The notes below the pieces were generated by a model. It searched no databases. It was not told the DNA's origin and was given only the letters and a program-made list of their open reading frames with translations. This document shows positions 1 to 64,000 of a stretch of 64,000 nucleotides of DNA, one piece after another. Source of the DNA: a virus; the IMG/VR virus record IMGVR_UViG_3300047369_000529, positions 1-64,000 of that record. One strand, written 5' to 3'. Numbering within the stretch: the first letter of the stretch is position 1; the number at the start of each line of letters is the position of its first letter. Made by a program: the position numbers and the translations under genes.

Positions 1-189
1 TTTTTTAGATATTGCGCCGCAAAAATTAAAATTTCATTAGGTCAAAAGCTAAGTATATTTGGGTTTGCATTACCTGGAAATATTGAAGTTAATGCCGATG
101 CAATTCAAGGCCTAGGTGAAGGAGAACTAGAGGCTGTGATTGAAGAAATAAAAACAGATGAGGGCACCGATTGGATGATGCACTCGTAA
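1..189 (+). CDS. C-terminal fragment of T4 gp13-like neck protein (5'-truncated)
   Basis: Frame 1 is open from base 1: FFRYCAAKIKISLGQKLSIFGFALPGNIEVNADAIQGLGEGELEAVIEEIK...HS*. Resembles the gp13 C-terminus (Y-A...G..L.....LPGG..I.G....E) and sits before baseplate genes. Not in the ORF track. Confidence 0.6.
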   Translation, partial: FFRYCAAKIKISLGQKLSIFGFALPGNIEVNADAIQGLGEGELEAVIEEIKTDEGTDWMMHS

Positions 190-191
190 TA

Positions 192-200
192 GAATATATA
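192..200 (+). promoter_or_regulatory. putative late promoter RATATATA
   Basis: GAATATATA immediately before gp25; recurring motif. Confidence 0.45.
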
Positions 201-205
201 GTTAA

Positions 206-559
206 ATGGAGTTTTATATAAAAGCAAAAGGTGATCCCGGATTTAATCCTTCTACGTTAGAAATTAATTCTGATTTAGCTAGATTAATGACACAGATAGA
301 AACTGTTCTTTTTACAAGAAGAGGAGATGTTTTAGGTGAACCTGAATTTGGTGCAAATTTAGAAGATTACGTATACTCTTTAAGTTATAATGATTATTTA
401 CTTAAAAAGGTAGTTGCTGAACAAATTTATAAATATGTTCCCTTAGCTAGTAAATTTAACGTCACAGTAGATGTCGATTTCACAAAAGAAGTTGATAGAC
501 ACATGGTGTTTGTAGACATAAGAATTGATAATAGATATCAACTAGGTGTCTATGTATAA
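206..559 (+). CDS. baseplate wedge protein, gp25-like
   Basis: LFTRRGDVLGEPEFGANL matches the gp25/GPW motif (T..GE....P.FG..L); 117 aa. Confidence 0.85.
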   Translation: MEFYIKAKGDPGFNPSTLEINSDLARLMTQIETVLFTRRGDVLGEPEFGANLEDYVYSLSYNDYLLKKVVAEQIYKYVPLASKFNVTVDVDFTKEVDRHMVFVDIRIDNRYQLGVYV

Positions 560-576
560 TAAAACTAAAATTAAAA

Positions 577-2397
577 ATGGCAGATAATAAATTTTTATCG
601 ACATCCAGAATTAAAGCTGGTGAAATGATTGAAGACGTGAGATCCTATATTAGTAGGATATACGGGGAAGTACAAGGTGCTTTTACAACAGCTTCTCCCT
701 TTTCGCAGATTCTAGATGTCATTTCAGAAATAGGAAGATTAATATTCTTCTATATTGAAGATTCTACAGTAGAGCAAAACATATTAACAGCACAAAACCC
801 TGAATCCATTTATGGAATATCTAGGTTGGCTGGTCATGATGCATTTAGAGGAGCTGCCGCCGTTGGTGAAATAAAACTTAGATTAGGCGTTTCTAATTTA
901 GACGATATCACTGGAGATGCATTAAATATTCCAGCAAATGCTACTATAGAATGTAAAGATAACGGTCTTAAATATACTCTAAGAACTAGTAACGATCAAT
1001 TTAGATTAGAAAAATCAAATTCAAATTACATATATGCTCCCGTTGTTCAAGGTGAATATGAAACGCAAAAGCTTACTTCAACTGGAGAATCTTTTCAATC
1101 TTTTAACGTAATTACAAAATCAATGGTAGATCATAGCGATGTTAGAATAAAAGTTAACTCAGCGCTTTGGACAAAATACGATTCACTGTATGACATGAAG
1201 AAAAATACTCAAGGATATATTGTAAGAACGGGTATAACTGGAGGATTAGATCTTTATTTTGGAAATGGATCTTTTGGAGAAATTCCTGAAATGGGATCTA
1301 CAATAGAAGTAGAATATTTAAAAATTGAAGGAGCTATGGGTAATTTAAACGGAAGAGCAGACTTATCGTTTAAATTTAAGACAGAAGGAACAGATTCACT
1401 AGGAAATACACATGATCTAAATGAACTACTAGAATCTGAATTTACAGTAGCTCCTAAAATGGGAGCAAACCCTGAAGATATTGAATTAACAAAGCTGATT
1501 GCTCCATTACAATCACACTCATTTGTATTAGCAACACCAGATAACTATGAGCATTTTCTATCAAGATATGGTATGTTTTCATATTTAGACGCATATAATA
1601 CAACTGACGATGGATATTTAGATGATGATAATGTTATCTATCTATTTATGTTACCTAATACTCTTAAAAAGTTACAAAATAATAAAGACTACTTTTCTCT
1701 AGATACTTCTGAATTCTTTTTTACAGAAATAGAAAAAGAAGGTATTTTAGGATTATTAGAAAAATCAGGAAGACAGATGGTAACGACAGAAGTAAAAGTC
1801 GTGGATCCTAAACCCCAATTTTTTAGAATGGACATTAAAGTAAGATATTTTGAAGGGTATACTAAAGCAAATCTTGCTACTGAAATAAGATCTAAAGTTG
1901 CAGAATATTTAATTAATATAACTAGAAGAGACCGCCTTCCAAAATCAGATATAGTTGCCATAGTAGAAGCAATAGAAGGAATAGATTCTGTGAACGTAAA
2001 ATTTACTTCTGAAAAAGAAGAAACAGCTAGAAGATTAGGATATTATATTTCTGAGACAGTTACTGTTACACCTTCTACACCTGTGTTAAAAGACATAGGT
2101 AATGGTAAACAAAAAATGGTTTTCTTTAAAAGAAACGTAACTACTTCTCAAGTTAATTTTGAGCCTGGAGCTCCTTTACCCGAAAATGTAATTAACTTAG
2201 ATTCGTTTGGCGATATAATTTTAGAAAAAGAAGAGGTAGCATTATTCAGAGGAGGATGGCTAGATTCGGACGGATCAATGGTAGATGATTCTGTTAAAAC
2301 AGGTGAAAAGGCCGCGTTATCAATATACTTTGACGAACCAGCTGTTAAAAATACAATCTTTGCGAAGGTTCAAGCTAAAAATAGGAAAGCTATATAA
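577..2397 (+). CDS. baseplate wedge protein, T4 gp6-like
   Basis: Follows gp25; SIYGISRLAG, VVQGE, LYFGNGSFGEIP, IEVEYL..G..GN, G..PE.IE, T..NY motifs typical of gp6/baseplate J. Confidence 0.8.
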   Translation: MADNKFLSTSRIKAGEMIEDVRSYISRIYGEVQGAFTTASPFSQILDVISEIGRLIFFYIEDSTVEQNILTAQNPESIYGISRLAGHDAFRGAAAVGEIKLRLGVSNLDDITGDALNIPANATIECKDNGLKYTLRTSNDQFRLEKSNSNYIYAPVVQGEYETQKLTSTGESFQSFNVITKSMVDHSDVRIKVNSALWTKYDSLYDMKKNTQGYIVRTGITGGLDLYFGNGSFGEIPEMGSTIEVEYLKIEGAMGNLNGRADLSFKFKTEGTDSLGNTHDLNELLESEFTVAPKMGANPEDIELTKLIAPLQSHSFVLATPDNYEHFLSRYGMFSYLDAYNTTDDGYLDDDNVIYLFMLPNTLKKLQNNKDYFSLDTSEFFFTEIEKEGILGLLEKSGRQMVTTEVKVVDPKPQFFRMDIKVRYFEGYTKANLATEIRSKVAEYLINITRRDRLPKSDIVAIVEAIEGIDSVNVKFTSEKEETARRLGYYISETVTVTPSTPVLKDIGNGKQKMVFFKRNVTTSQVNFEPGAPLPENVINLDSFGDIILEKEEVALFRGGWLDSDGSMVDDSVKTGEKAALSIYFDEPAVKNTIFAKVQAKNRKAI

Positions 2398-2666
2398 TGG
2401 AATTATTTAACGGTCTTTTTAAAAGTAGAAAAAAAAGAATTTATTCTATTAGAGAAACAGTTTTTGATGATAGAAAAAATTTAGGAAACGATTATAGGAA
2501 AAACATGTTAAAAAATTCTATATCTAGCCATATATGGAGAAATAACCAAATGAATGATTTTGTAAATTTCGTTCAAGAGGTATTAGCAGATTGGGTTGAT
2601 TCTGTAAATTATTTAAAAATTTATAAGTCATACACAATGAAAAAGGACGATAAAAAAATTAGATAA
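2397..2666 (+). CDS. hypothetical protein, probably baseplate-associated
   Basis: Translationally coupled (TAATG) between baseplate genes. Confidence 0.55.
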   Translation: MELFNGLFKSRKKRIYSIRETVFDDRKNLGNDYRKNMLKNSISSHIWRNNQMNDFVNFVQEVLADWVDSVNYLKIYKSYTMKKDDKKIR

Positions 2667-2668
2667 TA

Positions 2669-5446
2669 ATGTCATATCAAAATCTTAGATTTTTTGATAA
2701 TAATTCTAACGAATTAAATTTAGAATACGATAGTACGCTAGGATATTCTAAAGGTACTGTTTTTTTAAATGAAATATCAGCAGGCCTTTATGAGACTTTA
2801 AATCTATACGTATTAGAAGAAGTTAGGGATGAATTAGATAATGTGAGGTTTGTTCATCCTATTTCAGCAGACGCTAATAATAATACTATTAAATTTAAGT
2901 TTGTTTCCGAATATGGCGATAGTAAGGATATTTTTCTATACAGTGGTGTTATGAAAAATGGAGATTATGAGGTTAATGTAGATAATTTCCAAACTAGCGA
3001 AATGAGAGATAGTTCTTTCTATAATGGACTAGATTCTGAGGGATTTAAGGTAGTTCCTTTAAATGCAACTGCTTTACACCCCACTGCTTGTTTGGCTAAT
3101 ATAGCTTTAAGTTCTGAAATTGAAGGATTTCATATACGAAAGCTAGAAGTATTCGCAAACCAGGATGGTGTAGAAACCAAAATAGCCGAAATAAAAGTAT
3201 ACGGTGAAGTTGTTGCAGAAGACGAAAGGCTTAAAACTCTTTTAACAAATATGGCCCTTAATCTTGACGAAATGGATTATCTAATATTTAGAGATTCTGA
3301 CATTAAAGATTTAGGAGTAGATTATAAACTATTAAATGCAAAAAGAAAAGAGCTTTTACTACAGGCTTCAACTATAAAGCCATTTATAGGAACTTATAAA
3401 GCCCTATTGGGAATAATAGATTTTTTCGGATATAGCAATGTAAGCCTTAGAGAGTATTGGTTAAATATAAACGAAAAGGCAGAAGGTTTTGGAAAAATGA
3501 TCGTGGTGCCTGTTGCTAATCAAACTGAAGTAGGTTTCCTAGCAAAGAAAAGCAGAAATACTAATTTACCTAATTCTAATCAAAAGAAAACCTCTAGATT
3601 TTCTTTAGCGTATAGGTTAAATGTTCCTACTGGAAGGTTAAATGAATTTGATTTACCAGAGGTAGAAGAAATAACCGATTTTTCACCTGATGAAATATTA
3701 ATAAAATTATATGCTTTAAAGCGTAAATTACAAAGAGAGTATTTACCCCTTAATGCTAAGATAGTCGATATTACCGCTGAAGGAGATTATTTCGATAGCG
3801 TCAGTCAAAGAACATGGAACAATCAACACCAAATAAAAATTCAAAATGCAGGGCAAGATGTCCACTATGAAGTTTTTCCTGAAGTAAAATCTATTTATAT
3901 AGAAGATTTAAGAAAAGTTGATTATAGATTAGAAGGCCTAGGTCATGATATATTTTCTTTTTCAAAATCTATTAGAAACACAATAGAAGCTTCTATTAGA
4001 TCATTTTACACGGAATGGCATGATGAAGATATGTCTTCTTATAATACTATTGCCGGAATTCCCGTAGGAGCTCCTTTAATTTTATCAGGAACTTCTCTTA
4101 AAGACACATGGGACGATGCAAACTTTACTTATATAGATGCAAATGACACCGACGATGACGCAAATATTTTACACTCAAATGGACAATCAACTTTACAAGA
4201 TCCTTTTTTGACATGGGATGATTGGTGGAAAAGAAGTGTATATGAAATTGAATGGATTATCAAAGGTCCTAGAGGATATTCTAAAAGTGTGAGAGGACCG
4301 ATTGAAGACTGGTATACTTTACCATTAATATTACCATACATTGGTGAATATTCTATAGATGTTGCGTTTTGGGATTTATATAACGTTAGAAGTGTTAGTC
4401 ATAACGAAAAGATTAATGTTAAATCTAAAAATGTAGAAATATATGGAGTATATCAAAGGCTAACACCTGAGTTAGATTGGTCTAACTATAAATATCAATG
4501 GGATGAAGCCGGATCTTCTTGGGAATGGGGAAGAGAAAACCTAAACACAGTTGAAGAAAATATAGCAACATACTATTTAACATTAGATAGAGCTAATTAT
4601 CTAAATAGCGATGAAGACGGAAAAGAGTTTTCAATAGTTAGAAGATTTGCAGACTCAAATACTCCTACTGGATTTAATGAAACAACCGGACCATATCAAT
4701 GGAAAAAACTTAGAAAGCAGGTATGGAATGATGGACCTTCTATTAGTTGGGATCAAACGAGAGTAGGTCCGGACTTAAACTCTTCGTTTAAATTAGAAAT
4801 AAATGGAGCGATAAACGGTACTATTTCTGTTTCGCAAATAGACAATTTAACAGGTCTTGAAATAGTTGAAGAATATTCTCCTATTTCTACATATCCTACT
4901 TCTAATACTGATTTTTCTGCATGGGAAAATCTGAAAGAAGAATTAAATAATTTAAATCCTAATCAATGGCCTATCTTTACCAAGTTTAATTGGAACCCAG
5001 TATATGAAGATACAGATGGCAATATAACAAACAACTTTGATGGCGCCGATCTATGTAATTATATGTTAGTTGTTTCTAAGCAACCTAATCAATTATATGA
5101 TTTTTACAACGCGACAACAACCACGGGAAATATAGACCCTAGCAGCTTTGTTAAATATCAAACTTATAACCCTAGCTTTAACGATACCTACGTTATTGAT
5201 GACCACGGTGCTATTAATCTTCTTAATCATATGACGTTTTCATACGATTTAACTAAAATGCCAGGTGTAATTAATCAGAAATGGAGATTGATAAATAATA
5301 GTGTAAAAAAAGAAGATATATATTATGATAATCAGTGGCTGACATACTTATTTGACACGAAGGGAGAGTATAGTATTGAGCTAGAATTAACTGATATTAA
5401 CGGAAATAAAAACATAACAAGAAAAAACATCTTAACAATTAAATAA
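2669..5446 (+). CDS. large baseplate/structural protein (gp7-like position)
   Basis: GTYKALLGIIDFFGY resembles the gp7/tail-I motif; C-terminal PKD/Ig-like segment (YLFDTKGEYSIELELTD). Confidence 0.55.
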   Translation: MSYQNLRFFDNNSNELNLEYDSTLGYSKGTVFLNEISAGLYETLNLYVLEEVRDELDNVRFVHPISADANNNTIKFKFVSEYGDSKDIFLYSGVMKNGDYEVNVDNFQTSEMRDSSFYNGLDSEGFKVVPLNATALHPTACLANIALSSEIEGFHIRKLEVFANQDGVETKIAEIKVYGEVVAEDERLKTLLTNMALNLDEMDYLIFRDSDIKDLGVDYKLLNAKRKELLLQASTIKPFIGTYKALLGIIDFFGYSNVSLREYWLNINEKAEGFGKMIVVPVANQTEVGFLAKKSRNTNLPNSNQKKTSRFSLAYRLNVPTGRLNEFDLPEVEEITDFSPDEILIKLYALKRKLQREYLPLNAKIVDITAEGDYFDSVSQRTWNNQHQIKIQNAGQDVHYEVFPEVKSIYIEDLRKVDYRLEGLGHDIFSFSKSIRNTIEASIRSFYTEWHDEDMSSYNTIAGIPVGAPLILSGTSLKDTWDDANFTYIDANDTDDDANILHSNGQSTLQDPFLTWDDWWKRSVYEIEWIIKGPRGYSKSVRGPIEDWYTLPLILPYIGEYSIDVAFWDLYNVRSVSHNEKINVKSKNVEIYGVYQRLTPELDWSNYKYQWDEAGSSWEWGRENLNTVEENIATYYLTLDRANYLNSDEDGKEFSIVRRFADSNTPTGFNETTGPYQWKKLRKQVWNDGPSISWDQTRVGPDLNSSFKLEINGAINGTISVSQIDNLTGLEIVEEYSPISTYPTSNTDFSAWENLKEELNNLNPNQWPIFTKFNWNPVYEDTDGNITNNFDGADLCNYMLVVSKQPNQLYDFYNATTTTGNIDPSSFVKYQTYNPSFNDTYVIDDHGAINLLNHMTFSYDLTKMPGVINQKWRLINNSVKKEDIYYDNQWLTYLFDTKGEYSIELELTDINGNKNITRKNILTIK

Positions 5447-5447
5447 A

Positions 5448-5996
5448 ATGGCAAGTATTACAACAATTTTAGGAACGCATAGCCTTTCTTCTTCTAGACT
5501 TACTATCAATAATAACTTTGATAATGTAAACGAAGAATTAGGTTTAATTGCAAACGTTCTAGACACGACAAACTCTACGTTAACTTTAACAGGTGCTGTT
5601 TCTGCGGGAACTCTTTCTTTAAATAACGGTTCTTTATCTACATTTAGTGTAACAGGATCTTCTCTTGAATCAGGAGTAGAATCCACATTTAAAGAGAACG
5701 TTATTTTAGAAAAATCTTTACAGGTTTCTTTCGCAGATACCGCTAATTTCCCCACAGCAACCCCTTCATTAGGTGCATATGAGTACACTGGTTCTGACCC
5801 TATTTCATTAGGTGCTTCTACTAGTGGACAATTATTAACAATTGCCGCTAATGTTGAGTTTACAATGGACTTAACAAGTGCACTAATTCACGGTGCAACA
5901 TCTATTACCGTTTTACAAGGTGGTAGTATTAGCTTAATGGGAGATAACAACGGAAAATGGTATATTGTAGGTTCTTATAACGCTACAATTGCTTAA
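5448..5996 (+). CDS. virion structural protein (short fibre/baseplate-like)
   Basis: SRLTINNNF N-terminus typical of fibre attachment segments; Ser/Thr-rich beta content. Confidence 0.5.
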   Translation: MASITTILGTHSLSSSRLTINNNFDNVNEELGLIANVLDTTNSTLTLTGAVSAGTLSLNNGSLSTFSVTGSSLESGVESTFKENVILEKSLQVSFADTANFPTATPSLGAYEYTGSDPISLGASTSGQLLTIAANVEFTMDLTSALIHGATSITVLQGGSISLMGDNNGKWYIVGSYNATIA

Positions 5997-6020
5997 TTAT
6001 AAAATAAAAAGTTTAATTAG

Positions 6021-8009
6021 ATGGCTACACCACTAATAAGGATTCCACAGGAACAGGGCGGTACGATGTATGCTTTTGCTAACGCAGCAAGAGATCTTAC
6101 TCGCGCCTATTATAATCCAGATATTAATTTTGAATTTTCTAAATTTGCGCTATTAGACTTGCCAGTATATGCAGATTCAATTCAAAGCGATCCGAATAAC
6201 CCTGATTATGTTGGACCTAACTATATCGAATATAATAGATTATTCGAAGGTGGAGGTGGTGAAAATGCTAGTTCTTATAACGATACGTTGCATGATGGAA
6301 ACGGTAACGTTCATTTTGCACAAACTTTTCAAAGCTATGCTTTGAATTTAGAGAATATGCTTTTAAACCCTGAAAGCAATGACGATTTTGACGACGTATT
6401 ATTTCAAAGTGATGCAGAAAAAATATTTTTTAAATATCTTTATCACATTAACGCGTTTAGAGTTAGAACCGCAACTTCCCAAGAGGTTTCTACGGGATAT
6501 TCTAGAATGATAGAATTAGACGATTCTCTTCAATCGGGTTCAGAATATAGTAAAGTCATCAAATATATTGGAAATATAGATGTAACCAATGATAAAAATT
6601 ATAAAGGTCAACAATACAATGAAATATTTGTAAACGTTCCTTCTTCAGTAGGATATACTCCTGAGGTTTTATTAACTTCTTCTCCTTTCAATACTAATAA
6701 TATTAAATTTACGCCAGGAGAAGCTTTATCTGGAAGATCTATAGATGATATACACCCGGATCCATATTTAAATCTTGAAACATATACCGATCAAGACGAT
6801 GGCACATATAATACGAATGTTAATGAAATACCTGGTTTTGGAATTGATTTTAATGCAAGTGCATATTCTAAAATAATTAATGATCCAAAGCTAAATACTA
6901 TATTAGATTATTCACAAAGAGGTGGAGATTTTAGATTCAATGCAATACTAGTTTATTATGATTTATATTCTAAGTCTAATAATGGAAATAAAGCAACGAA
7001 TTTATACGGTATAATATTATTAGATAATTGGAAAGAAGATACAACCAATGATGGATGGTATATTCCTGAGCTTACAAAATACAAACCTAACGAAGTTACA
7101 GGTCTTAATGGTAATGCATTTGCTCTTAAATTAAATTTAAAATTTAATTCTTCGCTAGACAATGTTGGTGTTGAAAAGAATGTCAATGATTATTCAACAT
7201 TCTCTATGGATATTTTCCTAGATACAACGTCTACATTAGAAAATGCAGCACAACTATTAAGAGACGCTAATAAAAGATATAATGCGATTGCAGAGAAGGT
7301 AGAAATGCTAGAGAGCTTTTTACTAAACTCAGAAAGTTTACAAGGATTAAATACTAGATTAGATTCGGTAGAAGCAGATTTAGAAAATGCTACATTAAAT
7401 TTCCAAGATGAAAGAACACTTTTAGATTTAATAACTAATACTAATTCTAGGTTAAACCAGGTGATATCTGGTGTAATTCCTGCGGAAATACAATATAACA
7501 CAGACGTATTAGAGTCGGGTAACACAGGAGTGTCCATTGATAAAACAGGAAACGGTAAAGTTAGAATAAATAATTCTAATTTTGGTTATAATTTAAGTCA
7601 GTCGTATGTTTATGATACTGTCTCTTCTATTAACGAAAGAGAGCTTAATTCAGATGGCCCTTTTTTACCTTCTGAATCTGGAACTAAAGCTGTTTGGCAA
7701 AGACTTAAAACTTTTGATAACTTAGTTAGAATTTATACAGACCAGAACGAGGACTTTGATTCTAATCTAAATATATACTTAGACGATACCGTGTCTTCTT
7801 GGAAAAAAGGACAGGTAGTCAGAGTAACTTTTAAAAATAAAATTAAAAATCTATCAACTAATTCTATTACACTATGGACAGATAAGAATAATGGATGGTC
7901 ACAAAAATTATCCATTCCATCATCATCTTTGATAAGTGATATTCCATACATAGAAATAATCTGTATAGATGAAGTAAATAAAACGTTTGAATACGATATT
8001 TTAAGATAA
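6021..8009 (+). CDS. putative virion structural protein
   Basis: 662 aa in structural cluster; central coiled coil; no diagnostic motif. Confidence 0.45.
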   Translation: MATPLIRIPQEQGGTMYAFANAARDLTRAYYNPDINFEFSKFALLDLPVYADSIQSDPNNPDYVGPNYIEYNRLFEGGGGENASSYNDTLHDGNGNVHFAQTFQSYALNLENMLLNPESNDDFDDVLFQSDAEKIFFKYLYHINAFRVRTATSQEVSTGYSRMIELDDSLQSGSEYSKVIKYIGNIDVTNDKNYKGQQYNEIFVNVPSSVGYTPEVLLTSSPFNTNNIKFTPGEALSGRSIDDIHPDPYLNLETYTDQDDGTYNTNVNEIPGFGIDFNASAYSKIINDPKLNTILDYSQRGGDFRFNAILVYYDLYSKSNNGNKATNLYGIILLDNWKEDTTNDGWYIPELTKYKPNEVTGLNGNAFALKLNLKFNSSLDNVGVEKNVNDYSTFSMDIFLDTTSTLENAAQLLRDANKRYNAIAEKVEMLESFLLNSESLQGLNTRLDSVEADLENATLNFQDERTLLDLITNTNSRLNQVISGVIPAEIQYNTDVLESGNTGVSIDKTGNGKVRINNSNFGYNLSQSYVYDTVSSINERELNSDGPFLPSESGTKAVWQRLKTFDNLVRIYTDQNEDFDSNLNIYLDDTVSSWKKGQVVRVTFKNKIKNLSTNSITLWTDKNNGWSQKLSIPSSSLISDIPYIEIICIDEVNKTFEYDILR

Positions 8010-8010
8010 T

Positions 8011-11000
8011 ATGAGCGCTAGCAATTCTATATCACATCTACTTGAACAGTTTCTTGAATTAAACACTAATTCTTTAGAAACTTTTGAGCGTATCAATGAG
8101 GCTATTTCTACAGATAAAGAAACAGTTACAATTGATTTATTTGACAATCGCACTGGAGAAATGACAGCGATTCAAATTCCAGCGTTTGGATTTTTGAAAA
8201 GAGAAATTGAAAGAATTGATAAGAATTTAACGTCTATAAGTGGATTAGATACATCAAGCGCTAATGTAAGATTAAAGGATGGTTCTTATAGAAGAATACA
8301 TACTTCAAAGTTAAAAGGCCCCTCAGCCCCTATTACTAATTTAGCAACCCCTAAAGAATTTAACACTAAATTAAATGATTTCTTTGAGGATTTTTTAAAC
8401 CCATTATTAACTATTAATCTAGACGTAAAGGGTCAAATTCCAGTAGACACAGAAAGAGTTTATACAGAAAGATTTATTTTTGACAAAGATCATGTTTCTT
8501 CTACAGAGGCCTTTGATGAAATATTTAAAGGTCAAAACGATGTAAACTATTCTAAATTTATCTCTAAAATAAAAGAAGATGGATTAAAATATAGAATAGA
8601 TGCGGAAACGGTTGACATGCCAATTAGATCTATCCAATACAATGGAGAATTAGATGTATTAAAAGTAGAAAATGTACAGAAAACCCTATTAGTAGATGGA
8701 ATCACTCAAACTAAAACGGTTAAAGTATACACTTTAAATAAATTAACATATTCAGATTCTAATAAGGAGATGAAAGACACTGAATCTCTTAAAGTAGGAG
8801 ATTCACTGGTCGTGAATACAAAGGAATATAATACTAGATATAGGGTTTCTTCTATTGACTCTTCTACTTCTCAGGTAGAATTATCATTAATGGAAGGATA
8901 TGCACCTATAAAAATAGGAGCAAAAGCATTAAGAATTTATAAAGATATTGACGCATCAGTTTCAATAGACGTTAAAGTTGGGTTTGACGAAAGGCAAGTT
9001 GTCTTTGTAAAACCAATCGATCCTATTTCTAAAATACCTGCTACTGATTTTTCACCAGGTATTGCGTTTTATTCTAATGAATTAACTATTCAAAATGAGG
9101 ATGGCATAGTTACTACACTTGCAAAATATTATAAAGAAGAAGTTGCAGACTTTGGTCAATTTATCAAAGCTCTTAAAGTAGATTATATTCCACCAGCATC
9201 TGAAGGTCTTATTCCAGATTCGCCAGAAGTTGAAGTAGACAACTTTAAAGTTACTCAGATTAATAAGCATTTAACAGATAATGCTAGTGTTGAAAAAGTT
9301 AAGAAGATTAAGGCAGATAAAGTAAAAGCCAAAGAAGTAATTAAGAAATTAGACACTACTATTAAAAAGAAGAGAAAATTAATTGCTACTAAAAAGTTTT
9401 CTTCTAAGATTGAAAGAAATAGGGAAAAGAATGAATTAGTTTCTTTAGTAAGAGAAAAAGAGGCAGAAACAAAGGTATTTTCTTCAAGCGTTAGCGAAAT
9501 AAAGGCTATTGCGGAATCTAATGAATTACCAAAGGTAACTCCAAAATATAGAGTTAGAGGTTTTTGGTCTATTCCAGACGCTAAAAAAGTTGGTGATGAA
9601 ATTTCACAAGAAGTGGTTCAGTTCGTAGCAAGATATAGATACATTTCCGCTACTGGTAAAACTTCTGTAATAGAACAAATTAAATTTAATAAAAAGACTG
9701 CTGCTTTTTCAAACTGGGTTGAAGTTAAAGGACCTATTAGAAAAAGAGAAAAGCAAGCTGATGGAGGTTATAGATGGATTATAGAATCTGAAGAAGATTC
9801 ACAAGCTATTAATTTTAATTCTATTGATTTACCAATTCAACCTGGAGAAAAGATAGAATTAATGGTAAAATCTGTTTCTGAAGCTGGTTTTCCACAAACA
9901 CCAGTTGAATCAGAATGGTCTGAGATAATTACTATTCCATTCCCAGAAGGAGAAATAGCAACAGACGGAGCTAATACATTAGTTAATCAAAACGATTTAG
10001 ATAATGTTAAGGTAGAAATCAACGATGATTTAGAGTCTCAAGGATTATTTACTCACTTAGACGATGGATTTACTGCAGGAGATACTTATTACGCACACCA
10101 AGCTGATACTGTTGCTTCAGGATTTTTAACAGGAGAACAAACGCCCATTAGTGTATATGATAAACTATTAGAATTGCAAAATCAATTAGAAAGATTACAA
10201 GCACAGGTTTCTGGAGCAGTTGGTGAATTACAAGTTAAAATTATAGATGAAGACGGAGATGTTACTTTAGTTAAAAACAATTCTACTGCTAAAATATTCG
10301 CAGGATATTATGTAGATGATGCTCCTACAGGAGAAACTAAAGGCTATATAGTAACTAAAAACTTTAAGATAGAATTACATAATACCAAGGCATCCGATCT
10401 TGAATTATGTGCCAGAATAGTAGGAGACTTAAAACAGCCTGCATATATTTCTACTTCTGAACAAGAATTTGGATTAGGTATAATTGACCTAAGTACAGGA
10501 AATCTAAAGCCAGCTTCTGACGCGGCACCTGATTCAATGGTGTCAAACGATTCTTATTATACACAAGAAGCACGATACGATCAAGTACCTGTCGTTTATC
10601 AAAACTTAACAGGAGATGCGAATTCATACAATCATTTTGCAGATTCTCCAGATCAATCTACACAGTTAAATGGTCAATTTGTTTATTCCAGATTTAAAAA
10701 TCTAGCAAATAACGGTAATTTATATTCAACTACAAACCCTGACGCAGACGCAACAAGAAAGGCAAATTTAACAGGTGTAACAACCGCAGAATATGGATTA
10801 TCATACACGGTATCTGGTACTACTGGGATTCAAGATAGAACTCACTTAAGAGACTTCACTAATGCTTCTTTCACGGCTATTCATACCGGTCTAACTAGTG
10901 ATCTAGGTGGTAGTGATGATTTTATTTGGAATGGTACATTTAATGGTTTAGGTAATACTGGTGATTCACCTGATGTAGTTTCCATTTCACAATTAGGTGC

Positions 11001-11784
11001 ATCTGAATATGATAGTGGTCTTTTCTTATCAAAATTTCATCCACTAGTTCAAGACGCTACCGGAGATGAACAAAATTCCGGAATGAATTTAAGTGAAATT
11101 ATTTCAACAGGCGCAGTGTCAATGCCAAAATATGCGGTAAAAAGATCTAACGATCAGCTAGGAGGCAAATTACAAACGGCATATCAACCTCTTACGATTA
11201 CTTTTAGAGATGGTAGCGAATCTGGACCTAAAGATAATAGCGGTACAGTTATAGCTAGAAAATCTATTAAAAACTCATTTACAGAGGAAGACAAATATTT
11301 ATTAGGTGGTCTTTCTTGTGGATCTTTCTTATATCTTTCACCTATAAATCAAGAAAGTTTATCAGTAGATGGTCCTACAAAATATGGTAAAAAAATAGTA
11401 GAAGGTGGAAGCCAAAATGCGATTTCAGTAGATATGGTATTTCAGTATAGAATGACCGATTACTTTGGAAAGAACGCAACAGGTAAAGGTAGATTAGGTG
11501 GAATATATGGAAACACATTCTCAAACTTGACATATTCTAAGAAAATAGGACTAGACATCATAGATACTTATAAAAATGAGTTTAGGTTTGATGTTGAAGT
11601 ATACGCTAAATATAGAGCAGTTGGAACAAATAAGAACAGTATTAATAAAGTAATGCTTACTAAATACCGTGCTTCAGGAAGTGGAATAACTAACTGGTGG
11701 TGGAATAGAAGAAGATTCTTTACCGGTTACAATGACTTCTATTCATCTAGACTTTATGACTTTGACGCTCGCCCATTCAGGTAA
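8011..11784 (+). CDS. large putative virion structural protein
   Basis: 1257 aa; Lys-rich coiled coil and FN3-like segment (ELMVKSVSEAG..ESEWS). Confidence 0.45.
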   Translation: MSASNSISHLLEQFLELNTNSLETFERINEAISTDKETVTIDLFDNRTGEMTAIQIPAFGFLKREIERIDKNLTSISGLDTSSANVRLKDGSYRRIHTSKLKGPSAPITNLATPKEFNTKLNDFFEDFLNPLLTINLDVKGQIPVDTERVYTERFIFDKDHVSSTEAFDEIFKGQNDVNYSKFISKIKEDGLKYRIDAETVDMPIRSIQYNGELDVLKVENVQKTLLVDGITQTKTVKVYTLNKLTYSDSNKEMKDTESLKVGDSLVVNTKEYNTRYRVSSIDSSTSQVELSLMEGYAPIKIGAKALRIYKDIDASVSIDVKVGFDERQVVFVKPIDPISKIPATDFSPGIAFYSNELTIQNEDGIVTTLAKYYKEEVADFGQFIKALKVDYIPPASEGLIPDSPEVEVDNFKVTQINKHLTDNASVEKVKKIKADKVKAKEVIKKLDTTIKKKRKLIATKKFSSKIERNREKNELVSLVREKEAETKVFSSSVSEIKAIAESNELPKVTPKYRVRGFWSIPDAKKVGDEISQEVVQFVARYRYISATGKTSVIEQIKFNKKTAAFSNWVEVKGPIRKREKQADGGYRWIIESEEDSQAINFNSIDLPIQPGEKIELMVKSVSEAGFPQTPVESEWSEIITIPFPEGEIATDGANTLVNQNDLDNVKVEINDDLESQGLFTHLDDGFTAGDTYYAHQADTVASGFLTGEQTPISVYDKLLELQNQLERLQAQVSGAVGELQVKIIDEDGDVTLVKNNSTAKIFAGYYVDDAPTGETKGYIVTKNFKIELHNTKASDLELCARIVGDLKQPAYISTSEQEFGLGIIDLSTGNLKPASDAAPDSMVSNDSYYTQEARYDQVPVVYQNLTGDANSYNHFADSPDQSTQLNGQFVYSRFKNLANNGNLYSTTNPDADATRKANLTGVTTAEYGLSYTVSGTTGIQDRTHLRDFTNASFTAIHTGLTSDLGGSDDFIWNGTFNGLGNTGDSPDVVSISQLGASEYDSGLFLSKFHPLVQDATGDEQNSGMNLSEIISTGAVSMPKYAVKRSNDQLGGKLQTAYQPLTITFRDGSESGPKDNSGTVIARKSIKNSFTEEDKYLLGGLSCGSFLYLSPINQESLSVDGPTKYGKKIVEGGSQNAISVDMVFQYRMTDYFGKNATGKGRLGGIYGNTFSNLTYSKKIGLDIIDTYKNEFRFDVEVYAKYRAVGTNKNSINKVMLTKYRASGSGITNWWWNRRRFFTGYNDFYSSRLYDFDARPFR

Positions 11785-11804
11785 TATCTCGCTGTAACGA
11801 AGCA

Positions 11805-11813
11805 AGATATATA
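11805..11813 (+). promoter_or_regulatory. putative late promoter AGATATATA
   Basis: Intergenic, 28 bp before 11842. Confidence 0.55.
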
Positions 11814-11841
11814 CTCTAACAAAAATAGAGTCTATTCATAA

Positions 11842-14800
11842 ATGGCGAAAATTATTAACACAGCGGTAAAGAATAGTTTACATAAAAACAAATCATTTGC
11901 CTTATTAAGAACTAATCCAAAGCTTACGTCTAACGTAAAGCTAGTTACGGATTCTAATGAAGATATTTATTTGAGTTCAATAAAGGCGAGTAGAACTCTA
12001 TCTCAATCTGAATTTCAAAAATATCCTATATCTGACTCCGGTCAATATTGTAGGGATGTTTCTCAATTTTATGGAAGACTAAGTAAAGATGAAAGATATA
12101 GACTCGGAAGAGAGTTTACCGATTTAGGCGTATCTTCTGATTATTCTACACAATACGAGAATTTATATAATTATGGAGCTTCTTTTAACTTTACAAAGGT
12201 ATATGATGAGCAGTGTAGAATATTCGCTCCGATATGGTTAGAAGAAAGCGTTCCTGAAAAATTTGTTATTTACAGGGTTAAAGATGTTGATTTTAAAGAA
12301 AACATAGGGGAAGGTGTAGAAGGTCAAAATTCTAGAATTCAAGAAATGCTGTCAAATGCAACTCTTATTAAGACGTTTGATTTGACTAATAATTCAAAAT
12401 TAGGTAGATATTTAAATAGCCATATTAACGATCCTCTTCTTCCAAAGTCACACATAGATTTTAATTTCGAATTAGATGACCCTACGTATTTTAATGGTAT
12501 TGATGTAATGTTGGGTGGATTTATAGAAAAGTCTGACTATATTGACGACGATTATATAAAAGAAGATCTTCCAGAAATATTAGCAAATAACACTTTAACT
12601 ACGAGCTTTGAAAGAAATGGAATAATTTCACATAATGTTTTTAATTTAGAATTTTTATTTGATGATAATGATGCTAATGATTATGAAATTTACAGATATT
12701 TCGGATTATTCGTAGATGTTCATGAAGAAGGAAAGGTTTTAGTTAACTCGGTAAATACACACGGATATTTAAACTTAGATGGCTCTGTTGATAGCGATAA
12801 TTTACCTTCTCTTACGGATATTACACAGCCTATTTTAGGATGGGTAAAAGATTCTAATCAAAACTTTCATAATATATTAAATAGATTTAGAAAAACCAGG
12901 TTAAATGGTAATCAAATCCTTACTTCATATAGAGGTGATTCTTCTTTATTTGTAAATAAAGTAAAGAACCCTTTTAATACGCCTGTAATAAGTAAAGAAC
13001 CCTTTAACGGGTTTATCGAGCTAGATATAATTCAATCTCCTTCTCATAATGACAAAATATTTTTAGGAGACCTTTTAGAAATTAGTATAGAAAACTTTAA
13101 TTTAGGAGACTTTATTTTAATAGCAGATGAAAATCTACAAATAGGTACTTTTGAAGAAAATAGATATTCTGCACAGGGTAATACTTCTCAAATTGCAGCG
13201 GCATTAGCTGCAGCTATAAGGAATGCAGAAGTAATACCATATAAAGCCACGTCTATAAAAAACAAAGTTATTATAGACGATTATTCTCAGGGTAGAAATA
13301 AAAATACTACGGTTTTCGGAATACATTCTTCTAATCCGTATGTTTTTATTAATATGCAAAGCTCTACTAATGCTAATGAAATTTTTGAAAAAAAGTATAA
13401 TGAGTTTATCAGTGAAGGTGGAACCGTAACGGGAGGATTGTCTCTTGGAGATTATGAAATCTACACAATGATTGGAGGATGTGCTGTTTCACAAGGAATA
13501 CTTATATCTGAATTAGAAATAGGTAACGTTAGAATAGGAGATTATGTTAAAGAAAAAAACAAAGATGTTTTTGTAAAAATAATAGAAATAGTTAAAGACC
13601 CTTATTCTGATAATTATAGGGTTATTTTTGATAAGCCTGTTAATTTTTCGTCTGATTTAGATCTAATCTCTTATACTTTATATGAAACTCCATTTGGAAA
13701 GTTTTCTGCATATGATTTTAAAGATTTTAATTTTGATTTTTACGACACCTCAAACTCGGATACGTCTGCATTAGATTTAGAGAGCATTCAATATAAAAAT
13801 GATGAAGATAAATTTTCAGTTTCTAGTGCATATTCCGTTTCTGTATTAGAACCGAATCAAGGTAGTAATACATTTACAGGTCCTGATTGGGCTGTAATTA
13901 TTTCAGGAGGAAACTTTAGAGATTTTATTAAAAAAGGAGACTTTTTAAAATCATCTACCGATGGAGAATATGTACAGGTTAAAGAAGTTTTTTGGACGGG
14001 AGATTCTTATAACGTTACTAGAATATCTTTAGATGGTGAACCTTGGTCGGGTTACACTATACCTGTCGCCCAGATTAACGAAGACTCTGAAATTGTTTAT
14101 AGACCTGGAGATGATTCTTTAAATTCATTTAAATTTAAATCTTTGACTGGAGTCATTGCAGACGATGGTACTGAAAACGATGTTGATTCTAATGTAATCC
14201 AAAGTGAATATGACAGGTTAAATGAAAATAATTTAAAAGAAACTTCTATAAATTCTAGAATAATTCCAACAATATGTAAATTTTCGTTGAAGAATTCTAC
14301 AAATTCTAGAAATTTACCTTATATTTTAAATGTCAATGAGGCATTTGGTGTAAATAATTTATCTTCTGATATTTCTATTTTTTCTGATAGAGATCCTCAG
14401 AAATTAAACATGGAACATTTCTATTTGTTAAACATACCTTCATATTTAAAAAATGAAAACAGCATACCACTTATTAGAGATTATGTGGAAGTTGGAAATA
14501 CAAAAGGAACCTATGAATATCTTTCAGATTCATTTAAAGATACGTCCTTTGACTATTTTAGTTATTTTATGAATTATACAGGCGGTTTTGATTCTAATGA
14601 AAACTGGGTAAATGCAATTCCACACCAAATGTATACTATATTTGGAGAAGGAGATTCTATGAATTTTTCTTCAAGCGTATTTAAAGGTCTAAGATATGTA
14701 TATAAAGACAGAAAGGAATTTGAATTAGATGAACCTATTTCATTTACACCTTCTTCATCTGTTAATGGATATAAGATGTCTACTATATTGTGCTATCATA

Positions 14801-16620
14801 CGCCAGATGAAGACGCAAACCCAGCTGAAGAAGATATAAACGATGATGTTAAAATAGAAGTAATTAAAAACGATAAATTTAAAACAATATCTATTTTAAT
14901 TAACCTTAGAGTTTCTATAAATGATGTAAAAGAATTAGATAGATATTTGCTATACACTCTTGAAGATTTAAAAAGAGGTGACGAAGTAAAGAACACTAAA
15001 ATTCGTGGATTTTTAGAATTTGGAGGTACTTCTTCATGGGGAGACGGAACAGGTACTACAGAAATACAATCTTCTGCTCAATCAGTAGGTCTAGATGCAC
15101 CTAGATTCTCACAAGACATATTTAAAATAAATGAAGAATATTCATACATACTATTTGATGCTCCAGGGTATGGAATGTATGCACTTGAAGTTGTTTCGGT
15201 AATAGACGATAACAATATAATAGTTACTGATCAGGCATATAAATGGACGGTAGAAGGAGTTGATAAAAATATATCACTGCAACAACCTAGTATAATTCCT
15301 AACAATACACCCCTAGAATATGCAGGAGGCGGTGAAAGAGGATGGAACAACATTTTACAAGATATTACTTCCTATGGGCTTTCAAATAGAATAAACTCGA
15401 ATAGAGAAATTGATTATGTTACTGTTTCCGAATTAGGTGAAATTTCAAACAACGATTATGTTATTCATATAGAAGACGGTGTTGAATTTATAAAAACTTC
15501 AATATTGACTGTAGAAACTGATGATGATAAACCAAAGGCTTTTAAAATAAATAATAAGGAAATAGGATATGATTTAGTTGCGAGAGAAGATGGAGGTTAT
15601 TATACTACTTTAAAAAGAATGAATGGTTCATATGATCCATTGTTTAGAGATGTTATAACTTTTACATCTCCTTATGAAAAGTACAAATTCATAGACACCG
15701 ATCTTGTAAGTACATGGGAGAATACTAGCAGAAATCAATGGGCTCGAAGTGAAGAAAATGCATATCATGATTATATAAGATATAATAGATTTTCAGGAAT
15801 AAATTGCATGTTCTCTTCTAATTTAAAATTAAACGATAACTATGGTTTTATTAAAAATTTCTTTTTCCACAAGGTAAATGAAGAAGGAGGAACAGTTGTT
15901 AAATTAAGCCAAGAAACCGATAAATTACCACTATACCCTCTGATTGGAGAAATAGCAATAGATAAAAAGGATTTAAATTTATTTAAAAGTAAATACTCTA
16001 ATGATTATTACACTAGATCCTATGGAGGTTCTAGGTCGGTTCCAGTAAGTGGTACACTAAGTCCCATAGAAGAAAGATCATTCATGGCATCTACTATAAT
16101 GAAAGTTAAGAATGAATATAATATTTCTTCATATGACACTATTTATGTTTCATCTTTAACTGAACTGGATATAATTAGATATGATGAAAAAGAAAACGAA
16201 GGAGCATATTTCTTTGAAGATTCTCAAAAAATATACATAGATTTTTATGTAGCTGATTCTTTTATTAAAGAGCTAAAAGAGGATAAAATTACTTCTTATT
16301 ATAATAGATATGTAAAACCTAAATCTTCATTTGGAGATAAGACAACGCTAGAAGACGATGTAAATATTTACATTAGAGAAAACATTATTCCAAGATTTTT
16401 AATAGATTCTATAAAAATATATGGAAAGCAGATTGCTGGTTCTTCATCCGAGTTAAATAGTATTTCTGATGTAGAAGACATTTTTTCAGGAGGATATCTT
16501 GAATTGACTAATTTTGAAATTAGAAGTTTTGCGGAAAAGCCCCTGGACTTTAGATTAATATATAATAAAAAACCCGGATATTCCTATAAATTAAGAGTCC
16601 ATTCTAAAATAATTGCATAA
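11842..16620 (+). CDS. very large putative baseplate/tail structural protein
   Basis: 1592 aa, acidic, in structural cluster, preceded by the AGATATATA motif. Confidence 0.45.
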   Translation: MAKIINTAVKNSLHKNKSFALLRTNPKLTSNVKLVTDSNEDIYLSSIKASRTLSQSEFQKYPISDSGQYCRDVSQFYGRLSKDERYRLGREFTDLGVSSDYSTQYENLYNYGASFNFTKVYDEQCRIFAPIWLEESVPEKFVIYRVKDVDFKENIGEGVEGQNSRIQEMLSNATLIKTFDLTNNSKLGRYLNSHINDPLLPKSHIDFNFELDDPTYFNGIDVMLGGFIEKSDYIDDDYIKEDLPEILANNTLTTSFERNGIISHNVFNLEFLFDDNDANDYEIYRYFGLFVDVHEEGKVLVNSVNTHGYLNLDGSVDSDNLPSLTDITQPILGWVKDSNQNFHNILNRFRKTRLNGNQILTSYRGDSSLFVNKVKNPFNTPVISKEPFNGFIELDIIQSPSHNDKIFLGDLLEISIENFNLGDFILIADENLQIGTFEENRYSAQGNTSQIAAALAAAIRNAEVIPYKATSIKNKVIIDDYSQGRNKNTTVFGIHSSNPYVFINMQSSTNANEIFEKKYNEFISEGGTVTGGLSLGDYEIYTMIGGCAVSQGILISELEIGNVRIGDYVKEKNKDVFVKIIEIVKDPYSDNYRVIFDKPVNFSSDLDLISYTLYETPFGKFSAYDFKDFNFDFYDTSNSDTSALDLESIQYKNDEDKFSVSSAYSVSVLEPNQGSNTFTGPDWAVIISGGNFRDFIKKGDFLKSSTDGEYVQVKEVFWTGDSYNVTRISLDGEPWSGYTIPVAQINEDSEIVYRPGDDSLNSFKFKSLTGVIADDGTENDVDSNVIQSEYDRLNENNLKETSINSRIIPTICKFSLKNSTNSRNLPYILNVNEAFGVNNLSSDISIFSDRDPQKLNMEHFYLLNIPSYLKNENSIPLIRDYVEVGNTKGTYEYLSDSFKDTSFDYFSYFMNYTGGFDSNENWVNAIPHQMYTIFGEGDSMNFSSSVFKGLRYVYKDRKEFELDEPISFTPSSSVNGYKMSTILCYHTPDEDANPAEEDINDDVKIEVIKNDKFKTISILINLRVSINDVKELDRYLLYTLEDLKRGDEVKNTKIRGFLEFGGTSSWGDGTGTTEIQSSAQSVGLDAPRFSQDIFKINEEYSYILFDAPGYGMYALEVVSVIDDNNIIVTDQAYKWTVEGVDKNISLQQPSIIPNNTPLEYAGGGERGWNNILQDITSYGLSNRINSNREIDYVTVSELGEISNNDYVIHIEDGVEFIKTSILTVETDDDKPKAFKINNKEIGYDLVAREDGGYYTTLKRMNGSYDPLFRDVITFTSPYEKYKFIDTDLVSTWENTSRNQWARSEENAYHDYIRYNRFSGINCMFSSNLKLNDNYGFIKNFFFHKVNEEGGTVVKLSQETDKLPLYPLIGEIAIDKKDLNLFKSKYSNDYYTRSYGGSRSVPVSGTLSPIEERSFMASTIMKVKNEYNISSYDTIYVSSLTELDIIRYDEKENEGAYFFEDSQKIYIDFYVADSFIKELKEDKITSYYNRYVKPKSSFGDKTTLEDDVNIYIRENIIPRFLIDSIKIYGKQIAGSSSELNSISDVEDIFSGGYLELTNFEIRSFAEKPLDFRLIYNKKPGYSYKLRVHSKIIA

Positions 16621-16623
16621 CAC

Positions 16624-19600
16624 ATGAACATAAGAATCAAAGAACTTTTTAAGAGTGATCTAGATCCTAACAGCAATGAATGGTGGTCAAAGGATAAAAT
16701 TGATAAAATAAATTTTAATTTTAACCTTCTTAGAAATGGAGGTCCATTGGGTCCATCTGGATTAGAAGGTCCTAATGGAGTTGAAGGGGATAAGGGTGAA
16801 ACGGGAACTGAAGGAAATCAAGGTCCATTTGGTTTTCAAGGAATTGTAGGTCCTTCGGCTGTTGGAAGCTGGAAAAGCACAATACTTAACGGCGTTGATG
16901 AAAATGGAAATAATTATTATCAAAAGGTAATTTGGCCATCTGTTCAAATCGGAGTTGCAGGTATGGCTATTCCCGTAATCGGTACCAATTCTAACTTAGA
17001 CGCCAATGGAGATTATCTAAGTCCATGGTATGGAACAACTGCAACAACCCCTATAAACCTTGCTGGCAATGGAGCCTTTAATGTTTTAACAAATGGAGCG
17101 GCTTCTATTCCATCACAGGGATGGTACTCTTCAGCATCATCTTTTTCATTAGATAGTGACGACAGTTCTCACTATTTTAATTTTGGAATAAATAATGTGT
17201 CTGATCCAATTCTTGGAACAGTGGCTAATTCTGTTTTCGAAATAAAGCCCAACGACGCCAGTTCCGGTTATAGATATGAAATAGACTTTCAAAGGAATAT
17301 TAATTTTAATTTTATTTCTAATTTTGGAAATATTAATACTTTAGGTGAAAACTCTGTAATAAATTATCCTTTATACGTAGATGCAACTCAACCTGGTAAA
17401 AAAGTAGAATTTGTAGTAGGAGGCTTAAAATTTAATCACCAAGCTAATTTAAATAATGTATTAAAATCAAATGATAATATAGGAACTGTTACTTGGGAAA
17501 ATGTTTCAAGTTTATTTTCAGTGTTACCTATAGGATCTATTGTTAAAATACCTTCTACTTCTTTTAATTCTTCTAATTTTTATACCGATAATGCAACTGT
17601 TACAGATTTAAGTACAGGTGGAACGACTAACATTAGAACGAACTTTGGAGCAGGTAGGCCAGATGGAATGTTTGGCGCATGGTATTTATGTAATGGTAGA
17701 AAATGGGGAGATGGCGGAATTATATCATATGATACCCCTAATTTAAATGGATTTCATTATACATTGGGAGTGTCATCTACGTCTAATCCCGGAAAAAGCA
17801 TATATGGAGGATCTGAAACTTCTCTTTCAACCGATACTAGCACAGGTGTTATTACACAGTCTCATCAATCAGGGTCTCAAAGCGGAAGATACCCGGGCAA
17901 TATTCAAAATAATTCCGGAGATGAAAAGCATATCGTATTTGGAGAACATGTTAGTATTATTTTTTTAGGCAGTTATGGATATGAATGGGGTAATTTAGAT
18001 TCTACAGCTGAAACAACAGACTTTTCAGCAGGGTACCATGAATATGTCGATTCCCCTGATCAAGATGGTTTTGATATTTCAGCAAGATATGCAGCTTCTC
18101 TTAATCCTGTAACGCGACAGTGGACTGCTGATATAAGCGGAGGTACTTCAATAGATACCTTTTGGCTAAGTGACGCTTCTTTTACAACCGATGGAACTAG
18201 CAATCCTTCATCTTCGACAGGTATTAGAGTTTATGAAAATGGAATTGAAGTTGATGACGGATGGTTTTTTAGAGAACATTCGGCAGTACCTGGCGGAATA
18301 GCAAGATATTATGAAAATGGCACAGGATTCACAGGTTTAAAACATGTGTTCGAACCCCAACAGAGTTGGATGTGGTATGGAGAAGGTCTATGGGATGTTG
18401 ACGGAAATTCAGTTGATATTTTTCAAACAACATATAATAATGAACCCGTTTCTCTAGCAACCATACAAAATAGTAATAATCCTGTTTTTGTTGAAATGCA
18501 TGTGTCTAGTGATTTTCAAGGAAATCCTACCGCTAATAGTCAAAATTCAAACACTAACGATCCTGATTTTACAGATTATGAGTCAAATTCTCATATATGG
18601 TCAGTTAATTCTTCTAATCAGATTGTAATTCCTACAACTGGATGGTGGAGAAGCGTTACATATACAGATGCCTTTACAGGTAGTTATAATATATCCATAC
18701 CTGCCGGTTATCAATTGACTTATAGAAAATATTGGAATAATTCAGACAACGAATTTAAAGGCGCTACGATTAAAGATAATTATATTCCTTACAATAGGAC
18801 ATGGCACCTAGCTAGTGGTGCAAATTCAAGTAGTGCAGCATGTGATACATCAGGAACAAATTCATTAACATTCTATGCTAGAGACGCCCATGGTACACTT
18901 GCAGGAAATGCAGTTAGTTTACCTTTTTCTAATTTTTCTGCTATAAATTTTAACTTTATTACAGATCAAATATACGTAAGAGGAGATGCATCTCATTCGT
19001 CTGGTACAACCTCCCTAGCTGACACGGGAAAACACCCTCTAGTCCTAGTAAAAGACGGTCCTATAATAGGGGAGCAACCAAACATAGTTATCGCTGATTC
19101 ACTTTCTTCAGAATATAGAGAAATTAATTCTAATTCTATGGCTCCTACTTTATCAGATTGTAGTGGAGGCTCCGGATTCGGCTCCGGCTATGTGTTTAAC
19201 TTCACAGATATTAATCCAGAATTTGGCGTCGGTAACGGTACCGTCGTTGCAGAATTTGAGTGGGATGGGCCTGGTTTGAGTACATCTAATTTTAGTTTAA
19301 CTAATCTACCTACAGGAGTTTCGGGTAGTATAGGCAGTGTAGATAATAGTAATGAAACGGTAAATGTTAATTTGACATCAAATACAAATAACGGAATAAA
19401 TCGCGATGTTACCCTTAGTCTTACAAATATTAACTATCAGATGTCACAGACCGGTACTACCTCTATTCAATTTAACTGGGGACCATGTCACGTAGAAGGA
19501 ACATTAATAACTATGTCAAACGGTAAATTTAAAAAAGTTGAAAACTTACAAATAGGAGACAGCTTATCTTCATATAAAATAGGTGGATTAAGAGAAAGTG

Positions 19601-19956
19601 GAGAATGGAGAAATTTTAAGGTAAATAAACTAATTAAAGAAGCCTCAACAGTTACAGTTGTAAACATAGTAAAAGGAACACATATATCATATATGGATAT
19701 TAATAAAGGTCTAACTAAAATAACGAGTGAACACCCTGTTTTGGTAAAACACAATAATATAATTCAATTTAAGCAGGCTGGTAAAATATCTTTAGGAGAA
19801 TTTATATATGTAAATGAAAAATGGACTAAGGTTTTCAGTAATGAATATGTAAAAAAGACATCTAATACTTATAGTATAGATGTTGAAGCAGATGATGTTT
19901 ATATAGCTGATGGTGTGCTTTGTCATAATCAGGAACAAGAACAGAAATATAACTAA
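16624..19956 (+). CDS. tail fibre protein with collagen repeat, tail-collar-like domain and C-terminal Hint (intein-like) domain
   Basis: G-X-Y repeats near N-terminus; PIGSIV...WYLCNG...TPNLN collar-like motif; C-terminal CHVEGTLITM...ITSEHP...VYIADGVLCHN. Confidence 0.75.
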   Translation: MNIRIKELFKSDLDPNSNEWWSKDKIDKINFNFNLLRNGGPLGPSGLEGPNGVEGDKGETGTEGNQGPFGFQGIVGPSAVGSWKSTILNGVDENGNNYYQKVIWPSVQIGVAGMAIPVIGTNSNLDANGDYLSPWYGTTATTPINLAGNGAFNVLTNGAASIPSQGWYSSASSFSLDSDDSSHYFNFGINNVSDPILGTVANSVFEIKPNDASSGYRYEIDFQRNINFNFISNFGNINTLGENSVINYPLYVDATQPGKKVEFVVGGLKFNHQANLNNVLKSNDNIGTVTWENVSSLFSVLPIGSIVKIPSTSFNSSNFYTDNATVTDLSTGGTTNIRTNFGAGRPDGMFGAWYLCNGRKWGDGGIISYDTPNLNGFHYTLGVSSTSNPGKSIYGGSETSLSTDTSTGVITQSHQSGSQSGRYPGNIQNNSGDEKHIVFGEHVSIIFLGSYGYEWGNLDSTAETTDFSAGYHEYVDSPDQDGFDISARYAASLNPVTRQWTADISGGTSIDTFWLSDASFTTDGTSNPSSSTGIRVYENGIEVDDGWFFREHSAVPGGIARYYENGTGFTGLKHVFEPQQSWMWYGEGLWDVDGNSVDIFQTTYNNEPVSLATIQNSNNPVFVEMHVSSDFQGNPTANSQNSNTNDPDFTDYESNSHIWSVNSSNQIVIPTTGWWRSVTYTDAFTGSYNISIPAGYQLTYRKYWNNSDNEFKGATIKDNYIPYNRTWHLASGANSSSAACDTSGTNSLTFYARDAHGTLAGNAVSLPFSNFSAINFNFITDQIYVRGDASHSSGTTSLADTGKHPLVLVKDGPIIGEQPNIVIADSLSSEYREINSNSMAPTLSDCSGGSGFGSGYVFNFTDINPEFGVGNGTVVAEFEWDGPGLSTSNFSLTNLPTGVSGSIGSVDNSNETVNVNLTSNTNNGINRDVTLSLTNINYQMSQTGTTSIQFNWGPCHVEGTLITMSNGKFKKVENLQIGDSLSSYKIGGLRESGEWRNFKVNKLIKEASTVTVVNIVKGTHISYMDINKGLTKITSEHPVLVKHNNIIQFKQAGKISLGEFIYVNEKWTKVFSNEYVKKTSNTYSIDVEADDVYIADGVLCHNQEQEQKYN
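19486..19929 (+). other. Hint / bacterial intein-like (BIL) autoprocessing domain
   Basis: Block A Cys (CHVEGTLI), block B TxxH (TSEH), block F (TYSIDVE), block G HN; about 148 aa; no endonuclease. Confidence 0.85.
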
Positions 19957-19982
19957 TAATTATTAAGATATAGTACTAATAC

Positions 19983-19991
19983 AGATATATA
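19983..19991 (+). promoter_or_regulatory. putative late promoter AGATATATA
   Basis: Intergenic, 24 bp before the second fibre gene. Confidence 0.55.
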
Positions 19992-20015
19992 AACCATAAA
20001 TAATAAAAAGAAGTA

Positions 20016-23000
20016 ATGCCAATACCTATTAATTTAAAGCAGATTTTACAGTCAGATACTCAGCAAGAGAAACTAGATAAAATCAATTATAACTTTGATC
20101 AGCTTATTGCTAATGGAGGAGGACCTATGGGTGCTACTGGTTCAATTGGCGAAACCGGTGCACAGGGTGTTACTGGAGATCAAGGTGCACAAGGAACCCA
20201 AGGACCACAAGGAACCCAAGGACCTGCAGATACAAGTACTAATTCGCAATGGAAAGACGCTAGTACATGGGCAAATGGAAATCTTAATATAAAAACCATT
20301 ACGCCTATTAATAGCGAAGGTACACCCCAGGATAATCCCCCCACATCAGTACTTATAGGATTTGCTTCTAACGATCCAGAATATAACGAAAATATAAGCT
20401 TAAGTAATTTAGGAGGAGTTTTAAACATTAACAAAAACTCTAATTATTCATTTTCAAATATTAGGTTATTTTCTGAAAAAAATTACGATCAATATTTAGA
20501 TATTAATCTAGAAACTGATTCAGATACATCTACTAGTACTATAGAATTTAAGTTTAACTCTGCAGGAGGCACCGGAGAATTTAATTATTCAGCTGATAAA
20601 TTTAAAGTTAGTGATTTATCTGGAAATGAAATGATGTCGATTGACTATGCTAATGGAGTTTTATTTACAGGCACTCTAGTGGCTTCTAGTTCAGCTGAAT
20701 TCGTAGGAAGTATATTCAGAATCAATACGGCTGATCCTTCTAACCCTACTCCAAATGATCCTGTCGATGGTAAAATAGCAGTAGCTTTAGATTCAGATGG
20801 AACTATCGGTTTTAAAACTCCGGGAGAAATAGGAGCAGGTATACCAATAGGTACTATAGTCTCATTTTTAGATGAGGTGTATGAAAGCTCTTCTAATTTT
20901 GAACAGTCTCAAACAATATCTGATATGTCAGTTGACCCTACATTAATTCAGATAACAGTAGGGAGAGGAATTGCAGGAACAGACTACGAAGGATGGTATT
21001 TGTGTAATGGACAAACGTGGACAAATGGTACTGTATCATATACTGTACCTAATTTAAATTCATTTCAGTTTAATGTAGCGACTAACGCTGACTATATAGT
21101 TTCTCCACAAAATAGCGAAATACCTAATATTTTAGGAGGTGGTGAATTATCTATGACAAGTTCTAATAATAATATAAGTACTACGCTCGATACAGACACT
21201 ACTGACATTTGGTTAGAAACTAGTAATGACGAAAATAACACGGAGTATAAACTTTATAAAAATCCTCAATTAATATATTTAGGGGTAGCAGATTTATATT
21301 ATAATGTAACTGCTCCTCCACCTGTTAATATACAATTTATAACCAATGCTAAATTTATTACAGGCGAGTCAGCTCCTTCAGGAATTGCTGATTTAGGCAC
21401 TCTAAGAACAGCTGTTGAATCCTTTAAAATATCTCCTAGCCCTACAGGTACGTTTATAAACCCTAATAGCATAGGCCTAGAACCCAATAAACCTGCCTTA
21501 ATGCGCATTGAAGTAGCGGCTAAACCATATACAGGAGAACCGGGAGGCGGAGGTTTAAACAATACTAATAGCAATACGGGTGCATATAGTTGGTTTGTTA
21601 ATTGGAATGAAAGACTATATCCAGATAGTAGTAATTTAGCTAGTGGAGTTGGTATAGGTACATGGAATGATAAAGGAAATTATAACACTGCAACAACATA
21701 CAGCCAGGGAGATGTGTTCCATTACGGCGGACGTTGGTATACTTTAGCGAAGGGATTAAATTCATTTAATGAAGATCAAATGCAAGGGCTTCCCACAGAT
21801 GGTAGTTTTAATCCATATAATGCACGAGTTCAATCTTCATGGTCTAAGTTTAATAATACCACACAGAAGTATTTTTATAGCTTACCAGACGCATCTGACG
21901 ATTCTTCCTCTCTTTATAATCTAGCACCTTCTAATCATGGTGCATGGGTAAATGATCTTCCAGGTCAAGACGATATGTGCCCTACCGAAAAACAAGGCGC
22001 ATATCATCGCAGTATAACTAGCGATGCTCAGGGTAATACAACTGGACATGCATTCTACAATGCAGAAACTAACAGTTATGTATATCCTCCGCAAATGGTA
22101 GCCAGTTCCGGAGATAGTCTTACTAGTTCTAAAGGAGCATACACACAGCCCTTTCAAATACTGATAGATCCTGTGAGTAATGGTGGAACTTCTCAAGTAG
22201 CATTTCAAATATTACCCGTTGTAAATAGTTTTAATATTGCTGAAATACAATCGTTATACCCATCTTTAAATATAGATTCTAGCCACTTAGTACAGTATGT
22301 AGATCCTTACACTTATACTGAAACCTTAGACTGGTGGACAGAACAGGATGTTCAACATACTGTACCTGGCGCTAATGTTGTTTATACATGGGCCTTAAAC
22401 GGAAATTATGATGTTTTAGGAACTAACAATGGGATGACGGCATGGAATTCAGTTCATTCATGGAGACCGTATCAACAGGATACAGATTTTAGAAGATATG
22501 AAAAAGTAATAATGACGGTTTTATTAGAACCTGATGTTGTCAATGATATACTTAGCATAGATCCTTCTCAACAAATAAAAGTAAGGTTTGGACACTATGA
22601 TGATGATTCAGGTACTGGCAGTGATACCATTCCTTCTAATTTTCAGCCACTAGGTAAATCAAACAGTAATGCGTTGGATGAATTCGATCCGAATGACGGT
22701 TTCGAAGGTTCATATAATTATAATCTTACGACCACTAATTCTACTTTTAGCGTAAGTGATTTTAATGTTGGAGCAGGAAACGGAAGTGATACAGTATATT
22801 ACACTATATCAGGTAATCCGGGAACTCCGATAGTGGAAACACCTCATACTAGTTTAATCATTACACCTAACGCACCAGATTCAAGTGGAAATGGATCTAT
22901 AACAATAGAGTCAGATATGGCTTGTTCCCCAATTGCTCTGGGCCTGACCGGCCAGTCGTTTACTATCCGACATCCTAATAGCAGTAGTACTTCACTTACA

Positions 23001-23237
23001 TATACAGGAAACATAACACCTGAACAGTGCCCAGTAGTACAAACTAGAACTCATACGTTCACTAACTTAAATCTCTATGTAGGCGGCGGAGGCAGCTACA
23101 CTGATTCAGGTGGAAATCAACAATCATTCATTTTAGCAGGCGGCGCCCAAAGAAGCTTCTGTGCAGAGGTGGGTAGTACATCTACGTATCCCCCGGGTCA
23201 GATAACTACGTCAATCGGCAATACAATATGTTACTAA
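20016..23237 (+). CDS. tail fibre protein, paralog of upstream fibre
   Basis: Shares K.DKIN.NF..L...GGP.G, collagen and PIG.IV...WYLCNG..W...PNLN with 16624..19956; divergent C-terminal half. Confidence 0.7.
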   Translation: MPIPINLKQILQSDTQQEKLDKINYNFDQLIANGGGPMGATGSIGETGAQGVTGDQGAQGTQGPQGTQGPADTSTNSQWKDASTWANGNLNIKTITPINSEGTPQDNPPTSVLIGFASNDPEYNENISLSNLGGVLNINKNSNYSFSNIRLFSEKNYDQYLDINLETDSDTSTSTIEFKFNSAGGTGEFNYSADKFKVSDLSGNEMMSIDYANGVLFTGTLVASSSAEFVGSIFRINTADPSNPTPNDPVDGKIAVALDSDGTIGFKTPGEIGAGIPIGTIVSFLDEVYESSSNFEQSQTISDMSVDPTLIQITVGRGIAGTDYEGWYLCNGQTWTNGTVSYTVPNLNSFQFNVATNADYIVSPQNSEIPNILGGGELSMTSSNNNISTTLDTDTTDIWLETSNDENNTEYKLYKNPQLIYLGVADLYYNVTAPPPVNIQFITNAKFITGESAPSGIADLGTLRTAVESFKISPSPTGTFINPNSIGLEPNKPALMRIEVAAKPYTGEPGGGGLNNTNSNTGAYSWFVNWNERLYPDSSNLASGVGIGTWNDKGNYNTATTYSQGDVFHYGGRWYTLAKGLNSFNEDQMQGLPTDGSFNPYNARVQSSWSKFNNTTQKYFYSLPDASDDSSSLYNLAPSNHGAWVNDLPGQDDMCPTEKQGAYHRSITSDAQGNTTGHAFYNAETNSYVYPPQMVASSGDSLTSSKGAYTQPFQILIDPVSNGGTSQVAFQILPVVNSFNIAEIQSLYPSLNIDSSHLVQYVDPYTYTETLDWWTEQDVQHTVPGANVVYTWALNGNYDVLGTNNGMTAWNSVHSWRPYQQDTDFRRYEKVIMTVLLEPDVVNDILSIDPSQQIKVRFGHYDDDSGTGSDTIPSNFQPLGKSNSNALDEFDPNDGFEGSYNYNLTTTNSTFSVSDFNVGAGNGSDTVYYTISGNPGTPIVETPHTSLIITPNAPDSSGNGSITIESDMACSPIALGLTGQSFTIRHPNSSSTSLTYTGNITPEQCPVVQTRTHTFTNLNLYVGGGGSYTDSGGNQQSFILAGGAQRSFCAEVGSTSTYPPGQITTSIGNTICY
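20189..20224 (+). repeat. 18-bp tandem duplication within collagen coding region
   Basis: ACAAGGAACCCAAGGACC twice, encoding QGTQGP QGTQGP. Confidence 0.8.
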
Positions 23238-23241
23238 TGAT

Positions 23242-24048
23242 ATGAAAAGTATAACAAGTACATATAAACTATATAAAAATGCAATTCTTTTTGGAGGACT
23301 AGCAATTCTAATATTTTGTCTTTTACAACAGTGTAATTCTAATCAAAATTTGAAAAGAGAAATTCAGCAAATTCAAAAGGTATCTGATAGAAATTTAAAT
23401 AATTATAAGGCCTTGCAAGATACTATTGTATTAGAGAAAAACAAAAACAAAGATTTGGTTTCAAGCATAAGATCATTTGAGTATGATGTTAATACTCTAT
23501 CTGAAAAAAATAAAAACCTTATAAAAGAATATAATAGGCAATTAAATATTAATACAGAATTAGAAAACGTAAATAGTCTTTTGTCAACTACGATTAATGT
23601 AAAAGATTCTATTATAAATGCAAGCGGAGCAGTTACAGTCGTAGAAGACACTATTAAAATTAATGTAGCTGACGAAAATAAATTTGATAAATATAACTGG
23701 AGAAGGTTTGATGGTCAAATATCACTTTTAAGAGATAGCGGACAATATAGTCTTTTTTCTTCCCGATTTAATATTGAACAGGGAATTGGATTGAGTGCAG
23801 CTATTATAACAGATAACGGGTATGATAGACTTAAAATAAGTACACCGTACGAAGGTATAACTTTTACTAATATTGAGAATATTAATTTAGTAAACGATAG
23901 ATTAAATAAAAAATATGAAAAAAGGGCAGGATGGTCAATAGGTGTTGGATTCCAATATGGACTTAACCTTAATAATAACCAGGTAATTAGTACTGGTCCT
24001 TCAATAGGATTAGGTATTTATTGGTCACCTAAATTCCTTAGATTCTAA
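23242..24048 (+). CDS. membrane-anchored coiled-coil protein, candidate spanin-like lysis protein
   Basis: N-terminal hydrophobic helix with Cys (AILIFCLLQQC), coiled coil, C-terminal amphipathic beta hairpin ending in Phe. Confidence 0.45.
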   Translation: MKSITSTYKLYKNAILFGGLAILIFCLLQQCNSNQNLKREIQQIQKVSDRNLNNYKALQDTIVLEKNKNKDLVSSIRSFEYDVNTLSEKNKNLIKEYNRQLNINTELENVNSLLSTTINVKDSIINASGAVTVVEDTIKINVADENKFDKYNWRRFDGQISLLRDSGQYSLFSSRFNIEQGIGLSAAIITDNGYDRLKISTPYEGITFTNIENINLVNDRLNKKYEKRAGWSIGVGFQYGLNLNNNQVISTGPSIGLGIYWSPKFLRF

Positions 24049-24062
24049 AAAAATAAATAAAC

Positions 24063-26120
24063 ATGGCACAATCATCAAAATTTTTAAGACTTGACGATGA
24101 CATCCTAATGGAGTTCATGTATCACGATCAACATGTTGATTATGTTGATGATGCAAGAATAGAGAACGACGATAATGGAAGTCAGTTTAAGTTTTTAAAC
24201 ACTGAAGTAAATAATCCATCTGCTTCTAGGTTTTTAATTCATGAACTTGGATCTGACGTTGTAAATTTTAGCGTAAAGGTAATAAATGGATATGTTTACA
24301 TCAATGATTTTGCCTCTAGACAGCTAGTATTAAAAAACGGAAAAACATATAAATTTGATTTATCAGATGCTTCTATTGATAACATTGCTGGATTTTCAAT
24401 AAACGGTTCAACTACACAATTAATAGGAAGTACATATATTTATACCCCAGGGTTAAATGGTAAATTTGAATATACTTATCAAAACCTATCAGGAGAAATA
24501 ATAAATGGAGGAGAAATAAATGTAGGTAATAGAGCTAATCCTTTATTTGCTGAACCAGAACAAGAAACTGGCAATAGTATCAAAACAGCAACAGGTGAAG
24601 TGGGAAGATATTATGCAGTACCTTCTTCCTTTGACGGAAAATGGGGATTATTAAAGAATGACTTAGCGTATTTAGATAGTTCTGAATGGAATGGAACAGA
24701 TTCTAGCCTTTCAAATGTAAGCGACACAATAGTGGATGCAGTCTATTATGATACAATACGATTACACTTAAAAACTGGATTTTCATTCGGAGCTAGAGGA
24801 AAAGAAGGTTTCATGTTTCAAGTAAAAGTTAAGAGACAAAACGGAACAGAAAATTATTTTACCTCTATTGTATATTTAAATCATTCTAACTTTGAAATTA
24901 GTAATCCTAATTCCTTTGTACTAGGAGATACTTCATACTCTAAATACATTCAGATTAAAATTCCTTCGTTAATTCACATGGAGGATAGTACGAAGAATGA
25001 AGATTTTAATGAAGCTTTTTTTGGAACAGGCGTAGATTCTATTTTAGATGGCACAAATTACGACATTAGTTTAAAACTAATAAATTCAATCACTGAAGAA
25101 GCTGGTATAGAATATATTAACGTAGAAGACACAATAGACGTAACTGTTGCTAGAGAAGATGAATACTTAGATTTAGCCGCGAATATAGAAGAGGTAGAAG
25201 ACATGGACTATTTTCAAGTCTATGGAACTAAGGATGGATCAAGACAAGGTTTTGAGAATTATATAAACACTAGATTACAAACCACTAGTGATGATATAAT
25301 TATTTTTCATGACATAGAAGTTAGCGAACAAATAGGTTTAGACTTTTTAGATACTTCATTTATGACATTTACTCAAACCGCAAATTATGAAGCTACTATC
25401 CCTTTCAGACCTATTATATTTAATGCAAATATCGCTAGTGCGTTTTTTATAAGACACACTATGAGAATTTATAACGAAACTGATAATACACAAATTATTA
25501 AAGTTTCTACTATGACTTCTACAAATACCAAAAAGTACGGTACTAGGATGGAAAAAATAAACCTTAGAAACGTAGATCCCACTATAATATACAATAAGCT
25601 TCCTAATACCACTGTGAATAGAGAGCTTAACCAATTTGTGAACTCTATAAGACCTACGGTAGGAGAGACTAAATATGTTCCTGTCGCTTTAGAAACATAT
25701 AATATAAGTGCATCTACTTCTAATGTCAATACGGATTCAACTGAGTCGGAAGAATTAGATAAGATAAAATTCTATGGAAAAGGAAAAACTACTTTAAAAT
25801 TATCTAAAGTTTCAGATAATTTTATAAAGTTTAATATGGTGCAAAGTTCTAAAGAAGGTAATAAAGCAGTATCTCTTGTAAGTGCTGAAAATATAATTTT
25901 AGTTATAAAAAGTGGGAAAACAGAACAAAGAATAGCTCATGACCCTTCATTTCCAAATATAGATTTAGGGCTAGGAGAAGTATTTTTTAAAGTTCCAAGA
26001 TCTACTGCAGTAAGATTTGATCAAGCAGACACTAATAAATTTTCAGATAAGTTTTATATTAACATAAAGAACGGAGAAACTGAATCCCTGCTTTATTACG
26101 GAAAAGTAAATATTATATAA
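24063..26120 (+). CDS. putative virion structural protein
   Basis: 685 aa, beta-rich, coupled to the tail-tube-fold gene. Confidence 0.45.
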   Translation: MAQSSKFLRLDDDILMEFMYHDQHVDYVDDARIENDDNGSQFKFLNTEVNNPSASRFLIHELGSDVVNFSVKVINGYVYINDFASRQLVLKNGKTYKFDLSDASIDNIAGFSINGSTTQLIGSTYIYTPGLNGKFEYTYQNLSGEIINGGEINVGNRANPLFAEPEQETGNSIKTATGEVGRYYAVPSSFDGKWGLLKNDLAYLDSSEWNGTDSSLSNVSDTIVDAVYYDTIRLHLKTGFSFGARGKEGFMFQVKVKRQNGTENYFTSIVYLNHSNFEISNPNSFVLGDTSYSKYIQIKIPSLIHMEDSTKNEDFNEAFFGTGVDSILDGTNYDISLKLINSITEEAGIEYINVEDTIDVTVAREDEYLDLAANIEEVEDMDYFQVYGTKDGSRQGFENYINTRLQTTSDDIIIFHDIEVSEQIGLDFLDTSFMTFTQTANYEATIPFRPIIFNANIASAFFIRHTMRIYNETDNTQIIKVSTMTSTNTKKYGTRMEKINLRNVDPTIIYNKLPNTTVNRELNQFVNSIRPTVGETKYVPVALETYNISASTSNVNTDSTESEELDKIKFYGKGKTTLKLSKVSDNFIKFNMVQSSKEGNKAVSLVSAENIILVIKSGKTEQRIAHDPSFPNIDLGLGEVFFKVPRSTAVRFDQADTNKFSDKFYINIKNGETESLLYYGKVNII

Positions 26121-26680
26121 TGATTTTAAACAGTAGAAATAATCTATTTAATTTTAAATTCCCTAGAACCTTCGTACCAAAGGAAGTTAGAGATAAGTAT
26201 ATACCATACTTAAATAAAATGCCAGGAAATTTAATAAGTGAACCTATTGATTTTGTAAACTATTCAATACAAGGTTTGTCAATGCCAGGTATAAATTTTG
26301 ATCCTATACAACAATCCCCTAACGATGGAACTATAACGTATCATAGGGGTTCTATTCCAATACAGAATACTGTTGAAAGACAATTTTCAATAGAATTACA
26401 ATTACTTGACGGTTATATTAACTATTGGATAATGCAAGACACTTTATTATATTACTACTCAAAGGAAAATAGAGATCCATTTATCAACGATTTAAAACTA
26501 CAAATATTAGATTCAGAAGGAATACATGTGATGAGTGCGGTATTTGAAAAACCAATTTTAAATTCTATTAGTGAATTGGAACTAAGTATGTCAAGCAATG
26601 TTGCAGATTTTTCTACGTTTACTTTAAATTTTTATTACAATAAGTTTAACATTATCTTAGAAATAGACGAAGATATATAA
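26120..26680 (+). CDS. tail tube terminator/completion protein, T4 gp3-like
   Basis: F.F..P...QGLSMPGI...NYWI....LQILD...F......IS.L....F...F.Y pattern of the gp3/gp19 tube fold; 186 aa. Confidence 0.6.
   Translation: MILNSRNNLFNFKFPRTFVPKEVRDKYIPYLNKMPGNLISEPIDFVNYSIQGLSMPGINFDPIQQSPNDGTITYHRGSIPIQNTVERQFSIELQLLDGYINYWIMQDTLLYYYSKENRDPFINDLKLQILDSEGIHVMSAVFEKPILNSISELELSMSSNVADFSTFTLNFYYNKFNIILEIDEDI
26671..26679 (+). promoter_or_regulatory. putative late promoter AGATATATA
   Basis: 23 bp before 26703. Confidence 0.5.
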
Positions 26681-26702
26681 CCTAATAATTATAACAAGTA
26701 AC

Positions 26703-27071
26703 ATGAAAACATTTTTTGAATATTTAGACGATAAAAACGTAACACAAGATGAGATCCAAATATTACAGGAATCTTTACAATCTGAATGGACTGATGAGTT
26801 AGAAGAAAAGGTGGATGCGGCTTTAGAAGAGTTCACTAAACAATACGCCAATGAAGACGGAACATTTGATTTTGAAAGATTTAATGAAGAAATTACAAAT
26901 GAAGGTTTCTTGGGTTCTATTTTTGGTGGACTTACTGGTTTTGCTTTAGGTAAAACAATAGGTAAGACGGTTGCTAAAGTGTTAGGAATTCAAAAAGGTA
27001 TATTTTACGATTTATTAACTTCAAGATTAGTTGGTGCTGGATTAGGCGCTGCTATCGGAAAACAATTTTAA
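26703..27071 (+). CDS. putative capsid-targeted precursor of a glycine-zipper membrane-active peptide
   Basis: MKTFFEYL start, acidic first 67 aa ending ITNE, then hydrophobic/cationic GxxxG-rich 55 aa. Confidence 0.5.
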   Translation: MKTFFEYLDDKNVTQDEIQILQESLQSEWTDELEEKVDAALEEFTKQYANEDGTFDFERFNEEITNEGFLGSIFGGLTGFALGKTIGKTVAKVLGIQKGIFYDLLTSRLVGAGLGAAIGKQF

Positions 27072-27072
27072 T

Positions 27073-27741
27073 TTGAATTACGTTTCAGTAGATTTTTCTT
27101 TAAACTCTCCAGGGATATGCATATATCAGGAAGACACCAATAAGTATCATTTTATTTCATATATAAAAGAAGGCCAAGGCACTAAGAAAGAAAGAGCATG
27201 GCAAGAAGATATATCTCATTTAAAGGGAGTTACCCTTATTAATCAACCCGACTGGGGAAAACATGGTGCAGATTATTCAAGCGTTGAATTAGCAAAGATA
27301 AAAAGGTATGCTAAAACCGCAGATGACATTATTAATTTAATAACGGGTATTACAAAAACAAAGAAGCAGTATATTATTTCCTTCGAAGGAACTTCTTTTG
27401 GTTCAAAGATGGGAACTAATAATATTATAGATATGGCTGCAGGCGCAGCAATACTTAAAGAAAGAATGCTAAGTCAACTTGAAATATTAGACATTCAAAC
27501 CATTGCTCCCACTACAATTAAGAAACACGCTGGAAAAGGAAACATGAATAAGTCTCAATTATGGGATGCCTTCTTAAGTAATGTATTAAGAGATCAAGTT
27601 CTAGCAGAACACTCTCTTTTAGATTTTTGTGTGAAGGAAATTGGACCTTCTAAAAAAATACCAAAACCCTTTGACGATTTAGTTGATGCATACTTTTTAA
27701 CTCATTTTGTTAGAGCAAAGATGTCGACCACTGAAGATTAG
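27073..27741 (+). CDS. RuvC-like Holliday junction resolvase
   Basis: VSVDFSLNSPG, ISFEG, PTTIKK..GKGN..K, DDLVDAY: RNase H/RuvC acidic tetrad; TTG start. Confidence 0.75.
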   Translation: MNYVSVDFSLNSPGICIYQEDTNKYHFISYIKEGQGTKKERAWQEDISHLKGVTLINQPDWGKHGADYSSVELAKIKRYAKTADDIINLITGITKTKKQYIISFEGTSFGSKMGTNNIIDMAAGAAILKERMLSQLEILDIQTIAPTTIKKHAGKGNMNKSQLWDAFLSNVLRDQVLAEHSLLDFCVKEIGPSKKIPKPFDDLVDAYFLTHFVRAKMSTTED

Positions 27742-27820
27742 ATTTACCACTGAGGCTTAAAGGCTTAAGTTATACTTACTTTCTCCCATAAAGTTTCATA
27801 ATTTAAAAGATATATAAAAC

Positions 27821-28012
27821 ATGAGTAAAGAAAATAACATTCCACCTGTTTATTTACTAAAGCTTAAAGAAATTTTAAGCGATATGGTAAATCAAAATAG
27901 AATATCTGAAAATGAAATGGTAGATATTTTAAGAAAAGCTGGTTTGGCAAGGCTTCCAAATTCATCTTCTAAGTGGATTGACGAAACAGGCGCTACGTAT
28001 TCTGATTCATAA
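27821..28012 (+). CDS. hypothetical protein
   Basis: 63 aa ORF directly downstream of an AGATATATA motif. Confidence 0.5.
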   Translation: MSKENNIPPVYLLKLKEILSDMVNQNRISENEMVDILRKAGLARLPNSSSKWIDETGATYSDS

Positions 28013-28062
28013 CTCATCCCCCTACCCCCACAATACGAATATATAGATTAGTTATTTATGTG

Positions 28063-28089
28063 AAACCTTTTTGGAATCTCGTATATAAC
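28063..28089 (+). promoter_or_regulatory. putative pre-replicative promoter AAAC-N16-ATATAAC
   Basis: Upstream of gp32; same spacing as other copies. Confidence 0.5.
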
Positions 28090-28144
28090 TATTGAAAGTT
28101 TTTTAAGATTAAAGACATTAACGTAAATTAAAGTAATTAAAGAC

Positions 28145-29092
28145 ATGGCAGATTTTGACATTTTTAACCTCAGCGTCTCAGACGTTGAAACTCATGAAAC
28201 AAAGAGCTCAAGCTCTACAAATGAGATCTACAAACCATCCGCAGACGATGGTAAAGACGGAACTTACAAAGCACTTATTCGTTTTGTTCCAAACCCAACA
28301 AACCCTAGAAATTCATTAGTTAAAAAGTATGTACACTGGCTAACTGACGCTAACGGCGATGGAAGACTTATTGATTCACCTTCAACTGTAGGAGATAAGT
28401 GTCCAATTGCAGACGCATTCTTCAAACTTCGTAAGAGTGATTCAGCAGTAGACCGTAAAATGAGCGACAAGCTTAAGCGTAGAGAACAGTATTACTCTCT
28501 TATTAAAGTAGTGAAAGATCCTCAAAACCCCGAATTAGAAGGAACTTACAAAGTATTTAAATTCGGTTACAAAATTAAAGAAAAAATCGAGGAAGAAACT
28601 AAGCCTGCATTTGGAGAACCAACTCAGATTTATGACCTATTTGAAGGAAAGAACTTTGAACTTATTATTACTCGCCAGGGTGAATATAATAACTATGATA
28701 AGTCTAAATTCTCAGCAACTAGATCAGCGATTGCAGTAGATGGTAAACCTGCAGAAAGAAATCAAGAAGCTATGACAGCTATTAAGTCTGAATTAGATTC
28801 TGCACCTTCATTAGATCCTTACGGATATAAAAAGTGGGATGCTGAAACTCTTGATTTTGTTAACGGTATTTTAAGACAATACCTTAACCCAGGTTCTTCG
28901 ATAGACTCAGTTATTTCTTCTCCAAAACCTACTGCTAAAAAAGCAGCGGTTAAAGAGGCAGTTACAGCAGGAAACGATGCAGATTTTGAATTTCCAGAAT
29001 CAATGACATCTAAGCCTACTAAAGCTGAAGCATCTACTTCTACATCGGATAGTGATGATCTTGATTCTTTCTTAGATGAAATCGGAATCTAA
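28145..29092 (+). CDS. single-stranded DNA-binding protein, T4 gp32-like
   Basis: ALIRFVP, CPI, KRREQYY..I.V.KDP.NPE.EG...FKFG.KI, NYDKSKF, acidic tail DDLDSFLDEIGI. Confidence 0.92.
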   Translation: MADFDIFNLSVSDVETHETKSSSSTNEIYKPSADDGKDGTYKALIRFVPNPTNPRNSLVKKYVHWLTDANGDGRLIDSPSTVGDKCPIADAFFKLRKSDSAVDRKMSDKLKRREQYYSLIKVVKDPQNPELEGTYKVFKFGYKIKEKIEEETKPAFGEPTQIYDLFEGKNFELIITRQGEYNNYDKSKFSATRSAIAVDGKPAERNQEAMTAIKSELDSAPSLDPYGYKKWDAETLDFVNGILRQYLNPGSSIDSVISSPKPTAKKAAVKEAVTAGNDADFEFPESMTSKPTKAEASTSTSDSDDLDSFLDEIGI

Positions 29093-30155
29093 AATCACAG
29101 AAGATTTAAAGCAAAAGGTCAGAAGTTTAGTTAAACAAGTTTGTGTAAAAGAACATTCTGATCCTAACAAGCACATGATTAAGGAAATGCCAGGTCGTTT
29201 AAACCTGGCATGCCCTTATTGTGGAGATTCACATAGTGAGACGCATAAAAAAAGAGGTAATTTATATTGGGCGACATTACAATTTCACTGTTTTAATTGC
29301 GGTCAGCACTCTGATCTTTATGGGTTTTTAAAAGATCACCATCTAAAATTTAAAGATACTCAAGATTCTATTACAATCATTGAGTATATTAAGGAACACA
29401 AGGTATCTGTGAACGAAGTTGACACCCTTCAGCACGGCGTGTTTAAAACCCTATATGATTTATCTCCTACTAGAAAAGAATTAAAGGAAGCTTTTAAGCT
29501 TGTAGAAATAGAACCAGGCGATCCTGCATTCTTTTATTTAAAGAATAGATTTCTACATAAAAAATTAAATAACTTCCTATATTCACCTAGAGATAAAAGA
29601 ATATTGGTTTTAAATCTTGCGCCTGAAGGAAAGATAATAGGATTCCAGAGCAGGTCTCTTAGAAAATCTAAGAATTCAAGGTATTTAACCTATGATATAG
29701 AAAAAATATATCAAGAAATGAATAAGGAAATTCCACTAGAAGAAGAGCAGCTTATTTCAGCTAAGAAATTATCTACTCTCTTTGGAATTATGACAGTTAA
29801 TTTTCAAATGCCTTGTACTGTGTTTGAAGGACCTTTAGATTCTCTATTTATGCCCAACTCTATTGCGTTGGCATCTGTTACTAGATCCACTGACGAATTA
29901 GATGAAATACCCACAATAAGATACATGTTTGATAATGACGAAGCAGGTAAAAATAAAATGATGCAAAAGCTTAAAAGAGGAAAACAAGTGTTTACATGGG
30001 ATAAATTTATGTCAGAAACAAAGATGGATAAATATCCTAGCAGTATTAAGGATCTTAACGATCTTGTAATTGCTGCATGGAAAACAAAAAACAAATGCCT
30101 ATCAAATATAGATAAGTATTTTAGTGATTCACGACTAGATGCTTATTATTTATGA
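29076..30155 (+). CDS. DNA primase, T4 gp61-like
   Basis: Zn finger CPYCGDS...FHCFNCG; TOPRIM VFEGPLDSLF, FDND, KDLND. Confidence 0.92.
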   Translation: MKSESKITEDLKQKVRSLVKQVCVKEHSDPNKHMIKEMPGRLNLACPYCGDSHSETHKKRGNLYWATLQFHCFNCGQHSDLYGFLKDHHLKFKDTQDSITIIEYIKEHKVSVNEVDTLQHGVFKTLYDLSPTRKELKEAFKLVEIEPGDPAFFYLKNRFLHKKLNNFLYSPRDKRILVLNLAPEGKIIGFQSRSLRKSKNSRYLTYDIEKIYQEMNKEIPLEEEQLISAKKLSTLFGIMTVNFQMPCTVFEGPLDSLFMPNSIALASVTRSTDELDEIPTIRYMFDNDEAGKNKMMQKLKRGKQVFTWDKFMSETKMDKYPSSIKDLNDLVIAAWKTKNKCLSNIDKYFSDSRLDAYYL

Positions 30156-30358
30156 TAGACTATATTAATATGGTAAACGACGAACTTGACAAATTCGAAG
30201 AAGATGGTAAAAGACATAAAAATCTTAAAATGATTTTAGGGTTTGATTCTACCGACGTTAACCATAAAGAAAAAGAAATTAAAATCACTCCTAAATTTAA
30301 AAAGAAATTTAAAAGTGAAGTATATGTGAAAAGAAATTCTAATAATTCATTATTTTAA
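30152..30358 (+). CDS. hypothetical protein
   Basis: 68 aa, overlapping primase stop (ATGA). Confidence 0.5.
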   Translation: MIDYINMVNDELDKFEEDGKRHKNLKMILGFDSTDVNHKEKEIKITPKFKKKFKSEVYVKRNSNNSLF

Positions 30359-30369
30359 TATAATACAAT

Positions 30370-30804
30370 ATGACAGAACAATCTAATAAATCTAAGATTG
30401 TCCAACTCGACGAATATCTAGCAAACCAAAGATCAGAATGGACTTCTAAAATTAAGGAATTAACCGAAAATTTAAAAGAAGGAATTAACCTGGAAGAAGT
30501 TAGCTCATATACATTGAGTTATAGGCAGATTTTAGTTGAAAACCTTGCAACTATAGGAGGTAAAATAAGAACACAAAAAGGAACTGTCGATAAGATGTAT
30601 AAACAAAAATGGATTGAATATTATAAGTTTGATTATAAGATTACGGATAAACAAAGAGAAAGGTTTATTGAAGCGGATCTTTCAGACGACAAGCAAATTT
30701 TGGATTTACTTGAAAGCCAAAAGGCCTTCATCGAAGGTTCAGTAAAAACTCTTGATAATATGGGCTTTGCAATAAAGAATCGCCTTGATATTTCAAGATT
30801 GTAA
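30370..30804 (+). CDS. uvsY: recombination mediator UvsY-like
   Basis: 144 aa helical; EYY...FIEAD...GFAIKN C-terminal motif; adjacent to uvsW. Confidence 0.7.
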   Translation: MTEQSNKSKIVQLDEYLANQRSEWTSKIKELTENLKEGINLEEVSSYTLSYRQILVENLATIGGKIRTQKGTVDKMYKQKWIEYYKFDYKITDKQRERFIEADLSDDKQILDLLESQKAFIEGSVKTLDNMGFAIKNRLDISRL

Positions 30805-30822
30805 AAAAAGGTTAAATGAAAA

Positions 30823-32331
30823 TTGATTTTAACTCTAACGGAAGACAATCAGTTTCTTAGAATAGACGAAGCTGAGGAATTAGAATTAGAGCAGATTAAA
30901 ATATCTTTAACTAAAAGAATTGATAGTTGGAGATTTAATCCTCTAGTTAAAAAAGGAATATGGGACGGATATGTTTCATATATTAAAGACGATAAGTGGA
31001 TTCCTGCTGGTCTTTGGAGATATGTTATGCTCATATGTAAGGAGTATAAGTTTGACCTAAAACTCAATGGAATTCAAAGACTTTTTGATAGAAACATAAA
31101 TGCAGAATCCTTTGAAGAATGGGCTTTAGAATTTTTTAAGGGTAGTAAATTTACGCCAAGAGACTATCAGGTAGAAACATCATTTAACATTCTTAAATTT
31201 AGAAGGTGCTTAGCTGAATTAGCGACTTCAGCCGGAAAAACACTTATTAGTTTTTTAACAGTCGCATACATGTTAGAAAAAGAAAAAGCAGAAAAGATAT
31301 TATTTATAGTTCCTAATGTTTCTTTAGTCGTACAGGCTCACGAAGATTTTCATGAATACAATAATAAGAATAGAATAAAACTAAAAATACAACAGATATA
31401 CGCAGGTCAAAAAATAAAGTCAGATCGAAATGTAGTAATAGGTACATATCAATCTCTAGTTAAAAAATCCAAAGAATACTTTCAACAATTCGATGCAGTT
31501 ATTGTAGATGAAACACACAAAGCAAAGTCCAATTCTATTAAGACGATATTACAAAAATGTACTAACGCAAAATATAAGTATGGTTTATCAGGTACAATTC
31601 CTAAAGATGGATCTTTGGACAAGTTAACGTTAATGAGTCAGACAGGTCCAGTAATCAGCGAAGTAAAAGCAAACTTTTTACAAAGAGAAGGACATATTGC
31701 AAAATGCAAAGTAAAGGTTATTGAAATGGATTATGCTCCTGAAGCAAGCAAAAAGGCATTCGAAGAATTAGCATTTAACAAGTATGATAGAAAAGATGTT
31801 TTTCAATTAGAACAAAACTATATAATTAATTCTTTTGGTAGATTAAACTTTATATGTAGCGTTATAGGAAGAGTTCCTAAGAATTCATTGGTGTTATTTC
31901 ATAGAATTGAACACGGTAAAAAAATATACGAACATCTAAGGCAAAACACTGACAAAAGAGTCTATTATGTAGACGGTGGAACAGATAAAGATATTAGAGA
32001 AGAATATAAAAAGAAAATGGAAGCAGGTGACGAGGTAGTTATCGTCGCGAGTTATGGTACTTTCTCAACGGGTATATCAATTAAGAAAATACATAACATT
32101 TTCTTTACAGAATCTTTTAAGTCCGAGGTAATCATCAGACAGTCTATAGGTAGAGGTCTAAGACAGCATGAATCAAAAGAGGCAGTATTAATAGTTGATT
32201 TTGTAGATGACATTAGAACTGACGAATGGGACAATTATCTATATAAACATAGCAAGGCTAGACAGAAAATATATAAACAAGAGAAATTTGAGTATAGTAT
32301 TAAGAAAGTCAAATTTGAAGGAGATATATAG
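30823..32331 (+). CDS. uvsW: SF2 DNA helicase UvsW
   Basis: WDG, PRDYQ, ATSAGKT, DETH, GLSGT, STGISIK, QSIGRGLR. Confidence 0.93.
   Translation: MILTLTEDNQFLRIDEAEELELEQIKISLTKRIDSWRFNPLVKKGIWDGYVSYIKDDKWIPAGLWRYVMLICKEYKFDLKLNGIQRLFDRNINAESFEEWALEFFKGSKFTPRDYQVETSFNILKFRRCLAELATSAGKTLISFLTVAYMLEKEKAEKILFIVPNVSLVVQAHEDFHEYNNKNRIKLKIQQIYAGQKIKSDRNVVIGTYQSLVKKSKEYFQQFDAVIVDETHKAKSNSIKTILQKCTNAKYKYGLSGTIPKDGSLDKLTLMSQTGPVISEVKANFLQREGHIAKCKVKVIEMDYAPEASKKAFEELAFNKYDRKDVFQLEQNYIINSFGRLNFICSVIGRVPKNSLVLFHRIEHGKKIYEHLRQNTDKRVYYVDGGTDKDIREEYKKKMEAGDEVVIVASYGTFSTGISIKKIHNIFFTESFKSEVIIRQSIGRGLRQHESKEAVLIVDFVDDIRTDEWDNYLYKHSKARQKIYKQEKFEYSIKKVKFEGDI
32322..32330 (+). promoter_or_regulatory. putative late promoter AGATATATA
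   Basis: 33 bp before the first internal-protein gene. Confidence 0.55.
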
Positions 32332-32363
32332 AATAACGAAACAAAATTAAATTTTATAATAAA

Positions 32364-33941
32364 ATGGCAGAAATCAATAAAATTTCTTCTTTTAAGTCTT
32401 TTACTGAGATCAGAAAACAAGAGAACGCTAATAAACTTAGAGAAGAAAATAATTTAAAAAGACAAGAGGCTGTTGGTAAAATAGCCACTATATTAGATGA
32501 ACTAGGACTAACTTCTTTTGAAGGTTTAGAAGAAGATCAAAAAGAAACAATCATCTCAAAAATATTTGGAGACGTTTCTGAAGAAGAACTTGCAGAAATT
32601 GAGGTTGAAGTTGAAAAAGAAGTTGAAGAAACGGAAGAGTCGGAAGAGCAAGTTTCAGAAGCCTTAGATATTAGATATAAGAGAGATGCTAAAAAGGTAG
32701 TAACTCAATTTAAAAAGATTTTTGCAGAGTTAGGAAGTCTAACAGCAGATAAAGTAACTTATTTAGGAGCTATTAAATATTTATATAATGAAGCTCTAAC
32801 TGATGCTAACTTTCATTCAGCGAGATCAGCTACTGAAAAAATTATTAAAGGTAGATTAAACAGTATTTCAGTTTCTCCTGAATCTTTAGGAAAACATGCA
32901 ATTATCGTTGGTGCAAAAAACATTATGAAAATTCTAGATGAATATTATTCTAGAATTTCAAATGCAGCGGGATGGTCAGGTCCTGGAATTGCTGAAGGAA
33001 CAGCAATGTATTTAGAATCTATTGGTGAAGGTTCAACCGCTGAAAAATTATTAGTAGGTTTTAATGCAGCTAATGAGAGCGTTGAATACCAATTATCAGA
33101 AGAAGAAATATCATTAAAGGAGTCTAACCTTATTTTTGAAGCAACCGTTACAATGGACGCTATGAATCCTAAAGATAAAGATTTCTTAAAATTCTTAAAG
33201 AAGAATAGCGTTAAAATTATCGATATGGTAAAATCAGGACCAACTGGTCACCCTGAAATTACTATGCAGGGTAAAAGAGAGGATTTAGAAGCGGTATTAG
33301 CAGATGGAGAATTAGGATGGGATGATGCAGGTTTAGCAGACTATATTGAAGAGTCAGCTACAATCGTTCTTAATGAAGGAACTAGAGGCCAATTTGGTAA
33401 AATAGACAGAAAGGGAAATATTACTTCAGTTTATACTCACTACGATTCTTACCCAGAAAATATGTTACCTATTATTAAATCAACATTTAAAAGCGGTAAG
33501 AATGTAGATTTCGTTCTTAAGAATGGAGACAATTCAGGTCTAGATAAAGACATTAAGAAAATTAATTTCTACGGCGGAGATTCTAATTTAATGACAGGTA
33601 ATATTAAGAGCATTAATGATTATATTAAAAACGCAAATTACGAAGCTGGTGCAGAATTCGTTTATTTATGGGATGAAAAATCTAAAAAATGGATGATGGC
33701 AGACATTTATGCAGAAACTGGATTAGTTCCAGCATTTGAATCTGTAGTTAACGAATCAGAAGCTGAAAATATCTTACAAGATCTTTTAGACGAAAGAGGA
33801 GGAGACATGGGAGAATTACATGGCATGGAAATGGAAGATGCTTTAGATACAGTTGAATCTTATGGACATAAAGGTTCTAAAGCAAAAAAGATTGCACAAG
33901 AATTAGTTTCACTATGTAACGAATCCGTGGCTACTAACTAA
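32364..33941 (+). CDS. putative capsid-internal modular polyprotein
   Basis: ISSFKSFTE CTS-like start; modules delimited by VSE, IFE, LNE, ESVVNE. Confidence 0.55.
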   Translation: MAEINKISSFKSFTEIRKQENANKLREENNLKRQEAVGKIATILDELGLTSFEGLEEDQKETIISKIFGDVSEEELAEIEVEVEKEVEETEESEEQVSEALDIRYKRDAKKVVTQFKKIFAELGSLTADKVTYLGAIKYLYNEALTDANFHSARSATEKIIKGRLNSISVSPESLGKHAIIVGAKNIMKILDEYYSRISNAAGWSGPGIAEGTAMYLESIGEGSTAEKLLVGFNAANESVEYQLSEEEISLKESNLIFEATVTMDAMNPKDKDFLKFLKKNSVKIIDMVKSGPTGHPEITMQGKREDLEAVLADGELGWDDAGLADYIEESATIVLNEGTRGQFGKIDRKGNITSVYTHYDSYPENMLPIIKSTFKSGKNVDFVLKNGDNSGLDKDIKKINFYGGDSNLMTGNIKSINDYIKNANYEAGAEFVYLWDEKSKKWMMADIYAETGLVPAFESVVNESEAENILQDLLDERGGDMGELHGMEMEDALDTVESYGHKGSKAKKIAQELVSLCNESVATN

Positions 33942-33953
33942 ACATACAATAAC

Positions 33954-34157
33954 ATGAAAAAATTAATTGAATTTATTAAAAAGGCATTTAATGCAGTTAA
34001 GACCTGGGTTGTTGCAAACGGAGTTGAAGGTGTTTTAGGCCTTATCGCTGGACTTGCCCTATGGGCGTTTGGCTATAAAATCTATGCTGGATTTGCATTT
34101 GGCGTATTTGCAACTCGTAACTGGGACCTATTTAAATCCTGGGTAAAAGGATTATAA
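33954..34157 (+). CDS. small membrane protein (two Gly-rich hydrophobic segments)
   Basis: GVLGLIAGLALWAFG and IYAGFAFGVFA; basic amphipathic N-terminus. Confidence 0.55.
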   Translation: MKKLIEFIKKAFNAVKTWVVANGVEGVLGLIAGLALWAFGYKIYAGFAFGVFATRNWDLFKSWVKGL

Positions 34158-34221
34158 ATTAAAAAAAAAATTGGCTTATAATTTTTCTAGGTCGATTTTT
34201 TTAATTATATTAGTAATATAA

Positions 34222-35595
34222 ATGAAACTAGATAACAACTTCGTAGACTTTATTCAGCATCATGCAGATATGCAAGGTATGACTAGAGAAGAATATGTTG
34301 CTCATTTCTTATCAGAAAGATACGATAATAAAATTTTAACATTTGACGAATTTATCGTTGAGAAGTTTTCTAATCTACAAGAAGCTTTAATCTTAGAAGG
34401 CGGTGCTGCAGGGCATATGTCACATCCATTTGATGAGAAAGATTTAACGTTTGCAGATTTTAAAACAATAGTAAAATCAGGTCTTCAAGGAGAATTAAAC
34501 TTTGAAGAAGTTGCAACAGAAAAAACAGACGGCCAAAATTTATTTGCCACCGTAAGAAACGGAGTTACTCTATTTTCTAGAAATAAAGGCCAATTAATTA
34601 GCCCAGTCGATTTAGACGGGATTATAAAAATGTTTGAAGAGCATGAAGTTCCTTTAGTAAGAGAAACATATGTGTTTGCTGCTAAAGACCTAAATGAAGC
34701 TCTTCCAAAGATGAAGGATCAGTCTATATTTAATGAAGGTAAGAACTTTATTAATATGGAATTAATTTACTCTAAGAATCCTAATGTTATTTATTATGAA
34801 AGAGATGTTTTACAATTCCACGATATTAAGGAAACTGATGGAAATGGAAATATTATTGGAGAGCAAAAAATAGCAGGAGAGCTTGTTTCCGCATTAAAAG
34901 AAGTTGATGCTGATGTTCAAAAAACATTTACAATAATTCCCCCTCAAATATTAAAATTAGGAAAAGATATTGATTTTGAAAAAAATCATGCTAAATTTAT
35001 AAAACAAATTGAAGCACTAAGAGATCGTTATAATCTAACAGATAGTGACGAGGTTTCTAGGTATCATGAAATGTGGTGGAGAGAAACTATCGATGAAAAT
35101 TTCCCTAATCTACAACAAGACTATAAAGAAGGTTTATTATTAAGATGGGCCTATGGAGATAAGAAAACTCTTAACATGAGAAGTCTTGCAAAGGAAATAG
35201 GAAAAGATGAAGCAGCGGCGGTTAAGAAATTCGACAAAGAAGATGTTAAAAAGAAATATAAAGAAAACATTAGACCTTTCGAAGATTTATTTTTAGAATT
35301 AGGGTCTATAATTCTTAAAAATGCGTCCAATTTTGTAGCAGCTAATCCTGACAAAGAAATGCAAAGATTGCATAATCAGATTAGAACAGAGGCTGATAAA
35401 ATTAAGAAAGGCGGAAGCGTTGCTCAGATCGAAAAGGTAATGAAAGAATTAGAGAGATTAGATAGAATTGGTGGAGTAGAATCTATTATACCAACCGAAG
35501 GGATAGTTTTCGTATATAAAGGAAAAACTATGAAATTAACGGGTACATTTGCCGCTATTAATCAATTAATGGGCGTTATAAAGTACGGAAGATAA
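34222..35595 (+). CDS. ATP-grasp ligase-like (covalent nucleotidyltransferase superfamily) protein
   Basis: Motif I TEKTDGQN, motif III-like NMEL, motif IV EGIVF, motif V-like MKLTG; N-terminal GGAAGHM.HP after ILE. Confidence 0.6.
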   Translation: MKLDNNFVDFIQHHADMQGMTREEYVAHFLSERYDNKILTFDEFIVEKFSNLQEALILEGGAAGHMSHPFDEKDLTFADFKTIVKSGLQGELNFEEVATEKTDGQNLFATVRNGVTLFSRNKGQLISPVDLDGIIKMFEEHEVPLVRETYVFAAKDLNEALPKMKDQSIFNEGKNFINMELIYSKNPNVIYYERDVLQFHDIKETDGNGNIIGEQKIAGELVSALKEVDADVQKTFTIIPPQILKLGKDIDFEKNHAKFIKQIEALRDRYNLTDSDEVSRYHEMWWRETIDENFPNLQQDYKEGLLLRWAYGDKKTLNMRSLAKEIGKDEAAAVKKFDKEDVKKKYKENIRPFEDLFLELGSIILKNASNFVAANPDKEMQRLHNQIRTEADKIKKGGSVAQIEKVMKELERLDRIGGVESIIPTEGIVFVYKGKTMKLTGTFAAINQLMGVIKYGR

Positions 35596-35605
35596 ATAAT
35601 AAGAT

Positions 35606-37480
35606 ATGGCACTTAAAAAAATAAGACAAGTATTTCAAGAAACTAACATTAATGCATTTCAGGATCTTCTGAAAAATAGAATTTTAGTTACTGAAAAAAT
35701 ACAAGGTTCATCTTTTCACGTAAGAAGAAACGTAGAAAGGTTTGAATATTTTAAATCTGGAGATATTCGTATGAATATGATAGATAGAACTATCGTAGGA
35801 CTATACGAAACAGGGGTTAAACATATTCAAAGTTTAGATCCTTCAATTAAAGAAGAAATGCCAACGGATTGGAAATTTGGATTTGAATATCTTCCTGAAT
35901 TAGAAATATCACAATACAAATATACTAAACTTCCTAAGAATAATTTAATATTAACACATATACAAACGTTATCTGAGTCAGGTAAAGTTAAAAAAACTAT
36001 TTATGACCCTTCTGTTTTAAACAAATGGGCAAAAAAATTAGAAGTTCAAGGACCTAGCATAGTATTTGATGGAACTTTAAATCAAAATCAAAAAACAGAA
36101 TTAATAAATCTTTTATCTATGTCAGATAAAGAATTTGTAGAGTCGTTTGACTATGATAGATCTACGGATTTTAAAACTTCATTTACACAGAAAATAATAA
36201 AGATTTTTAATCCAAATCAAACTTCACCAATATTGAATGAAGATTTTGAGGTTGAGATTGATGGTCTAATAATTTCATTTATAGACGGAAAGAAAGTAAA
36301 ATCTTTTAAATTAGAAGACTTTACTAGAAACAACGAGAGCAACTCTAAGGAATCTAGTCACATGTATCAGATTACTATAGCTGATCTAATCGAATATCTT
36401 TCTTCATTTGACATGAACTCTGTTCAACTAAACGAAGAAACAGCAGATCTTAGGTACATTGAATTAATGTCCGTTATATTTAATAAATATGTAAATGAAA
36501 ATTCTACTAAATTTATAGGAGTTAACTTTGAATCAGCCGACTTTGCAAGCCATAGCGTATTTAAACTAAATAGTAAATACATTAAAAACGAAACCACACT
36601 TTCTTTAGTGGAAAACGAAATACTTTCAGAATTATTTAAAATAACGCTCGGATCTTTTAGAAAAAAGAGAAATAAAGAAAGCGATATTCTAAATAAAGAA
36701 ATGATAGAGCATTTAAATAATATAGTAGAAGAAATAGATAAAAAGATATTCGTTGAAAACACCGACGAAAATTCAATATATGACTTTAACAATTTTATAT
36801 TACATAACAAAGTAAAGACTAGTGTTAATTTAAATGAAGCGCTTAAGGTAGATCATCCTGAACAAGGAGGAGAATTAGTAAATATGTTTGTTGGTAGATT
36901 CCAACCATTTACACTTGGACATGCTAAAGTATTAGAAACTATACACAAAGAAAATGGATATCCTGTTGTAGTATTATTAGTCAAAGCAAAGAATAAGAAA
37001 AAAGAAGACGCTTTTAAAAGACCTTATGATGAAAAAACGCAACTTAAGATGTTTAAGGCGGTTCAAAAACAATATCCATTCCTAAAAGAAATTTTTGTAA
37101 TTCCAACAGGAGGTATTGATACTATGTTCAATGCAATGAGACCTAAATATGAACCTGTATTATGGGGAACAGGAAGTGATAGAATGAAAACTTACGGATT
37201 CCAAGTAAATAAAGATTCTTATAGAGAAGATCTTGGAGTTAGAAGCGACTTTAGATTATTTGAAATTCCAAGAACAGATGATAATATTTCAGCGACTCAG
37301 GTTAGAAACGCAATGCTAGACGGAGATGAAGGATTATTTAAGTCAACAACACCCAAAGCATTACATAAAATGTATGGCGAACTTAAGAAAAAATTAGAAG
37401 ATTCAGTAGGTACTTCAGAATCAAATGAAGTTGCTGAATCATTATTAACATTTAAACAATTTTTAGAAAACAATGGATAG
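35606..37480 (+). CDS. fusion: degenerate ligase-like domain plus HIGH-family cytidylyl/adenylyltransferase
   Basis: N-term TEKIQGSSF, DGLII, FKL; C-term VGRFQPFTLGH, GSDR, ISATQVR; domains separated by LNEA. Confidence 0.65.
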   Translation: MALKKIRQVFQETNINAFQDLLKNRILVTEKIQGSSFHVRRNVERFEYFKSGDIRMNMIDRTIVGLYETGVKHIQSLDPSIKEEMPTDWKFGFEYLPELEISQYKYTKLPKNNLILTHIQTLSESGKVKKTIYDPSVLNKWAKKLEVQGPSIVFDGTLNQNQKTELINLLSMSDKEFVESFDYDRSTDFKTSFTQKIIKIFNPNQTSPILNEDFEVEIDGLIISFIDGKKVKSFKLEDFTRNNESNSKESSHMYQITIADLIEYLSSFDMNSVQLNEETADLRYIELMSVIFNKYVNENSTKFIGVNFESADFASHSVFKLNSKYIKNETTLSLVENEILSELFKITLGSFRKKRNKESDILNKEMIEHLNNIVEEIDKKIFVENTDENSIYDFNNFILHNKVKTSVNLNEALKVDHPEQGGELVNMFVGRFQPFTLGHAKVLETIHKENGYPVVVLLVKAKNKKKEDAFKRPYDEKTQLKMFKAVQKQYPFLKEIFVIPTGGIDTMFNAMRPKYEPVLWGTGSDRMKTYGFQVNKDSYREDLGVRSDFRLFEIPRTDDNISATQVRNAMLDGDEGLFKSTTPKALHKMYGELKKKLEDSVGTSESNEVAESLLTFKQFLENNG

Positions 37481-38552
37481 GTACGATTTTGAAAGAGCAC
37501 TACATAGTGCTGCAAAAACCAATGCTGAAAATGAAGCGTTAATTATAGAATCCTATATTGGAGTTGCAACGACCGGAAGTAAATCTGCCCAACAGAATTT
37601 ATTTAATTCAATTAATAGAACATTTAAAAAGAATAAGTGTCCATGGCAAGGTGTTAAGTTTACTTCAACACAGGATGTTAAACAACAACCTGATGGTAGG
37701 TTATGGCTTTCTAAAATGGATGACGATACATTCGGAGTAGTTTTTCAATATTTAATGTTAAATAAAAGCGAAGCAAACGAATTGTTTAATATTGGAAGAG
37801 ACGATAATGGAATTGGTGCTGGAGAAATAATGCTAGCGTATATTGTAGAAAATATAAAAATAGGTGGAGGTGCGGCCGATACTGACTTAGAATTATATAA
37901 TGAAAGGTGGTCACCAATTAAACCACCCCTTGGTAAATGTGAGTTAAAAGAAGCTCAAATGTCAAAGGGCATGTTACAAAATTGGAGAACAGGTGCAAAA
38001 CACCAGGGAATTAATAGTACTTATGTACCGAAGTTAACGGCATTATATGACGCAGTAAAATATAATATTGAAGAAATCAACCCGGACGGAGATGGTAAAG
38101 ATATGGCTGCCGGTGGAGGTTGGATAAATGAATGGGGAACTGTAGGTGGAAAAAGATTTAAGCATATTCAAAATTTAACTAAGACAGATATTCAGGCCCT
38201 TTCTTCTAGTGAAAGAGATTTTAAAATAGGTCCTGGAGATAAAGATAACGGCGCATTAGTAATTAAATTTAATGACGTAGAATTAGGAAAGCTAAGTGAC
38301 TCTAAAACTGCAGAAAAAATTAAAAGTATAATAGAGACTGAGCCTTCCGTTAGAACATTTACTGAAATACAAGACGATGTAATTTCAGCAGTAGGAGATA
38401 TACCTACTCCATTCCTTTTTATAGAGTCTAAAGATCATGAAATAGTAGCTTTTCACTATTACAAGAAATTACCTGGAAAAACTAGCGAATTACAAATATA
38501 TTCTATTACACAAGGTAAATTTAAATATAAAATAAAGCCTAACCGAGTTTAA
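37473..38552 (+). CDS. hypothetical protein, possible PD-(D/E)XK nuclease fold
   Basis: GIGAGE...DTDL...CELK arrangement. Confidence 0.4.
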   Translation: MDRYDFERALHSAAKTNAENEALIIESYIGVATTGSKSAQQNLFNSINRTFKKNKCPWQGVKFTSTQDVKQQPDGRLWLSKMDDDTFGVVFQYLMLNKSEANELFNIGRDDNGIGAGEIMLAYIVENIKIGGGAADTDLELYNERWSPIKPPLGKCELKEAQMSKGMLQNWRTGAKHQGINSTYVPKLTALYDAVKYNIEEINPDGDGKDMAAGGGWINEWGTVGGKRFKHIQNLTKTDIQALSSSERDFKIGPGDKDNGALVIKFNDVELGKLSDSKTAEKIKSIIETEPSVRTFTEIQDDVISAVGDIPTPFLFIESKDHEIVAFHYYKKLPGKTSELQIYSITQGKFKYKIKPNRV

Positions 38553-38572
38553 ATAAACAAATACAAATAAAA

Positions 38573-41200
38573 ATGAGCACTAAAAAAACATTTGAAAGCT
38601 TTGTAAATTCAATGAATGAAAACGTTGATTTATATAAAGTATATAAAAGAGTTTCTGGAAAATACTCTTTAAGAAAACCTTCTTATTGGGGAGATCTATT
38701 TAATCAAAGAGCTTCTATCCCGTTAAAAGAATTAAGTAAATATTCTTCTGAATTAGATTCATTAGAAGTCTATACTACTAAAGAATTAGGATGTCATCCA
38801 GATTATCCTATGCAATCAAATTTTAAGGTTCAAGTTCCTCAAGTATTCGTACTATATTGTAATACTGAAAGGGGCGAATTAGGAGAGTATTATGGAATGT
38901 CAATTCTTGTAAATACTGAAGGTGCAACATATCCAAGATATGCATGTGGTATGCCAGATTTCGAACCAGAACTTCATAACTTTGCAAATGGAATTCCTGA
39001 AAGCTATTTAAATATTGTAACAACAGGTGCTCAAATGTTACATGAAAAAATGATAGCTGAAGGTCAATTCTCATGGATGACACAAGATACTGGAGATCAG
39101 ATTGGTTCAGAACCTCAAAATAAAATAGACGTTTACATGTACGACAACCAGGGTAATTCTTGGAAAGAAAGAGACTATGAAGGCTATGGAGAATTTGGCG
39201 GTATGGATTACTATGACTTAGTTGCAACTATGAACGGATATACTGAAGAAGACGTTAAAACAATGAAAGGTTCATTTAAAGAATTAAGACAACTTGGTAT
39301 CGATTTAGCGTTTGGTAAAATAAAAACTAAAGATAAAAAGCGCAAAACTCTTTTTCCAGCTTTAGTCACAGATCCTAGGTATAATTGGAAAAGACATGAT
39401 TTTACTCAAGAAGCAGAATCAGATCCAAACCAATCATGGTATCAAGAGCCTGAGTATGACGATTATGAAGATGAATATGATGATTTCTACAATGAAAAAG
39501 AAATCAAGGGTAAAGCTGCCGGCAACTCTATAAAGATGGCACCAGCAGGTAGAACTATTGAAATCAATGGTATCACTTACACATGCCTTGGTAAAGGTAA
39601 GTGGGAAGGACCTGATGGCGAAAAAGTAAATTGGATTGAAGTTTCTGCTATGGCATCAGCATTAGGAAACAAGAAAGTTGTATATGAATATGATGGCTAT
39701 GAGTCAGTAGTTACTGAAGCTAAAGGAGATTTAAAAGTAGGAGATAAGGGTATAGATTATAATGATAATGTTGTAAAAATAATTGCTATTGGTAATTTTA
39801 AGAAAATTGCTAAAATGTTTAAGAAAGAAATGAAAGCAGACGCAGCTGATTGGGGCTACGAAGAAGGAGCTGGAGATTTCTATCTTGCTAAAAACATAGA
39901 AGCGACTGAAGGTAATGTTGGAGATTTAGCAATTTATCCAGTAAAATACGACATGGCTAACTACTGGGGTTTAGATAAACTAGATGAATCATCAGTTACT
40001 GAAAACTATGAAGTTATTTATAGCGACGGCGTAAGTGCTATGAAAAAGTTTAGAAGCGAGAAACAAGCACTAGACTTTATGAAGAAAACTATCTCTTCTA
40101 ATAAAAAACTAAGAGATATTGCAGTTTACAAACCAGGAATGTATTCAACTACTCAAACTGAACTAGTTGTTAAATTCTGGGGAGATGGTTCTTATTTAGA
40201 TAACGTTTCTAAAAAAGATAAAGATTTAGCTTCTAAAAAACTAGAAGAATCTACCTTAAATGAAGCTCGTTCTATTAACAAGATTTCAAAGGAGTTTGGA
40301 GAAACGGTTAATAAAATGAAAGATATAGTTAAAGTATATGTTGCTGCTGAAGAAGGAAGTGATGAAAAATCAAAATTAAGACAACAATTAATTGATTTAA
40401 CAGCAAAGAAAAAGTCTTTAACTAAAGAATTAGACGACGCCGTAGCTGGAAAAAACAAAGATGTAAAATTAGTTATAACAGAAGGTGTAATGTCAAATAT
40501 TCATTTGATGGCATCCGATTCTAAAAACTGGGATGATTTCTTAAAAAAGTTTAAGAAAGATTATAAGAAAGTATTTCAAAATACACCTGACTTTATGGAT
40601 TGGTTATATGGCATGTATAAGGATATGGCTCCTTTAAAAGCAGGCGAAAAAGTAGAAGAAAAATATAACAAGAAAAAGTTATTAAAAGCAATTAAGAATA
40701 AAGACGACATGTTTATTCAGTTAGGAGATGGTACTGAACTAATAGTTTATAACCCGGATTCTAATAATGACGACAATGCAGAAATGTGGCACGATGATGT
40801 GGTATTTGCGATCGATCAAGACGGAGAAGAACATGAGGTTAAATACTCAGATATTGCAGGTATTGGTGAATCTGTAGTTTCTGAATCTAAAATTCAAATA
40901 AAAAGAAAGTATACAGACAAGCATCCAGCAAAAACAGCTGGAAGATCTGCAAGGGTTAGAAACGCAATGATAGAAGCTCTTTCGGATGGAATATTAACAG
41001 AAGAAGAATTCAATAATATTTTAAAAGAAAAATCTATTGACAGTAAAAGATGGATGAGAAGAAATTCTAGATTTTTTATGGTAAGTGAAGAAGGAATCAA
41101 GCTTTCTAAATATGGAAAAAGAATTTTTAAAGAAATTACGAATAAGCAAGTAGTTAACTTAACTCTAGAATCTTTTATAAAGGATATATACAATAAATAA
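38573..41200 (+). CDS. putative capsid-internal modular polyprotein
   Basis: KTFESFVNSMNE start; linkers IAE, ESVVTE, ESSVTE, ESTLNE, VITE, ESVVSE. Confidence 0.6.
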   Translation: MSTKKTFESFVNSMNENVDLYKVYKRVSGKYSLRKPSYWGDLFNQRASIPLKELSKYSSELDSLEVYTTKELGCHPDYPMQSNFKVQVPQVFVLYCNTERGELGEYYGMSILVNTEGATYPRYACGMPDFEPELHNFANGIPESYLNIVTTGAQMLHEKMIAEGQFSWMTQDTGDQIGSEPQNKIDVYMYDNQGNSWKERDYEGYGEFGGMDYYDLVATMNGYTEEDVKTMKGSFKELRQLGIDLAFGKIKTKDKKRKTLFPALVTDPRYNWKRHDFTQEAESDPNQSWYQEPEYDDYEDEYDDFYNEKEIKGKAAGNSIKMAPAGRTIEINGITYTCLGKGKWEGPDGEKVNWIEVSAMASALGNKKVVYEYDGYESVVTEAKGDLKVGDKGIDYNDNVVKIIAIGNFKKIAKMFKKEMKADAADWGYEEGAGDFYLAKNIEATEGNVGDLAIYPVKYDMANYWGLDKLDESSVTENYEVIYSDGVSAMKKFRSEKQALDFMKKTISSNKKLRDIAVYKPGMYSTTQTELVVKFWGDGSYLDNVSKKDKDLASKKLEESTLNEARSINKISKEFGETVNKMKDIVKVYVAAEEGSDEKSKLRQQLIDLTAKKKSLTKELDDAVAGKNKDVKLVITEGVMSNIHLMASDSKNWDDFLKKFKKDYKKVFQNTPDFMDWLYGMYKDMAPLKAGEKVEEKYNKKKLLKAIKNKDDMFIQLGDGTELIVYNPDSNNDDNAEMWHDDVVFAIDQDGEEHEVKYSDIAGIGESVVSESKIQIKRKYTDKHPAKTAGRSARVRNAMIEALSDGILTEEEFNNILKEKSIDSKRWMRRNSRFFMVSEEGIKLSKYGKRIFKEITNKQVVNLTLESFIKDIYNK
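41182..41190 (+). promoter_or_regulatory. putative late promoter GGATATATA
   Basis: 22 bp before 41213. Confidence 0.5.
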
Positions 41201-41212
41201 AAACTATAGAAA

Positions 41213-43042
41213 ATGAAACTATATACTAACTTCGATAATTTTATCAATGAAGCAAAGGTTATGAAGCAGAAAGATACTGCTAAAATAGCACAAAAATTAG
41301 CATCGGCTCTTTCAAAGGCAGATGGCAAAGAATTTACAATTTCTAAAGATTCATTAGATGCTGGAGGATGGGATCTAGATATGGATGGAGAAGAATTCGC
41401 AGGTGGAACTTATTTTATTGGAGATGCTGGAGAAATAGTAAACGCAGCAACAAGTAATGACGTATATGGTCACATGGACGACAGTGAAGCTGAATTAGTT
41501 AAAAAGATTAAAAAGGGTAAATTTGCAAAATACAGAGCAACTGAATCAGTAGTTAACGAAGCATCTCTTTCGGGTGTAGAATTTGGAAACGATGACGACA
41601 TTCACCCAACTAAATTTAAACCTTTAACTACATCTTTAAAGAAGAATAAAGTTAAAATGGAAGTTGAAAAAGAAGAAGGTTACCATGGCTACCCAGAAGT
41701 TAAATTAACGGGTAAAAGAAAGGACATCGAAAAGGTTTTAGCTGATGTATGGGGACCAGACTCAATCTCTGACTATGAAGATTATTTTGAATCCAAAGTT
41801 AATGAAGCTAGATTTAAAAAAGGACAATACATTAAAGCCACTGCCGATAGCGATGATTTTGATGGAGATGTTTACGATGTAACTAACGACGTAGATGGTA
41901 GTACGATTTACAAAGATTCATCATTCGAAATTTATGGAATTAATAGAAATGAAGTTATTCTTTGGAGTGACGAGGATGAAGTAGAATACTCAATAGATCC
42001 GGATGATCTTAAACATTTTGTTAAAGAATCATTAGATATTGAACTTAATGAAGCTCTTAAGTCTTCTAAACTAAGAAACTTAATAGACATAAGACAGGGT
42101 GGTAAGCAACTAATGCAGGGTATATATGGTCTTGCTAAAGTAGCATTAGATAAAGTAACCGACGACATGGTTATCACTAATTCAAATCCAGTTGAAGTTT
42201 ATAAGAAAGCAAAAACATACGGAAATGTATTAGTATTTTGGATTTCTAGAAACGAAAAGGAAAATCCTTACACACCTAGAAATAGTTATGGTGGAAAAGA
42301 TATTATTCCAGGAAATACCTTATTAGCAGTCTCAAATGGTAAAAACGAAATGTTTGACAATCATGCTGCATATACTAGAGAGTATGTGGATGGAAAACAA
42401 AGAAGTAAAACTACAAGATCTTTAAAGAATAGAGGAAGATACCCTGGTTCTAAAGACACTGTTGGGGTAGATAAATCTCATAGTACATGGAGTGGAACAG
42501 GCTTAGGAAATATTAAAAGAATCGCAGAGGTTTCAGACGAATGTTACATTATTAATTTAGACGCTGTTAGAGATAGACTTTCTACAAGTAATAAAGTATC
42601 GCAAAGATTTTCTCAAAAAGCCGATGCTACCGCTTTTGATAATCCAAAAGATATTAAACAAGCAAACATCACTAAATATCAATCAATTTTAGCACAAAGA
42701 GCAGATAATCCAGATAAAATAGACAAACAAGTTAAAGAAATTATTGAAGATGCTCATCAATTCTTAATGGCCGGTTTAGCTAAAAAAGAAATGGGAGACT
42801 ATAATGAATTATCAATAGGAAAAGATCCTAAAGGAAGAGATATTAAACCTAGAGATTTAACCAATTATATTTCAAATATATTGTCAGATTATCAAGGATA
42901 TGTTTCGGCATACGTTAATGCAAAAACTGAAGAAGAAAAATATGGAACTTCAAGCGATTGGTATAAAAGAGATGCTAAACGTAAAGCTCTAGAGCTTAAG
43001 CAGCGAATGGCTAAATGGGATAACAAGAACATAGTTTGGTAA
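41213..43042 (+). CDS. putative capsid-internal modular polyprotein
   Basis: MKLYTNFDNFINEA start; linkers ESVVNE, ESKVNE, ELNE. Confidence 0.6.
   Translation: MKLYTNFDNFINEAKVMKQKDTAKIAQKLASALSKADGKEFTISKDSLDAGGWDLDMDGEEFAGGTYFIGDAGEIVNAATSNDVYGHMDDSEAELVKKIKKGKFAKYRATESVVNEASLSGVEFGNDDDIHPTKFKPLTTSLKKNKVKMEVEKEEGYHGYPEVKLTGKRKDIEKVLADVWGPDSISDYEDYFESKVNEARFKKGQYIKATADSDDFDGDVYDVTNDVDGSTIYKDSSFEIYGINRNEVILWSDEDEVEYSIDPDDLKHFVKESLDIELNEALKSSKLRNLIDIRQGGKQLMQGIYGLAKVALDKVTDDMVITNSNPVEVYKKAKTYGNVLVFWISRNEKENPYTPRNSYGGKDIIPGNTLLAVSNGKNEMFDNHAAYTREYVDGKQRSKTTRSLKNRGRYPGSKDTVGVDKSHSTWSGTGLGNIKRIAEVSDECYIINLDAVRDRLSTSNKVSQRFSQKADATAFDNPKDIKQANITKYQSILAQRADNPDKIDKQVKEIIEDAHQFLMAGLAKKEMGDYNELSIGKDPKGRDIKPRDLTNYISNILSDYQGYVSAYVNAKTEEEKYGTSSDWYKRDAKRKALELKQRMAKWDNKNIVW
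41542..41562 (+). repeat. 21-bp exact direct repeat copy 1 (linker ESVVNEA)
   Basis: TGAATCAGTAGTTAACGAAGC, identical to 45340-45360. Confidence 0.85.
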
Positions 43043-43059
43043 AATAAGACTTAAAAATT

Positions 43060-43782
43060 ATGAATAATAAAATAGAAGAAAAATTTAAGTGGGAAACTAC
43101 TGGCGACAAGGATGATAGAGAGTTCTTAACAGGTTTAGTTCAAAGAACTAAATTAATTTACGGAGATATTAAACCTGCTAAATACGATCTTAACGACTTT
43201 GATAAAGACTTAGATAAATTATTAAAGAAATTTGTAAAAGATTCTGATTCTTTTTTTAAGGCAAAGGACGATAGAGACTATGGAGCTAGTAATAAAATAC
43301 ATGCAGATTGGATGAAAGCTGCTCAAAAAGCATTTAAACATGTTACTACAAATACTGCATGGAGAGGTCAATTAAATACATTCACTAGAAATTTATCAAC
43401 TATTTGGCAAGTTCACATGGAAGCAGAGGCTGGAAGAACAGGAAACAGAGGCTATAAAGTTCATAAGAGACAAGCCTTTCAAAAACAGTTTGAACAAGTA
43501 AAATTGTATGAACAGTTTATTAACGAAAGATTTAACGCTAGAAAAGTAAAGAAAGAACTAGAAGGTTTTGGCTTTAAGAACGTTGATGCTAGTGGAAACG
43601 AAATTTCAGTTGAAACGGGCTCTTATGAAAATCCATTTGGTTCAGAACAGAGTTACACTTTCTTTTGGAATGGTGAAACAGTCTGGTGTGAATCAGAAGA
43701 AGCTGAAACAGAATGGATGGGAGAAGTAACTACTGCAGAACAATTTGCAGAAACTATGGAAACAGCAGAAGGCTGGTCATAA
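43060..43782 (+). CDS. putative capsid-internal protein (two modules)
   Basis: Internal QVKLYEQFINE identical to the N-terminus of the next ORF. Confidence 0.55.
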   Translation: MNNKIEEKFKWETTGDKDDREFLTGLVQRTKLIYGDIKPAKYDLNDFDKDLDKLLKKFVKDSDSFFKAKDDRDYGASNKIHADWMKAAQKAFKHVTTNTAWRGQLNTFTRNLSTIWQVHMEAEAGRTGNRGYKVHKRQAFQKQFEQVKLYEQFINERFNARKVKKELEGFGFKNVDASGNEISVETGSYENPFGSEQSYTFFWNGETVWCESEEAETEWMGEVTTAEQFAETMETAEGWS

Positions 43783-43798
43783 TTAAAAAACAAGAACT

Positions 43799-44116
43799 AT
43801 GAAACAAGTAAAACTATATGAGCAATTTATAAATGAATCAGCAATTGATACTTTAGCTACTGAAATTGATGATGCTAAAGTTTATGATGCTGTTTCGGAT
43901 GGAGGTTCTGTTGACGCAAGATCTACTAAAAAAACATGGGACGATGGTGTTCCAGTTTTAAAGTATATTGCTAGAGCTCCAAAAAAATCTGTTAAATTAC
44001 CTAAGAAATTTAAAGTAGTAGACGACACTAAATATGGATGGTGGTATTTACAAGTATCAGGAGTATGGTATGGAATCGAACAAGATGATTATGGAACTCC
44101 ACCATTTGAATATTAA
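43799..44116 (+). CDS. small internal head protein-like (T4 IP-style CTS)
   Basis: MKQVKLYEQFINE resembles the T4 IP capsid-targeting sequence MKTYQEFIAE. Confidence 0.6.
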   Translation: MKQVKLYEQFINESAIDTLATEIDDAKVYDAVSDGGSVDARSTKKTWDDGVPVLKYIARAPKKSVKLPKKFKVVDDTKYGWWYLQVSGVWYGIEQDDYGTPPFEY

Positions 44117-44119
44117 GAT

Positions 44120-46126
44120 ATGGAATTAAACGAAAACGAAAACTTATCACTTGGCGATATGGCCGGAATGGGAGAAGTCTCTTTACCATCTGAAACATCA
44201 GTTGGATCAGGGGATATTCCAGCCGGAAAAGGAGATGCCGAAGAAGAGTATAAGAAGAAGAGAAATAAAAAGAAACAACGCGAAATGAAAAACATTATAT
44301 CATTTGAATCTTTCGGATCACTTGATGAAGGTAAAACAATATCTTCTTCTAAAATATCTATGATGGGTGCAAGAGTTCTTAATAAAATTAGCATCGGTAC
44401 CATATTTGATACAGAAGATGGAAACTATGAAATTACGGATTATGGCCGACAGGCAAATGCATTTAAAGAATTTGAAGCAGAACATAATGGTAAAAAAGTA
44501 AAGGTAAAATTAACTGCAATGTATGGTGTTAAGTTAGAAGTAACTGACGATGTACGCAGCGCTAGATTTAATAAAGAAGTAAAGCTAAATTCTATTATTT
44601 TAGAATCGGTTAATGAAGGTAAGTTTGACGGTATTGCAGATTTAGTAAAATCTTTACATTTCGAAATGGATCCTAAAACCGCAGAAGAAAAGAAAATCGA
44701 ACTAGGTAAAAGACAAGGTGAAGTTTCAAGAAGAAAGCAAATTGAAGGTGGTGAATATTCACTAAGAAGATTTAGAAAAGAGATTAAATACGATGAGACC
44801 GGAGAAGATCTTGGTGTATTTAAACCCGGTAGCTATATGGCTGCTACTTCTATATTAGGCGATGGTCCACATAAGAAAGCCGTTAAGAAAGTAAGATGGA
44901 ATAGAAAGAAATACGATCAATGGATTGAAGATATGGCAGCTAACGATGGTTGGAAGAATGCATTCGATATGGCACAAAATGCTAAACACGAACCAGGTCT
45001 ATTACAATGGGCTAAGAAAGAATTTAGAGGTGAAGACGTAATGCAAAGAATTCAATGGGATATTGAAGGTTACGCAGAATCAGTAGTTACTGAATCTATT
45101 AGTAAATCTACTAAAATACATTGTATCGCAACACCAGCTCCTAAGTCAATGCTTAAGGATGAGTTAGAAGAATTATTCGGAGATGATTATAGAAATATAG
45201 TTACAGAAGTTCAAGACGATGAAGGTTATGAATCAGTGTTAGTATTTAATCTTACTAAAAGAGACATTAAATTAATAGAAGATAATATTGGAGATGTATT
45301 AATCTGGGAATATTCAATTAAACCAGGTAAATTAATTAATGAATCAGTAGTTAACGAAGCTGAAAAGTATATCACTGATAAATTTAAAGTAGGTGATAAA
45401 ATTAAAACTAATTTTGGTGAATGGGAAGTAATTGAAACTGATTATGCACCTAAAAAGAGTTTTATAGCACCTTTTATATTTAAAGGAAAGAATATAGAAA
45501 GAGTAAACATACCTAATCCACCTAAAACTAACAAGAATGCGGTAGGTTACAAAGTAACAGACGGTGCTAAATATCCAACTATTGGTTTCTTATATCAATA
45601 TAAAGATATTACTAAACTTGCAACAGTTGGCGTTGATGAATCAATAGTTACTGAAGCTGAAAGTGTAAAGGTAGGAGAATATATTAAAACTCAATACGGT
45701 TATTTCTATAAAAGAGTCGACGGTAAAGTTGGAGGACAAGAAGCTTTCGTTGAAATAAAGAAAGGAAAAGAAGGAAAGAGAAAAACAAGTATTCATGATA
45801 CAGTTAGCTTTGAAATAGTTGATAAAGATGCTGCATTCGAATCATTGGTTACCGAAAAGAAACACGATAGAGAAGATACTATAAAATTCATAAAGAAATA
45901 CATGAGATTCGTAAAAACCACTGAAGAATTTAATGGTTCTCAGGGTGGTATATGGGTTTCAGGTGAAGATGGAGATGAATATAAAGGAGTAACAATCTAT
46001 GATTACTATACGTCTGGTAAATCATATGAATTAGGTGTAAATATAAAGTGGGAAAAAGAGTTAAATGAAAGAGGATGGTACAGCGAATGGTATGATGCAG
46101 GAACTGTAATGATCTGGGAAATATAA
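44120..46126 (+). CDS. putative capsid-internal modular polyprotein
   Basis: Internal MKNIISFESF (ATG 44285); linkers ESVNE, ESVVTE, ESVVNE, ESIVTE, ESLVTE. Confidence 0.6.
   Translation: MELNENENLSLGDMAGMGEVSLPSETSVGSGDIPAGKGDAEEEYKKKRNKKKQREMKNIISFESFGSLDEGKTISSSKISMMGARVLNKISIGTIFDTEDGNYEITDYGRQANAFKEFEAEHNGKKVKVKLTAMYGVKLEVTDDVRSARFNKEVKLNSIILESVNEGKFDGIADLVKSLHFEMDPKTAEEKKIELGKRQGEVSRRKQIEGGEYSLRRFRKEIKYDETGEDLGVFKPGSYMAATSILGDGPHKKAVKKVRWNRKKYDQWIEDMAANDGWKNAFDMAQNAKHEPGLLQWAKKEFRGEDVMQRIQWDIEGYAESVVTESISKSTKIHCIATPAPKSMLKDELEELFGDDYRNIVTEVQDDEGYESVLVFNLTKRDIKLIEDNIGDVLIWEYSIKPGKLINESVVNEAEKYITDKFKVGDKIKTNFGEWEVIETDYAPKKSFIAPFIFKGKNIERVNIPNPPKTNKNAVGYKVTDGAKYPTIGFLYQYKDITKLATVGVDESIVTEAESVKVGEYIKTQYGYFYKRVDGKVGGQEAFVEIKKGKEGKRKTSIHDTVSFEIVDKDAAFESLVTEKKHDREDTIKFIKKYMRFVKTTEEFNGSQGGIWVSGEDGDEYKGVTIYDYYTSGKSYELGVNIKWEKELNERGWYSEWYDAGTVMIWEI
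45340..45360 (+). repeat. 21-bp exact direct repeat copy 2 (linker ESVVNEA)
   Basis: TGAATCAGTAGTTAACGAAGC, identical to 41542-41562. Confidence 0.85.
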
Positions 46127-46143
46127 CTCTACTCATTAGTTTT

Positions 46144-46170
46144 AAACAATTTTAGAATGCTTTGTATAAC
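46144..46170 (+). promoter_or_regulatory. putative pre-replicative promoter AAAC-N16-GTATAAC
   Basis: Upstream of mgsA. Confidence 0.6.
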
Positions 46171-46187
46171 TACAAAGCATTTTTTAT
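46156..46187 (+). terminator. intrinsic terminator-like hairpin closing the internal-protein cluster
   Basis: AATGCTTTGTA-TAAC-TACAAAGCATT perfect 11-bp inverted repeat followed by T run. Confidence 0.7.
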
Positions 46188-46196
46188 TTATATAGT

Positions 46197-46589
46197 ATGG
46201 ACAAGATGAGATTCGCATTAATTGCGCATGATAACAAAAAAGCAGACATGGTAGCTTTTGTTTCTAAAAGACTTGATTTTTTTAATAATGAAGCTGTTGA
46301 TATTATTACCACAGGAACTACGGGTAAGAAGGTAAAGCACGCCGGAATCAATAGAGTTACCACTGTTCAAAGTGGGCCTTTAGGAGGAGATGCCGAAATA
46401 GCTGCCATGGTGGTGAGAGGTGAGGTTACTGGCGTGATATTCATGAGAGATCCCCTGGATAAACATCCACATGATGTAGATATTTCAATGTTAATGAGGT
46501 TATGTGACGTCCACGATGTCCCCTTGGCTACTAATTATAAAACGGCTAGCATCTTAATTAAATGGTATCGTTCTAAATATAAAATATAA
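46197..46589 (+). CDS. mgsA: methylglyoxal synthase
   Basis: ALIAHD, TGTTG, SGPLGGD, DPL..HPHDVD, LMRLCDVHDVPLATN: all MgsA signature motifs. Confidence 0.95.
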   Translation: MDKMRFALIAHDNKKADMVAFVSKRLDFFNNEAVDIITTGTTGKKVKHAGINRVTTVQSGPLGGDAEIAAMVVRGEVTGVIFMRDPLDKHPHDVDISMLMRLCDVHDVPLATNYKTASILIKWYRSKYKI

Positions 46590-46614
46590 ACAATTTTTAA
46601 TTTAGCAGTATAAT
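46588..46614 (+). promoter_or_regulatory. putative pre-replicative promoter AAAC-N16-GTATAAT
   Basis: Upstream of 46622. Confidence 0.6.
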
Positions 46615-46621
46615 AAACAAT

Positions 46622-46867
46622 ATGGATAACATTATCTTCAGGCCCGGAAATTATAAAACATGGTCAATTAAAGCGATAGAGAAAATCGAAGCTGTCATTG
46701 ATTCGTGTGTCACCTTCGATCATCTAGATTCTGCTAAAAAATTAGTTGATCAGTTTTCTATTATTACAGCACTTGAGCAAGATGATGAAAAATCTATTGA
46801 AATAATTATTCACCAATTGTGGCTTAGAATTAAGTTACAAGAAAATAAAATAAATGGATCAAAATAA
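46622..46867 (+). CDS. hypothetical protein
   Basis: 81 aa, downstream of an AAAC-N16-GTATAAT motif. Confidence 0.55.
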   Translation: MDNIIFRPGNYKTWSIKAIEKIEAVIDSCVTFDHLDSAKKLVDQFSIITALEQDDEKSIEIIIHQLWLRIKLQENKINGSK

Positions 46868-47348
46868 AGGTAAAATAGGATTTACAGCAGGGAACTTCGA
46901 TCTTCTCCATCCTGGGTATATTTACACATTTGAAACAGCAAAAGAACACTGTGATTACTTTATGGTATTTCTACAAAGAGATCCATCTGAAACTAGATAT
47001 ACTAAATATAAACCAGTAATTCCTCTTTATGAAAGATATAAAACTTTAATGGCGATTAAATACGTAGACGAGGTGGTTACGTATCAAACAGAAGAAGACC
47101 TTTTAAACTTAATCGAGTTTTATAAACCAGACGTAAGAATTTTAGGAGACGATTATATTGGTAAAAGATTCACTGGAGATCATATGCCAATCGAGGTTAT
47201 TTATACAACTAGGTCTCATAATTGGTCAACAACCAGAATTAAAGATTTAATAACTAAGCAAACCATCTTACAGAATCCTTCTATTATAGAAGAAAACGTA
47301 AAGTCATTAACAGCTGACGAAGCGGCTAAAATAATTAATAACAAATGA
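46854..47348 (+). CDS. glycerol-3-phosphate cytidylyltransferase (TagD)-like nucleotidyltransferase
   Basis: AGNFDLLHPGY (HxGH variant HPGY), ER...L....VDEV, LGDDY, R.H.WSTT. Confidence 0.8.
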   Translation: MDQNKGKIGFTAGNFDLLHPGYIYTFETAKEHCDYFMVFLQRDPSETRYTKYKPVIPLYERYKTLMAIKYVDEVVTYQTEEDLLNLIEFYKPDVRILGDDYIGKRFTGDHMPIEVIYTTRSHNWSTTRIKDLITKQTILQNPSIIEENVKSLTADEAAKIINNK

Positions 47349-48274
47349 GAATAATAGTAACTGGTGGATTTGGATTTATAGGATCTGAATTTGTAAACAC
47401 GATTAGTAGAAAAAACCCAACAGCAGAAATTGTAGTAGTTGATAAAATGACTTATGCTGCAAACCCAAAGAATGTTAAAACCGGAATAGCTTTAATTAAA
47501 AAAGATATATGTGATGTGACACCCCGTGACTTAGGAGAATATGATTACATGGTACATTTTGCAGCTGAGAGCCACGTAGATAATTCTATAAAAGACGGAA
47601 GACCTTTTGTTAGAACAAACGTAGAGGGAACCTTTAATCTATTAGAATGTGCAAGACAAAATAAAAACCTTAAAAAATTTATTCATATCTCTACGGATGA
47701 AGTTTACGGAGATATGGACGATATTAGTAAGGACGTATTAGCGGATGAAGAATTTCCACTAGTAGCATCTTCTTATTATTCGGCGACAAAGGCATCATCT
47801 GATATGCTAGTCCTTTCAGCAAACAGAACATTTGATCTTCCATATATTATTACGAGAACATGTAATAATTACGGTGCTCATCAACATAAAGAAAAATTTA
47901 TCCCAACCATTATGAGATCCATTAAAGAAGGAAAGAAAATTCCAGTATATGGAGATGGAAAGCAAGTTAGAGAATGGATGGACGTAACAGACAATACGTT
48001 AGTTATTTATAACTTAATGATGTCAGATAGAATTAACGAAGTATTTAATATCGGTTCTGAAGAAAGATACACTAATTTAGAGGTTATTGAAATGATCGGA
48101 AAAATTATGGGTAGAACTCCAGAATATGAATTTGTTCCGGATAGACTTGGGCACGATAGAAGATACGCGCTTAATAGCTCAAAGGTAAATGCTATTTTAG
48201 GAGAAATGATTCCTCTTTCCTTTGAAGAATTTTTAAAAGAAGAAACTATTAAATTATTAGAAACTCAATTATGA
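47345..48274 (+). CDS. rfbB: dTDP-glucose 4,6-dehydratase
   Basis: TGGFGFIGS, DKMTYA, HFAAESHVDNSI, ISTDEVYG, YSATK, NNYG, DRLGHDRRYA. Confidence 0.93.
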   Translation: MRIIVTGGFGFIGSEFVNTISRKNPTAEIVVVDKMTYAANPKNVKTGIALIKKDICDVTPRDLGEYDYMVHFAAESHVDNSIKDGRPFVRTNVEGTFNLLECARQNKNLKKFIHISTDEVYGDMDDISKDVLADEEFPLVASSYYSATKASSDMLVLSANRTFDLPYIITRTCNNYGAHQHKEKFIPTIMRSIKEGKKIPVYGDGKQVREWMDVTDNTLVIYNLMMSDRINEVFNIGSEERYTNLEVIEMIGKIMGRTPEYEFVPDRLGHDRRYALNSSKVNAILGEMIPLSFEEFLKEETIKLLETQL

Positions 48275-48486
48275 ATGCAAAATTAATCGAAATGCTAAGA
48301 GCAGACGCTCTAGCACAAAAAGCAAAAGCACTTTTAACTTTAGACCTTTTAGGTAATAAAGGATCGGGTATTGGAGACCACTCTACTAAAGACTTTTATG
48401 AAAATGCAGATGAGGCGTTAACTATGCTAGTCGATGCAGATGATAAATTAGAAGCTTTAGATAAGTATTTTCCACAGGACTTATAA
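48271..48486 (+). CDS. hypothetical phage protein
   Basis: 71 aa helical hairpin with GIGDH motif. Confidence 0.6.
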   Translation: MNAKLIEMLRADALAQKAKALLTLDLLGNKGSGIGDHSTKDFYENADEALTMLVDADDKLEALDKYFPQDL

Positions 48487-48503
48487 AAATGCACTTTTTT
48501 TGA

Positions 48504-48543
48504 AAAAAAACAGCCCGGGATTTTTTTATCTCGGGTTTTTTTG
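48504..48543 (+). terminator. intrinsic terminator-like hairpin (possibly bidirectional)
   Basis: A-run, CCCGGGAT / ATCTCGGG stem (one G-U pair), T-run. Confidence 0.6.
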
Positions 48544-48575
48544 TTATATTTATAGAGTAATAATTAATTAAAGAT

Positions 48576-48953
48576 ATGCCTTACATAACAAAAGAACAAG
48601 TTTCAGAAAAAAGAAAGCAACTTAAAAAAGCCCTGCCACAGTATAAATTATCTATTACCACTGAACATTACAGTGGAATCAAGGTCGCAATTATGAATGG
48701 ACCAACTGACTTTGGCACTGAATATACACAACTAAGTCCTTATAGAAATTATAGAGAAGAAAGATACAACTCAGATACGGGAGAATGGGAAAGCCAGCCC
48801 GTAATTGCAGATGTAATGGAGGTTATTATGCCTATTCTAAACGAAGGAATGGGAGAAGGATTTGAAGACAGTGATTATGGTCACGTTCCTGACTATTACA
48901 CATGGGTTCAAATAGGTAAGTGGGATAAAAATTACGAAGTAAAAATAAAATAA
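48576..48953 (+). CDS. hypothetical phage protein (LPD29-like)
   Basis: MPYI....V...R..LK...P..K.S....YS.I.V and DSDYG...YY....IGKWDK.Y pattern. Confidence 0.55.
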   Translation: MPYITKEQVSEKRKQLKKALPQYKLSITTEHYSGIKVAIMNGPTDFGTEYTQLSPYRNYREERYNSDTGEWESQPVIADVMEVIMPILNEGMGEGFEDSDYGHVPDYYTWVQIGKWDKNYEVKIK

Positions 48954-48955
48954 GA

Positions 48956-49423
48956 ATGAAAGATATTCTAGAAGTTGTAAAATTAAAATTAGAATTAGAA
49001 GAAAAAGCAAAGAAAGTTTTTGAGCAAACTAATGCTAACATCATGGGAGCGGCCACTGAAGAAATCATAGCAAGGTGGTTGACAAAAATAAAAGGAACAC
49101 AATATCTTTGTATAGGAGGAAATCAAAAAGGATACGATGTCACCTGTGAAAAATTTAAAGATACGTACGAAGTTAAACATACTAATACAACCGTTTCTGC
49201 GTATCACTATGGAAACTTAGAAAGTAAAGATGCCAAACATATCGTGTTTGTTAAATGGGAATATGGTTCTCTTTTAAATGCAGAATACGCATATATATTT
49301 CCAAATAAGGTTGTTAAAGAAAATTTAAATAAGAGAGGTAAATTCACAATGTCTAATTTACATAAAACATCTCATCTCGCAGAAGACATTACAACTAGCC
49401 TAAATAATTTTATATCTAATTAA
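48956..49423 (+). CDS. putative PD-(D/E)XK endonuclease
   Basis: G...E, KGYDV, YEVK motif spacing. Confidence 0.55.
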   Translation: MKDILEVVKLKLELEEKAKKVFEQTNANIMGAATEEIIARWLTKIKGTQYLCIGGNQKGYDVTCEKFKDTYEVKHTNTTVSAYHYGNLESKDAKHIVFVKWEYGSLLNAEYAYIFPNKVVKENLNKRGKFTMSNLHKTSHLAEDITTSLNNFISN

Positions 49424-49424
49424 A

Positions 49425-49592
49425 ATGAATAAAGAAATAATTTTAAAAATCATAGAAAGTTCGTTAGAAGAAATTAAGTTTTCTGATCCTGATCATGAAA
49501 CACAGTTTGCATATAATGAAGGAGCAGAAGACGTTGCCATAAAGATAGAAGAAAAATTAGAAGAACTATCCGTAAACAAAACACATATATAG
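49425..49592 (+). CDS. hypothetical protein (55 aa, below ORF-track cutoff)
   Basis: MNKEIILKIIESSLEEIKFSDPDHETQFAYNEGAEDVAIKIEEKLEELSVNKTHI*; fills the gap, starts 2 bp after the previous stop. Confidence 0.55.
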   Translation: MNKEIILKIIESSLEEIKFSDPDHETQFAYNEGAEDVAIKIEEKLEELSVNKTHI

Positions 49593-49600
49593 AGTATAAT
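49574..49600 (+). promoter_or_regulatory. putative pre-replicative promoter AAAC-N16-GTATAAT
   Basis: Upstream of 49617. Confidence 0.6.
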
Positions 49601-49616
49601 AACTAAACACATTCTT

Positions 49617-49883
49617 ATGAAAAGTATTCTCGAAGAAGCAAATGAAATTGTAAATAACAGAAGTGAAGAAGCGGACCGTAATTATGGTCCTTTTTCAGAA
49701 GGCATGGACAGAGCAGCTTTAATCTTTAAGGGCATGACAGGTCATGATGTAACAGGTGCAGATATGTTTAAGGCACTAGTTGCACTTAAATTTTCAAGAG
49801 AAAGTTACAATCATAAGAGAGACAATCTCTTAGATGCGGTTGCATATATTCAAGGTTTAGATAACTATGTAAATAATAAATAA
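49617..49883 (+). CDS. DUF6378-like protein
   Basis: SILEEA..IV...R..YG, LK.SR, D...D...Y pattern. Confidence 0.65.
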   Translation: MKSILEEANEIVNNRSEEADRNYGPFSEGMDRAALIFKGMTGHDVTGADMFKALVALKFSRESYNHKRDNLLDAVAYIQGLDNYVNNK

Positions 49884-49884
49884 T

Positions 49885-50238
49885 ATGAAAGTTCAGGTAA
49901 GAAGAACAGAGTATCGTTACATTGCAGAGGCAACTCCAATTGTAACTTTAGAAACTGAAAAATTTCCAAATTTTAAAGGAACGACTGAAGAAGAGTTTGT
50001 AGAATATCTCGCAGAGAATTATTGGGATTTAGAAGGAATGGATGAACTTGTAGGTTCAGATATTGGAGTAACTGACGAAGAAACGCACGAAGCCCTGGCA
50101 GATTTGGTATATTCAGAAATGGACATATATTCTGACTCTTCTGAAAAAGGATATGAAGGAGAAATACAGATAGGAGAAGAAGATGAATCTTGGAGAAAGC
50201 ATGGAGGATTTAATATAAAACACGGATCACAAATATGA
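49885..50238 (+). CDS. acidic hypothetical protein
   Basis: 117 aa, strongly Glu/Asp-rich. Confidence 0.55.
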   Translation: MKVQVRRTEYRYIAEATPIVTLETEKFPNFKGTTEEEFVEYLAENYWDLEGMDELVGSDIGVTDEETHEALADLVYSEMDIYSDSSEKGYEGEIQIGEEDESWRKHGGFNIKHGSQI

Positions 50239-51458
50239 AAATAGCACTAGTATTAGCAAAAGGAGTCGAAGGCTGTGGACTCACAAGACACACAATCGAA
50301 TTTTATAATTGGCTTATTAAAGAAGGTCATGATGCAACCATTTATGCAGCTATCGAAAAAAGATGGCCTCGTCATAAAATGACAGACATCGTAGCAACTG
50401 AATTCAAAAGAAAAGATATCCCTAATATCGCAAAAGAACTTGAAAAAAATGATGTAGTTTATTACACATCATATCCACACAAATCAGTTGGAGATGAGTT
50501 TAACGAAGACTTTATCGAACACTGTATTTATGGTCTTGAAAATCCTATTAAAATAGGAAATTGCCTTGACCACAATACTGCAAATCTTGCAAAGAATTAT
50601 AAATATTGGGAGATTATGAAATCCATGGATGCAATGTTTAATTATTCAGCAAGATCTAATTTTGCAAATAAATTAAGAGAACATGCACCTGACACGCCTC
50701 TCATCGAAATGAATCTTAATCCCTATGACTATGATGCTTGGAATCATGTTGTAGTTCCAGTTGAAGAGCAAGAAAGAAGAACTACTTATTTTGGTAGATT
50801 TGCAGGATTTAAAGATCCTTTTAGAATGTTCGATATTATGGAATTAATGAAAGATCATAATTTTGTAACAGAATGTAGAGGAGTTGAAAGATCAATGGGA
50901 GCTCTTCCTATGTTTCTTCAAGAAGATAGAAAAACTTTAAGACCAGACATCTTTGAAGTAAACGAAAAAAAGAATCCAATTACATATCCACAGGAGACTA
51001 ATAAACTATACATTCACGGACCTTATAATCTAGCTGAAGGAATGGGAGAACTAGGAAAATCAATGTTTGGTGCAGAGTTCTTTAATCTTCCTGAAAGACT
51101 TTACGGTTCTATGATAGAATATGCAATGTGCGAGGTAATCGCAGCAGGAACTATTCCTCTTTTCGATAAACACTGGGGAGAACATGTAATTCACAGAACA
51201 GAAGGAGTTCCGTTTATTCAATTAGAAGATTTTGCAATCTTTGTAGATAGAGATAACATCGAAGCCTCTATTCCGTTGATGTTAGAATTAGCAAACGATC
51301 ATGAAAGAAGAGATAAGTTCAGAAAAAACTCACTAAGATTGGCTAAATTACATAACGCCCCAGAAGTTGTTAACACTGATCTCTTCGAAGCTATTAACAA
51401 TGTTAATAAAAGATCTGTAGAAAAACCAGTAGAATTAAAAACAAATTCATTGTTTTAA
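50235..51458 (+). CDS. DNA alpha-glucosyltransferase-like (T4 AGT, GT-B fold)
   Basis: AKGVEGCGLTR vs T4 ARGLEGCGVTK; DH, GR...K, G.ERS, S..EY...E..A.GTIP.F colinear over about 400 aa. Confidence 0.85.
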   Translation: MKIALVLAKGVEGCGLTRHTIEFYNWLIKEGHDATIYAAIEKRWPRHKMTDIVATEFKRKDIPNIAKELEKNDVVYYTSYPHKSVGDEFNEDFIEHCIYGLENPIKIGNCLDHNTANLAKNYKYWEIMKSMDAMFNYSARSNFANKLREHAPDTPLIEMNLNPYDYDAWNHVVVPVEEQERRTTYFGRFAGFKDPFRMFDIMELMKDHNFVTECRGVERSMGALPMFLQEDRKTLRPDIFEVNEKKNPITYPQETNKLYIHGPYNLAEGMGELGKSMFGAEFFNLPERLYGSMIEYAMCEVIAAGTIPLFDKHWGEHVIHRTEGVPFIQLEDFAIFVDRDNIEASIPLMLELANDHERRDKFRKNSLRLAKLHNAPEVVNTDLFEAINNVNKRSVEKPVELKTNSLF

Positions 51459-51482
51459 GTATTATAATAAAGTAGCGAAAAA

Positions 51483-51950
51483 ATGGCAAACATAGACAAC
51501 GAATGCAAAGACTTAGAAGTTAAAGACTTCTATGCAGAATCTACCACCCACCTGGCAGATATTATGGAAAACCAAAAGAAAATGCAAGAGCAGACTTACG
51601 GTTTTAATTTTGAAAACATGACACTTAGGGAAGTTATGAATTTTTGGCACTGTAACACGCATGCAGTTATTGATGAAATTCATGAAATGACAGATGCCTT
51701 AGGAGGTATTAAAGACGGCAGCGGAAATGCTATCTGGAAATATTGGAAAAAAGATTTTACAAAATTTGATAATCTTAAAGTTTCAGATCTTTCTGAAAAT
51801 GATAAGAAAGAACTATATATGGAATGGGTAGATATTCTACACTTCTTTATTAATTATGCGGCATCAATTGGCCTCGATGCTAAAACAGCATACAACTATT
51901 ATTTCGCAAAAGCAGAAGAAAATGTTCAACGTCAAAAAAGAGGCTATTAA
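51483..51950 (+). CDS. dCTP/dUTP pyrophosphatase, T4 gp56-like
   Basis: NEC..L, DE..E....LG, A.WK.WK, E.VDI.HF, YY..K...N..RQ..GY all match gp56. Confidence 0.88.
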   Translation: MANIDNECKDLEVKDFYAESTTHLADIMENQKKMQEQTYGFNFENMTLREVMNFWHCNTHAVIDEIHEMTDALGGIKDGSGNAIWKYWKKDFTKFDNLKVSDLSENDKKELYMEWVDILHFFINYAASIGLDAKTAYNYYFAKAEENVQRQKRGY

Positions 51951-53347
51951 TGATATTAGACATTGAACAAAGAGACAAGGATGTAATTATATCATATTAC
52001 GACACCGAGGGTAAAGTAGCTTTTAAACAATATCCAGTTCAGCAATATCAAAATTGGTATGTATGTGACGGTAAAGATAGAGGTAGAAGTTTAGACCATA
52101 AAAACTGGGACGGAAGATCAGTGAAGCTTGGTAACGCAAGAAGATACAATAAATTTTCTTTAACTTATTTCCTAGACTCTTTACCTGAAAAAGATAAAGA
52201 AGAAATTTTTGCATATAATATGCCTAAAACATATTTTGTCGATATTGAGACAGAAATTGTTGATGGTTTTCCAAAAGCAGAAGAAGCAAAAAGTAGAATT
52301 CTATCTTTTTCTATTATCACACCTGATCATAAAGCAATTGTTCTTGGATTAGAAGATATGTCTTCTTCTAATATTCAAAAGATTGAAGAAGATACTAATA
52401 ACTATTTTAAGAACTTTGATCAAGATTGGGAATTTAGGTATCATAAGTTTGAAACTGAATATGATATGGTCTACACCTTCTTAATGAAATTTCTACCTAA
52501 GTTTCCAATGATGACAGGCTGGAACTTTATTAACTATGACTGGCAATATATTGTAAACAGATGTAAAAGACTTCAAATAGATGTTGCAGAAGTTTCTATG
52601 ACTCAATCTTTAGATAGAAATGATAGTAGGCCTTTACATATTGGAATCTTAGATTACATGCAACTTTATGATAAGTATGATAGATCTGTAAAGGTAAAGG
52701 AATCTAATGCACTTGATTATGTAGCAGGACAAGTTCTAAATGTAAATAAGATTAAGTTTACAGGTTCACTCCAAGACCTTTACAGAGATGATTTTACTAA
52801 ATACATTTATTATAATGTAGTTGACTCGGTTCTTGTATATTATATCGATCAACAATTAAAGTCAATGGAAGTTCTATTAACTCTTGCAAACATTACAAAA
52901 ATGCCTCTCTATAAAGCTGCATCTCCGGTTGCTGTAACAGAATCATTGATTGCAAGAAAACTTTCAGAAGAAGGTAAAAGAATTGGCTCAGAATCTAAAG
53001 AAGATGGAGAAAAGAATGGACAATACGCTGGGGCTTTTGTAAAAGAACCCATCACAGGGTATTATGAAGGTGTAAGTGCATTTGACTTTGCTTCTCTATA
53101 TCCTTCTATTATGAGACAATTTAATATTTCACCAGATTCCTTTATAGAAAAAATAGATTCTAGTGAGATAAAAGAAAGAAGAAATGACAAAGAAGTTATT
53201 GTATGTGAGAACGGAGTTGTATACAAGCAAGAAACTTCAATGTTAAAAAAAATATTAGCAGATCTATATGATCAGCGTAAAGCATATAAGAATACCTCTT
53301 ATGAGTATTTTACAAAAGCTGATAAACTTAGAAAAAGATTAAGTTAA
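51950..53347 (+). CDS. family B DNA polymerase, N-terminal half (3'-5' exonuclease plus motif A)
   Basis: ExoI DIET, ExoII GWNFINYD, ExoIII YNVVD, YAGAFVKEP, motif A DFASLYPSI; stops in the first fingers helix. Confidence 0.9.
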   Translation: MILDIEQRDKDVIISYYDTEGKVAFKQYPVQQYQNWYVCDGKDRGRSLDHKNWDGRSVKLGNARRYNKFSLTYFLDSLPEKDKEEIFAYNMPKTYFVDIETEIVDGFPKAEEAKSRILSFSIITPDHKAIVLGLEDMSSSNIQKIEEDTNNYFKNFDQDWEFRYHKFETEYDMVYTFLMKFLPKFPMMTGWNFINYDWQYIVNRCKRLQIDVAEVSMTQSLDRNDSRPLHIGILDYMQLYDKYDRSVKVKESNALDYVAGQVLNVNKIKFTGSLQDLYRDDFTKYIYYNVVDSVLVYYIDQQLKSMEVLLTLANITKMPLYKAASPVAVTESLIARKLSEEGKRIGSESKEDGEKNGQYAGAFVKEPITGYYEGVSAFDFASLYPSIMRQFNISPDSFIEKIDSSEIKERRNDKEVIVCENGVVYKQETSMLKKILADLYDQRKAYKNTSYEYFTKADKLRKRLS

Positions 53348-53406
53348 TCTTTTTCTCTCAGGATGGTAGTTAACATATGTACTCGAATATATAACACCTA
53401 TCAACC

Positions 53407-53438
53407 CGAGACCAACTGTCAACAGTGTGGTCTTTTTT
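53407..53438 (+). terminator. hairpin plus T-run between pol-N and nrdB
   Basis: AGACCA-ACTGT-CA-ACAGT-G-TGGTCT then TTTTT. Confidence 0.5.
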
Positions 53439-53480
53439 AGACTTAGGTCTATTGTGTAAAAAATTAAGAAAACGTAAATT

Positions 53481-54485
53481 ATGAATCCATCAATTTTTAA
53501 AGAAAGAGTAGAATTTAAGCCTTTTGAATATCCAATATACTATACAGAAGGATGGTTAAAACAGGCACAGGCATTTTGGTTACATACCGAAATTTCAATG
53601 CAAGGAGATGTAAAGGATTGGAATGAGAATCTTTCTCCTTCTGAAAAAAACTTAGTTGGTAATATTCTTTTGGGGTTTGCACAAACTGAATGTGCAGTTT
53701 CTGATTATTGGACCAATATGGTCACAGACTGGTTTCCTAAACATGAAATTAGACAAATGGCTATGATGTTCGGTTCACAAGAAACTATACATGCAACTGC
53801 ATATTCTTATTTAAACGAAACTTTAGGATTAGATGACTTTTCAGGATTTTTACATGAACCTTCTACTGCCGAAAGATTTGAGTTCTTAATGAATACCACT
53901 TCTGAATATAAGCACAATGATCTTGAACATAACTCAGAGGCAAGGAAAGAAGTTGCTAGATCTTTAGCTATTTTTTCAGCATTTGCAGAAGGAGTAGCTC
54001 TTTACTCTTCTTTCGCAGTCCTTTATTCCTTTCAAATGAGAAACCTTCTTAAAGGTATTGGCCAACAAATGAAGTGGTCAGTAAGAGACGAATCTTTACA
54101 CTCAAAGATGGGATGCCAATTATTTAATCACATGTGCGAAGAATATCCTACACTAAGAGATGAGATAGAAATGGAAGTTAAAGAGGCAGCAAGGCTTATG
54201 ATAGATATGGAAATGCAATTTATTAATAAGATGTTTGAAATGGGAGATCTTGAAAACCTAAAAGCTTCCGACTTAAAGGAATTTATTAAGAAAAGAGGTA
54301 ACGAAAAGCTTGCAGAATTAGGTTATTCTTCCGTGTTTGAATATAATAAAGAAGCCGCTTCTGAATTAGATTGGTTTTATCACCTCACTGGAGGACACAC
54401 GCATACTGACTTTTTTGCAATTAGGCCAACTGATTATTCTAAAGCAGGAGAAGATGAAAATTGGGATGAAGATGATTTATTTTAA
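53481..54485 (+). CDS. nrdB: ribonucleotide reductase class I beta subunit
   Basis: KPFEYP, W..TE, QETIH..AY, EGV.LYSSF, RDESLH, DFFA. Confidence 0.95.
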   Translation: MNPSIFKERVEFKPFEYPIYYTEGWLKQAQAFWLHTEISMQGDVKDWNENLSPSEKNLVGNILLGFAQTECAVSDYWTNMVTDWFPKHEIRQMAMMFGSQETIHATAYSYLNETLGLDDFSGFLHEPSTAERFEFLMNTTSEYKHNDLEHNSEARKEVARSLAIFSAFAEGVALYSSFAVLYSFQMRNLLKGIGQQMKWSVRDESLHSKMGCQLFNHMCEEYPTLRDEIEMEVKEAARLMIDMEMQFINKMFEMGDLENLKASDLKEFIKKRGNEKLAELGYSSVFEYNKEAASELDWFYHLTGGHTHTDFFAIRPTDYSKAGEDENWDEDDLF

Positions 54486-54503
54486 AAGATAATATAAATA
54501 AAG

Positions 54504-56351
54504 ATGATTAGAAATTATAATGATGCTCCAAGTCCGGAGTATAACGAAAAGGGAAAAGAAAGAAATTGCGGAGAATCAGAAGGATGGAAGCTAGGAATAG
54601 ATTTTCCAGTATGGGCAAACACAGAAGTATATGTTAAAACTGTATCTAAAGGTTATCTTTTAGAAGGAGAAACTCCAAAGGACGCATATTGGAGAGTTTC
54701 AACAACAGTGGCACATAGGTTAGGAAAACCAGAATTAGCAAGTAAATTTTTCGACTATATGTGGAAAGGATGGTTAAATCTTGCAACTCCAGTTTTTTCA
54801 AACACAGGTTCAGAAAGAGGTCTTCCAATTTCATGTTTCGGGATAGACGTTGCTGATTCAATTCACGATATAGGTTCAAAGAATTTAGAATTAATGTTAC
54901 TTGCTAAACATGGAGGTGGTGTTGGCATCGGAGTAAATCAAATAAGACCGGCAGGGGCAACTATTACAGGAAACGGAACCTCAGACGGAGTAGTTCCATT
55001 TATAAAAATTTACGATTCTACTATTTTAGCAACTAATCAAGGTTCAGTAAGAAGAGGTGCAGCATCAGTTAATATAGATATAGAACATGATGATTTTTGG
55101 GAATGGTTAGAGGTTAGAGAACCTAAGGGTGACGTAAACAGACAATGTTTAAACGTACATCAGTGTATTGTAGTATCTGATGGGTTTATGCAAAAGATCG
55201 AGGCTGGAGATAAAGAAGCTCGTAAAAGATGGGCCGCTGTGATTAGAAAAAGAAGAGCAACGGGAGAACCTTATATAATGTTTAAGGGTAATATCAATAG
55301 AATGAATCCCGATGCATATAAACAAAATGGTTTAAAGGTTTATATGACTAACATCTGTTCTGAGATTACTTTACACACTGATGAAAATCATTCATTCGTA
55401 TGTTGCCTATCTTCTGTGAATCTTAAGAAATACGATGAGTGGAAAGATACTGATTTAATTTATACAGCAACATACTTTTTAGATGGAGTACTTCAAGAAT
55501 TTATTCACAGGGCAAAATACATGAGAGGGTTTGAAAATGCAGTTAGATCCGCAGAAAAGGGAAGAGCATTAGGCCTTGGAGTCTTAGGATGGCATACATA
55601 TTTACAAGATAGAAATATTCCATTTGACTCATTATCTGCACAATTTGAAACTAGAAAAATATTTTCACAAATTAAAGTAGAAAGTGAAAGAGCAAGTAGA
55701 GATTTAGCTACAGAATTTGGAGAACCGCTATGGTGTGTAGGAACTGGAATGAGAAACACTCACCTAAGAGCAATCGCCCCTACAGTTTCTAATTCTAAAT
55801 TAGCAGGCAACGTTTCTCCAGGTATAGAGCCATGGGCCGCAAATGTATTTACTGAACAAACAGCAAAGGGAACTTTTATTAGAAAGAATCCTGCACTTGA
55901 AGACATGCTAACTAAGATTAAACAAAATAAGAAAAGTGTATGGGATAAAATATTAGAAGATGGAGGTTCTGTTCAAGGAGTTGATATATTAGATGAATAT
56001 TGGGTAAAAGAAGGAAGTAACGATGCTCCAATCAGACAGACTGCCTATGACAAATTAACTGATCATGAAAAAGATCTTTATATTTCAGTTAAAGATGTGT
56101 TTAGAACATTTAAGGAAATTAATCAGATGGAATTAGTAAAACAGGCGGGAGTTAGACAGCAATATGTAGATCAAGCAGTTTCTTTAAACTTGGCATTTCC
56201 TACTCAAGCAGAACCTAAGTATATTAACCAGGTTCATTTAGAAGCTTACAAACAGGGAATAAAAACACTCTATTATATGAGAACTGAATCAGTATTAAGA
56301 GGAGATATTGCGCAGCGAGCGATGGATGATTGTTTAGCATGTGACGGATAA
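54504..56351 (+). CDS. nrdA: ribonucleotide reductase class I alpha subunit (no ATP cone)
   Basis: ISCF, GGGVG, RRGA, TNICSEI, APTVS, DQAVS, KTLYY, C-terminal CLAC. Confidence 0.95.
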   Translation: MIRNYNDAPSPEYNEKGKERNCGESEGWKLGIDFPVWANTEVYVKTVSKGYLLEGETPKDAYWRVSTTVAHRLGKPELASKFFDYMWKGWLNLATPVFSNTGSERGLPISCFGIDVADSIHDIGSKNLELMLLAKHGGGVGIGVNQIRPAGATITGNGTSDGVVPFIKIYDSTILATNQGSVRRGAASVNIDIEHDDFWEWLEVREPKGDVNRQCLNVHQCIVVSDGFMQKIEAGDKEARKRWAAVIRKRRATGEPYIMFKGNINRMNPDAYKQNGLKVYMTNICSEITLHTDENHSFVCCLSSVNLKKYDEWKDTDLIYTATYFLDGVLQEFIHRAKYMRGFENAVRSAEKGRALGLGVLGWHTYLQDRNIPFDSLSAQFETRKIFSQIKVESERASRDLATEFGEPLWCVGTGMRNTHLRAIAPTVSNSKLAGNVSPGIEPWAANVFTEQTAKGTFIRKNPALEDMLTKIKQNKKSVWDKILEDGGSVQGVDILDEYWVKEGSNDAPIRQTAYDKLTDHEKDLYISVKDVFRTFKEINQMELVKQAGVRQQYVDQAVSLNLAFPTQAEPKYINQVHLEAYKQGIKTLYYMRTESVLRGDIAQRAMDDCLACDG

Positions 56352-56402
56352 AGGTGTGGTTTGAAGACCACGTCTTAGGGCCGAGATAGTTCTCGGATTT
56401 TA

Positions 56403-56439
56403 GAAGCCAGGAGTTCGCTACTTCCTGGCTTCGTTTTTT
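56403..56439 (+). terminator. intrinsic terminator after nrdA
   Basis: GAAGCCAGGA...TCCTGGCTTC 10-bp stem followed by GTTTTTT. Confidence 0.75.
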
Positions 56440-56443
56440 ACTG

Positions 56444-56470
56444 AAACAATTTATGATTTTTGTGTAGAAT
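56444..56470 (+). promoter_or_regulatory. putative pre-replicative promoter AAAC-N16-GTAGAAT
   Basis: Upstream of the clamp gene, just after the terminator. Confidence 0.6.
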
Positions 56471-56496
56471 AATAAACAAATAAAAATTATACATTC

Positions 56497-57252
56497 ATGA
56501 AAATTTCAATCAGTAAGGTCGATTCAAACAACTTCATCGGCTTCGTAAATAGACTTAAAGTAATTGATTCTTTTGTCTATTTTAAATTAAAGGATGGCGT
56601 AGTACAAGCATCAGCTTACTTGCCACAAAGAGATGCAGTTAAGCATCACAGAATGCCAATTGCCCAAGTATTTCAATTAGAAGACGATGCTATTAAAACA
56701 GAAAAAGAATTAAAGATAGCATTCTTTGACGCTTCCAAAATTACAGATGCATTTAAGCAGTTTGACTATGACGCAATTTCTGCAGAAATAGAATTTGTAG
56801 AAAACGAAGAAGATTGTGTAGCAACTACATTTAAAATCTTTAATGACGAATTAGAAATCACATTAGCATGTTCTGAGCCATCATTAGGATATAAAGACCT
56901 TACGGATTCTCAAATTCAAGGCATTTTTAACACTGAAGCGTCTACTTTCAAGTTTGACTTAGACTATACTTCACTTGCCAAAGTGAGAAACTTATTCTCA
57001 TTAGATAAAGAAGAAACATTCTCAATCAATGCAAATGGAAATGGAGTTAAATTATTAGGTAAAACTTATAATATGCTAGTAACACCTGATTATGATGGTG
57101 ATTCAGGAACTAATGTAACTCTTTTCAAAAAATACCTAAATCTTTTAGATAAAGAAGATTATACGGCGCATGTCTTAGACAATAGAGTTGTTCTAAGATC
57201 TAATGACTCTGAAACCCTATTAACTATTGCAACTTGTCAAACTGCGGAGTAA
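56497..57252 (+). CDS. putative DNA sliding clamp (gp45-like)
   Basis: 251 aa, two repeated beta-alpha-beta halves, located in the replication cluster; no strict motif. Confidence 0.55.
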   Translation: MKISISKVDSNNFIGFVNRLKVIDSFVYFKLKDGVVQASAYLPQRDAVKHHRMPIAQVFQLEDDAIKTEKELKIAFFDASKITDAFKQFDYDAISAEIEFVENEEDCVATTFKIFNDELEITLACSEPSLGYKDLTDSQIQGIFNTEASTFKFDLDYTSLAKVRNLFSLDKEETFSINANGNGVKLLGKTYNMLVTPDYDGDSGTNVTLFKKYLNLLDKEDYTAHVLDNRVVLRSNDSETLLTIATCQTAE

Positions 57253-57255
57253 TAG

Positions 57256-58452
57256 ATGGATATAAACACACTGATTAACAAGCCCGAAGATGACCTTACT
57301 AGGGATGAAATGCAAATCTTGGCGGACCATTATCAAACAATGTCCGCCAAGTATACTGCATACGAGCAAGCTGTAAAAGTAACGCTTAACTCTATCTATG
57401 GCGCATTTGGTAATAAGTGGTTCCACTTCTTCAATATTGATATTGCTGAATCAATTACACTTCAAGGTCAAAATGCAATCTTATATTCTGAAAAGATTTT
57501 AAATAAGTATTTTCAAGAGTTTTGGCCGAAAGATAGTAAGGTTCATGAACACTTTAGCATTTCTATTAAAAATAAACTTGTAAGACCTTCTGTAGTTTAT
57601 ATCGATACAGATTCATGTTACGTGCAGTTTGAAGAAATGTACGAATCTATTGAATGGTACGGTGAACAGATGCCTATTGATAAATTCATCATGGAACTAT
57701 ATAATTTTAGACTTAAAGATTATATTACAGGTGCCATGAAAAAATACGCAGAAGCCACGAACACAGATAACTTCTTGTTTTTCGAATTAGAAACTATAGC
57801 GTATTCTGGAATTTGGTTAGCTAAGAAAAAGTATTTACAGGATATTGCATGGGAAGATAAATTAGAAATAGATGACAGATACCCTTCTCTTAAGAAAATT
57901 AAGACAATCGGATTTGATACTATTCAGTCTTCCACTCCTACACTTGCGAGAAAGCATTTAACCGAAGCTCTCAAATTAATTCTTTCTGAGAAACCAACCG
58001 CTGACATGTTAAGTAGATTAGTTTCTTTTTTGAAAACTGCAAAGAAAGAGTTTAAAATGGCTAACGTTGACGAAATATCTTTTAATAAAAGAACAAATAA
58101 CATTGAAAAATATATCGTAGACGACACCATAGAATTTCAATATGGATTAAAATGTCCTCCAAATGTTAAAGCAGCAGGATTTTATAATTTCTTAATGAAT
58201 CAGAATCCTAAGTATAAGAACAAGTATAAAATGATAGGTAATGGTGAAAAACTAAAACTATATCATTGTAACCATAATGTATGTGAAATGTATGCATATC
58301 AGCCGGGTGCTCATCCGTATGAGATTGCTCCACAAGTAGATTATGAAACTCAATTTGAAAAATCTGTAATAGATCCGATTAATAGAGTTTTAACTTCAGT
58401 GGGTCTTCAAAGACTAAATAGAAACTTAATTTACTCTACGTCATTATTCTAA
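57256..58452 (+). CDS. family B DNA polymerase, C-terminal half (motifs B and C, thumb)
   Basis: Motif B KVTLNSIYGAFGN, ITLQGQ, motif C YIDTDS, KKKY, SSTP. Confidence 0.92.
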   Translation: MDINTLINKPEDDLTRDEMQILADHYQTMSAKYTAYEQAVKVTLNSIYGAFGNKWFHFFNIDIAESITLQGQNAILYSEKILNKYFQEFWPKDSKVHEHFSISIKNKLVRPSVVYIDTDSCYVQFEEMYESIEWYGEQMPIDKFIMELYNFRLKDYITGAMKKYAEATNTDNFLFFELETIAYSGIWLAKKKYLQDIAWEDKLEIDDRYPSLKKIKTIGFDTIQSSTPTLARKHLTEALKLILSEKPTADMLSRLVSFLKTAKKEFKMANVDEISFNKRTNNIEKYIVDDTIEFQYGLKCPPNVKAAGFYNFLMNQNPKYKNKYKMIGNGEKLKLYHCNHNVCEMYAYQPGAHPYEIAPQVDYETQFEKSVIDPINRVLTSVGLQRLNRNLIYSTSLF

Positions 58453-58463
58453 AAATAAACAAA

Positions 58464-58649
58464 ATGAATTTTAAAAGTAAAATAATAGAATTAGTAAAAA
58501 CAAACCCCAATAATTACGAACTAGGGGATAAGATTAGAAAACTAATTTGGCCGGAAGTTATCAAAGAACTTGAAGCAGATAAAAAAGATAAAAATCAAAT
58601 TAGTATATTTGACGAAATAAAAGAAAGAGAAAATGCTAGATCCAACTAA
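58464..58649 (+). CDS. hypothetical protein
   Basis: 61 aa with PNN.ELG..IR motif. Confidence 0.55.
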   Translation: MNFKSKIIELVKTNPNNYELGDKIRKLIWPEVIKELEADKKDKNQISIFDEIKERENARSN

Positions 58650-58821
58650 ACTTAATGAAGAACAACAAGCCTTTGTTGTAAAATATAAAGTTATTTACGA
58701 TAAGTTAATTTCTCTACAAGATAAAATGGATTCTTTAAAGAAAGAATCCGATGTTCTAATAAAAGAACTCGAAACATTAAGAAAACAAGAAAAAAAATTA
58801 TTCAAAGATGGCAAAAAATAA
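58633..58821 (+). CDS. small coiled-coil hypothetical protein
   Basis: 62 aa, overlaps both neighbours. Confidence 0.55.
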   Translation: MLDPTKLNEEQQAFVVKYKVIYDKLISLQDKMDSLKKESDVLIKELETLRKQEKKLFKDGKK

Positions 58822-59917
58822 AGATTTTACATTTGACGATTTAAATAGCGAATTAGCTAATATAAATCCTTTAGGTTCTATTATGGAAAGTTCCAACTTT
58901 TCAGAAGTAACAGATTGGATTCACACAGGAAACTACCACTTAAACGCATGCGTATCAGGTTCATTGTTTAAGGGATGGCCCAATAATAGATCATCTTCTA
59001 TTGCAGGTCCTTCAGGAACTGGTAAAACCTTTTTAATGCTAAACACTGTAAGAGAAGCTATTGATAAAGGTTATAGCGTAATTTACTATGACTCAGAAGC
59101 AGCAGTTGATAAAGAGCAAATGGAAAAGTTCGGAATTGATACTTCTAAGGTAAATTATCAACCAACTAACACTGTTCAAGATTTTAGAACTTCTGTAACT
59201 ACGATTACTAAGAAAATGCAAGAAGCTAAAAGAGCCGGTGGAGAAGTTCCTAAGGTAATGATTATTTTAGATTCAGCCGGTAACCTAGCAACTGCGAAAG
59301 AAATAGCAGATGCAGCGAGCGGTTCTGATAAATCAGATATGACTAGATCTAAGGTTTTAAAATCTATCTTTAGAATTATAATGACCCCATTAGCAGATCT
59401 TAAAATACCTTTCTTATTTACAAACCACACATACCAATCTCAATCCTTTATTCCAATGCAAATCGCAGGAGGTGGAACAGGACCACAGTATGCAGCATCA
59501 ATTGTATTGATGTTAAATAAGGCGCAATTAAAAGACGGAGCAGAAAAGGTAGGTATCATAGTTACTGCTAAGCCAGATAAAAATAGATTTGCAAAACCAC
59601 ATCCTATTAAGTTTCACTTAAACTTTACAGAAGGTATGAATCCTTATGTTGGATTAGAACAATACGCAACATGGGATATATGTGGAATCACAAGAGGAAA
59701 TATCGTAAAAGGAGAAAAGATTCCAAAGGCAACGGCAAGAACATGGATATGTAAACACCTAGACCATACAGTTGCAAACAAAGATTTCTTTTCAGATCTA
59801 GTATTTACGCAAGAAGTCTTAGAGCAAATTGAAGCTCACATTCAACCAATATTTAACTACAATACTGAGATTTCTCAAATCGATGTTGAAGAAATGTTAG
59901 AAGACAGTGAAGCATAA
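58808..59917 (+). CDS. uvsX: RecA-like recombinase UvsX
   Basis: TG...LN...SG, Walker A AGPSGTGKT, YDSE, LDSAGNL, DMTR, NHTY, GGG.G..Y. Confidence 0.92.
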   Translation: MAKNKDFTFDDLNSELANINPLGSIMESSNFSEVTDWIHTGNYHLNACVSGSLFKGWPNNRSSSIAGPSGTGKTFLMLNTVREAIDKGYSVIYYDSEAAVDKEQMEKFGIDTSKVNYQPTNTVQDFRTSVTTITKKMQEAKRAGGEVPKVMIILDSAGNLATAKEIADAASGSDKSDMTRSKVLKSIFRIIMTPLADLKIPFLFTNHTYQSQSFIPMQIAGGGTGPQYAASIVLMLNKAQLKDGAEKVGIIVTAKPDKNRFAKPHPIKFHLNFTEGMNPYVGLEQYATWDICGITRGNIVKGEKIPKATARTWICKHLDHTVANKDFFSDLVFTQEVLEQIEAHIQPIFNYNTEISQIDVEEMLEDSEA

Positions 59918-60228
59918 TGGAGTTAAATATAAACAAGATAGATGAGGATAAGTTGCCTATAAAATATGTATTAGGTATTCAAGAAGAGCTCGAATCTTTT
60001 CCAGATGCATTTGACATATTACATATATTTATTACAAGGGCGGTAAGGCAACCTGATAGACAAAAGGCAAGTTTTACTAAACATGCTCTTAAAAAATATT
60101 TTGCAAAAGGAAAAGACGAGAATATAGAAAAAGGATTAGAAGAAGCAATAGGAATGGGTCTTATAGAACAGACCAATGAAAACGAAGGAAAGGAAGCATA
60201 TAAAATAAAAATAAATCCTTTCCTATAA
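59917..60228 (+). CDS. hypothetical protein (possible winged helix)
   Basis: Between uvsX and helicase; ends in helix-GLIE-beta hairpin. Confidence 0.5.
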   Translation: MELNINKIDEDKLPIKYVLGIQEELESFPDAFDILHIFITRAVRQPDRQKASFTKHALKKYFAKGKDENIEKGLEEAIGMGLIEQTNENEGKEAYKIKINPFL

Positions 60229-60246
60229 TGATTATCCAAATCAAAA

Positions 60247-60273
60247 AAACAAAAAAAGAATTAACAGTAGAAT
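60247..60273 (+). promoter_or_regulatory. putative pre-replicative promoter AAAC-N16-GTAGAAT
   Basis: Upstream of the helicase gene. Confidence 0.6.
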
Positions 60274-60291
60274 AACTATAAAAAAACAAAT

Positions 60292-61605
60292 ATGAAGTTT
60301 GGACCCGATTTTGAAAAAATATTCTTTAAGTTATCTCTACAAAAACCTAAATATTTAGGCAATATTAAGAGAGGATTTTATACCTCTGAAGATATAGACT
60401 TAATTCATTTTTTAACCACTAAATTCTACGATAAGTTTCACGAAACTCCAACTAATGAGCAAATGAAACTACTTATCAAAAATGATAAGATAGCTGGAAA
60501 AGTAGAAGAATCAATAGTAGATATAGTATATGACGTAGACCTAGATCAATATGATGAAGAATGGTTAACTTCTACTGCAGAAGCATGGATAAAATGGCGT
60601 AATTTTGATAACACTCTTATCGATACAATAGAGTATATCAAAACTACCGAAGTAACACCGGATAATGCAGACTCGATCATCTCTAAGGTTAAAACTTTAA
60701 TTAATGATAGAAACTCAATCGTATTTAATTCTGATCTTGGATTAGACTTCTTTAAACCCGAAGACCACTCTTTTGAAGATGCTGAAAAGGTTTCCACAGG
60801 ATATAATTTTTTAGATAGAGCCCTTAACGGAGGATACGATAAAGATGGATCTTTAGTAGTTTATGTAGGTGAACAGAACATCGGTAAATCGATTTATCTT
60901 GCAAATGATGCAGCAAACTTTGTTAAGATGGGAACTAACACTGCAGTTATAACAGCGGAAATGTCAGCTCCTAAATTTATGAAAAGAATAGGTTCTAATT
61001 TATTAGGAATTGATATATCTGATTACGAAGAAAAATCTAAGAACGCAGATTTAATTAAAAGAAAGTTAGAAACAGTAGGAGACGGATTTACCCCACCTGG
61101 TCAATTATTTGTTAAACAATTTCCAACTTCACAGGCGACGGTCCCAGATATTGAAGCCTATTTAAAACAAATTGAAGAAGAAAGAAAAATAAAATTAGGA
61201 GCAGTTGTTATTGACTACATCAACATTCTTTCTAATTTTAGAAATCCTAATTCTGAAAATACCTATTTAAAGATCAAGCAGATAGCAGAAGATCTTAGAG
61301 CAATGGGCGTAAGAAACGGTTGGTTAATCGTAACGGCTACTCAAATTACAAGAAACGGATATAACTCTAGTGATATCACAATGACAGACGTTGCAGAATC
61401 AGCTGGTCTTTCACATACAGCAGATATCATGTTAGGTATTATTCAAGATGATATCATGAGAGCTAGCTACGAGTATTGGCTCAAAATACTCAAAATAAGA
61501 GACGGTGAAGGTAGAGGTTCTAAATGTAAATTAGGCATTAACTATAATTACATGAGGCTTACTGAAACTGACGAAGTTACTAATTCTAATATACACAGTT
61601 TATAA
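60292..61605 (+). CDS. replicative DNA helicase, T4 gp41/DnaB-like
   Basis: GEQNIGKS, TAEMS, IDYINI, IAEDLR, TATQITR, ES.GL..TAD, K.RDG. Confidence 0.93.
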   Translation: MKFGPDFEKIFFKLSLQKPKYLGNIKRGFYTSEDIDLIHFLTTKFYDKFHETPTNEQMKLLIKNDKIAGKVEESIVDIVYDVDLDQYDEEWLTSTAEAWIKWRNFDNTLIDTIEYIKTTEVTPDNADSIISKVKTLINDRNSIVFNSDLGLDFFKPEDHSFEDAEKVSTGYNFLDRALNGGYDKDGSLVVYVGEQNIGKSIYLANDAANFVKMGTNTAVITAEMSAPKFMKRIGSNLLGIDISDYEEKSKNADLIKRKLETVGDGFTPPGQLFVKQFPTSQATVPDIEAYLKQIEEERKIKLGAVVIDYINILSNFRNPNSENTYLKIKQIAEDLRAMGVRNGWLIVTATQITRNGYNSSDITMTDVAESAGLSHTADIMLGIIQDDIMRASYEYWLKILKIRDGEGRGSKCKLGINYNYMRLTETDEVTNSNIHSL

Positions 61606-61606
61606 T

Positions 61607-62053
61607 ATGAGAACAAAAAGAGATAAAATATTTGACAATACTTTCGAAGATGGTGGTGACTTTGAGTTAAACGGATCGATTTCATTTAATCTTAATCCAC
61701 AGTACACTGATAATAGGGATGAAGAAGAAAAAATAGAAAGCGAGCAAATTAGAAATAAAATTCACGAACTAATTACTAATTCTAGATTTAAAAAATTTAA
61801 TGAAATAGATGAATTTCAACAAATAACTAAATTAAGAAAATTAGATATTAATGAAGTTTACGGGTTTATGTATGATGAGCTACACGACAGATATTCTATA
61901 ATTGATCTTTTTTCAGAATTATGTGACTACTTTAACATTAATCCAACCAAATTCTATTCTTCATTAAGTAACAAATATAAAGAAGACCTCATTCAAGAAC
62001 TTGATAAAAAGACTAACGTCCTACAAAGAAAGAATATAAATAAACTTTTTTAA
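61607..62053 (+). CDS. hypothetical protein, C-terminal half weakly gp33-like
   Basis: SIID...LCDYFNI.......LS...KE.L..E pattern reminiscent of the T4 late co-activator gp33; weak. Confidence 0.35.
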   Translation: MRTKRDKIFDNTFEDGGDFELNGSISFNLNPQYTDNRDEEEKIESEQIRNKIHELITNSRFKKFNEIDEFQQITKLRKLDINEVYGFMYDELHDRYSIIDLFSELCDYFNINPTKFYSSLSNKYKEDLIQELDKKTNVLQRKNINKLF

Positions 62054-62055
62054 TT

Positions 62056-63171
62056 ATGATTGAGCCTAAGGTATTAGAGAAACCAGTAAATAGAATCTGG
62101 ATTCTCGGAGACATGCACCTTGGAGTTCGTTCTAATTCTCTTGAATGGTTAGAAATTCAAAAGGATTTTTACGAAAACCAATTTATTCCAACTTTAAAAA
62201 GAGATGTTAAACCCGGGGATATTTTAGTTCAGGTTGGAGATGCATTCGATAATAGACAAAGTATAAATCTAAGAGTTCTTCACTATGCAGTAGATCTTTT
62301 CGAAAGATTAGGTGAAATTTTACCCGTTCATGTTATATGCGGTAATCATGATATATGGGCTAAAAAATCAAATGAAGTAAGTTCTATTGATTCTTTAAAA
62401 TGGATTCCAAACGTAGCAGTATATAAAGAACCCAAGGAATTTAATTGGGGTGGAAAGAAAGTTTTATTAATGCCGTGGAGAAGAGATTCTGCACATGAGG
62501 CAGAAACCCTAGCGCAGTTCCCTAATTCTCAAATTGTATTTTGCCATTCAGAGGTTTCGGGAGTTTCTTTAAATTCTAAAGTAAAAAATCACCACGGAAC
62601 AGATACAGTTTCATATAAGAATTATGATGCCGTTTATTCTGGACATATTCATTATAGACAAACTAAAGGAAAATTAAGATTAGTAGGAACACCGTATGAA
62701 TTAACACGCTCTGATTCTGGCAATACAAAGGGATTTGATATGGTTGATCTAGGAACAATGGAAGAGACTTTCTATGAGAATACTATATCACCAAAGTTTG
62801 TAAAATACTATCTCACAGGTCTTTACAATGTTCCTCTAGGTGAATTTAAAGATAAGATTAGAAATAACTTCGTAGATTTATACGTTCCTTCTAACATTGC
62901 AACTACAAGTGCACTTTCTAGATTAATAAACAAAATACAAAAAATAGGTAGAAAAATAGAACCTAACATATATGAGCAAGATTCTTTCTTAGATAAAGAT
63001 TTGTATGATATGGATGAAATAGAAGATCTCTATAAAAATTACAATATCTTGCACCTATGTAACACATACGTTGATGGTTTACCACATGATGACGAAACAA
63101 GAGAAAGAGTCAAAGAAAGTTTAAAGAACCTACACGATAAGTGTGCATATAATTATGACAACGAAGTATGA
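62056..63171 (+). CDS. Mre11/SbcD-like nuclease, T4 gp47
   Basis: GDMHLG, GDAFDNR, GNHD, CH.E, SGHIH, GTPYELT.SD. Confidence 0.92.
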   Translation: MIEPKVLEKPVNRIWILGDMHLGVRSNSLEWLEIQKDFYENQFIPTLKRDVKPGDILVQVGDAFDNRQSINLRVLHYAVDLFERLGEILPVHVICGNHDIWAKKSNEVSSIDSLKWIPNVAVYKEPKEFNWGGKKVLLMPWRRDSAHEAETLAQFPNSQIVFCHSEVSGVSLNSKVKNHHGTDTVSYKNYDAVYSGHIHYRQTKGKLRLVGTPYELTRSDSGNTKGFDMVDLGTMEETFYENTISPKFVKYYLTGLYNVPLGEFKDKIRNNFVDLYVPSNIATTSALSRLINKIQKIGRKIEPNIYEQDSFLDKDLYDMDEIEDLYKNYNILHLCNTYVDGLPHDDETRERVKESLKNLHDKCAYNYDNEV

Positions 63172-64000
63172 AGATTAAGTCTATAGAATTTAAAAATTTT
63201 GCATCTTATGGAAACTCTATTCAAAAAATAGAGTTTGAAGATAATAAGGCAGAATTACTTTTAACACTTGGAAAGAATGGCGAAGGTAAAACTACAATCG
63301 CGAATGCGATAGTATATGCCCTGTATGGAAAAGTAGAAGGTGTTAAAATGGCAGATCTTCCCAATAGAATCAATAAAGAATTATGGGTAAGAATAGAACT
63401 TTATTGCAAAGGGACTAAGGTAGAGATTGAAAGAGGTTTAATGCCAAATAGATTTAAGGTTCTTTTAAATGGTGTAGAATTTGATAAAGCGGGTAAAAAG
63501 TCAGTTCAAGATTATTTAGAAGAAGAAATATTTGGAATTCCATACCATGTATTTAAAAATATAATTATTCTATCTGTAAATGATTTTAAGTCTTTTTTAA
63601 CCATGACAAATCATGACAAAAGACAGATCATAGATAAAATGTTCGGTTTCTCTATTCTTAACGATATGCAAAAGCAAATTAAAGAAGAAAGAAGAGACCT
63701 TAAAATAGAATTAGATTCTTATGAAAAAGAACTAAATCAGCTTAGTGAAAATATCGTCTCAGTTAATATGAAGTTAAATCAGTTATTAGCAGAGGCAGAT
63801 ACTAAGAATAAAGAAGAAATAGAAGCTTTAAAAGAAAGCTTAAAAAGATATGACGCTAATAGGATTAAATTAGAAGAAGCAAGTTCTAAAGTTTCTGAAA
63901 AAATATCAAGCAATCAAGAAACTCTTCAAGAAAAACAATCTAATTATTCAAAGCTAAAATATGAATTAGACGAATTGAAGAAAAAACTAGCGTTATATGA
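63168..64000 (+). CDS. Rad50/SbcC-like ATPase, T4 gp46 (3'-truncated)
   Basis: MKIKSIEFKNFASYGN...GKNGEGKTT..AI.YALYGK, then coiled coil to window end; not in the ORF track. Confidence 0.9.
   Translation, partial: MKIKSIEFKNFASYGNSIQKIEFEDNKAELLLTLGKNGEGKTTIANAIVYALYGKVEGVKMADLPNRINKELWVRIELYCKGTKVEIERGLMPNRFKVLLNGVEFDKAGKKSVQDYLEEEIFGIPYHVFKNIIILSVNDFKSFLTMTNHDKRQIIDKMFGFSILNDMQKQIKEERRDLKIELDSYEKELNQLSENIVSVNMKLNQLLAEADTKNKEEIEALKESLKRYDANRIKLEEASSKVSEKISSNQETLQEKQSNYSKLKYELDELKKKLALY

Follow-up and report, generated by a model that had tools for sequence, protein, structure and literature searches.

We propose, with moderate confidence, that the genes between positions 32364 and 46126 of the window (the whole stretch of 64,000 nucleotides analysed) make up an enlarged locus for internal proteins (head cargo) in a giant T4-related phage; judging from their sequences, its polyproteins are probably loaded into the capsid and divided inside it. 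For proteins that are co-injected with phage DNA and beat host defences, the textbook example is the internal proteins of T4, which are known as small individual proteins, each carrying its own targeting tag. A first sequence-only reading of the block had suggested that here one tag loads a whole polyprotein, which the head protease divides into many small injected proteins. Its tags, independent modules and head-protease-type joints were borne out in all the tests run, and this structural part is supported by a protease gene on the contig, [VILM]-x-E at module borders, the interchange of leaders and joints, breaks in AlphaFold2 models and a promoter-like motif; head loading, cutting, retention in the head, injection and a role in the host are steps that we infer. 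The source is an uncultured marine giant relative of T4 with a genome of roughly 280 kb, of which the 79-kb contig in hand represents only ~28%. No homologues of the block proteins were found in any deposited phage genome.

The most characteristic element of the block is a six-residue joint, ES.V[NTS]E, which resembles the processing half of the leaders described below (E-x-h-h-N-E) without the targeting aromatic residues. A six-frame scan of the window retrieved ten copies, all of them (10/10) in plus-strand coding frames of the block, in frame and at the exact coordinates initially reported: ESVVNE (33738..33755), ESVVTE (39701..39718), ESSVTE (39986..40003), ESVVSE (40868..40885), ESVVNE (41543..41560), ESKVNE (41789..41806), ESVVTE (45077..45094), ESVVNE (45341..45358, with LINE just before it, making a double site), ESIVTE (45638..45655) and ESLVTE (45839..45856). 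The remaining 20,724 aa of the contig contained none (composition expectation 0.025), an enrichment of 10 versus 0 in the direction expected from the sequence-only reading, and in 2,000 rounds of sequence shuffling the count never exceeded one.

The joints and their variants divide the block proteins, all encoded on the plus strand, into modules. The first gene (32364..33941) encodes a 525-aa polyprotein with a leader containing FKSFTE and modules at residues 1-99, 100-338, 339-464 (matching phrog_1987) and 465-525; its C-terminus falls inside a degenerate joint (NESVATN, then the stop codon), and its relatives (L045, L049) have the modules reordered and a module of another polyprotein inserted. 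It is followed by an enzyme-like protein of 457 aa (34222..35595) with LTFDEFIVE placed after a 35-aa extra leader and a KTDG motif that suggests a putative ligase-like activity; the homologues in divergent relatives have the leader at their very start (MKIYTNFSTFITE, MKILSFKDFLIE) and other relatives have a NINE joint ahead of the enzyme. The next protein (624 aa, 35606..37480) has an LNE/A joint (the slash, here and below, follows the Glu) at residues 409-411 and then an NMNAT/cytidylyltransferase-like domain (PF01467, E 4.5e-9; phrog_3041; TIGR00125 above its cut-off; structure match 2qjo, E 0.0011). Both the joint type, [IL]-x-E/[AG], and the C-terminal LTFxxF motif of this protein are conserved. 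A conserved 359-aa protein (37473..38552), collinear in relatives, has no clear leader or linker and its membership of the cargo system is uncertain. Then come two long polyproteins, one of 875 aa (38573..41200; modules 1-382, 383-477, 478-564, 565-637, 638-771 and 772-875) and one of 609 aa (41213..43042) with the T4-like leader MKLYTNFDNFINE and modules 14-116, 117-198, 199-280 and 281-609. In the 240-aa protein (43060..43782), an N-terminal region is in frame with a leader-plus-module unit beginning at an internal VKLYEQFINE; the counterpart of its C-terminal part in L030, L034 and L036 is a stand-alone 98-aa gene that begins with the leader, and we interpret the internal leader as that of a formerly stand-alone gene, now fused. 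The block ends with a 105-aa protein (43799..44116), composed of the leader MKQVKLYEQFINE and a single 92-aa module, and a 668-aa polyprotein (44120..46126; modules 1-166, 167-325, 326-408, 414-512, 513-579 and 580-668), whose module 167-325 belongs to a family with 154 representatives.

Thus, the four long ORFs comprise 4-6 modules each and the single-module layout occurs only at 43799-44116. Most modules measure 7-18 kDa, they are mutually unrelated except for two weak pairs and, because they lack a Met of their own, they are not separately translatable. The cuts made here give ~30 pieces, a count of motifs and not of products, which makes the proposed release of at least 25 proteins plausible.

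We compared the modules delimited by the linkers in the long ORFs with metagenomic proteins. They recur, matching from first to last residue, in several hundred of these proteins, with variable order and in variable host proteins. In relatives, the polyprotein ORFs reach ~1,500 aa. In 187 distinct contexts where the module start was defined by homology, with the motif not being a condition, Glu directly preceded the module in 168 and [VILM]-x-E in 162, against a per-residue background of 2.2% for the latter. This pattern was kept even where the joint was otherwise different (KPLNE, LVITE, GGMIKE), and the P3 residue at these 187 borders was V in 86, I in 40, L in 28 and M in 9. Depending on the phage, the same module follows either a targeting leader (e.g., MNFNTFINE/GKF, MKKFDEFIGE/GKI, MKHVREYTDFLNE/AKF) or a joint. 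Stand-alone leader-plus-module proteins of ~100-230 aa, detected down to ~33% identity, carry a T4-like leader, MK..LFEQF[VI]NE. At a finer scale, near-identical strains (otherwise 97-100%) differ by in-frame gains and losses of cassettes that end inside joints. One such strain has a 609-aa polyprotein homologue without residues 111-271, that is, most of the joint behind module 14-116, module 117-198 and nearly all of module 199-280, both ends of the deletion coinciding with the opening Glu-Ser of a joint; a cassette deletion in the 668-aa polyprotein is bounded by the joints at 45077 and 45638.

Targeting-like motifs do occur where the sequence-only reading had seen them, namely at the N-termini of the products of genes 38573, 41213 and 43799, at residues 7-15 (gene 32364), 39-48 (gene 34222) and 59-65 (gene 44120), internally in gene 43060 and at the C-terminus of gene 35606. 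Nevertheless, several are looser than the T4 pattern and the block as a whole is barely enriched in its strict form, [FY]xx[FY][ILVT]xE anywhere in proteins (1.1 versus 0.72 per 1000 aa); the signal lies in the placement of the motif at N-termini and module joints and not in its overall frequency. In the T4 leader, residues 4 and 7 serve targeting and residues 8 and 10 processing (PMC9026906), and gp21 cuts after L/I-X-E (PMC9026906, PMC5694885). YTNFDNFINE (41213) and KLYEQFINE (43799), together with dozens of leaders from relatives, fit the T4 form Y-x-x-F-I-x-E, in which positions 4 and 7 are aromatic, position 8 is hydrophobic and position 10 is Glu. In the remaining block proteins the motif is looser or internal, and the products of 44120, 37473 and 35606 are devoid of a canonical N-terminal leader.

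Structure prediction agreed with the idea of independent units between linkers, since every linker that could be judged falls in a gap between confidently predicted units. For the 875-aa protein, an AlphaFold2 model was made of residues 383-875, a segment that includes the joints at 39986 and 40868; all four of its joints overlap stretches with pLDDT <50 located between confident units. The model of the 668-aa protein was poor (mean pLDDT 46), allowing its joints to be judged only in part; its confident parts, 256-322 and 581-668, end and start, respectively, at joints, the latter at that of 45839.

A candidate protease for such sites is encoded on the same contig. The ORF at contig positions 72634-74673 contains a gp21-family head protease, detected by profile search (Peptidase_S77, PF03420, 40.2 bits versus a cut-off of 27; phrog_207, E 3.9e-40), which aligns to the T4 gp21 structure 5JBL (chain 5JBL_A) with His and Ser present at the GELDHP and SSR positions. 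It adjoins the gene of a Gp23-type capsid protein, and a gp20-type (T4-type) portal is encoded on the contig as well. The protease ORF continues into a scaffold-like region with five leader-resembling Y-x-x-Y-[LV]-[AK]-E repeats; RVNE/S lies directly after the protease domain and ETVNE/A close to the C-terminus. In the capsid protein N-terminus, G-I-[NT]-E/[ASK] and L-[YN]-E are kept in four related genomes. The protease ORF and the capsid N-terminus, presumed substrates of the protease, bear the same type of site as the joints.

The late-type motif noticed upstream of the block proved to be real: RATATATA (GATATATA) is found on the plus strand at 32323..32330, 41 nt ahead of gene 32364, and at 41183..41190, within the end of the 875-aa ORF and 30 nt ahead of gene 41213. 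The contig has 20 copies on the plus strand versus 2 on the minus strand, some of them 30-42 nt upstream of the portal, protease-scaffold and tail-fibre genes. Since genes 32364 and 41213 share this promoter-like motif, the block is probably co-transcribed with the head and tail genes. The terminator described at its end corresponds to a terminator-like hairpin with a 13-bp stem followed by a T run (46154..46183, plus strand).

Together, these features are compatible with a pathway in which the short amphipathic T4-type leader (aromatic-x-x-aromatic-[ILV]-x-Glu) would bring the proteins into the prohead scaffolding core, where the gp21-family protease would cut after the Glu of [VIL]-x-E at the leader end and at every E-S-V-V-[N/T]-E joint. 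Some 25-30 small proteins, mostly of 7-18 kDa, would be released, remain with the DNA and accompany it into the cell. With its short length, its in-frame position and its partial conservation at the nucleotide level, the joint may also serve as a recombination joint, at which modules would be gained, lost and moved between polyproteins.

Such an organization shares several traits with known systems. The T4 proteins IPI, IPII, IPIII and Alt likewise have an N-terminal leader of 10-13 residues of the same aromatic-x-x-aromatic-[ILV]-x-Glu type and a cut after the Glu of hydrophobic-x-Glu, which here is predicted from sequence alone; in T4, too, one genome encodes both the gp23-type capsid and the gp21-family protease, and its internal proteins are small mature units whose repertoire is hypervariable between related phages. 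The 105-aa product (43799-44116) has exactly the T4 internal-protein layout. In contrast with T4 internal proteins, where one leader precedes a single small mature protein, the four long ORFs (525-875 aa) chain many units by the conserved E-S-V-V-[N/T]-E, so that one leader would load many unrelated modules; moreover, P3 at the joints is mostly Val, unlike the Leu/Ile of the T4 rule, and none of the T4 internal proteins resembles the block proteins in sequence. Polyvalent proteins (Iyer et al. 2017, PMC5512222) are also long phage proteins with many unrelated domains, thought to be co-delivered with DNA and proteolytically separated so that each domain reaches its target, as we infer here. However, they are defined by a recognizable domain set and their processing is assigned to an embedded metallopeptidase (PMC5512222), whereas the head-maturation protease would here act in trans, on a short joint that is repeated along the protein; scans with Pfam, PHROGs and NCBIfam listed no polyvalent-protein signature domain or metallopeptidase in the block, although remote homologues could escape them. 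In the giant myophages phiKZ, 201phi2-1 and SPN3US, many head-internal proteins are cut after Glu, at several sites, by a gp21-related protease (PMC5694885, PMC9026906). Their motif, S/A/G-x-E, differs from that found here, where P3 is mainly V, I or L, and they shed propeptides of >100 residues instead of being strings of interchangeable modules; a conserved inter-module joint has not been reported for them.

The example of phiKZ and SPN3US, with their many multiply cleaved inner-head proteins (PMC5694885, PMC9026906), also raises the question of whether the pieces, although loaded and cut, might be structural, serving as core or scaffold, or as a filler of the inner-body kind, which would set the size of the large head or organize its DNA and be cleared or stay inert. 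The leader-like repeats in the scaffold-like region fused to the protease agree with this, as does the fact that no module has a recognizable effector fold or matched known effector or anti-defence families in the Pfam, PHROGs and NCBIfam scans of the block proteins. We nevertheless find it unlikely: enzyme-like members (the NMNAT-like domain, the KxDG protein) bear the same leader, and module content is freely shuffled and varies between strains otherwise 97-100% identical, as predicted for an arms race and not for a structural core.

It is less probable still, and in our opinion rather improbable, that the long proteins act uncut as multidomain proteins, with the peptide being a flexible spacer and in-frame recombination joint whose likeness is maintained by descent and gene conversion. 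The codons at the joints are indeed more uniform than amino-acid selection needs (GTT for the P3 Val in 10/10, compared with 47% genome-wide, and GTA for P4 in 6/6), and cassette deletions terminate inside joints. Given the uniform GTT, part of what is conserved in the joint is its DNA, which could have spread by recombination instead of being selected for cutting. However, the P1 Glu and the hydrophobic P3 persist where the rest of the joint, and hence the DNA, differs, the joint can take the place of the end of the N-terminal leader, a proven gp21 site in T4, and sites of this type are also kept in the N-terminal region of the capsid protein and behind the protease domain. Finally, the joints might be cut in the cytoplasm by another phage or host protease, without packaging, as a polyprotein expression strategy. 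With just 28% of the genome in hand there is room for another protease, but we regard this as very improbable, as the leader agrees with the T4 head-targeting sequence at the functionally mapped positions, the promoter-like motif is that of virion genes and a protease with a presumably fitting rule is encoded beside the capsid gene.

More tentatively, and with a little less than even confidence, we suggest that the processing half of the leader has become, in the form of the joint, a universal in-frame connector, making the block a plug-in payload of virion-delivered proteins: a joint-flanked module would recombine into any polyprotein, a single leader would load it and the head protease would free it. 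If true, this payload system would be used by a large, undescribed set of marine T4-related phages. We found no description of cargo polyproteins of this kind in the literature searched. Because cassettes turn over between strains, the block is also a tractable case for studying how modular proteins evolve at defined joints. If the head-cargo interpretation is correct, one tag could pack dozens of changeable small proteins into a phage head, the combination of leader and joint would provide a sequence rule to find virion cargo in uncultured phages, and the hundreds of compact, independently folding modules would become candidate early host-takeover or counter-defence factors.

A six-frame scan of the window found ten ES-x-V-[NTS]-E peptides, all in the coding frame of the block of candidate cargo-polyprotein genes (window 32364-46126) and exactly where a sequence-only reading had placed them as joints between modules. 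The motif is restricted to the block: none was present in the remaining 20,724 residues, where 0.025 would be expected from composition and no more than one turned up in any of 2,000 shuffles. A looser site, [VIL][NTS]E[AS], was six times denser in the block than in the rest of the contig and, outside the block, matches to [VIL][NTS]E[ASG] (listed per gene) were concentrated in head proteins. The protease-scaffold protein had five, the gene 3′ of the capsid gene had two, and one lay in the N-terminus of the capsid protein itself. The full joint logo was h-x-E-S-V-V-[T/N]-E, followed by A/K/G/S and then K. The possibility that the long ORFs are several small genes was rejected, as no stop codon interrupts the frames and the first residue of a module is A, S, G, K or N, not Met.

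The block proteins were split at the joints, and 54 related viral loci and 240 metagenomic proteins served for comparison with the resulting modules. Each of two long queries matched more than 700 proteins, every one of them without annotation. Modules aligned to their relatives from first to last residue, yet their order and host protein differed. For instance, the C-terminal module of the 875-aa protein (start 38573) comes first, right after a leader, in four loci (L047, L049, L051 and L053), and module 383-477 of this protein lies within the homologue of the 525-aa protein (start 32364) in locus L045. Module 167-325 of the 668-aa protein (start 44120) has 154 representatives at 50% identity, located from residue 14 to residue 1361 in proteins of 100-1531 aa. 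Inside this phage the modules are mutually unrelated, except for two weak pairs. These alignments indicate that the modules are real evolutionary units.

For their borders, we retained only alignments beginning at module residue 1 and read the upstream residues of the subject without requiring any motif. Of 187 distinct contexts, 168 had Glu immediately before the module start and 18 more were one residue off; [VILM]-x-Glu preceded the module in 162 of the 187, against a per-residue background of 2.2%. Since this rule persists in joints as unlike as KPLNE, LVITE, GGMIKE and GLME, selection seems to act on the peptide and not on a DNA repeat alone. A DNA repeat as the sole cause of the motif was also rejected because P1 (the final Glu) and P3 are kept in joints with different DNA. 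T4 gp21 cuts after the Glu of L/I-X-E (PMC9026906); the joint has the same Glu-terminated hydrophobic-x-Glu, with P3 most often Val.

Leader-like motifs, resembling the T4 capsid-targeting sequence, were located where they had been described, but the strict leader pattern showed no enrichment when counted anywhere in proteins: its signal is its position, not its overall frequency. The T4 sequence is MKTYQEFIAE (10.1101/2021.01.19.427310), in which residues 4 and 7 are required for targeting and 8 and 10 for processing (PMC9026906), and the leaders here fit it at these four positions. A given module may follow ESVVNE in one phage while its counterpart elsewhere follows an N-terminal leader, and MNFNTFINE, MDIKKTFNDFVNE, MKKFDEFIGE and MATFKDFLNE stand as leaders in place of the joint, indicating that leader and joint are interchangeable before modules. 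A search limited to short proteins found stand-alone proteins of ~100-230 aa made of a leader and a module (e.g., P0342, P0349, P0263, P0309, P0295). Members of the 167-325 family with just 33-50% identity still had MKHLKLFEQFVSE, MKYLKLFENFINE or MKNVKTYSEFINE as N-termini. The joint E-S-V-V-N-E itself appears to resemble the leader end E-Q-F-V-N-E minus its aromatics. The leader found inside the 240-aa protein (start 43060) opens a separate 98-aa gene in L030, L034 and L036; in this phage that leader-led unit is fused in frame behind another region, which shows how chains can arise. Many related polyproteins (P0009, P0022, P0043, P0061 and others) begin with DUF3008 (PF11450) and have no leader; this domain may be an alternative for head targeting or anchoring. 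DUF5661 is present in a few.

N-termini resembling the leader are found beyond the block as well, all on the + strand: MKTFFEYL at window 26703-27071, MRHKILKYDDYLVE/A in a protein with a weak AAA/D5-like match (contig 64884-66239), and MKTFEQWYKAFTE/S in the gene after the capsid gene (contig 76319-77695). The set of candidate cargo proteins thus probably extends further than the block.

The contig, an IMG/VR virus record of which the window covers the first 64 kb, measures 79,082 bp; CheckV puts its completeness at 28%, corresponding to a full genome of roughly 280 kb. Its GC content is ~31% and its whole gene set lies on the + strand. PHROG and Pfam scans found T4-type baseplate and tail-fibre genes, gp32-, primase-, UvsW-, UvsX- and gp41-like replication genes, and a B-family DNA polymerase split in two genes ~4 kb apart (window 51950-53347 and 57256-58452, + strand), between which ribonucleotide reductase genes are located. 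A tRNA scan of the whole window found none. A T4-type portal (contig 70142-71737, + strand) and a Gp23-type major capsid protein (74826-76196, + strand) are encoded beyond the window. The closest deposited relatives are uncultured huge phages (LR756500.1), with 51% capsid protein identity, and farther ones include Lak phages, Tenacibaculum phage PTm1 and Sphingomonas phage PAU. Among 50,697 phage records there was no match to 38573-46126 by megablast or to the 668-aa and 609-aa (start 41213) proteins by tblastn.

RATATATA shows a strong strand bias, with 20 copies on the + strand of the contig (e.g., window 11806, 19984, 26672, 32323 and 41183) and two on the − strand. It precedes, by 30-42 nt, the starts of the portal and protease-scaffold genes, of the gene that follows the portal gene, and of the tail-fibre genes; the same holds for 32364 and 41213, as the claim of late-type motifs in the block had it. 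RATATATA, which is comparable to the T4 motif TATAAATA, is probably the late promoter of this lineage. The terminator proposed for the block end corresponds to a strong hairpin followed by a run of T.

A 679-aa protein (contig 72634-74673, + strand; L005:9634-11673, also beyond the window) fuses a Peptidase_S77 (gp21-family) protease to a scaffold-like region, whereas gp21 and gp22 are separate proteins in T4. The protease aligns to T4 gp21 (5JBL), with His at GELDHP and Ser at SSR where the crystallised chain has Ala at both; these are the putative catalytic residues. In the proteins presumed to be its substrates, joint-type sites lie directly C-terminal to the protease domain (RVNE/S) and close to the C-terminus of the protein (ETVNE/A), and G-I-[NT]-E/[ASK] and L-[YN]-E are kept in the capsid protein N-terminus in this phage and three related genomes; they fall where T4 head proteins undergo processing. 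The scaffold-like region bears an acidic stretch, joint-type sites and five repeats, Y-x-x-Y-[LV]-[AK]-E, whose resemblance to the leader hints at the leader's binding partner or at what the leader mimics. A predicted complex of this region (residues 205-365) with the 105-aa leader protein (start 43799), run without controls, gave no answer (score 0.00).

When the block was scanned with Pfam, PHROGs and NCBIfam, a cytidylyltransferase/NMNAT-like domain, phrog_1987 and two sub-threshold matches were detected, and nothing else. Two adjoining conserved proteins (34222-37480) have KxDG-like and degenerate KxxG motifs, and both carry leader-type motifs. We read them as ligase-like from these motifs; a sequence search of solved structures with both found no match for the ligase-like parts. 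In divergent relatives, the homologue of 34222 begins directly with the leader. The second protein (35606) is fused to the NMNAT/cytidylyltransferase-like domain, before which an [IL]-x-E|[AG] joint is kept, as is its C-terminal LTFxxF motif. As a pair, the two may be packaged enzymes with an RNA-repair or NAD-related role. Between the first polyprotein and these genes lies a basic, very hydrophobic 67-aa protein (window 33954-34157, + strand), possibly membrane-active, whose ~62-aa homologues adjoin module-bearing ORFs even in the distant L039 and L057-L059.

AlphaFold2 modelled the whole 668-aa protein poorly (mean pLDDT 46), with confident units 256-322 and 581-668 that end or begin at joints. 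Residues 383-875 of the 875-aa protein reached a mean pLDDT of 60, module 565-637 being predicted as a helical hairpin; all four joints in this model overlapped segments of pLDDT <50 between confident units and none fell within a confident domain, in agreement with their proposed role as linkers. Fold searches gave an uninformative best match (Z 5.1) for the 668-aa model and generic helical-hairpin matches only, to residues 181-246, for the 383-875 model. There was no match at E <= 0.001 in a viral structure library and no usable one in the ESM Atlas for module 281-609 of the 609-aa protein.

Joints are also sites of turnover between close strains. L041 is 97-100% identical to this phage in shared parts, yet two block proteins differ in length. 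The 668-aa protein has 380 aa there, by one deletion from within ESVVTE to within ESIVTE that leaves AESV-VIEAES, and the 609-aa protein has 448 aa, lacking residues 111-271, with both ends at the joint-opening Glu-Ser. The 525-aa ORF ends in a degenerate joint, NESVATN plus stop (window 33915-33941, + strand), where relatives have NESVVNE and then more modules, and looks like a recent truncation. The P3 Val codon of the joints is GTT in 10 of 10 cases, against 47% genome-wide, and the P4 Val is GTA in six of six; this is more uniform than the peptide demands, so that the joint would also be a DNA-level recombination site. That the proteins stay uncut and joints serve recombination only is nevertheless rather improbable, given the peptide-level border rule. 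It is somewhat less improbable, while still unlikely, that the pieces are cut and serve as structural filler. Cutting elsewhere, without packaging, seems the least probable, alongside T4-like leaders on the same proteins.

The T4 targeting sequence and the gp21 rule have already been described (PMC9026906). Cleavage of head proteins at multiple sites is known in phiKZ-like phages, and the processing of polyvalent proteins has been attributed to embedded metallopeptidases; our literature search found no description of interchangeable-module chains linked by a conserved head-protease site. The most likely mechanism, which we favour at somewhat better than even chances, is an extension of the T4 internal-protein pathway to polyproteins: the leader would load the polyprotein into the prohead core, the head protease would cut it at every joint, and the pieces would be retained and then delivered, with delivery and any effector action less likely than loading and cutting.

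Follow-up and report, generated by a model that had tools for sequence, protein, structure and literature searches.

The window analyzed here, a stretch of 64,000 nt, comes from an uncultured marine jumbo phage, and the linker copies found in it are confined to the ORFs of positions 32364-46126, which, like the linkers themselves, are on the + strand. Protein A (32364..33941; 525 aa) is a multi-module protein with module bounds near residues 99, 259, 338, and 464, at which the homology ranges in relatives begin or end, and its module order is altered in four relatives (L042, L044, L047, and L058). Based on the ORFs and the homology ranges in relatives, approximately seven modules were recognized in protein B (38573..41200; 875 aa) and seven in protein F (44120..46126; 668 aa). 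Module F2 (44314..44623) of the latter is flanked by two degenerate linkers, namely ESFGSLDE (44306-44329) and ESVNE (44603-44617). Protein C (41213..43042; 609 aa) starts with an N-terminal tag, MKLYTNFDNFINE, followed by modules C1-C4. The ORFs of 43060..44116 encode protein D, in which an internal VKLYEQFINE tag accompanies modules D1 and D2, as well as protein E1, which is tagged and stands free. In L025, L029, and L031, D2 occurs as a gene of its own with the start MKYLKLFEQFVNE, and the repeat finder detected the tag-coding DNA twice (43493-43527 and 43803-43837; 83% identity). The Pfam and PHROGs searches of the multi-module ORFs yielded no recognized function for any module and neither conflict-related domains nor embedded processing peptidases, and they likewise gave no nuclease or recombinase domain for the 32364-46126 block.

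The 18-nt linker motif GAATCWGTAGTTAMYGAA (peptide E-S-V-V-N/T-E) occurred 11 times on the + strand of the window against 0.28 copies expected, and none of 100 shuffles reached 11 copies. In an independent repeat search of 32000-47000, the linker ranked first among the direct-repeat families. Every copy is in frame within a long ORF (32364-33941, 38573-41200, 41213-43042, or 44120-46126) and reads E-S-x-(V/L)-x-E. All the motif positions named in the original prediction carry the motif on the + strand, and the 21-mer TGAATCAGTAGTTAACGAAGC is indeed exact at 41542 and 45340, with a two-mismatch copy at 33737. The consensus is exact at 41543, 45077, and 45341, and is matched with one mismatch at 33738, 39701, and 45638, with two at 40868, 39986, and 45839 (the last two being absent from that prediction), and with three at 41789 and 42026. 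In frame, eleven copies fall in the four ORFs, among them ESTLNE at 40247, to which the DNA pattern is blind, and 11-12 copies are counted in the window overall. The motif clusters on one strand in four relatives as well, in which a control pattern gave no hits.

The relatives gain, lose, and swap modules at the linkers. Module order is not fixed, as module shuffling had been predicted to entail, but is scrambled among distant relatives. For single modules, identity reaches 88-96% in phages with a backbone identity of approximately 70-75%; F2 (95%), B6 (95.7%), F5 (87-91%), F6 (~90%), and C2 (87.6%) stand against 68-75% for the backbone genes of the same contigs, and the 95% identity of F2 was found in the distant contigs L028 and L030. 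Module identity stops at the Glu codon of a linker, and homology begins directly after it. Seven module tails are followed by at least 28 different downstream neighbors across relatives.

The same pattern is seen along the individual ORFs. In protein A, the tail of module A4 is the linker ESVVNE (GAATCTGTAGTTAACGAA; 33738..33755), after which at least five different continuations were found in relatives. In protein B, the DNA homology of B2 begins at 39698-39716 in L041-L046, at the linker ESVVTE (GAGTCAGTAGTTACTGAA; 39701..39718), and stops at 40003 in L043-L046, at the linker ESSVTE (39986..40003). Homology begins at 40244 or stops at 40249 in different relatives at the linker ESTLNE (40247..40264), and the identity of B6 with L047 stops at the linker ESVVSE (40868..40885). 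In protein C, at least four different continuations follow ACTGAATC of the linker ESVVNE (41543..41560), and the C2 homology with L042 stops at 41810, next to the linker ESKVNE (41789..41806). In protein F, four different continuations were found at the linker ESVVTE (45077..45094) and seven after the F5 tail at the linker ESIVTE (45638..45655). The homology of F5 in L025-L034 begins at 45338-45356, at the linker ESVVNE (45341..45358), while that of F6 stops at 45826, close to the linker ESLVTE (45839..45856). Altogether, 18 of the 70 clusters of homology endpoints lay within 15 nt of a linker (4.2% expected; p=4e-10), and all 12 linkers were used as homology breakpoints. Approximately nine breakpoint clusters lay at degenerate h-x-E sites bearing no DNA consensus, such as the flanks of F2, 40480, 40660, and 33375, and thus the consensus DNA is not required.

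Among relatives that are 96-99% identical over 27.5 kb, we detected only three indels, all of which are whole modules inside these ORFs, and two of the three are in-register linker-to-linker joins that produce a hybrid linker. A 483-nt segment covering C2 and C3 (41549..42031) is missing from L013-L016 and L036-L039, in which the protein C ORF is 448 aa in length. This indel joins the linker at 41543 to the double linker ESLDIE-LNE (42026..42052), and the cut can be placed anywhere in the shared GAATCA. The other in-register join, a 561-nt indel of F4 and F5, connects the linker at 45077 to that at 45638. In the third indel, the closest relatives have 25 nt in place of F2. The further indels of 198, 705, 228, and 147 nt found among L002, L022, L040, and L024 are all multiples of three, and their junctions sit in the GAATC linker sequence. 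A comparison with seawater runs, for which their assembled contigs were used, revealed a 17.5-kb contig with ~290 extra nt at the linker at 40868 and the linker on both sides of them. The seawater contigs also include a replacement of 39474-39998 and a join of 45068 to 45854, the latter with a 29-nt filler. At several junctions, the exact match is only 6-7 bases (GAATCA and AGAATC), and at one crossover only 2-3 within an imperfect match of 11 of 18; such short shared stretches offer little homology for UvsX-type recombination. The position of the junction varies within the linker. Control indels outside these ORFs have as their joint a conserved short sequence at a gene start, AAAACAAAGATGA, which points to a general short-homology mechanism.

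The DNA of the linkers is conserved beyond codon bias. The mean pairwise synonymous codon identity of the 11 linkers was 0.79, compared with 0.55 (sd 0.06) under the null (p<=5e-5), and no more than 1 of 20,000 simulations of linkers encoding the same peptides attained the observed value with either null, namely an independent-codon and a codon-pair Markov model derived from the 79-kb contig minus the linkers. The recurring GTA-GTT choice pointed out in the original prediction was confirmed, as Val-Val is encoded by GTAGTT in six of six linkers but in only 16 of 69 Val-Val dipeptides elsewhere (23%), and GTTAAC was found for three of four Val-Asn pairs in linkers against 8 of 98 elsewhere. Across relatives, the fourth codon was GTT in all of 43 distinct linker contexts, in which AGY was never used for serine, and the third-position valine was encoded by GTA in 28 of 31 cases and never by GTT. 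With a wider linker pattern, the figures were 49 of 56 for GTT and 28 of 31 for GTA, against an overall Val usage of ~45% for each codon. Between orthologous modules, the Val codons were kept in 26 of 28 linker cases, compared with 65% elsewhere. The excess of synonymous conservation is restricted to the Val and Glu codons, the Ser, Asn, and Thr codons being conserved as elsewhere. Variant residues in the linkers are single-base changes from the consensus (GTA/TTA/ATA; ACT/AAT/AAC), as expected for linker copies related by descent. The C-terminus of protein A provides a natural control, in which a terminal linker, ESVATN directly before the stop codon (GAATCCGTGGCTACTAACTAA; 33921..33941), has decayed in both amino acids and codons (TCC and GTG); in L058, the last module of protein A has an intact ESVVNE at its end, and a further module comes after it.

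These data bear on the idea that a conserved peptide, an AT-rich genome, and a strong codon preference generated near-identical DNA by chance. Codon preference is certainly strong in this genome, GAA accounting for 87% of the Glu codons and GTT plus GTA for 89% of the Val codons, and codon bias had been conceded a share in the identity from the outset; both nulls, however, arrive at 0.55 against the 0.79 observed, and the codon pattern holds family-wide. Codon bias alone is thus unsupported as the cause of the linker identity and appears to us scarcely credible. It is also improbable that the nucleotides serve another sequence-level function, either as an mRNA signal (a translation pause at domain ends or off-frame stops) or as the target of a sequence-specific nuclease or recombinase moving the modules. 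The conservation is centered on a fixed GTAGTT core flanked by GAA, and the consensus has stops in both other frames (TAG in +1; TAA or TGA in +2), as such a function would have it. Nevertheless, the off-frame stops explain the GTA of the third codon but not the GTT of the fourth in the linkers ending in ACTGAA, where TGA arises with any Val codon. The junctions vary within the linker in a manner unlike site-specific cutting, and there is neither an integrase in the five records searched nor a nuclease or recombinase domain in the block.

A third idea is that joining occurs anywhere and selection acts as the only filter, survivors being those that keep the frame, whole modules, and a working cleavage site; the identity of linkers would be a by-product of tails carried on young modules that are often exchanged. 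As only frame- and module-keeping joins survive, selection alone could place the breakpoints at the linkers. With modules directly adjoining one another, a junction has no other neutral site; breakpoints are seen at degenerate linkers as well, the shared stretch is only 6 nt at some junctions, and the Ser, Asn, and Thr codons of linkers are not unusually conserved. On the other hand, the recent joins keep the register without any filler, and the control indels elsewhere also use a conserved short joint. GTA-GTT is kept throughout the family even where the other synonymous sites of orthologues have diverged, which hitch-hiking alone does not explain. We therefore regard selection acting alone as rather unlikely, albeit worth serious consideration.

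We favor, with moderate confidence, the reading that the linker is both a cleavage-site tail and a short-homology crossover point for the in-frame reshuffling of modules. The ORFs of 32364-46126 encode strings of small modules, each ending in E-S-(V/I/L)-V-x-E, and the ~18-nt DNA of the tail is the only sequence common to otherwise unrelated modules. Short-homology recombination at this DNA may delete, insert, replace, and reorder modules, with the crossover product keeping the frame and the cleavage site being rebuilt; a T4-type UvsX/UvsW/gp46-47 route is conceivable, as is copy-choice between direct repeats. Identical 18-mers, which flank single modules in two genomes, G004 and G002, would be substrates for it. 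As the modules circulate among related phages and each crossover makes a hybrid linker, the linkers would evolve in concert, so that their synonymous sites would stay alike and the linkers recombinogenic. We infer that the junctions are positioned by homology of the DNA and not by selection alone. The linker had originally been predicted to act as a recombination joint, and this proposal is supported insofar as in-frame module indels and swaps map to it, with DNA homology as the putative cause.

Recombination genes are present. The original prediction placed UvsX and UvsY nearby; a RecA/UvsX-like recombinase is encoded at 58808..59917 on the + strand (Pfam RecA, E=2.5e-12), whereas UvsY has only a possible counterpart with a weak PHROG match (30370-30804, + strand; E=7.8e-4). 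The latter and a UvsW-like helicase bearing ResIII, DEAD, and UvsW_N domains (30823-32331, + strand) are found directly upstream of the module block (30370..32331), and gp32-like and Mre11-like genes are also present. The prediction of an integrase-free array holds for the five records searched, in that no tyrosine integrase (PF00589) was detected in the contig (G000) and four relatives, one of which is 100% complete; PF00589 was positive in 14 of 14 control genomes.

The contig encodes a gp21-type prohead protease of the Peptidase_S77 family (72634-74673; PF03420, E=3.5e-10; PHROG head maturation protease, 3.9e-40), and so do all four of the relatives examined. Cleavage by T4 gp21 and by its homologues in giant phages takes place after a Glu that follows a short motif, and 10-residue N-terminal tags direct the T4 internal proteins into the head (PMC9026906). 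The linkers all end in (V/L)-x-E, with Glu at P1 and a hydrophobic residue at P3, and the major capsid protein has ESATGINE directly before AE at residues 19-26. Judging from these sequence features, the linker tail is most likely a cleavage site of the gp21-type protease, which would cut after the last Glu, and the multi-module proteins would be packaged and split into individual cargo proteins.

In T4, the internal proteins and Alt possess an N-terminal capsid targeting sequence that is cut off by the gp21 prohead protease, and ejection proteins of the giant phages phiKZ and SPN3US are cut after Glu (PMC9026906, PMC3012670, PMC5694885). The phage studied here shares with T4 a gp21-family protease gene and diverse, fast-evolving cargo genes bearing no assigned function, and N-terminal tags such as MKLYTNFDNFINE and MKQVKLYEQFINE are similar to the T4 tag in their length and their hydrophobic-x-Glu ending. 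The T4 internal proteins, however, are single small genes with one site, while the present ORFs contain up to seven modules with repeated internal candidate sites. Polyvalent proteins (Iyer et al. 2017, PMC5512222) similarly combine many unrelated domains per polypeptide, with a domain content that varies strongly between relatives, and are proposed to travel with the DNA and to be processed into separate parts (PMC5512222). Unlike the present proteins, they contain known conflict domains and often embedded peptidases; here, the prohead protease would do the processing in trans, and the linker is uniform.

Short-motif shuffling in T4-type phages is already known, and what is new here is its in-frame version. 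PeSLs are intergenic cassettes of a promoter and a stem-loop terminator that move whole genes in T4-type phages (PMC2839356; PMC4122927), and mini-circles have been shown for them (Arbiol et al. 2010, PMC2839356; Comeau et al. 2014, PMC4122927). Both systems have short DNA motifs repeated at module boundaries in hyperplastic regions of T4-type genomes that rely on recombination, no integrase being involved, and insertions, deletions, and replacements between close relatives map to the motif. The linker works like a PeSL but is not one, since all of its copies are in frame in long ORFs; it is an 18-nt coding sequence that moves sub-gene modules and rebuilds a probable protease site. According to the account of Tetart et al. 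(1998) given in PMC3157838, the tail-fibre/adhesin genes of T-even phages recombine at conserved in-frame motifs, and there, too, coding motifs within genes are the crossover points at which segments are swapped in frame. As far as that account goes, the T-even motifs are structural fibre/adhesin elements that alter the host range, in contrast to the present motif, a likely cleavage linker that separates independent cargo modules, which can be gained, lost, and reordered beyond being swapped.

More tentatively, and as a possibility that we doubt rather than favor, the marine jumbo phage family may keep a shared, horizontally circulating pool of capsid-delivered effector modules, in which each tail would double as the cut site of the prohead protease and as an 18-nt joint for recombination. 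Pairs of identical linkers would allow a module to leave as a circle, a single homologous crossover would then insert it at any other linker, and concerted evolution or selection for exchangeability would hold the linker nucleotides. If true, such a pool would be a counterpart of integron cassettes that is integrase-free, stays in frame, and operates below the level of the gene. Integron arrays likewise consist of ordered, exchangeable units, each with its own joint at one end, but they depend on the IntI tyrosine recombinase and structured attC sites and move whole genes, in contrast to the coding joints and the integrase-free setting described above.

The linker, a stretch of about 18 nt encoding E-S-(V/I/L)-V-x-E in frame between modules, is repeated both as DNA and as peptide. 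The consensus GAATCAGTAGTTAMYGAA at three mismatches or fewer gave 11 matches against 0.28 expected, all on the plus strand between 33738 and 45856, and the exact copies of a 21-mer starting at 41542 and 45340 lie in different genes, bearing out the near-identity of linker DNA claimed in the original prediction. A repeat finder returned no direct-repeat family in the region larger than that of the linkers. All the DNA copies translate in frame as E-S-x-(V/L)-x-E, and a peptide scan of the whole contig found the motif 11 times within the ORFs of the multi-module proteins A (32364-33941), B (38573-41200), C (41213-43042), and F (44120-46126), with scattered look-alikes elsewhere. The motif also clusters on one strand in the relatives of 160-276 kb, in which a reversed control pattern gave 0 matches. 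Two relatives (genome records G004 and G002) bear identical 18-mers on both sides of single modules; tandem duplication by unequal crossover was rejected, as these linkers, 228 nt (G004) and 183 nt (G002) apart, enclose different modules, not duplicates. The consensus linkers (e.g., 41543-41560 and 45077-45094) contain stops in both other frames (+1, TAG from GTAGTT; +2, TAA from GTTAAY or TGA from ACTGAA), and a frameshift or a mis-framed join at such a linker would lead to immediate termination.

The identity among linkers is greater than codon bias gives. We re-coded the eleven peptides 20,000 times from the codon and codon-pair usage of the contig (linkers excluded) and found a mean pairwise synonymous identity of 0.79 for the linkers against 0.55 (sd 0.06) in both nulls (p <= 5e-5). 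The original prediction had left part of the identity to codon bias; this null rules out codon bias alone as the cause, and we give almost no credence to it as the explanation. The excess resides mainly in the two valines, as VV is encoded by GTAGTT in 6/6 linkers against 16/69 other VV dipeptides. Among 43 distinct linker contexts in related contigs, the fourth codon was GTT in all 43, the third-position Val was GTA in 28 of 31 and never GTT, and Ser was TCA or TCT and never AGY. A wider peptide pattern gave GTT at the fourth codon in 49 of 56 cases and GTA at the third in 28 of 31; the two codons are about equally frequent in these genomes. Between orthologous modules, Val codons were identical at 26 of 28 linker positions (65% elsewhere) and Glu codons were kept in 83 of 86 (83% elsewhere); no extra conservation was found for the Ser, Asn, and Thr codons of linkers in this comparison. 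The residue variants are single-base changes from the consensus (GTA/TTA/ATA; ACT/AAT/AAC), and thus the linkers look like copies by descent with few changes. All three ESVVNE linkers of the window use the rarer AAC and the relatives mostly AAT, which, albeit over few orthologous linkers, is suggestive of concerted evolution within the genome. Off-frame stops were rejected as the reason for the codon choice, since they account for GTA as the third codon and leave the GTT fourth codon of the linkers ending in ACTGAA unexplained, and we regard some other nucleotide-level function of the linker as improbable.

Protein-guided scans of IMG/VR yielded 54 related loci, among which module order varies and junctions fall in linkers, in keeping with the predicted gain and loss of modules there. 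With modules named after the protein of the window and their position in it, locus L044 has A4-A5-A2-A3-B2 in one frame, L042 has A4-A5-C1-C2-A2 and B7-B2-B3-B4-C4, L047 has A1-A3-A2...B6, B7...A4-C4, and E1-B5-B4 (E1 is a free-standing tagged protein in the window), and L031 has B4/B5-F5-F2-F6-D2. Single modules retain high identity (F2, 95%; B6, 95.7%; F5, 87-91%; F6, ~90%; C2, 87.6%), and the neighbouring enzyme genes of the same contigs are far below them at 68-75%. At base resolution, identity starts directly after the Glu codon and stops in the module's own linker; thus, the linker travels as the C-terminal tail of the preceding module. Across loci, at least 28 different sequences were found downstream of seven module tails. 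Among the internal BLAST endpoints, 18 of 70 clusters lay within 15 nt of a linker against 4.2% expected (p = 4e-10), every one of the 12 linkers serves as a breakpoint, and approximately nine more endpoint clusters occur at degenerate hydrophobic-x-Glu sites. Modules A3 (33169-33306) and C2 (41610-41747) are paralogues with ~71-73% nucleotide identity over two stretches and the common peptide GxPExxxxGKRxDxExVLAD, representing one module type in two different ORFs.

Recent events are seen in eight contigs from five samples, which are 96-99% identical to the window across 27.5 kb and differ from it by three indels only, each inside multi-module ORFs. Modules C2 and C3 (483 nt) are missing from these relatives, and the junction, ACT-GAATCA|TTAGATATTGAA, joins the 5' portion of linker 41543 in register with the 3' portion of the linker-like 42026. 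Modules F4 and F5 (561 nt) are likewise missing, leaving a hybrid of linkers 45077 and 45638. The third indel has 25 nt in place of module F2 (44314-44623), the flanks of which are the degenerate linkers ESFGSLDE|G and ESVNE|G with TGAAGGTAA common to both. Other relatives, 85-97% identical to one another, differ by further indels of 198, 705, 228, and 147 nt, each a multiple of three with its junction within GAATC linker sequence. A 17.5-kb seawater contig carries ~290 nt inserted at linker 40868 with a linker copy on either side, a replacement whose end falls in linker 39986, and a join from just upstream of linker 45077 to linker 45839. An assembly artefact is unlikely, as eight IMG/VR contigs from five samples carry the deletion variants, with point differences of their own, and the exact repeats are no longer than 21 nt. 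The joint from 41542 to 42026 was also found in two seawater runs (X13 and X18), matching the IMG/VR variant, but its shorter side of 24 nt is below the 30-31 nt criterion and it is excluded as independent proof. Short-sided joints such as 33225>45335, 33911>37446, and 34965>40544 were set aside as likely repeats or other organisms. One of the two control indels outside the multi-module ORFs has the conserved ribosome-site-plus-start AAAACAAAGATGA as its joint, which suggests a general use of short-homology joining in these genomes. The indels observed outside the multi-module ORFs are a 349-nt insertion bounded by the conserved start region TTAAAnnAAAACAAAGATGA (L024:8817-9148 versus L002:15257-15275), and a 387-nt segment with a homologue of the window ORF 46197-46589 that is missing from L024 (L002:11935-12319 versus L024:5857-5860).

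We consider it fairly probable that the linker DNA is a recombination joint for modules. Short-homology recombination between linker copies would delete, insert, or replace modules, possibly by strand invasion of the T4 type or, during recombination-dependent replication, by copy-choice between direct repeats. Every event would create a hybrid linker and modules would circulate among phages, and the resulting continual homogenisation would explain the synonymous identity with no need of second-order selection. Three observations speak against homology as the only driver: some junctions have only 6-7 exact bases in common, one crossover has 2-3 exact bases within an 11-of-18 match, and breakpoints occur at degenerate sites too. 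The rival is that selection alone places the breakpoints and linker identity hitch-hikes. Because modules adjoin directly and products that break the frame or a module are unlikely to persist, selection must contribute to the observed breakpoints, its effect being confounded with that of homology in comparative data; as their sole cause, we judge it rather unlikely.

The 79-kb contig, whose first 64 kb form the window, has 32% GC and a CheckV completeness of 28%, so that the whole genome is probably some 250-300 kb. Genes for a T4-like portal, a Gp23-type major capsid protein, and a prohead protease of the gp21 type (Peptidase_S77) are present in it, together with gp32-like, UvsW-like helicase, DnaB-like helicase, and Mre11-like nuclease genes. 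As for the prediction that UvsX and UvsY are encoded nearby, a RecA/UvsX-like recombinase is present, but UvsY has a weak candidate only. The closest GenBank capsid proteins, at 51% and 38% identity, are those of an uncultured phage of 462 kb and of the Prevotella Lak phages, respectively, and the tail sheath is distant kin of Flavobacterium and Tenacibaculum jumbo phage sheaths. Many seawater metagenomes contain the same DNA, no GenBank phage matched the multi-module ORFs by megablast or tblastn, and the lineage is known from metagenomes only. Pfam and PHROGs gave almost nothing on the modules except a cytidylyltransferase domain (ORF 35606) and two PHROGs of unknown function, and module C4 had no usable match in the protein atlas.

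T4 gp21 and its giant-phage homologues cut head proteins C-terminal to Glu after a short motif, and ten-residue N-terminal tags target T4 internal proteins to the prohead and are later removed (PMC9026906; PMC3012670). The linkers all terminate in hydrophobic-x-Glu, a prohead protease is present in this contig and four relatives, the capsid protein bears ESATGINE|AE near its N-terminus, and several ORFs of the block begin with T4-like tags. Because of these features, the reading that the block proteins are protease-cut, capsid-targeted cargo is well founded, albeit indirect. The prohead protease gene (72634-74673 of the full contig, outside the window; L055:8634-10673) carries a fused, long acidic and coiled-coil region in which YLAE(K/N/S) motifs recur; this region is probably a scaffold with many cleavage sites of its own. 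Protein A ends in a decayed linker, ESVATN-stop (GAATCCGTGGCTACTAACTAA; 33921-33941), whose residues and codons have both drifted (rare TCC and GTG); in L058, the corresponding linker is an intact ESVVNE with another module behind it. This single natural control is consistent with constraint on the linker only where a module follows.

The closest precedent is the shuffling of T4-type phages at promoter plus stem-loop (PeSL) promoter-terminator cassettes (PMC2839356, PMC4122927), followed by T-even tail-fibre genes, which recombine at conserved motifs within the reading frame (Tetart 1998, discussed in PMC3157838). The principle is in common, but here the units moved are sub-gene modules, and their joint is a coding linker with a putative protease site. 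The likeness to T4 internal proteins lies in the targeting and processing predicted here. Polyvalent proteins (PMC5512222) are alike in architecture, but their defining domain content is absent here. Integrons are defined by a tyrosine integrase, and none was found in the contig and four relatives, in agreement with the predicted integrase-free array.

Phage counter-defence and host-takeover proteins evolve fast, and how new combinations arise without gene breakage is partly understood. One short sequence appears to serve two roles here: as protein, it would allow many independent cargo proteins to be released from one ORF, and as DNA, it would be a common in-frame joint at which unrelated modules are gained, lost, and swapped between phages. 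T4-type short-motif shuffling, known for intergenic regulatory cassettes and whole genes, would thereby extend to coding linkers and sub-gene modules. The linkers delineate a large pool of proteins that abundant seawater phages probably inject, suggest a simple rule for designing phage-head payloads that can be packaged and exchanged, and offer a clean test case for synonymous sites possibly kept constant by recombination itself.

The tags may be a second type of joint, at which multi-module ORFs take up or release free-standing tagged genes. In the window, D2 follows D1 in one protein through an internal VKLYEQFINE tag; in L025, L029, and L031, it is a free-standing gene starting with MKYLKLFEQFVNE. 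DNA encoding the N-terminal tag (QVKLYEQFINE; MKLxxNFxxFI) is repeated at 43493-43527/43803-43837 (83% identity) and 34220-34253/41211-41244 (79%), with one copy falling on the D1/D2 boundary within ORF 43060-43782. Within the variable block, two large conserved ORFs (34222-37480) are collinear in all relatives: ORF 34222-35595 is variable in its N-terminal 13-37 residues, and ORF 35606-37480 has its cytidylyltransferase-like domain at residues 427-568 and the tag-like LLTFKQFLENNG directly before its stop (37440-37480). The latter overlaps ORF 37473-38552, for which no family was found and in which a seawater contig has 1133 unrelated bases in place of 37476-38549.
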